Assembly (NCBI GenBank): GCA_002269645.1
Contig: NIVC01000618.1
Coordinates: 248,001-312,000, forward strand
Source of the DNA: Macrostomum lignano
Lineage: Eukaryota
Reading direction: 5' to 3'
Length of the DNA: 64,000 nt
Positions 1-64,000 of this stretch are shown here, one piece after another. The translations under genes were made by a program, and so were the position numbers. Positions within the stretch are counted from its first letter, which is position 1. Each line of letters starts with the position of its first letter. The notes under the pieces were generated by a model, which saw only the letters and a list, made by a program, of their open reading frames with translations, did no database searches and was not told the origin of the DNA.

Positions 1-97
1 CTGTAAGAATCCTGACCCCAACTGTAAGAATCCTGACCCCAACTGTAAGAATCCTGACCCCAACTGTAAGAATCCTGACACAACTGTAAGAATCCTG
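1..97. repeat. 21-bp tandem repeat (ctgtaagaatcctgaccccaa) in eIF4A intron
   Basis: Visible 21-bp period; array continues off the window edge. Confidence 0.9.
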
Positions 98-153
98 AGT
101 TCTGACATGATTTTAAAATCCCATCGCCCCCTCCCCCTTCCACCCCGCCGCAG

Positions 154-1221
154 GTGGTCGTCGGCACGCCCGGCCGGGTGTTCGACATGACCAACCGGGG
201 CATCCTGCGCACCAAGCACATCAAGATGTTCGTGCTAGACGAAGCCGACGAGATGCTTGGCCGCGGCTTTAAAGAGCAAATCTATGAAGTGTTCCGCCTG
301 ATGCCCGAGGAGGTCCAGGTTGTGCTGCTGTCCGCCACCATGCCGGCCGACGTGCTGGAGGTGACCAACAAGTTCATGCGCAATCCCATCAAGATCCTGG
401 TGAAGAAGGAAGAGCTCACCCTCGAAGGTATTCGCCAGTTTTACATCGACGTTGAACGCGACGACTGGAAGCTGGACACCCTATGCGACTTGTACGAGAC
501 GCTGACCATCGCCCAGGCCGTGATCTTCTGCAACACTCGCCGCAAGGTCGAGTGGCTGGCCGAGAAGATGGGCGCCCGTGATTTCACCGTCAGCTTCATG
601 CACGGCGAGATGGAACAGGCGGTTCGCGATAGAATTATGCGGGAATTCCGTTCCGGCAGCAGTCGGGTTCTGATCACCACGGATCTGCTGGCTCGCGGTA
701 TCGACGTGCAGCAGGTGTCACTGGTTATTAACTACGACCTGCCAACGAACCGAGAGAACTACATCCACAGGTGGGTCAACACATTTTACCAAAATAAAGA
801 TGATTGATAAAATTCATGGTCACAATGCCAAGGGTTCAACTCGTTTTTCGCGAGTTGAACTTTCACGGTCAAGATGATAAATGACATCGGGTACTTGTTG
901 ATCTACTTTACGTTCAAGATGATATTTTAGAACTGCGGGTTTTTTGGTCAGTTTCAAGCTCAAACTCTTGATGATAAATGGCGTGCACTTTTGCTTAATC
1001 ATGCCAACATCACATTTCGGTTTCATGGAATTTTAAAGAAGCAATGGATATCGAATTCCTTTTTTGTCATTTGTAGAATCGGCCGCGGCGGTCGCTTCGG
1101 TAGGAAGGGCGTCGCCATCAACTTCATCACCACCGACGATCAGCGGACTCTGCACGATCTGGAGACCTACTACAACACGTCTATCGAAGAGATGCCGATG
1201 GACGTCGCCAACCTGATTTAG
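154..1221 (+). CDS. EIF4A: Translation initiation factor eIF4A (DEAD-box helicase), last two exons 154-770 and 1077-1221; 5' part outside window
   Basis: [39 protein letters not shown] motifs; HR|[11 protein letters not shown] is joined across a phase-2 GT-AG intron 771-1076; TAG at 1219-1221. Confidence 0.95.
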
Positions 1222-2524
1222 GCCGCGGAGTGGAGCTCCGACTTCTCTCTGGTGTTGCGCAAAGGTTGGGAAAGAAAAGATTTGTGTTGCTTGAGCGAGT
1301 GCGCGGTTAAAGCGAACCCAATCTGACTCTAATTATTCTTGTTTGTTTTGTTGTCTAAGCGAGCTGTCATCCCGAGCAGTGAATAAACTATAGTAACTAG
1401 CCGCAGGCTAATCACTTGGGATTGTGTATTAAGCCTCCCCCTCCATGTCGTCCCCGAGTTACAGCGAGTCACGACCGTCAATAATAGAGGCCCAGCGTTA
1501 CCAACTCTGTGTTCAGACAAAAAGCTTATTAAAAAAGTTGCTATTGTCATTACTATTGTTATTAATATATTTTCAATTGTTATTAATGTCGCTAATCCGA
1601 TGTATGATGGGTCTGTGCGAGGCTTGTTCGCAACATGTATTAACAGTCAAATTAATATTATTAATGGCAATGATAATAACAATGGCATCGGTTTAAACAT
1701 TGACAAATGTGGTGTATAGTGTCTTGTCTTATTTATTTATTTATTTCGCTGGTTGCTACACAGTGGCGCTTATTTTATGACAGTTTAATATTGCTTAAAG
1801 CGTAGCGAAGGAAGAGTGCCTGTATTAAAATTAAATTAAAAATAGCCATACAGTGCACAATAAATAATATCAGGTTTTGCAAAATTTTTTAACTACATTT
1901 AGGCAAGTTTTTTTCATTAATCATACTTATTAAGTTAGCGCATTATCCATGGCAGTCACGATCTTGCACCACCCTATTCAGTAGCAAGTATAGAATGCGG
2001 CAGCTATTTTAATGAGAAAGAGCAATTTAATTGGCTGGATAAAGTTGTTCACATTAAGAGAGATCGGTGTCAGAAATAATGTACATCTGTTTATCAACAG
2101 TCACTTCAGGCGTGGGGTTGGTGTTGGGCAATAAAAAAACGGAAAGAAGTAAAAGACAAAATTCAACCAATAAGGAAGTTTGGAAGATTTACCAAGGACG
2201 ACAAAATGTACAGGGTACATAATTGGGTGTCCCTACTTGTTGCTATTTTTAGTTACTCTTCGCGGGCCGTATGCAAAATGTACAACTAACGGCAAGACCT
2301 CCAGGGGAATGTACATTTAGGCTATGTACATGTAGCTAAAAATAGAAACAAGCAATGACTTCACTGATTGAAAACTTTGGCGTCCATAATAATTTTAAAT
2401 TGAAGGTTTGCCCCTTCAAGAGACTATACTACTGAGTCGAAAGTAAGCAAGCGTACAATTAGTTAGAAGTGAGTGGCAGTGAAGTTGGCTGCATCTGTAT
2501 AGCAACAATGGCAAAACAGCTATT

Positions 2525-5500
2525 TTATATAATGGTTCCATTGAGCCCCCTCTGATCGGGGTCTGCATCTGCGGAAGTCTCAAATGTCGACGCTTTGGTA
2601 GAGGCACTCCAGGTGACTTGCTCGGCCACCGCCCGCTTGTGCCAGCGCGCCGCGCGCAGCACCGGCATGGCGAAGATGCTCAGCAGCACGAGCAGGGCGC
2701 AGGACAGGGCAACGTAGAATCCGCCATATGGCAGAGCTGACAGGCTGCCTGAGCACTCCGTCACGACCGTCTCCAGGACGCTTGACAGACCGCTGCAGCG
2801 GCCGATTCGGGTTAGAATTTTGGACAGCAGACTGTTGAGGGTGGCTGCCAGCTCGGGTGTGTATTCGGACAGCACCTGGAATTTGGAATTCGGAAATCGC
2901 TTTGGAGTGTTTTTAAAATTGAGGTTAGCATTTTATTTTGGTCCGAATACTTCGTATTTAGTTCCAGTCATGTATATCAGGACAGAGATATCAATCACAA
3001 AAAGATTGACTTGTCCGCATCAATTGGTCCACTTTAGAGGACTGGGATATTCACTGAAGACCTGGGTGTCCACTTTGAAGACATGGGTGTCCAACCCTGA
3101 AGACAGGGGTGTCCAACCCTGAAGACATGGGTGTCCAACTCTGAAGACAGGGGTGTCCAACTCTGAATATATGGGTGTCCACTCTGAAGACAGGGCTGTC
3201 CAGCTCTGAAGATATTGGTGTCCACTCTGAATACAGGGGTGTCCAGCTCTGAAGACATAGGTGTCCACTCTGAAGACATAGGTGTCCACTCTGAAGACAT
3301 AGGTGTCCACTCTGAAGACATAGGTGTCCACTCTGAAGACATAGGTGTCCACTCTGAAGACATGGATGTCCACTCTGAGGACAGGGGTTTCCACTCTGAG
3401 GACAGGAGTGGGCACCCGTGCCAGAAAAGCCCAACCCGACGATCACCTGATCGTATCGGGTCGCCACCGCAGTCAGCAGGGCGGTGCGGTTCGACAACGC
3501 CACCTTCAGCTCGGCCAGCCTGGCGGTCACCTCAACCGTCAAGTTCATCACCAGCCGGTTGTTTTGCAAAGTTAGAAAATGCCGCTTCATCTCGTTGAGG
3601 CTGCCGTTCAGAGCGGGGTAGTCACTGGTGTACATCCCGTTGAGGTTGTCAGCGAAGTGCTGGATTAAGATGGCCCGATTATCGGACGGGTTCCTGTCCA
3701 GCAGGATTCGAACCATGGCCTGCAGATCGCCGAACAGCAGTGGCAACCGGTCGCCGATGGCCAGCAGTGGCTTGGACAGCTCAGCTATGCTCGCCGAGAA
3801 GTCCTGCGTGTCGATGATGTTGGCGAACTCCGGCAGGACAGCCAGGATGCTGTCCACCTCCGATGGGATCAGCGTGCTCGCGTCCAGGTCGCCGACCAGC
3901 TTGTTGACCATTTCTCGGCCTGTGTGAAGCAGTTGAGTCAGCACAATAATACTGCCAGCTCAGCTAAATGTACTTCTGCTCAGCTACCTCTGCTCAGCTA
4001 TCTCTGCTCAGCTACCTCTGCTTAGCTATCTCTGCTCAGCTATCTCTGCTTAGCTATCTCTGCTCAGCTACCTCTGCTCAGCTACATGTACCTCTGCTCA
4101 GCTATCTCTGCTCAGCTATCTCTGCTTAGCTATCTCTGCTCAGCTACCTCTGCTCAGCTACCTTTGCTCAGCTACTCTGCTCAGCTACATGTACCTCTGC
4201 TCAGCTACTTTTGCTCAGCTACCTCTGCTCAGCTACATGTACCTCTGCTCAGCTTCCTCTACTCAGCTAACTCTGCTCAGCTACATCTGCTCAGATATCT
4301 CTGCTCAGCTACCTCTGCTCAGCTATCTCTGCTCAGCTACCTCTGCTCAGCTATCTCTGCTTAGCTATCTCTGCTCAGCTACCTCTGCTCAGCTACATGT
4401 ACCTCTGCTCAGCTACCTTTGCTCAGCTACCTCTGCTCAGCTACATGTACCTCTGCTCAGCTTCCTCTGCTCAGCTAACTCTGCTCAGCTACCTCTGCTC
4501 AGCTACATGTACCTCTGCTCAGCTAACTCTGCTCAGCTACCTCTGCTCAGCTACATGTACCTCTGCTCAGCTTCCTTTGCTCAGCTACCTCTGCTCAGCT
4601 ACATGTACCTCTGCTCAGCTTCCTCTGCTCAGCTAACTCTGCTCAGCTACCTCTGCTCAGATATCTCTGCTCAGCTACCTCTGCTCAGCTATCTCTGCTC
4701 AGCTACCTCTGCTCAGCTATCTCTGCTTAGCTATCTCTGCTCAGCTACCTCTGCTCAGCTACATGTACCTCTGCTCAGCTACCTTTGCTCAGCTACCTCT
4801 GCTCAGCTACATGTACCTCTGCTCAGCTTCCTCTGCTCAGCTAACTCTGCTCAGCTACCTCTGCTCAGCTACATGTACCTCTGCTCAGCTAACTCTGCTC
4901 AGCTACCTCTGCTCAGCTACATGTACCTCTGCTCAGCTTCCTTTGCTCAGCTACCTCTGCTCAGCTACATGTACCTCTGCTCAGCTTCCTCTGCTCAGCT
5001 AACTCTGCTCAGCTACCTCTGCTCAGCTACATGTACCTCTGCTCAGCTACCTTTGCTCAGCTACCTCTGCTCAGCTACATGTACCTCTGCTCAGCTTCCT
5101 CTGCTCAGCTAACTCTGCTCAGCTATCTATGCTCAGCTTCCTCTGCTCAGCTAACTCTGCTCAGCTTCCTCTGCTCAGCTATCTATGCTCAGCTATGCTC
5201 AGCTATCCCTCTGCTCAGCTACCAGAGCACTCAGCAGCACTCGCCTCTATAAAGCTCCTTCTTGACCATGTCAGCCTCCAGCAAGTCGGTCAGGTTGAAC
5301 GCAGTCACCAGATTGTAGATTTGGAATATCGTGGCGCTGGAGTTCTTGCAGTCGCGCAGCAATACGCCCAGCAGGCCCTTCGGCAGCATCGACTGCGTCA
5401 GCGGCACAGGAAATTCAATCTTCTCCGCCAGCAGCCGCTGCACCACCGGCCACAGGTCGTCGTCAATCATCCGATCGAGCTGCTTGTCCACCACGGCTGT

Positions 5501-8178
5501 GCTGGCTGGCAAAGTAAAGTAGGTGCACGCGTCCTGCTGAATCATGCTGCCAGCGTAAGCAGGGCGAAGCCGCAGGCAAACAGCAGAGCAAAGCACGCGC
5601 CCAGCGCGCACATCACGCGGATCATCGGGTTGGTCTTCATCAGCCGCATGCCGCGGTTCATCTTGCGAAGATGGCGCAGCTCCCGGGCCGACTGGTCCTG
5701 CTTCTGCCTGGTCAGGGTTTCCGCGTGATTCTCCACGATGCTGGCGAAGCTCCGCAGCGGCGGCGGCCGCGACTGCTGCTCCCCGGGCGTCTCTTCGAAG
5801 CCTGCCGGGGGACCCTCACCGCCCATCTGGCGACTATTGCTGCGGCCTCCCAGCGGTTGCGCTGATAGTAGAAGTACACCAGCAGGATGCTGATGACGGC
5901 AACGCAGGCCAGGGTGAGGCAGAAGGCGATCACAATCACCGCCGAGATTATCTGCAGGACAGTGTCACCAGTGTTGAAGGCGCCGACAAAGGACTCGCTC
6001 TGCGTCATGTTGACCATCTCCGAGCCCAGCTGCTCCGCTCCGGACACGGCGCTTTTGAACTGCTTGGAGACCTCGTCGACCAGCGTGTTAAACAGGTTCG
6101 TGATCTCGTCGCCGATAAGGCTCAGGCTGCCTGTGAGCAGCGACTTGGCAGAGTTCACCTGCGGGCGGGTGCGGGGGCCGCGCTGTCAGGTCTATTGGGC
6201 TTCTCTGTTGCCCTCATTTCTTCACGTCTCCTCTCACCTCCTCTCACCTCTTTTCTTCTCCTCTCCTTTCACCCGCTCTCACCTCCTCTCATCTCCTCTC
6301 TTCTCCTCTCCTCTCCTCTCCTCTCCTCTCCTCTCCTCTCCTCTCCTCTCCTCTCCTCTCCTCTCCTCTCCTCTCCTCTCCTCTCCTCTCCTCTCCTCTC
6401 AACTCCTCTCCTCCCTCCCCTCCGCTCGCACCTGAGCCTCCACTTCGGTCACATTGAGCTTGAAGATCTTGTCCAGCAGAGTCACGATGGTGACGCTGCT
6501 ATCCGAGTCGATCCGTCGCGAGTCCAAGCCGATGTACAGCAGGCCGATGTACCGGTTGACCCCATCGCAGAGAGCCACCGGACGCCGTTCGTTGGCGACC
6601 CGGCGCACACGTCGGCAACTTTAGCGCGAAGATCTTCTCGAGTCCGATTGATCATCGTGGTGAAGGAGTTCAGCGGGTTGAGCACGCTGTCGCGGGAGCT
6701 TTTGATGGCGTTCATGCTGGCTAGAAGGAGCTTCACCAAGTTGAGAAATTTATCGAAACTGTTCAACAGCGGAGTGAGCAGGAAATCGGCCGACAGCAGG
6801 TCGAGATAGCGGTTGGCGATCCGATTCACCAGGTTCAGGATGGAGGGAAAGGCCTCATAGCAGACCTGCAGGACGCTGGTGTTGGTGCTGGTCAGGGTGT
6901 CCTCGATGAAGGCGTTCAGCTGCGGGGGAGTTGAAGTATTGAAGCCAATGTAACAGGGTTTGAGGCTTGTCTAACAGGGTTTGAGGCCTGTCTAACAGGG
7001 TTTGAGGCTTGTCTAACAGGGTTTGAGGCCTGTCTAACAGGGTTTGAGGCCTGTCTAACAGGGTTTGAGGCCTGTCTAACAGGGTTTGAGGCTTGTCTAA
7101 CAGGGTTTGAGGCCTGTCTAACAGGGTTTGAGGCCTGTCTAACAGGGTTTGAGGCTTGTCTAACAGGGCTTGAGGCTTGTCTAACAGGGCTTGAGGCCTG
7201 TCTAACAGGGTTTGAGGCTTGTCTAACAGGGTTTGAGGCCTGTCTAACAGGGTTTGAGGCTTGAACAGGGCTTGAGGCCTGTCTAACAGGGTTTGAGGCC
7301 TGTCTAACAGGGCTTGAGGACTGTCTAACAGGGTTTGAGGTCTGTCTAACAGGGTGTGAGGCCTGTCTATCAGGGTTTGAGGCTTGTCTAACAGGGTTTG
7401 AGGCCTGTCTAACAGTATTTTATCGATCTAACGGGGATGCATCCCTATCTGACAGATTTGATATTTGTCAAACAGGTGAGCAGTCTGTCCGTCTGTCTGT
7501 GTTTTTGAGATCGCTAATCCCAAGCAAGATCATGAATGTTACCAACAGACCTGCTGCACTGCAGAGTTAATGGCTACGGCGACACTGCCGCGACCGCCGC
7601 CGCTGTCCGAGGCCTTCTGCTGCCTCTGGAACAGCCTGCCGAACCCGTAGCCGCCGCTGTAGTTCCAGTAGACGCCCAGAGTCGCCGTGCAGACGGCGAA
7701 TACCGCAACCAGCAGCCCCAGCCGCAGGGCCATCAGCTTCTCCCGACGTCGGCGCCGCCACCAACGGCTGGACTTTGCCGCGGACAGGGCCAGAGAGTCC
7801 GACGAAGGCGTCGGCGAAGGATTGCTGACGGCGTACTGGTCGGCTGGTGGCGGCAGCCGTTTGCCGTGTCTGTTCGGCGAGCACGGCAGCCGGCGCTGCC
7901 AGGTGGCGAGCACTGCGATGCAGACCAGAGCGATCAGGGTGATCAGCATCCAGACAGCCGCGCCAACAAACTGCGGGATCTGCGCCGCCGCCCGGCCGAA
8001 GTACCAGTCGGCCAGGGCGACGCCGACAGACGGCCCCGCGGTCGATCCTGTCTGACTGTCGCTGCCGCCGAACCAGCCGCGGGAGTAGTCGGTGAGCAGC
8101 ACCGAGCCGTAGCTGATCAGCGGGTGAACACTCCGCCGTCCTGCTTGGGACGAACAGTCGTTGAAGATCATCCACCAT
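2525..8178 (-). CDS. Prominin-like 5-TM protein, about 950 aa; exons 8178(or 8258)-7551, 6919-6432, 6158-5245, 3919-3447, 2875-2525; this copy has small indels
   Basis: Five hydrophobic segments with two large loops (prominin topology); CKNSSATIFQIYNLVTAFNLTDLL and C-terminal CSGL..ETVVTECS..GFYVALSC resemble prominin motifs; splice phases are compatible; frameshifts are corrected by the second copy. Confidence 0.7.
3050..3400. repeat. 21-bp minisatellite (ctgaagacataggtgtccact), prominin intron 4
   Basis: Visible period; spurious ORFs repeat every 7 aa. Confidence 0.9.
3955..5225. repeat. About 14-bp satellite (ctcagctacctctg variants), prominin intron 3, with a 366-bp higher-order duplication
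   Basis: Visible; ORFs 4397-4636 and 4763-5002 are identical. Confidence 0.9.
6220..6420. repeat. (CTCCT)n low-complexity tract, prominin intron 2
   Basis: Visible pentamer run. Confidence 0.85.
6950..7415. repeat. 21-bp minisatellite (gtctaacagggtttgaggcct), prominin intron 1
   Basis: Visible period of 21. Confidence 0.9.
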
Positions 8179-8717
8179 GCTCGCCCAGCCACAGAGCTTA
8201 ACCGCTGTTTCTTCGCAACTGACCCTGCTAGCCTATGAGTCTCCCTTTTATTCGTCATTATTCTTCTTGGCCAACATAGGATAGTAGGGGGTCCATCATT
8301 GTTCCCTCCCTTTCTGTCTCACTCTCTTCTCTCAACTCGAGTTCGTCGCGTCTTCTCTTCACTGTGCAAGCGGTGCGAGAGGGCAGGCTCTGACAATAAT
8401 ACGCCTCTCTATCTACATGTAACCCCCGAGATGATTCAGGGCTTTAATGAAATTAGTATATAGCACAGACAGGGCTGTTTGCTGCGCATCACGGCCCACA
8501 CCGCGTATTATTTGTGCGCAGAGCTGTTTAATAAACTTTTTATGACAATGCCGAATAAAAAACTCGCGAGCTTTTTTATTGCACCACTAAATGAGTCGAG
8601 TTGTTTGGAAAAAGAAACAAAATAAATTTAGCAATGACTAATTTAGCTGCTGATTTGGCTACTGCGCCTCATGGCAGCTCAACTGCTTCTTGCTTTCTAG
8701 AATTGGCATTTTGTGCG

Positions 8718-9573
8718 NNNNNNNNNNNNNNNNNNNNNNNNNNNNNNNNNNNNNNNNNNNNNNNNNNNNNNNNNNNNNNNNNNNNNNNNNNNNNNNNNNN
8801 NNNNNNNNNNNNNNNNNNNNNNNNNNNNNNNNNNNNNNNNNNNNNNNNNNNNNNNNNNNNNNNNNNNNNNNNNNNNNNNNNNNNNNNNNNNNNNNNNNNN
8901 NNNNNNNNNNNNNNNNNNNNNNNNNNNNNNNNNNNNNNNNNNNNNNNNNNNNNNNNNNNNNNNNNNNNNNNNNNNNNNNNNNNNNNNNNNNNNNNNNNNN
9001 NNNNNNNNNNNNNNNNNNNNNNNNNNNNNNNNNNNNNNNNNNNNNNNNNNNNNNNNNNNNNNNNNNNNNNNNNNNNNNNNNNNNNNNNNNNNNNNNNNNN
9101 NNNNNNNNNNNNNNNNNNNNNNNNNNNNNNNNNNNNNNNNNNNNNNNNNNNNNNNNNNNNNNNNNNNNNNNNNNNNNNNNNNNNNNNNNNNNNNNNNNNN
9201 NNNNNNNNNNNNNNNNNNNNNNNNNNNNNNNNNNNNNNNNNNNNNNNNNNNNNNNNNNNNNNNNNNNNNNNNNNNNNNNNNNNNNNNNNNNNNNNNNNNN
9301 NNNNNNNNNNNNNNNNNNNNNNNNNNNNNNNNNNNNNNNNNNNNNNNNNNNNNNNNNNNNNNNNNNNNNNNNNNNNNNNNNNNNNNNNNNNNNNNNNNNN
9401 NNNNNNNNNNNNNNNNNNNNNNNNNNNNNNNNNNNNNNNNNNNNNNNNNNNNNNNNNNNNNNNNNNNNNNNNNNNNNNNNNNNNNNNNNNNNNNNNNNNN
9501 NNNNNNNNNNNNNNNNNNNNNNNNNNNNNNNNNNNNNNNNNNNNNNNNNNNNNNNNNNNNNNNNNNNNNNNNN
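8718..9573. other. Assembly gap (856 N)
   Basis: Run of N. Confidence 1.
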
Positions 9574-12500
9574 CCGGTTGTTTTGCAAAGTTAGAAAATG
9601 CCGCTTCATCTCGTTGAGGCTGCCGTTCAGAGCGGGGTAGTCACTGGTGTACATCCCGTTGAGGTTGTCAGCGAAGTGCTGGATTTAGAGATGGCCCGCG
9701 ATTATCGGACGGGTTCCTGTCCAGCAGGATTCGAACCATGGCCTGCAGATCGCCGAACAGCAGTGGCAACCGGTCGCGCGATGGCCAGCAGTGGCTTGGA
9801 CAGCTCAGCTATGCTCGCCGAGGAAGTCCTGCGTGTCGATGATGTTGGGAGACTCCGGCAGGACAGCCAGGATGCTGTCCACCTCCGATGGGATCAGCGT
9901 GCTCGCGTCCAGGTCGCCGACCAGCTTGTTGACCATTTCTCGGCCTGTGTGAAAGCATTGAGTCAGCACAATAATACTGCCAGCTCAGCTAAATGTACTT
10001 TCTGCTCAGCTACCTCTGCTTCAGCTATCTCTGCTCAGCTACCTCTGCTTAGGCTATCTCTGCTCAGCTATCTCTCTGCTTAGCTATCTCTGCTCAGCTA
10101 CCTCTGCTCAGCTACATGTACCTCCTCAGCTATCTCTGCTCAGCTATCTCTGCTTAGCTATCTCTGCTCAGCTACCTCTGCTCAGCTACCTTTGCTCAGC
10201 TACTCTGCTCAGCTACATGTACCTCTGCTCAGCTACTTTTGCTCAGCTACCTCTGCCTCAGCTACATGTACCTCTGCTCAGCTTCCTCTACTCAGCTAAC
10301 TCTGCTCAGCTACATCTGCTCAGATATCTCTGCTCAGCTACCTGTGCTCAGCTATCTCTGCTCAGCTACCTCTGCTCAGCTATCTCTGCTTAGCTATCTC
10401 TGCTCAGCTACCTCTGCTCAGCTACATGTACCTCTGCTCAGCTACCTTTGCTCAGCTACCTCTGCTCAGCTACATGTACCTCTGCTCAGCTTCCTCTGCT
10501 CAGCTAACTCTGCTCAGCTACCTCTGCTCAGCTACATGTACCTCTGCTCAGCTAACTCTGCTCAGCTACCTCTGCTCAGCTACATGTACCTCTGCTCAGC
10601 TTCCTTTGCTCAGCTACCTCTGCTCAGCTACATGTACCTCTGCTCAGCTTCCTCTGCTCAGCTAACTCTGCTCAGCTACCTCTGCTCAGATATCTCTGCT
10701 CAGCTACCTCTGCTCAGCTATCTCTGCTCAGCTACCTCTGCTCAGCTATCTCTGCTTAGCTATCTCTGCTCAGCTACCTCTGCTCAGCTACATGTACCTC
10801 TGCTCAGCTACCTTTGCTCAGCTACCTCTGCTCAGCTACATGTACCTCTGCTCAGCTTCCTCTGCTCAGCTAACTCTGCTCAGCTACCTCTGCTCAGCTA
10901 CATGTACCTCTGCTCAGCTAACTCTGCTCAGCTACCTCTGCTCAGCTACATGTACCTCTGCTCAGCTTCCTTTGCTCAGCTACCTCTGCTCAGCTACATG
11001 TACCTCTGCTCAGCTTCCTCTGCTCAGCTAACTCTGCTCAGCTACCTCTGCTCAGCTACATGTACCTCTGCTCAGCTACCTTTGCTCAGCTACCTCTGCT
11101 CAGCTACATGTACCTCTGCTCAGCTTCCTCTGCTCAGCTAACTCTGCTCAGCTATCTATGCTCAGCTTCCTCTGCTCAGCTAACTCTGCTCAGCTTCCTC
11201 TGCTCAGCTATCTATGCTCAGCTATGCTCAGCTATCCCTCTGCTCAGCTACCAGAGCACTCAGCAGCACTCGCCTCTATAAAGCTCCTTCTTGACCATGT
11301 CAGCCTCCAGCAAGTCGGTCAGGTTGAACGCAGTCACCAGATTGTAGATTTGGAATATCGTGGCGCTGGAGTTCTTGCAGTCGCGCAGCAATACGCCCAG
11401 CAGGCCCTTCGGCAGCATCGACTGCGTCAGCGGCACAGGAAATTCAATCTTCTCCGCCAGCAGCCGCTGCACCACCGGCCACAGGTCGTCGTCAATCATC
11501 CGATCGAGCTGCTTGTCCACCACGGCTGTGCTGGCTGGCAAAGTAAAGTAGGTGCACGCGTCCTGCTGAATCATGCTGCCAGCGTACAGCAGGGCGAAGC
11601 CGCAGGCAAACAGCAGAGCAAAGCACGCGCCCAGCGCGCACATCACGCGGATCATCGGGTTGGTCTTCATCAGCCGCATGCCGCGGTTCATCTTGCGAAG
11701 ATGGCGCAGCTCCCGGGCCGACTGGTCCTGCTTCTGCCTGGTCAGGGTTTCCGCGTGATTCTCCACGATGCTGGCGAAGCTCCGCAGCGGCGGCGGCCGC
11801 GACTGCTGCTCCCCGGGCGTCTCTTCGAAGCCTGCCGGGGGACCCTCACCGCCCATCTGGCGACTATTGCTGGCGGCCTCAGCGGTTGCGCTGATAGTAG
11901 AAGTACACCAGCAGGATGCTGATGACGGCAACGCAGGCCAGGGTGAGGCAGAAGGCGATCACAATCACCGCCGAGATTATCTGCAGGACAGTGTCACCAG
12001 TGTTGAAGGCGCCGACAAAGGACTCGCTCTGCGTCATGTTGACCATCTCCGAGCCCAGCTGCTCCGCTCCGGACACGGCGCTTTTGAACTGCTTGGAGAC
12101 CTCGTCGACCAGCGTGTTAAACAGGTTCGTGATCTCGTCGCCGATAAGGCTCAGGCTGCCTGTGAGCAGCGACTTGGCAGAGTTCACCTGCGGGCGGGTG
12201 CGGGGGCCGCGCTGTCAGGTCTATTGGGCTTCTCTGTTGCCCTCATTTCTTCACGTCTCCTCTCACCTCCTCTCACCTCTTTTCTTCTCCTCTCCTTTCA
12301 CCCGCTCTCACCTCCTCTCATCTCCTCTCTTCTCCTCTCCTCCTCTCTCCTCTCCTCTCCTCTCCTCTCCTCTCCTCTCTCCCTCTCCTCTCCTCTCCTC
12401 TCCTCTCCTCTCCTCTCCTCTCCTCTCCTCTCAACTCCTCTCCTCCCTCCCCTCCGCTCGCACCTGAGCCTCCACTTCGGTCACATTGAGCTTGAAGATC

Positions 12501-24400: not shown

Positions 24401-26787
24401 GAAAATGGCAACTCTATTCTGATTAGTGGCATCTCAGTTGTGAAAATGGCAACTCTTTTCTGATTAGTGGCACGTCAGGGTTAATGCACAAGCCTAAATA
24501 TGATACATACTACTGAGTTTACTCACCTGAAAATTCAACACTTCGCCGTATCGATCAAACTCCTCACTAGCGGAGCCGGTCGCCGCAGCCGCACCGTCAG
24601 CGTCGCCATTAGCAACGACACTGGAAGCGTTGCCATTGGTTCCGGCCTCGGCATCGGCGGGCGTAATGCCGAGAGCTTCGTCTTCTTCACGGGTGCGCTG
24701 GAAGCGTCGGACGGTCAGGCAGGGATCGGCGGCCGGGGCGGACGGGTTTTCTAAGAAACTGTTGCCGCTGGGATCGCGCAGGACAAGAGTGAAGCTGGGG
24801 CTGGCCGGGCGGGAGAGAAAAGGATAAGTAAGTAGATATACAGTCAGGTAGATGTGTGAACAGACAGGATAATTGTTTACAGACAGCTAGTAGATGAGTG
24901 AACAGATAGTCAGTGTGAACAGACGGTCAGATGCATGAACAGACCCGTAGATGCCTGAGCAGACGGTCAGATTAGTGAGCAGACGGTCAGATGTGTGAAT
25001 AGACAGTCAGATATGTGAACAGACGGTCCGATGTGTGAACAGACGGTCAAGTGTGTGAACAGACGGTCAAATGCGTGAATAGACGGTCAGATGTGTGAAC
25101 AGAAATGTAGATTGTGAACAGACGGTCAGATGTGTTAACAGACGGTCAGATGTGTGAACAGAAAGGTAGATTGTGAACAGACAGGTAGATTGTGAACAGA
25201 TTTGACAGGTAGATTGTGAACAGACGGTCAGATGTGTGAACAGACGGTCAGATGTGTGAACAGAAAGGTAGATTGTGAACAGACAGGATAATTGTTTACA
25301 GACAGCTAGTAGATGAGTGAACAGATAGTCAGTGTGAACAGACGGTCAGATGCATGAACAGACCCGCAGATGCCTGAGCAGACGGTCAGATTAGTGAGCA
25401 GACGGTCAGATGTGTGAATAGACAGTCAGATATGTGAACAGACGGTCCGATGTGTGAACAGACGGTCAAGTGTGTGAACAGACGGTCAAATGCGTGAATA
25501 GACGGTCAGATGTGTGAACAGAAATGTAGATTGTGAACAGACGGTCAGATGTGTTAACAGACGGTCAGATGTGTGAACAGAAAGGTAGATTGTGAACAGA
25601 CAGGTAGATTGTGAACAGATTTGACAGGTAGATTGTGAACAGACGGTCAGATGTGTGAACAGACGGTCAGATGTGTGAACAGAAAGGTAGATTGTGAACA
25701 GACTGGTAGATTGTGAACAGACAGGTAGATTGTGAACAGATGTGACAGGTATATTGTAAACAGACAGGTAGATTGTGAACAGACAGGTAGATTGTGAACA
25801 GACGGTCAGATGTATGAACAGACGGTCAGATGTGTGAACAGACGGTCAGATGTGTGAACAGACGGTCAGATGTGTGAACAGAAAGGTAGATTGTGAACAG
25901 ACAGGTAGATTGTGAACAGATGTGACAGGTATATTGTGAACAGACAGGTAGATTGTGAACAGACAGGTAGATAGTGAACAGACAGGTAGATTGTGAACAG
26001 ACGGTCAGATGTATGAACAGACGGTCAGATGTGTGAACAGAAAGGTAGATTGTGAACAGATGTGACAGGTAGATTGTGAACAGACAGTTAGATGTGTGAA
26101 CAGACAGGTAGATTTTGAGCAGACGGTCAGACGTGTGAACAGACAGGTAGATTGTGAACAGACGGTCAGATGTGTAAACAGACGGTCAGATGTGTAAACA
26201 GACGGTCAGATGTGTGAACAGACGGTCAGATGTGTGACAGGTAGATTGTGAACAGACAGCTCCCAGACTCACTTCTCAGCCTCGATCATACCCTGCATTT
26301 TGTTAATAAAAGCTGCCAGCCGATCAACTCCGTCGGGACCCGCGGAGGTGGCCGCGGAGGCCAGGGCGGAGCGCAGGTTGTCCAGCACGTCAGTCAGTGC
26401 GCCCTCCACCGTGCTGACCGAGGCCTCACTGCCGGGGAAAACCGAATCGAGCTCGGGCAGGCGAATCTCCGAGCCGGGCGCCCGGACCAGTTTCCGATTG
26501 AGATCGCTCGGCTTGCTGACTCGGAGCTTGAACTCGACTCCGTCGTCTTGGATTCGTTCCGCGTGGTCGGTGCTGCGGCTCTGGTGGCCGCAGTCAGGAC
26601 AATCAAAGCTGGACACGACGACCTCTTTGAAATAGGGAATGCGAGTGAGCAGCAGCTTGGTGACGCCCTGGCTGTGGCAGTTCATGCATAGCGACTGCAT
26701 CTCCGTCACCTGCAGTTCGTCTGGGTCCAGGCCGGGAAACAGCGGCTGCTGCGCCTGGGCATCGGCGCGCTCGGCGAGGTCGCTCAT
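21473..26787 (-). CDS. ZPR1: Zinc finger protein ZPR1, 468 aa; exons 26787-26273, 24800-24527, 22380-22064, 21773-21473
   Basis: Two CxxC..IPYFKEV..CxxC modules; two LxDPxGNS(F/Y)xxNP/L motifs; all junctions GT-AG with matching phases; total 1407 nt. Confidence 0.95.
22520..23490. repeat. About 20-28-bp minisatellite (cactaatcactgatgtgtgcctcact), ZPR1 intron 2
   Basis: Visible. Confidence 0.9.
24038..24472. repeat. 41-bp minisatellite (ggcaactctattctgattagtggcatctcagatatgaaaat), ZPR1 intron 2
   Basis: Period of 41 (24038, 24079, ...). Confidence 0.9.
24840..26258. repeat. About 20-bp minisatellite (gaacagacggtcagatgtgt), ZPR1 intron 1, with an internal duplication of about 419 bp
   Basis: Visible; the block at 24861 recurs at 25280. 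Confidence 0.9.
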
Positions 26788-26823
26788 GATGGCTCAGCGC
26801 TGAAATTAGCGGTGGTACTCGGT

Positions 26824-26860
26824 GACGGACAGGCAAGTAGGCAGAAAGACAGACACAGAA

Positions 26861-26919
<59 letters not shown>

Positions 26920-27076
26920 AAGACAGACAGACAGAGAGATAGACACTATGACAGACAGACAGACAGACAGACAAAAAGACAGACAGACAGACAGAGAGAT
27001 AGACACTATGACAGACAGACAGACAGACAGACAGAGAGATAGACACTATGACAGACAGACAGACAGACAGACAGAA

Positions 27077-27125
<49 letters not shown>
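26824..27125. repeat. (GACA)n microsatellite upstream of ZPR1
   Basis: Visible. Confidence 0.9.
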
Positions 27126-27127
<2 letters not shown>

Positions 27128-27892
27128 GGCAGAAACGACAAAACAGACACCCAGAAACTAACACCAGCAACGTCAAAGTCAGCAAAGTATATTATATAAT
27201 AAAATCAATGGCTCATCGGTCCCGTTGTCATGACAACAAGGTGAGAACGGGCCAGCGCTTCATATTGTATAAAAGCATATTTTCGCAATTCAATCGTGTG
27301 TTGTCAGCGCGAGCGGTTTAATTTCCAAAAAGCAAAAAACACAAAACAGCAAATTTTGCAGAGCAGACAGCTGGCGCGTATCCAGCGATAGCGAGCAAAA
27401 TTCGAAATTTATCTTCAAGCCTCGGCGGCAAAAGTACATGCACAGTCATAAATAAAAGTACAGTAAGATTGACAAAAATTGCGAAATTTAGGTAAACCTA
27501 AAATGACATAATAAAAGACTTAAATTAACAAAAACATGCCATCCAAACTGATAGGCAATAAAAGCGTCAATGTTACAAACTAAACGCAAGCTAGCACAAT
27601 AAATGATTATAGATAATATAAATATAGCACACGAATTCATGCAATAAACTGATATTTTTTCATACAAAACAAAAAACTAAAAGACAGTGTTGCAAAATTG
27701 CGGGTCAGACTATAGAAAATCATTCAGCTGGCATCGATTTCGTTCAAGATGCAGAGTCGGATTTCGAACCAGTTGAGCTAATTGCGATCTGAAACCAATT
27801 TTAAACGGTGCATTGATTGAGTTTGAGCTTGAATCCTGCATTACATTATTGTCTTCATAATCAGATTAATTTAGTAACGCGACTTTTCGACT

Positions 27893-29110
27893 TCCCACAC
27901 TGATCCCATCCCACTCTGATCCCATCCCACACTGATGCCATCCCACACTGATCCTATCCCACACTGATACCATCCCACACTGATGCCATCCCACTCTGAT
28001 CCCATCCCACACTGATGCCATCCCACTCTGATCCCATCCCACACTGATGCCATCCCACTCTGATGCCATCCCACACTGATGCCATCCCACTCTGATCCCA
28101 TCCCACACTGATCCCATCCCACACTGATACCATCCCACACGGATGCCATCCCACTCTGATCCCATCCCACACTGATCCCATCCCACACTGATCCCATCCC
28201 GCACTGATCCCATCCCACACTGATCCCATCCCATTCTGATCCCATCCCACTCTGATCCCATCCCACACTGATGCCATCCCACACTGATGCCATCCCACAC
28301 TGATCCTATCCCACACTGATACCATCCCACACTGATGCCATCCCACTCTGATCCCATCCCACACTGATCCCATCCCACACTGATACCATCCCACACGGAT
28401 GCCATCCCACTCTGATCCCATCCCACACTGATGCCATCCCACTCTGATCCCATCCCACTCTGATCCCATCCCACACTGATCCCATCCCACTCTGATCCCA
28501 TCCCACACTGATCCCATCCCACTCTGATCCCACCCCACACTGATCCCATCTCACACTGATCCCATCTCACACTGATCCCATCCCACACTGGTCCCATCCC
28601 ATACTGATCCCATGCCATACTGATCCCATCCCACACTGATCCTATCCCACACTGATCCTATCCCACACTGATCCCATCCCACACTGATCCCATCCCACAC
28701 TGATCCCATCTTACACTGATCCCATCCCACACTGATCCCATCCCACACTGATCCCATCCCACACTGATCCTATCCCACTCTGATCCTTTCCCACTCTGAT
28801 CCCATCTCACACCGATCCCATCCCACACTGATCCCATCTTACACTGATCCCATCCCACACTGATCCCATCCCACACTGATCCCATCCCACACTGATCCTA
28901 TCTCACACTGGTCCCATCCCATACTGATCCCATCCCATACTGATCCTATCCCACACTGATCCCATCCCACACTGATCCTATCCCACACTGATCCCATCCC
29001 ACACTGATCCCATCCCACACTGATCCTATCTCACACTGGTCTCATCCCATACTGATCCCATCCCATACTGATCCTATCCCACACTGATCCCATCCCTCAC
29101 TGATCCCATG
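27893..29110. repeat. 16-bp minisatellite (tgatcccatcccacac)
   Basis: Visible; ORFs repeat every 16 aa (3 units). Confidence 0.95.
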
Positions 29111-29187
29111 CCACACTCGGACACCAGACTCACCGTGACATTAAAAGACTCCATTATTCTCCAGCATCAAAGCATCAGCATCAGACA

Positions 29188-29850
29188 TCAGGAGTTGCCG
29201 CCCTCAGCAGGAGGAGTGGCAGTAGCAGCGGCGGCGGCGGTCTTCCTAACGGAGTGCACTTCCTCGCTGATGGCCTCTAAAGCGGCCATGGTTTCCTGGT
29301 AAACCCGCTTGCAGATGCGCCGCTTCTCTTCTAGCGTGTCCACCCGGGCCTTCTGCTCTTCTAGCAGGCGGCGCTGCCGCTCGCAAGCGTCGAAATACGG
29401 CTTGGCCCGACGGGCCACCGAGGCGCGCACCGATCGTTCAAGTCGGGCCGCGGCGGCTTCGAGCTCGTGGCATCGTCTAGCCAGGCGCTGATGCTCGGCC
29501 GAGGATGTTGGCGAGGCTTGGCGCAGAAATCTAGCCGCGGCGGCTCGCGCCTCCAACTGGGTCAGCTGGCAACGCCGCCTGGCTTCGTAGGCCGGCCGGG
29601 CCGCTTCGATACAGCTTGGACCGGCCGCTACACGGGCCGCCGTCATGGCCTCCAGGCCGGCCGATTGGCGGCGCCGGAACTCGGCGCGGGCCTCGGTCAG
29701 GTCGGTCTCGGCCGAGTTCAGCTGCTGGGCGGACAAGTTCAACCGTTCGAGCTCGGCGGACACGCGAGAGGATAATGAAGAAACAGACGGGGTCGGCGAG
29801 TGCAGCGAAGGCGACGGCAGAGCAGGGGATGTCGGAGCGGAGGCTGGCAT
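29188..29850 (-). CDS. SH3BP5: SH3BP5/Parcas/REI-family coiled-coil protein (putative Rab11 GEF), 220 aa, single exon
   Basis: RVSAELERLNLS..LNSAETDL; ARPAYEARR; AKPYFD; YQETMAALEAISEEVH match family hallmarks. Confidence 0.8.
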   Translation of the reverse strand: MPASAPTSPALPSPSLHSPTPSVSSLSSRVSAELERLNLSAQQLNSAETDLTEARAEFRRRQSAGLEAMTAARVAAGPSCIEAARPAYEARRRCQLTQLEARAAAARFLRQASPTSSAEHQRLARRCHELEAAAARLERSVRASVARRAKPYFDACERQRRLLEEQKARVDTLEEKRRICKRVYQETMAALEAISEEVHSVRKTAAAAATATPPAEGGNS

Positions 29851-30027
29851 GGCGTCTGTCTGGTCTGCTCAGGCCTCGTGGGCTCGCTGTGTCTCCTCTG
29901 GTATGGCTTATTGATGCTGCAATGTTGCATAGTGAAACTGAGATTCCAACTCCCGCCCTGTGCAACAAATATAGCTTGAAATCTCTGTCCTAAATGAAGA
30001 CTTGCCCGATTTAAATGGGGATTTTTC

Positions 30028-30475
30028 CGAAATCTCAACCCTATCAAATGCAGACTGTCCAAAATCTCAACCCTATCAAATGCAGACTGTCCAAAATCTC
30101 AACCCTATCAAATGCAGACTGTCCAAAATCTCAACCCTATCAAATGCAGACTGTCCGAAATCTCAACCCTATCAAATGCAGACTGTCCAAAATCTCAACC
30201 CTATCAAATGCAGACTGTCCGAAATCTCAACCCTATCAAATGCAGACTGTCCGAAATCTCAACCCTATCAAATGCAGACTGTCCAAAATCTCAACCCTAT
30301 CAAATGCAGACTGTCCAAAATCTCAACCCTATCAAATGCAGACTGTCCAAAATCTCAACCCTATCAAATGCAGACTGTCCAAAATTTCAACCCTATCAAA
30401 TGGGGACTGTCTGAAATCTCACCCCTATGAGATAGACCGTCCGAAATCTCAACCCTATAAAGTGCAGACTGTTTG
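30028..30475. repeat. 32-bp minisatellite (aaatctcaaccctatcaaatgcagactgtcca)
   Basis: Visible. Confidence 0.9.
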
Positions 30476-31162
30476 AAATCTCACCGCTTTTGATAGACTG
30501 TCCGAGCGCCGAAATCTCGCCCCTACGACTGAGACAGACTGTCCGAAAGGAAAGTTTTACCCCTATGGGATAGAGGCTGTCTGAACTCTTAAACCTCTCA
30601 AATGATAAAATCAATGAGAAACCTAACTCAAACATGGCTAGGTTAGCAACAATGTTATAACAGTCTTTCTTAAAAAAAGTTAGTCCTTCTATATCAAATA
30701 GAATTAAGAGCTAAAAAGTCTTTAGTTTAAACTATAATGCAACAATAAATAGTTGTTTCATATAATCTATATGAAGAGCGCCGTGTTGCAGAAGAGCCAG
30801 ACAAACAGAAAATTAATGTGCTAATGCCAGGTAGTTAAATAAAACTTGGCAAAGTAAAGTTAAACAGGATAATAATATTACTATAGTAGGATTAACATTT
30901 TCGTTGCTTATAGTAAAATAATTATAAAGAAAAATCTAGCTTCTTTCGCATACTACTAACGAAAACTAACAAAAAAACAGTAGTAAAGATCATAATAGAG
31001 ATCTAGAGCTGTGTTAGCAAACTAACTGTAAAGTGCATACTTTTATATACTACTAATTTAAGCCAGTACTAACAGTAGTGTTAACTTGCTATCTCATAAA
31101 AGTAAAGATCTAAATTTCTTTTGAATCCAGTACTTTCAGTAATAATTATAAATTCTAATAAA

Positions 31163-33377
31163 TCAAGGCTCGAAGCAGAACGCCAAGCCCAGCTGGTGGC
31201 CACCGCCGCCAAGATTTTTACAATCCAAATTGCTGCTCATTGTCACGCGGAAGCCGTCGCGCACCTGGAAACTGTAGGACGAGCCCAACAGGCTGCGATT
31301 GTTTAGGCGCAGTTTAAAAGCGCTACCATCGTTTAATCGGTACTTGGCCGCTACGCCCAGATCCGCGGCGTGGCTGGAGCCTGAGTAGCACAGCTTCAGG
31401 CCCGCCTCCAGGCCACGAGACAGGCGGTGATAAGCTGAAGCGCAATAGTTGCTGCTGTTCTCAACTCCAGCGTACAGGGACAGGTCCTTCACCTGCGTGT
31501 AGGTGTGGTTTGAGCAGCAATTGACTTTCTATTCTAATTTGTTTCTATTTTTATTAGGGATGTCTCTGTACTTCAGGAACGAGTTGGTAGCTTCAGATGC
31601 ATCTCTGTACTTCAGGGAGAGGTTGGATGATAGCTTCAGATGCATCTCTGTACTTCAGGGAGAGGTTGGATGATAGCTTCAGATGCATCTCTGTACTTCA
31701 GGGAGAGGTTGGATGATAGCTTCAGATGCATCTCTGTACTTCAGGGATGGGTTGGTAGCTTCAGATGCATCTCTGTACTTCAGGGATGGGTTGGATGATA
31801 GCTTCAGATGCATCTCTGTACTTCAGGGATGGGTTGGTAGCTTCAGATGCATCTCTGTACTTCAGGGAGAGGTTGGATGATAGCTTCAGTTGCATCTCTG
31901 TACTTCAGGGAGAGGTTGGATGATAGCTTCAGATGCATCTCTGTACTTCAGGGATGGGTTGGTAGCTTCAGATGCATCTCTGTACTTCAGGGATGGGTTG
32001 GATGATAGCTTCAGATGCATCTCTGTACTTCAGGGATGGGTTGGATGATAGCTTCAGATGCATCTCTGTACTTCAGGGATGGGTTGGATGATAGCTTCAG
32101 ATGCATCTCTGTACTTCAGGGATGGGTTGGATGATAGCTTCAGATGCATCTCTGTACTTCAGGGATGGGTTGGATGATAGCTTCAGATGCATCTCTGTAC
32201 TTCAGGGATGGGTTGGATGATAGCTTCAGATGCATCTCTGTACTTCAGGGATGGGTTGGTAGCTTCAGATGCATCTCTGTACTTCATGGATAGGTTGGAT
32301 GATAGCTTCAGATGCATCTCTGTACTTCATGGATAGGTTGGATGATAGCTTCAGATGCATCTCTGTACTTCATGGATAGGTTGGATGATAGCTTCAGATG
32401 CATCTCTGTACTTCAGGGATGGGTTGGATGATAGCTTCAGATGCATCTCTGTACTTCAGGGATGGGTTGGATGATAGCTTCAGATGCATCTCTGTACTTC
32501 AGGGATGGGTTGGTAGCTTCAGTCTTCAGATGCATCTCTGTACTTCATGGATAGGTTGGATGATAGCTTCAGATGCATCTCTGTACTTCATGGATAGGTT
32601 GGATGATAGCTTCAGATGCATCTCTGTACTTCAGGGATGGGTTGGATGATAGCTTCAGATGCATCTCTGTACTTCAGGGATGGGTTGGTAGCTTCAGATG
32701 CATCTCTGTACTTCATGGATAGGTTGGATGATAGCTTCAGATGCATCCCTGAGGTATTTCAGGGAGAGAAATTACTAGTAATATTCAGAGGGGTTGGACA
32801 CCCCAGAGAATCAGTATTCAAGGAGGGTTCGGCAGCTTCAGGAGATGACTCAGACCTGAAAAGCCGCACCGTAGCTAAGTTTGGTCAGTTTCTGTCTTTC
32901 AGTATCGAATCCAACGCTGGCACCGGCGAAGAAGTTCTGATAGCCGAACACAGCGCTAGACAGTACGGTGGGAAAATTAGTCTTAAACTCCAAATCCAGC
33001 GCAGTGTTCACATTGGCCCGTTTAAATCCTGTTTTAACTTTGGCGCTACGTTTCCCCGTGTTGGGCTCAAAATTAATCTCGAATGAATTCTTTAGACCCT
33101 TAGCTAAGCGGTCTTCGATGGCAACCTCCGCTGTAATGGCATTACTGGTTTTCCATTTATTAGTCAGGGTGATGCCGTAGTCTCTAAACGATCGCTTAAC
33201 TTCAACATCCGCAGCCGCCCGGCCAGTTTCCATATCGTGCGAGCCGCTAGACTTGAATTCGGAGTCCAACAGCTGGGCTTTGGTTTTTAGCTCGGCTTTG
33301 ACTGAGCCAAAATTGAAGTCTTTATTGTAGAGATCGTTGGCATCTTTGCTGAGATCGCTGAAGCTTGGAGGAGCCAT
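31163..33377 (-). CDS. VDAC: Mitochondrial porin VDAC, 283 aa; exons 33377-32856 and 31492-31163
   Basis: MAPPSFSDLSKDANDLYNKDF; YGITLTNKWKT; PNTGKRSAKVK; NLGGGGHQLGL; phase-0 GT-AG intron; canonical length. Confidence 0.95.
31557..32747. repeat. 43/39-bp minisatellite (gcttcagatgcatctctgtacttcagggatgggttggatgata), VDAC intron
   Basis: Period of 43 with 39-bp variants. Confidence 0.95.
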
Positions 33378-35458
33378 CTCAAGGCTTTAAAGTGCAAGGC
33401 TTGCTGATAGAGAGAAAGGAGTAAATGCTTTCTTTAACACGTCACTGGCTGCAATGGTTGGCAATAATCGATAAATAATGCAATGACAATCTGACTGACA
33501 CTCTGCACAAGATAATCTCTAAATTACAATAGAAAATGTCATCAATAATGCCTGTACCCTGTGTATGCTTGGTCATGTTCAATGGATTAATAATTTTTGC
33601 TGGGATCCTGGGATTTTTGGCTTATGAGAGTAAGATTGGGATTTGTATTTAATGTATAAGTATATAGAAAAGTGAGATAGGATCCTAATTGTTTCTGTGG
33701 TCTAGATCCCTATGCATCTCCACAATAAACTAAAATATATTCAACTAATCCAGCTGGCAAAAATCATGGTAGACTGGCTAGACCAAGGGTAAATTGTAAA
33801 ATTGATTTTTTTCTTCACAGTTTTGTCTTTTTGTTTGATTATGGCTATGAATTGAAGATGTTTTACTTTGTTATCTCATTTGCTTGAATAAAATACACCT
33901 TTAAAAAGTGGTCAAGGAATAAAAAATTTACAAATAATGTTTACCTAAATTTCTACACTTTTGTTATATGTTTTCCCAATATGGCACTATTGATCAATTT
34001 TGTAAAAAGTTTGTTTTAAAAACTTTCAAAATATTTTTATCCTACTAATTTCTATGACAAAGATTTTTTTGGCTTTTTATATATAATACAACAAAAATAG
34101 CTAAAACATTTGCAAAAATACCCACAAAAGTTAGGCCTAGTCTTAGGCCTTAAATATATAAGGGGACTGTAGCTATGATATGGCTATAAAAACTTAAGAT
34201 ATAGGTTTTGAGAAAAACATATAAATATGGCTATGGCCATTTAATACTTAAAAGACTTGAGATTTAAAAGCAAGCAACAATAATGTTTGATGGCATATAT
34301 ATAATATAGTTGGGATGACAATTGCTTAAGTTAAGATAAAGCTAATAAAGAAACCATTTAGCATTTGCCACCATTAAAGAAGGCTAGACTACAAATAATT
34401 TAGGGCCTTTTGCTACCTAATCTTTTTGGGAACCAACTGATAAACTGATCTACTGATCACATTATTCTCAAAAAATATATTGATAAGCATTGGAGATTTC
34501 ATTATTTTTGTTACTTTAAGATTACTAGAAAAAAGCGAAGAAAAAGAAGTGAAAAGGGGAGAAAAAAGGGAGAATGAAAAGGCAAAGAAAGAAAAGAGGG
34601 AAGAGAATGGAGAAGAGGAAGAGAGAAAAAAGATAAAATAAGAGAAGAAAAGTGAAAAAGAAAGATAAGAGAGAAAAAGAGGAAAGGGAAAAGGGAAAAG
34701 AAAAAAGGAAAAGAGACTACAATAGAAAAGAGAAAAAAAGAAAAAAAGAAAAAAAAGAAAAAGGAAACAAAATAATAGAAAAAGAGAACAAAATAGTTAG
34801 AAATAAATTGATAAGCATTGAATGACATAGGCCTAGATGTATTCTACACTAACAACAAAATACTATTCCTAGCTATGTTCTTACAATTATAATAGTTCCC
34901 AATAAAGGTCCTAAAAGGCCCTTTCAATCTATAATATACAAGGCCTAAGTATTGCTAGCTGGTAGCACTTTGCTAGGCTCTCTTATTATTATAGCAAAAA
35001 ACTTATAGGAAGTATTACTAACTAAAAGAATTATTGGCTATAAATATTGGTCACAGATAGGTCTAAGACTATAAGAAAAAATATAAAATATGGCTATAGA
35101 TACAAAAATAAATAAATTTAGTTAATGATAAAATTCTATTGTTTTTTTCTATAGGCCTAACTATTAATAAAGCCAAAGCCCTAGGCCTATGCTATGGTTA
35201 TAAAAGGTATAATTATAAAAAATTCTCTATGAAATAAAAAGTAGGCCTATTTTTATCTTTTCATATTTATATTTGCTTTTATATAGGCCTAATTTAAGTA
35301 GGCCTAATACAATAGCTAGAGTTCTAGCATTTGAGCACCAGAACCTATTTTCTAATGACTAGGCCTATGCCAGCAGTCTTCTATATAAAGGCCTAAGCAG
35401 TTATCTACTAATGAAGTTCATATCATTATCTACATGTACTAATGAAGTTTATATCATT

Positions 35459-36436
35459 ACAAGCTGTTGAAACCCGCGGATTTTGAACCCGGGGAATTCC
35501 AATCCCCGGAACTACTTTTGCATGTATTCTGAAATCTAAGGTCATACACAAACAAAAACTTGTTAGTAGTTAGTAGGATAGAGGTAGACATAAAATGGAC
35601 ACATTCGTGTAAAATTAGGATTTGAAGCTAACATTGATATTGTTGGCTGGGGTACTTCACAGAATGTCAGGCAATGTCTGTCTGACTCTAAAACATGTAT
35701 TGGCAAACTCTGGCCTCTCCCTGACTCTCCCTATGTCCCTTGGATCCTTTAAAATTTCTATCGTCTCTTCTGTTTCCTCTCTTCTCTCTCGTCCCTAGTC
35801 TCTCCTCTCTCTTCTCTCCTCTCTTCTCTCATATCTTCCCCCATCTCTCTTCTCTTTCATCTCTCTTATCTCTTGTCTCTTCTCTCTTCTCTCCTCTCTC
35901 CTGTCTCCTCTCTACTTTTCGTTTTCTCTCTCCTCTCCTCTCTCCTCTCTACTCTTTCGTCTTCTCTCTCCTCTCCTCTCTCCTATCTTCTTTCGTATCT
36001 TCCCTCATCTCTCTTCTCTTTCATATCTCTTATCTCATCTTTTCCCTTTTCTTTTCTCTCTCCTCTCCTCTCTCCTCTCTACTTTTTCGTTTTCTCTCTT
36101 CTTCTCTCTCTCCTCTCTCCCCCTCTTCTCTCGTCTCTTCCTTCTCCTCTCTATTCTTTTCTCTCTTCTCTTAACTCTCTCCTCTCTCCTCTCTCCTCTT
36201 TCCTCTCTCTCTCCTCTCTCCCCTCTTCTCTCGTCTCTTCTCTCACCTCTTTCCTCTCTCTCTTTCCTCTCATCTCTTTTCTTGTTTTATCTCTTCTCTC
36301 TCCCCTCGTCACTCGTCTCTTCCCTAACCTCTCTTCTCTCTTGTCTGCGTTTTTATCTCTCCTTTCTCTTTTTTTATCTTTTCTCTCTTATCTCTTCTCA
36401 TTTCTCTCTGCTCTGCGCTCTCTCTCTCTCTCTCTC

Positions 36437-36518
<82 letters not shown>

Positions 36519-38540
36519 TCTCCTCTCCCATCCCTCTTCTACTCTCTACTCTCTCCCCTCTTCATTCTCCTATTTCCTCTTCTCTCTCCCTGTCTCTCCT
36601 CTCTCCTCTAGTCTCTGTAATCTCTTCTCTCTTATCTCTCCTCTGTTCTCTCTACTCTCCCATCTCTCGTCTGTTCACCCTCATCTCTGCTCTCTCATCT
36701 GTCATCTTTACTCTCTAATACGTTCTCTCACTTATCTCCTCTGTACTCTTCTCTTTCACCTCTTCTGACTCCTCTCTTTCCTTACTCCTCTCTTCTTTTC
36801 TCTTCCCTCTTCTATACCCTCTCTCCTCTAATATCTTCTCTCATCTCTCTGCACTCTCCTCTCACCTTTTTTATCTCTCATCTTTACTCTTTCATCTCTC
36901 CTTTCATTTGTCTCATCTCTACAATCTCATCTCTCCTTTCTCCCCTCTTCTTACATCCCTCTCTTATCTCTATTATCTCTATCTCTCCTCTTCTCACTCT
37001 TCTCTCCCCCTCTTATCTTCTCTCTTCTCTATCCTTTCTACTCTCTCCTCTCCTCTTGACCCTCTGTCATCTTCTTTCTGCTCTCTCATCTCTACTCTCT
37101 TCTCACTCTTCTTTACTTTTCTGCTCATCGATCCTCTGTCTCATCTCTCCCCTCTTCTCAGCTTTACTCTTTCCTCTCCCTCCTTTCTCCCCTCCTCTCG
37201 CTTCTTCCTCCCTTCTTCTCTGCTCTCTCCTCACCACTTGTCTCTTCTCTTATCTTCCATGTTTTCTCTTATCCCCGTCCCGCCTCTCCTCTCTTCTAAT
37301 AGTCTATTCCTTCTCCTTTCCACTCTCATCTGGCCCGCACATAAGCTGGATTCTTTATCTGGCTTTTGAAGTAAAAGTCTGCCGATCACTGCTTCGAAAG
37401 CCAGTTTGTGGGATGTACTACTCTCATCGTTATTCTCATGCTTTGATCACGTCATCTTTCTTGCCAATTTGCAGCCCTGAAAGGAATTTGTGTATCTTCA
37501 GCTCCACTGCAGTCTGCATCAGTCTAACAACCAAGGAAATATGCATTTCTTAGGCCATTTAAATTTCAAAGTACTATTAAGAGAAACTTAAAATTTCCAT
37601 GGTGTGCCTAATTTAGTAGGGTTGTATTTCATTGCATCGCATCACCTTTTCATAAATATATTTCGCTTTTACAAACCATGCTGGATTGCCTCGATTTGCC
37701 AATTGCCATCCTCTGTTAAACTGCTGCAGAGTTTGCCAATACAGAGAGGAGGGCAGTGGTTAGAATTTCTCACTAAACTGTTATGGCTAAACGTAGCCTC
37801 TCCACTCTCGGGGTACGAGAAGGCTATAAAAAAAGTTATTCCAAAACACTGTACATTTGCTATGTACATTCAGTCTTACCGCCTGATCCTTCGTCTGGCT
37901 CTGGGGGAATGAGTGGAGTGAGTGAGTGGCACAAACAACAGAAAAAGCAGACAAACTTCACATGCTTACAGTTTCTTTTTTGGTTGAGTTACAGAGTTGA
38001 AACTTTACATTTAGACAGAGAATGAGTCAATGAAGAATTGTGTCAAGTTTGAAGTCAATCGTTTTACATGGAGCAAACTTATGGCAGCTGAAAGTTAGTC
38101 AATTTTGAAACCCTTTTACACATCTGGGCCCAGATCGGGAAAGAGAGGCAGGTGGGCGGAGGTTGGGGTGGCTGCCTCGCTGAAAAAAACAGCCTAACTT
38201 TAAAAGTGCACAGCGGCTTTCAGGATTAACTTTGAGACTCAAAATTTTACACGATTGTGTCAAAATAGTTGAAGATTGAGTGTGTCAAATTTGAAGAGAA
38301 TCGGTAGAAGTGGAGCGGCGCTATGAAGGATTTAGTGAAAAAATCGCGCATTTTGAGCAGTTTTTTGTACTTTTAGGTAGGAAGACTTGAGTCTAGGAAA
38401 TTAAAAGGTAGCCTAAGACATTCTCCGTAGTAAGTTTAGGGTGGGTGTAAAGTTTGGTGTCATTTGGTTGAGCGGTTTGGGAGTCCATAGCGATCAAAAT
38501 TGTCTACAGACACACAGAGTTTTCATTTTTATATGTAGAG
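35459..38540. mobile_element. Non-autonomous Helitron/HINE-like insertion of about 3.08 kb with a CT-rich body (35740-37325)
   Basis: Splits a 25-bp atctactaatgaagtttatatcatt array with no TSD; 5' acaagctgttgaaacccgcgg; 3' ...gagcggtttgggag...ttttatatgtagag; the 5' end recurs at 58392. Confidence 0.55.
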
Positions 38541-40865
38541 ATCTACTAATGAAGTTTATATCATTATCTACTAGGCCTAATGAAATTCATATCATTATCT
38601 ACTAATGAAGTTCATGATCCATAGGGCCTAGCCATTAGAAAATGTTTTTGGTGTTGGAACTCTAGCCATTGCCCCTAATTTAATTGCTTGGCAAATTGCT
38701 TACAAAAATTGTTTTTTTTAATTTGCTAGGGCCTACCCCTTTTGTTTTGTTGCATGCATATTTGTAGGTCACAGGAACAACACATCACTGGCTGAAGACT
38801 CTTAGTCTTAGGCTAGTTCTTAATCCTTAATTGGGCTAGCCGCTAGTTAGCTTTTATTTAAGTTCAACCTACACTAGGCCTACACTAGTTGGGCTCAAAT
38901 TTAGATTAGGACTAACAAATTTAGATTTGGTACAGGATACAAATACAATTACGATAAATGGATTAGGCCCTGATACTATTAGCTTAGGGTCTGTTATGTA
39001 ATACAAATAGTATGGAAGTCTATAATGAAGTGCGCCACGCCACACCACGGTACCTCCATTATGGCATGGGTCCTCTTACCTCCTCTCTTTCTTTCTCTTA
39101 CCGGCTCATTAAAAATGGACAAAAAAGCTAGGAAAATATAAGTATATAAACTTGTAGTTGTAGGAATACTACCTTACTAGTCCTGCTAGCTAGTGCTGGC
39201 CCATAAATTATCAAATCAAACATGTCGAAGACGTTCAAGATGTTGGCATAGAGGCTTTTCATATTACCAATTCCAGAATCAGAATCGGTTCGGATCTTCC
39301 AAGAAAAACAGCAGTATAACTATTTAATTCTGTTGAATGTTTGACTGCCTTAACAACCTCACTTAGCACAATTTTTCACTTTCTTCTTGGCGATTTTCAT
39401 TTAATAATAAAAACTTTATAGCACGTATCTCTTTCTAGTTATGGAGACAAAAAGTTATACTTCACAAATTGGTTCTGGTTCTGGAACCAGAACAAGCGAA
39501 AAGACCATACTATTATTTCCTATGGTAATCGCAATGTACAATTGCATCACTTTTCCTGCTCGTCGTTATCAACTCAAAGCTTTTATTCCCATTTTGCTTG
39601 ATGTACGGTTACTTAAAACTTTTTTGACTTTAACAGTATGTGCTTTTATTTTGGTATTATTAGGTAACTCAGAAGCATAAGCTTTGTTTTTTCTCGTTAA
39701 ACTACGAACAAAATTAAATTACCTGTTTTCATAGAACTGCACTTATCAGCTAGCTGCTAGCCATTGCCACACCATCATGCATGGGTCTGTGTGTTGTTCT
39801 ATATATGGCGGCGTAGAAGCAAAATACAAGGGCAGTAAAAAATCCCCCCTTCAGGGAGGACATGTCCCCTGGTATCCCAGAAAGGGGGAGGAATTTTTTG
39901 ACTGTGTGTTTCTCCATTTTCTCCATGGGTGGGAATCCTGGCTACGCGCCTGCTATATACAATACTGCCAGTACTGGTACCTAGTCTTAAGCAGCTTAAG
40001 CCTAATATTTGAAAAAAAACAGAAAATTTCCATAACAATGACCAGCTTTAAATTTACAATCAAGGACTATTTGTGCGCGTGGTGGAGGAGTGCCTTTGTA
40101 CACAATTGTATGAGTATGATTGACACCTACTTTCCTAGCCTAGCTGATAGTGAGTTCTGCCTATATGTATAAATGCAAATCAATATATTAAAAACAAGAT
40201 CAAGGGTCAGTTCGTCTGTTTTTCTCTTTATATATAGCTCGACCTTACATTATATTGTGACTTTATTTTATATTTTTAATACAATCAATACAATATTGTC
40301 CAAGTCTGGAATAAATTCAAAGCCAGTATGAGCTCAGTGAAGCAAAATCCCAATACTCGTATTCCAATACATTGCCAAAATATTCTTTTAACAAAAAAAC
40401 TTGAACATCTAGTATATTTTTAGAACAAATACTTAGCTTTATATTATATATTAAAAACACTTTTTGTGGTTATAATGCCTTTCAGCAGCTAACTCATTGG
40501 CTATAATCAATTAATGAGTAATTATTATATTCTATTCTTTTAAAAAATTATTTCTTCTCTTACCCTTTTTATAAATTAAAAAATATTCCTATATAGCAAT
40601 ATATAACACCTTGAATAGCCTAGATTTATCTACTGTTTGTTCTTATTAACTTGCCCTAAAAGCATCATTTTAGCTTTGAAAATTTCATGTATAGTATTTT
40701 CTTAGTGTCTTTGTTAAAATCTATACTTATATATAATCCTTAATTTATAACTGTATCTTGAAAACTATCCAAGCCAAAAAATCAAAGCCTCTTCTTTACC
40801 CTTGTCATTTCCATAGCCAACACAAGCTGTTCCATTCTCTTCTGCAAAGCATTTGAAGCCAGGAA

Positions 40866-43258
40866 ATGAGCAGCTTCGATTCGACCAGTGGCCTAGTCAT
40901 ATTCAATGTTGGTGGGCGGCGGCACCAGGTGTTCTTGCAGACTCTCGCGCCCTGGCCTGAGAGCCTCCTGTGCCGTCTGGCCCGTGGCCAGCTGCGCAGC
41001 ATCGCTGACTCTGACGGCGCCGTGTGCATCGACCGCGATCCCGACACCTTCGGCTTGGTGCTCAACTTTCTGCGCTATCGACGCTCACCTCTGGACATTG
41101 AATCGGTTGGATCGGCCAAATTTCATCTGCTGCTAGAAGACAGCGACTTCTATTGCCTGCCTGAACTGCGAAACTGCCTGCTGCAGCTAAGAGAAACTGC
41201 CGAATCTGCTGAGACTGCAAAAGCTTCATCAACTGAGGCAAATATCAGCTTGGAGTCCTGTGCAGATGAGCAGAGTGAGTGCTCTGTGGTTCGGGCTGAC
41301 CGATTGTCACTAAGCCACATGTGAGGGATTTCCCAAGGTCATTTGTTAGATAAACTAAGCCACATGCGAGGGATTTCCCAAGGTCATTTGTTAGATAAAC
41401 TACGAGTAATTAAGCCACGTGAGGGATTTCCCAAGGTCATTTGTTAGATAAACTAAGCTACATGTGAGGGAGTTCCCAAGGTCATTTGTTAGATAAACTA
41501 AGCCACATGTGAGGGATTTCCCAAGGTCATTTGTTAGATAAACTAAGCCACATGCGAGGGATTTCCCAAGGTCGTTTTTTAGATAAACTAAGCCACATGT
41601 GAGGGAGTTCCCAAGGTCATTTGTTAGATAAACTAAGCCACATGTGAGGGAGTTCCCAAGGTCATTTGTTAGATAAACTAAGCCACATGTGAGGGAGTTC
41701 CCAAGGTCATTTGTTAGATAAACTAAGCCACATGTGAGGGAGTCCCCAGGGCATTTGTTAGATAAACTAAGCCACATGCGAGGGATTTCCCAAGGTCGTT
41801 TTTTTAGATAAACTAAGCCACATGTGAGGGAGTTCCCAAGGTCATTTGTTAGATAAACTAAGCCACATGTGAGGGATTTCCCAAGGTCATTTTTTAGATA
41901 AACTAAGCCACATGCGAGGGATTTCCCAAGGTCATTTGTTAGATAAACTAAGCCACATGTGAGGGAGTTCCCAAGGTCATTTTTTAGATAAACTAAGCCA
42001 CATTTGAGGGATTAAAAAGAGTTAGGCAGACAGATCGGCACGAAGACAGTCAGCCAGCCTTCAATCGAGCAATCCTCCCAACTCCCCACCTCCGCAGGCT
42101 CGCTGATAACGCTGGACGTAGGCGGCACCCGCTACTCAACCTCCTTGTCTACCCTGACCCGCTACCCCGACTCCATGCTTGGCGCCATGTTCTCCGATCG
42201 ATTTCGATTGAATAATCCGGCCGCAATCGATCGCGACGGCAATCTGTTTCGTCACGTGTTGAACTTTCTTAGAAACGGCCGCCTCAGCCTGCCGGACGGA
42301 TTTGCCGAGGGCGAGGCGCTGCTAGCCGAGGCGGAATTCTATCAGATCCAGCCGCTGGTGCAGCAGCTCCGCGATTGGCTGGGTGGCTACGCGGCCAGCC
42401 GGGCCAAAGGCGTCTATTTGGAAGTGAGTCGAACCGGACAAAATTTGTGGGAATTCATTTGTGGTGCAATCCATTATATTTGACTTGATTATCATGAGGA
42501 ACTTTAGGAATCACCCGGCCGTTTTTTACTGGCAGCACACGGACTGCTCCGTCACGTGACCGCTCTAAAGCCAATTAGAGTTGCTCCTAGTTGTAGGCAA
42601 TTTTGTCACGTGACCGCTCTCGGCCAATTAGAAATGGGCCTGTTTCTGTTTGTGGGCTAATGTTGTCTGTCACGTGACCGCTCTCGGCCAATTAGAAGTG
42701 GGTCTGGATGTGGTCTAATGTCACGTGACCGCCTTGGGCTAATTAGAAATAGGCCTGGGTGTGCGCTAAGGTGTTCACATGACTGCAGCGGTGTACCAAA
42801 TTAAGAACAATCGTGAATAACCGGCAGTGCCACCTCCGCGCCTGTAGGTGAAGGACAATGTAGTCTGCTTTCGCGGCTTTCACATCACCACCAGCCTGAC
42901 CGGGCCGCTGGCCTATCTGAAATCCGTGCCCCCATTTGACACCGAACTCGCCCGCCTCACCCAGCCAGCGCCGATGCTCAGCCAGTTCTGCGCCCCGCTG
43001 CCATTCTACACCGCCTGGGTGAAGGGCAGCATGGAGGAGGTGTACCTGAACTCAGACGCCAGCAAGAGCCGACTTGAATGGGCCTCGCTGCTGCGGGCTA
43101 CTGGCTGGCGACTCTGCAGCACGTCCAGCTGCTGCAGTTCCAGCTCTGATCAGACTTTTATTGTTGTTGATAAATGGTTTTTACCGTCTGAGCAGCTCTA
43201 TAACAGCATATTTCTGCAGGGCGGCGACGGGGCTGGGCAGCAGCAGTCTATGGGCTAA
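40866..43258 (+). CDS. KCTD-like protein with two T1-type BTB/POZ domains, 381 aa; exons 40866-41274, 42098-42423, 42848-43258
   Basis: FNVGG..IDRDPDTFGLVLNFLR and LDVGG..TLTRYPDSMLGAMFS..IDRDGNLFRHVLNFLR; GTGAGT donors with matching phases; total 1146 nt. Confidence 0.85.
41310..42012. repeat. 45-bp minisatellite (ataaactaagccacatgtgagggatttcccaaggtcatttgttag), KCTD intron 1
   Basis: Visible; 15-aa repeat in the spurious ORF. Confidence 0.95.
42551..42745. promoter_or_regulatory. Four copies of GTCACGTGAC-N9/10-CCAAT (fourth is CTAAT): an E-box/CLEAR plus CCAAT module in KCTD intron 2
   Basis: Motif at 42551, 42605, 42669, 42720; function is inferred only. Confidence 0.4.
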
Positions 43259-43549
43259 CCCTAGGCAGGCTGAGTGCCAGTGCCCACCCTCAATGCACAG
43301 GGTGTGTACATACACGTCTGACGATGAGAAAGTCAGGGCCGCTGTACACCCCCGTGGGCGTGATCAGGAGTCAGCAGAATAAGCATGACTGCTTGTAGTA
43401 TTTACCAGTATTAACCGTTAAAGATTGCAATTCTCCAGAGTTATCTATGGAAAAATCACGAAAAACTTTATCAAGGTCATCTGTTAATTATAGTATTATC
43501 TAGAAAAAGACTCCTTAAATTTGCTCGTTTGAGAGACTAGTTACTTGTG

Positions 43550-43802
43550 AATAGTTTCCCAAGGTCATTTGTTAGATAAACTAAGCTACATGTGAGGAGT
43601 TTCCCAAGGCCATTTGTTAGATAAACTAAGCCACATGTGAGGGATTTCCCAAGGTCGTTTGTTAGATAAACATAGCCACATGTGAGGGATTTCCCAAGGT
43701 CATTTGTTAGATAAACATAGCCACATGTGAGGGAGTTCCCAAGGTCATTTGTTAGATAAACATAGCCACATGTGAGGGATTTCCCAAGGTCATTTGTTAG
43801 AT
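43550..43802. repeat. Second array of the same 45-bp minisatellite, 3' of the KCTD-like gene
   Basis: Same unit and orientation as 41310-42012. Confidence 0.9.
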
Positions 43803-43811
43803 GTACTAACT

Positions 43812-43974
43812 TATACATGCGCAACCATGGGAATCACTCGGCCGTTTCTATTGACAACACACACATGTAAGTCGCTATTGGCTGAGAGCAGTCACGTGAT
43901 TACTATTCCGTCCAATAGCGACTTACATGTGTGTGTTGCCAATAGAAACGGCCGGGTGAATCCCTAGGTTGCGC
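43812..43974. mobile_element. Fold-back/MITE-like element with inverted arms of about 63 bp
   Basis: The arm from 43819 is the reverse complement of the arm ending 43974 with about 5 mismatches; left terminus tatacatgcgcaac matches the hAT TIR in DHCR7. Confidence 0.7.
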
Positions 43975-44771
43975 CTAAGCATGATACTAAGCGCTTAATT
44001 ATGGATTCCTCAAGGCCACCGGTTTGAAGGATAACTCTTACTGTTAAACCCTAAAACGAACATTTATGAAGAAAACTTCCCTCTGAAGTAAAATTTCTCA
44101 AGGTCATCCGAGACATGCGTTTTATTCTGATGACAAAAAAATAAAGACATTCCATATGCTCCAGAATAGGTTTTGTAAGTATCCTTTTGCGATTTTGAAA
44201 TATTTTTGTTAATGCTTTTGATGCTTTTGAAAAAATCTCACCTTTTTAACTTTTGCTTTTTTGCTTGAGGTAATTCTCCTCTATTCTGCTTACTCACAGT
44301 AGTGCAATATGCAATTCAAAGGCCTTGGAATTTAAGCAAGACTATTTAGTATTTTTGTAAATACAGTTACTAAAATAAAATTGTGATGAATCCTGAACTA
44401 CAACACAGCATTCACAGCAACAAAGCTGGTTGATAATGGAATTTATGCATGAATTATAAATCTTGTTCACACCGTATCATAAGCGAGTTTAATTTTATTA
44501 GTGTATCAGAGTTCATCTACTGATAAGTAGAAAGTGTAGAGTGTTGCGCGAAACGCTTGCATGGCGGGCAAAGAAATGACGCCACGCAAGAGCACAGAGT
44601 AGAAGTAGGAGTTGTGTGCAGAGTAGCTAATGGGTGAAGTCAAGCCTTGGGCGGACCAGCCGCCCGAGTTCGATTCCCTTTCAGCTAGCTGATGACAAAC
44701 TGGCTTTAAGTTTAAAATATTTGTTTAGGATAATGTACGTTTAAAGCTTGTGGGTTTCGAGATTGTTAAAT

Positions 44772-45403
44772 TACTCGTTTGTGGAATTTCAGAGCTTGTT
44801 GAATTACTAGTTTGTGGAATTCCAGAGCTTATTGAATTACTAGTTTGTGGAATTTCAGAGCTTATTGAATTACTAGTTTGTGGAATTTCAGAGCTTGTGG
44901 AATTTCAGAGCTTGTAGAATTTCAGAGCTTGTAGAATTTCAGAGCTTTTAGAATTTCAGAGCTTGTGGAATTTCAGAGCTTGTGGAATTACTAGTTTGTG
45001 GAATTTCAGAGCTTATTGAATTACTAGTTTGTGGAATTCCAGAGCTTATTGAATTACTAGTTTGTGGAATTTCAGAGCTTATTGAATTACTAGTTTGTGG
45101 AATTTCAGAGCTTGTGGAATTTCAGAGCTTGTGGAATTTCAGAGCTTGTAGAATTTCAGAGCTTGTAGAATTTCAGAGCTTTTAGAATTTCAGAGCTTGT
45201 GGAATTTCAGAGCTTGTGGAATTTCAGAGCTTGTAGAATTTCAGAGCTTGTAGAATTTCAGAGCTTTTAGAATTTCAGAGCTTGTAGAATTTCAGAGCTT
45301 GTAGAATTTCAGAGCTTGCAGAATTTCAGAGCTTGTAGAATTTCAGAGCTTGTGGAATTTCAGAGCTTGTAGAATTTCAGAGCTTGCAGAATTTCAGAGC
45401 TTA
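44772..45403. repeat. 17-bp minisatellite (gtggaatttcagagctt) with longer variants
   Basis: Visible. Confidence 0.9.
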
Positions 45404-45534
45404 TAAACTTGTATTTTTTTAGATCTATGATATTTGATGATCGAGGAAATGAAAGTTACCTCACTGTCTACCTAATTCATCAGGACTTCCCGTTCTAAAT
45501 CAATCATTAACGTTATTAACACAAAAAGCGACTG

Positions 45535-48500
45535 TTAATTTTGATTTCCCTCTGTAGCGCCGTTGCCATAGCCTTCCAGTCCGTTCCTGGCCAGGTAGTC
45601 TCGCAGCCACAGGGCCAGGTACTCAATTGGATCGCGGGGCCGGCGCAGGGCCACCTCGGCTACGCCCAGAGACAGGGCCTTGGCTGCAGTGGGGAGTGAG
45701 GTTGTTGCAGCTTTTACTATAGAAATAGTCTATCTGCGATAGTCAATGAGTAGGATGAACTTTTCAAGTTTACTACTGTGCTCTCGATGTCTTTATCTCC
45801 GTCTCAAACTGTCTATCTCATTTTTACTAGCTAAGCTGCCCCTTCTCCTTCGCTAATCCAGCCTCACTCCTTCTCACTCTTCCCCTCTCCCTCTCACTCT
45901 TCCCGTCTCCCTCCCACTCTTCCCCAAGCTCCCTCTCACCCTTCCCTACTCCCTCTCACCCTTGCAGTCTTTTTACTCGTCTCCAACTGCAAACGAGTAT
46001 TGAGCCCTCCCTTGCGTTCTCTATAAGATTCAGTAGAATAAGGAAGCTGAGCTTTATCAAACAGCATTTCCCACTCACCCACGGCTCTGAGCTCCCACGG
46101 GAAGCTGCGGTAGCGCATGTCCACGGCTGCGGCGGCGGCCTGAGGCGGCGCTTCCGGCTGCACAAGCAGCGGTCTGGCCGCTTCCGCTCGGCGCAGTCGG
46201 CGCGGAAAACTGCGCGACATCAACAGCAAAGAAGATGACGGTGTCGTTGCCGATGATGGAGGCTGAGGAGGCGGCGGCAGCGTCGATGAAAGATGAAACT
46301 TCACTTGCTTTGCACCACCACTTGCCGCAGCCTCTTCCGCCACAGCTGCTTCGGCTTCATCAGCAAAGTCTGGGTTCTGCTCGTCGCTGCAGATGCTTTT
46401 GATCTCCGTCAGGGTGCCGCTGCTGCCGCCTCCGATGCCACCGCCTTCGGACTGGCACCGGCTGACGTCCTCGGCTGACGAGGACGACGAATCGTCTAGG
46501 ACTCCTGGAATGGAAATCGACACGGAGGAGGCCCTGCCGCCGACGTCGCCAGTCTGAAAGCTCCTGCTCCGGCGATGTCGGCGGCACAGTCGGCGAGGTC
46601 CCCGGATGTCGCTGACCGGCGGCCGCAGCAGGTGGCGGCACCGGCTGCCCGTTCGGCCACTGCAGCTGAGCGTGGCCGCCTCCGCGTCCGAGTCGCTGTC
46701 CGAATCGCCCGCGGCGGCCACCTCTCGGCAAATTCGCTGCAGAGTCTGACTGGCCGAGGCCGTGGTCGTGTTGTCCGTGTTCTCGTCCGAGCTCTCGTCC
46801 AGCTTGTTGCGGTCGATATCCAGCCACTCCGTCAGCTGCTGGTACTCCAGGTTCGACTGAAGGTGGAGTGCGCGTTCGTCCTTGGGGTCACTCAGCTAAT
46901 CCATCTGTCACTCAGCTAATCCATCCGTCACTCAGCTAATCCATCTGTCACTCAGCTAATCCATCTGTCACTCAGCTAATCCATCCGTCACTCAGCTAAT
47001 CCATCCGTCACTCAGCTAATCCATCTGTCACTCAGCTAATACATCTGTCACTCAGCTAATCCATATGTCACTCAGCTAATCCATATGTCACTCAGCTAAT
47101 CCATCTGTCACTCAGCTAATCCATCTGTCACTCAGCTAACCCATCTGTCACTCAGCGAATCCCTCTGTCACTCAGCTAATCTCTCTGTCACTCAGTTAAT
47201 CTATCTGTCACTCAGCTAATCCATCTGTCACTCAGCTAATCCATATGTCACTCAGCTAATCCATATGTCACTCAGCTAATCCATCTGTCACTCAGCTAAC
47301 CCATCTGTCACTCAGCGAATCCCTCTGTCACTCAGCTAATCCATCTGTCACTCAGCTAATCTATCTGTCACTCAGCTAATCTATCTGTCACTCAGCTAAT
47401 CCATATGTCACTCAGCTAATCCATCTGTCAATCAGCTAATCCATCTGTCACTCAGTTAATCTATCTGTCACTCAGCTAATCCATCTGTCACTCAGTTAAT
47501 CTATCTGTCACTCAGCTAATCCATCTGTCACTCAGCTAATCCATCTGTCACTCAGCTAATCCATCTGTCACTCAGCTAATCCATCTGTCACTCAGCTAAT
47601 CTATCTGTCACTCAGCTAATCTATCTGTCACTCAGCTAATCCATATGTCACTCAGCTAATCCATCTGTCAATCAGCTAATCCATCTGTCACTCAGTTAAT
47701 CTATCTGTCACTCAGCTAATCCATCTGTCACTCAGTTAATTCCTTTATAGACAGTCGTGCTCACCTTGCCGGACCTGCCCAGCAGGTAATAGGTAACCAT
47801 ACGACCCTTGCCCTTCACGTGTACCGGCTCCCTCTGTTCAACCTCGTACGGGAAGTCGTCGATGCAGCGTTGGAAGCTGGCGCTGATGTGCACGGAGTCC
47901 GGCCGGCCGCAGGTCATCATTCTGGAGGCCACGTTGACCGTGTCGCCGAACAGGCAGTAACGGGGCGTCATCAGGCCGACCACGCCAGCCACAATGCTGC
48001 CGGAGTGACAGCCCACCTGAATGCGCAGCGGCTCGACCGCGGCCGTATCGGCCGCTCCGGTCGGCGAGGAGTCGCCGGACGGCCGAACAATCCGGTGCGC
48101 CTCGGCCAGCATGTCCAGAGCCATCTCGGCGATGTGCGCCGCGTGGTAAGGCGTGGCCCGCGGCGCGCCCGACATCAGCATGTACGAGTCACCGATGGTT
48201 TCCACCTGTTGAGTTTGCGATGGGGATGCAATGATGAAGTCCAGTTTTCATGATTCAGAGACACAATGATGCGGTCCAGTTTTCTTAATTCAGAGACACA
48301 ATGATGCGGTCCAGTTTTCATGATTCAGAGACACAATGATGCGGTCCAGTTTTCTTAATTCAGAGACACAATGATGCGGTCCAGTTTTCTTAATTCAGAG
48401 ACACAATGATGCGGTCCAGTTTTCTTAATTCAGAGACACAATGATGCAGTCCAGTTTTCTTAATTCAGAGACACAATGATGCGGTCCAGTTTTCTTAATT

Positions 48501-64000: not shown

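Follow-up and report, generated by a model that had tools for sequence, protein, structure and literature searches.

How soluble guanylate cyclases (sGCs) are placed in cells is only partly understood, the known routes being prenylation and, in C. elegans, a scaffold carrying Dpy-30 and ankyrin domains. A 64,000-nucleotide stretch of contig NIVC01000618.1 of the flatworm Macrostomum lignano (hereafter the window, whose numbering is used throughout) raises the question of whether a cyclase may itself bear a docking module. An earlier note on this DNA had proposed that the cyclase exon continues, by in-phase splicing, into a 259-codon exon and a last exon that ends in a Dpy-30 motif. From the evidence assembled here we consider it likely that the locus encodes, in nine exons, a heme sGC subunit with a linker and a DYDC-like Dpy-30 docking tail, and that this protein belongs to a flatworm clade of such cyclases.

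Based on open reading frames and on tblastn with full-length homologues, the sGC gene spans 55707-45535 on the minus strand and its predicted product has 933 residues, in which the HNOB, HNOBA, cyclase, linker and Dpy-30 regions follow in that order. The features of the model are:

Exon 1, 55326..55707, minus strand: ATG at 55707, from the ORF and tblastn to full-length homologues; majority of the HNOB (heme) domain with the proximal-His candidate H104 (HNOB at 140 bits; conserved His column).
Exon 2, 53436..53842, minus strand: end of HNOB (Y132-x-T134-x-R136) and start of HNOBA.
Exon 3, 52680..52900, minus strand: HNOBA; boundaries less certain than those of any other exon.
Exon 4, 51750..51879, minus strand: end of HNOBA.
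Exon 5, 51070..51216, minus strand: coiled-coil linker.
Exon 6, 49452..49598, minus strand: N-terminal part of the cyclase domain, with K440; junctions agree with PAA88558.1.
Exon 7, 47765..48205, minus strand: remainder of the cyclase domain (E480, D484, C562, N569, R573), ending in GRSGK before GTGAGC.
Intron 7, 46857..47764, minus strand: GT to AG, nearly all of it a 20-bp minisatellite (46887-47740, 42.7 copies).
Exon 8, 46079..46856, minus strand: 259 open codons plus one base; low-complexity, acidic/basic, Ser-rich linker.
Intron 8, 45684..46078, minus strand: donor G/GTGAGT at 46079/46078, acceptor CTGCAG/CC at 45684/45683.
Exon 9, 45535..45683, minus strand: Dpy-30 helix-turn-helix (to about 45586), short tail and stop TAA at 45537-45535.

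The donor of exon 7 reads AAG/GTGAGC at 47765/47764 and the acceptor of intron 7 CTTCAG/TCGAAC at 46857/46856, while intron 8 is of phase 1 and splits an Ala codon (G/CC) 14 residues upstream of a conserved Arg/Lys-Pro. Exon 8, rich in Ser (15%), Ala (12%) and Arg (10%), with S, A, P, R, G, D and E amounting to 64%, starts in alignment with the trematode sequence immediately C-terminal to the cyclase domain, and its final seven or so codons (46100-46080) form the onset of the first Dpy-30 helix; the C-terminal part of the spliced product reads ...[54 protein letters not shown], followed by the stop TAA at 45537-45535. The full model can be aligned from one end to the other with the full-length proteins of Schistosoma rodhaini (residues 1-914 on 1-903, E 4e-143) and Opisthorchis viverrini (residues 1-911 on 1-907). 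The donor of exon 2 at 53436 was picked solely on its homology score, 94 against 92 for the alternative, and intron 4 of the GenBank contig carries an additional 4.3 kb that lack both ORFs of at least 120 aa and repeats, direct or inverted, of at least 40 bp.

Both junctions on which the fusion depends, 47765>46856 and 46079>45683, are used by a transcript-derived GenBank protein, PAA88558.1 (BOX15_Mlig007736g1), which is identical (100%) to the spliced 454-residue query over 100% of its length. This identity, together with the coordinates verified on the minus strand, bears out the in-phase path from the cyclase exon through the 259-codon exon to the last exon, and of the two acceptors that the earlier note had offered for intron 7 it selects 46856. 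The other one, 46880, is in frame and would add eight codons, and was rejected because the transcript-derived protein splices at 46856. The annotation in GenBank has as its only source RNA-seq or de novo transcript assemblies with TransDecoder (PMC5730564). PAA88558.1 is truncated at its N-terminus, beginning at the internal Met at 51195 in exon 5, and the continuity of the HNOB exons with the cyclase exons in M. lignano is indicated by colinearity, canonical splice sites and the orthologues. An isoform which retains intron 7, lacks the tail and ends at the stop at 47732 may also be produced.

In the assembled protein the HNOB domain scores 140 bits (7.6e-41, cut-off 25.5), HNOBA 173 bits (7.7e-51, the profile being matched contiguously over positions 4-216 of 216) and Guanylate_cyc 191 bits (2.5e-56), and their order is canonical. 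The heme motifs are recognizable: H104 falls in the conserved LH column, and Y132-K-T134-R-R136 corresponds to Y-x-S-x-R with Thr for Ser. Likewise, E480, C562, N569 and R573 align with the guanine-binding Glu/Cys and the Asn/Arg of the homologues, of which Glu and Cys specify guanine and Asn and Arg are ribose/transition-state residues (PMC3591389). Of the two metal-binding Asp residues, which a catalytic subunit requires if it is to work alone as a homodimer, the first is replaced by K440 (ICFSKVV) and the second, D484, is retained; an equivalent Lys is found in all ten trematode and monogenean relatives that cover this segment. A Lys for the first Asp with the other residues kept is the beta1-type pattern, and judged by these positions the subunit is beta-like; the Lys thus predicts a partner subunit that supplies the Asp pair, with which the cyclase probably works. 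The best matches outside flatworms are named 88E-like, beta-2-like or gcy-31, so that by name, not by phylogeny, and by its domains the protein is placed as a heme-type (H-NOX) sGC subunit of the Gyc-88E/beta2-like group.

The C-terminal motif was recognized by Pfam as Dpy-30 (PF05186) with 27.3-31.8 bits, the gathering cut-off being 22 and the match spanning only positions 10-38 of the 42 in the profile; the score being above the cut-off, the outcome that the earlier note had named as fatal to its proposal, the lack of any Dpy-30 HMM hit, did not arise. When a profile of the flatworm tails was compared with the PDB, DYDC2 (3.4e-9 and 5.9e-9) and DYDC1 (2.7e-8) were retrieved ahead of RSP2 (1.1e-4) and DPY30 (8e-3), and by this measure the Macrostomum motif is nearest to the radial-spoke proteins DYDC1/2. 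In a monomer prediction by AF2 the tail forms two helices, 878-898 and 903-917, with pLDDT 94-98. The predicted tail superposes on DYDC2/DPY30 at 0.7-1.0 Å over 33-34 residues in Foldseek (probability 0.9-1.0), and each of the best 31 PDB matches is to a chain from a Dpy-30-domain protein or from a complex containing one; so small a domain yields weak E-values, none better than 0.17, and the sole RIIa structure matched has an E-value of 9.8. Pfam, PAA88558.1, the PDB profiles, AF2 and Foldseek thus concur in one mRNA and one ORF in which an H-NOX-type cyclase is followed at the C-terminus by a DYDC-like Dpy-30 module, as had been suggested.

The author of the earlier note had also stated that no sGC with this module was known to them. 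This holds for the literature, in that searches on Dpy-30/DPY30 with guanylate cyclase, on Schistosoma sGC/H-NOX and on Mlig007736 returned no paper describing the architecture, but the Macrostomum protein is not unique, as the same C-terminal motif occurs in at least eight trematode sGC models of public protein sets. These come from S. turkestanicum, S. spindale, S. mekongi, S. rodhaini, Heterobilharzia (three models), Trichobilharzia and Opisthorchis, and several of their tails score 17.6-20.4 bits, under the Pfam cut-off for Dpy-30. The carriers of the architecture are consequently Macrostomum, at least three schistosomatid paralogue types, which are sequence-distinct groups and not tree-defined, and Opisthorchis.

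A word-indexed search with an alignment of three tails gave four candidates and one match and was replaced by an exhaustive profile search of 1.84 billion representatives, which yielded 141 significant matches. All cyclases among these are trematode, no cyclase with a Dpy-30 tail being found outside flatworms, and no hidden cyclase fragment was found in the mid-length matches; proteins combining ankyrin and Dpy-30 are also present. Applied to the 120 closest homologues, neither a strict regular expression nor the tail HMM detected a Dpy-30 motif outside flatworms, and the tail profile matches three, all of them flatworm. In contrast, a CaaX prenylation box closes 59 of the 120, none of the 59 being a flatworm protein, and the flatworm C-termini (EGNQN in Macrostomum, IIHSA and similar in trematodes) have no CaaX. 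As far as these C-termini tell, the Dpy-30 module occupies the place that the CaaX box has in most relatives from other phyla, and the flatworm lineage has therefore apparently swapped one C-terminal targeting device, CaaX, for another, Dpy-30. To call the exchange flatworm-wide is an extrapolation from Macrostomorpha and Trematoda.

With regard to function, we propose that, the cyclase being an obligate dimer, its tail or tails would build, or become part of, a four-helix D/D bundle of the Dpy-30 type, in whose groove a scaffold protein could lodge an amphipathic helix. Through the long flexible tether, cGMP synthesis would then be anchored to a particular place in the cell, for example a cilium or a sensory ending, the beta-like subunit still needing a partner to provide the Asp pair. 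Dpy-30 domains are known to dock enzymes and spoke proteins onto the amphipathic helices of RSP3 (PMC3494852). By analogy, docking on an amphipathic-helix scaffold is plausible, and an AKAP-style tether, possibly ciliary, is reasonable given the roles of Dpy-30 elsewhere (PMC3494852; PMC6953435); a ciliary localization as such is speculation. A bolder version, which we regard as rather improbable, would build the cyclase into motile or sensory cilia, the tail sitting either on an RSP3-type amphipathic helix, in a radial spoke or in the central apparatus, or, in gas-sensing neurons, on a scaffold of the cilium, such that O2 or NO sets the local ciliary cGMP and directly tunes beating or sensory output, a protein dock having replaced the ancestral CaaX lipid anchor.

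The Dpy-30 helix pair might instead serve mainly as an additional dimerization clamp between two cyclase subunits, or link two dimers, with no external scaffold involved. Dpy-30/RIIa modules and cyclases are all obligate dimers, and since at least three trematode paralogue types bear the motif, homo- or heterodimers with two tails are possible. Nevertheless, sGCs already dimerize via the HNOBA, coiled-coil and catalytic domains, and little would be gained from a clamp placed beyond a 260-residue low-complexity linker; moreover, known Dpy-30 D/D dimers expose the helix-binding groove used in docking (PMC3494852), and here the module stands in for the CaaX box, which is a localization signal. 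We therefore hold the clamp to be possible yet unlikely, and docking on a scaffold remains the preferred reading.

Far less probable is that exons 8 and 9 form a separate gene or transcript and that the fusion is an artefact of assembly or annotation, for instance from a polycistronic precursor in an organism that uses trans-splicing. About 7% of the assembled transcripts of M. lignano are multi-gene precursors (PMC5730564), a read-through stop is present at 47732, and some Schistosoma models (P0122, P0124) give the tail as a stand-alone protein. These models, however, start at the Met of KGKGxMKTY, which lies inside the last cyclase strand, and in S. turkestanicum a single exon encodes the last cyclase strands together with the tail. 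Although the trematode proteins are gene predictions, four of them (S. rodhaini, S. spindale, O. viverrini and Heterobilharzia P0132) hold all four domains in one protein. In Macrostomum both junctions obey the GT-AG rule and keep the reading frame open across the 259 codons, Schistosoma shares the residue position and phase of the last intron, and the first predicted Dpy-30 helix straddles the junction of exons 8 and 9, all of which argues for a single gene. That the likeness to Dpy-30 is a chance match of a short amphipathic C-terminus, as the mere 29 profile positions and the orthologues below the Pfam cut-off might suggest, is practically negligible in view of the Macrostomum score over the curated cut-off, the recovery of DYDC2/DYDC1 from the PDB at 3e-9 to 3e-8, the Dpy-30 match in all 25 of the exhaustive-search proteins scanned with Pfam, and the 52% identity to mouse DYDC2 over 33 residues with a predicted fold at 0.7 Å rmsd.

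A Dpy-30 module on the enzyme instead of a CaaX box would constitute a third route of sGC placement, encoded inside the cyclase gene. The tail would offer a direct handle on the scaffold and on the site of gas-evoked cGMP signalling, and transgenesis is established in Macrostomum. The clade has expanded in schistosomes and liver flukes, and the searches made here detected no member outside flatworms; it would thus represent a lineage-specific feature of parasite signalling.

Compared with known systems, the flatworm protein shares the HNOB-HNOBA-coiled coil-cyclase order with Gyc-88E, GCY-31/33/35/36 and vertebrate beta2, which are its best sequence homologues. Like these atypical and beta2-like sGCs it has a post-catalytic C-terminal extension serving localization, a role that is predicted on the flatworm side, but the flatworm clade has no CaaX, bears Dpy-30 and has a Lys at the first metal-binding Asp. 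Gyc-88E and beta2 presumably retain this Asp and can act as homodimers, and prenylated sGCs of C. elegans are reportedly targeted to dendritic endings, a result of Gross et al. (2014) as cited in PMC6953435. With sGC beta1 (GUCY1B1) the common ground is the catalytic pattern (first Asp missing; Glu, Cys, Asn and Arg kept) and the heme His; beta1 is not the closest by sequence, and it has neither a long tail nor a docking module. NME5/RSP23 and AK7 likewise join a nucleotide-metabolizing enzyme to a Dpy-30 D/D module, and we know of no cyclase among the Dpy-30-docked enzymes or radial-spoke proteins; in contrast to these two and to DYDC1/2 and RSP2, the flatworm module lies at the extreme C-terminus, after a linker of about 260 residues. 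To the small, axonemal DYDC1/2-RSP2 proteins with their N-terminal Dpy-30 the likeness is limited to one domain, and a 933-residue cyclase is not a member of that group. In C. elegans, ARCP-1, a protein with ankyrin and DPY-30 domains, organizes GCY-9, GCY-35 and PDE-1 at the sensory endings/cilia of gas-sensing neurons (PMC6953435); there the Dpy-30 is on the scaffold, whereas the flatworm cyclase carries its own. Finally, PKA RII-AKAP belongs to the same clan, whose four-helix D/D bundles take up an amphipathic helix, the family in that case being RIIa and not Dpy-30.

The soluble guanylate cyclase (sGC) gene of the window was modelled as nine exons on the minus strand. Upstream exons were located by tblastn with full-length homologues, being colinear and on the same strand as the cyclase exons, and their canonical splice sites were picked by frame and homology, with the boundaries of exons 2 and 3 being the least certain of the model; exons 7 to 9 complete it.

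55707-55326, minus strand, exon 1 (tblastn, splice-site choice)
53842-53436, minus strand, exon 2 (likewise)
52900-52680, minus strand, exon 3 (likewise)
51879-51750, minus strand, exon 4 (likewise)
51216-51070, minus strand, exon 5 (likewise)
49598-49452, minus strand, exon 6 (likewise)
48205-47765, minus strand, exon 7, C-terminal half of the class III cyclase domain, ending GGC AAG/GTGAGC (47765/47764, window sequence)
46856-46079, minus strand, exon 8
45683-45535, minus strand, exon 9

The 933-aa product contains the Pfam domains HNOB (7.6e-41), HNOBA (7.7e-51), Guanylate_cyc (2.5e-56) and Dpy-30. The earlier note had proposed in-frame splicing of the cyclase to a Dpy-30 motif, and its coordinates, phases and peptide all proved correct, on the minus strand. 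Intron 47764-46857 (minus strand) consists nearly throughout of a 20-bp minisatellite (46887-47740, 42.7 copies) and closes with the acceptor CTTCAG at 46857. The open frame of exon 8 runs through 259 codons and one further base and is of low complexity (S 15%, A 12%, R 10%; S, A, P, R, G, D and E together 64%), and its donor G/GTGAGT and the acceptor CTGCAG/CC (45684/45683) yield a split Ala codon, after which the spliced C-terminus (54 residues, not reproduced) runs to the stop TAA at 45537-45535. The linker encoded by this exon, otherwise poorly conserved, has an acidic Ser-rich stretch directly after the cyclase domain and contains clusters of R-R-x-S-type motifs (e.g. RRHRRSRSF), also found in the trematode tails P0002, P0125 and P0129 (SRRSSKS, KRRQSQP); these could be kinase sites.

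The spliced 454-aa query matches PAA88558.1 (BOX15_Mlig007736g1, M. lignano; 546 aa, Guanylate_cyc and Dpy-30 by Pfam) with 100% identity over 100% coverage, and therefore this protein holds both proposed junctions, 47765>46856 and 46079>45683; the alternative acceptor at 46880 was rejected, as PAA88558.1 uses 46856. This is indirect transcript evidence: the M. lignano annotation rests solely on transcripts assembled either de novo or with RNA-seq guidance, using StringTie, TACO and the TBONE boundary pipeline, and TransDecoder supplied the ORF calls (PMC5730564). PAA88558.1 is N-terminally truncated, starting at an internal Met (51195) in exon 5. GenBank leaves the HNOB and HNOBA exons (51216-55707, minus strand) unannotated. 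In GenBank contig NIVC01000181.1, intron 4 holds an extra 4.3 kb (5643-9931 of the extracted locus), absent from the window at about 51262, in which we found no Ns, no ORF of at least 120 aa and no terminal repeats, direct or inverted, of at least 40 bp. This extra sequence may have broken transcript assembly and may explain the exon 5 start. Introns 1, 2, 3, 5, 6 and 7, six of the eight, each contain a separate long minisatellite, with periods of 22/241, 24, 20, 29, 35 and 20 bp, and further arrays lie upstream (35 bp) and downstream (17 bp) of the gene, the region spanning 44779-56447; arrays have 14 to 56 copies, and the copy numbers are not the same as in the GenBank contig.

The surroundings of the gene comprise the following features.

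57080-57991 and 60168-60692, minus strand, upstream neighbour, sterol reductase of the ERG4/ERG24 family (DHCR7/LBR-like; 4.3e-56)
154-807, plus strand, DEAD-box helicase exon
17702-19324, minus strand, SHNi-TPR/NASP-like acidic protein (weak match)
26269-26787, minus strand, ZPR1 exon
29188-29850, minus strand, SH3BP5 exon
32850-33377, minus strand, VDAC porin exon
40866-41324, plus strand, BTB_2 (KCTD-like) protein exon
61483-63435, CT/GA-rich simple repeat of about 2 kb, with spurious 560-650-codon ORFs (LSLSLS...) on both strands

An N run (assembly gap, about 8700-9590) lies between near-identical blocks of about 4.3 kb (4000-8300 and 10000-14300), some 6 kb apart and sharing ORF translations (4189-5112 with 10239-11141; 7536-8201 with 13570-14274); the duplication is either a true tandem one or a product of assembly around the gap.

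Several lines of evidence identify the tail. Pfam PF05186 matches it at 27.3-31.8 bits (gathering cut-off 22) over profile positions 10-38 of 42. A profile of eight flatworm cyclase tails, searched against all PDB sequences, scored best with DYDC2 (3.4e-9 and 5.9e-9) and DYDC1 (2.7e-8), followed by Chlamydomonas RSP2 (1.1e-4), DPY30 (8e-3) and NME5 (0.013-0.035). From the tail alignment AlphaFold2 predicted two helices (residues 878-898 and 903-917, pLDDT 94-98), the first starting in exon 8 and continuing in exon 9. Each of the best 31 Foldseek PDB matches of this prediction belonged to a Dpy-30-domain protein or to a complex that includes one (0.7-1.0 A over 33-34 residues, 41-52% identity), with E-values of 0.17 or worse because the domain is very small. 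Accordingly, the motif is real and, as the earlier note held, DYDC-type.

The same motif (consensus pL.LGlTE.aIv.P.dPi.YLg.WL..Y) ends sGC models of Schistosoma turkestanicum, S. spindale (two paralogues), S. mekongi, S. rodhaini, Heterobilharzia americana (three), Trichobilharzia regenti and Opisthorchis viverrini. Four of these unite all four Pfam domains in one protein, the architecture whose search had been suggested, and the alignment of the Macrostomum model with these runs over the full length (e.g. residues 1-914 with S. rodhaini 1-903, E 4e-143). Seemingly stand-alone Schistosoma tail models have as their first residue the Met of KGKGxMKTY, which lies within the last strand of the cyclase; on the S. 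turkestanicum chromosome a single exon (15605-16456 of the extracted locus) covers both the last part of the cyclase domain and the entire tail; and the last intron is phase 1, in an Ala codon 14 residues before a conserved (R/K)P, in Macrostomum and two Schistosoma sequences alike. Together these results rule out a separate tail gene or a chimeric annotation. S. turkestanicum has a second copy of the gene (27056-27445 of the same locus; P0123), whose HNOB exon shares 90% identity with S. rodhaini. It lies downstream of the first copy, beginning 5.6 kb away, in what looks like a tandem duplication of the Dpy-30-bearing sGC.

In the catalytic site, the first metal-binding Asp is replaced by Lys (ICF[ST]KVV) in Macrostomum and in all 10 trematode and monogenean relatives covering the segment, while the second Asp (D484), the guanine-binding E480 and C562, N569 and R573 are retained. 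In human sGC, alpha1 supplies both Asp residues and beta1 the other catalytic residues, and a homodimer of beta subunits has no activity (PMC3591389). Based on this division, we predict that the flatworm subunit is beta-like and needs a partner to supply the Asp pair; no such partner was identified, and all Dpy-30-bearing paralogues found have the Lys.

The architecture and its conservation are shown by these data, whereas the role of the tail is inferred from what the domain is established to do. As dimers, Dpy-30 modules build a bundle of four helices, and amphipathic helices bind in its groove. Such AH-D/D pairs serve as anchors for effectors of several sorts, among them a nucleoside diphosphate kinase of the radial spoke (PMC3494852); the flatworm tail would likewise form such a bundle and bind an amphipathic helix. 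In C. elegans, gas-sensing guanylate cyclases are brought to sensory endings and cilia by two routes, prenylation and the ankyrin/DPY-30-domain scaffold ARCP-1 (PMC6953435 and its references). Because of these precedents of docking and localisation, the tail probably serves to localise the enzyme, acting as a handle at the end of a long, flexible tether; that it is purely a dimerisation clamp, the main alternative, appears rather unlikely. Either NO or O2 may be the ligand. A specifically ciliary or axonemal site for this handle is likewise doubtful, being suggested only by the tail lying closer to DYDC and RSP2 than to DPY30. A Dpy-30-tailed sGC offers a concrete, testable way in to the site of flatworm cGMP signalling.

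When the tail profile was run exhaustively with HMMER against 1.84 billion cluster representatives, 141 matches reached E <= 1e-3. Every protein above 500 aa that was matched at its C-terminus was a trematode sGC. The other long matches scanned with Pfam gave ankyrin plus Dpy-30 or Dpy-30 alone, leaving aside P0128 and P0130, whose repeated partial matches are apparently spurious; the ten mid-length matches scanned had Dpy-30 alone and no cyclase. Among the 120 closest cyclase homologues the tail HMM matched the three flatworm proteins only, whereas 59 of the 120 have a C-terminal C-a-a-X box with Ser/Thr before it, in taxa that include molluscs, annelids, brachiopods, nemerteans, echinoderms, cnidarians, chelicerates and vertebrates, and none of the flatworm members does. 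The simplest reading, drawn from Macrostomum and the trematodes, is that the flatworm lineage swapped a C-terminal prenylation signal for a protein-docking module. Literature searches turned up no account of an sGC that carries a Dpy-30 module; the Guanylate_cyc and Dpy-30 pair is already visible in the automatic annotation of public entries. The enzyme family and the docking module are each known; their combination here is undescribed and lineage-restricted, and takes the place of a known targeting signal. The three long non-cyclase matches with another recognisable domain, P0131, P0195 and P0247, are ankyrin-repeat plus Dpy-30 proteins, one such match coming from the firefly Lamprigera yunnana, and theirs is the domain pairing of the C. 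elegans guanylate-cyclase scaffold ARCP-1.
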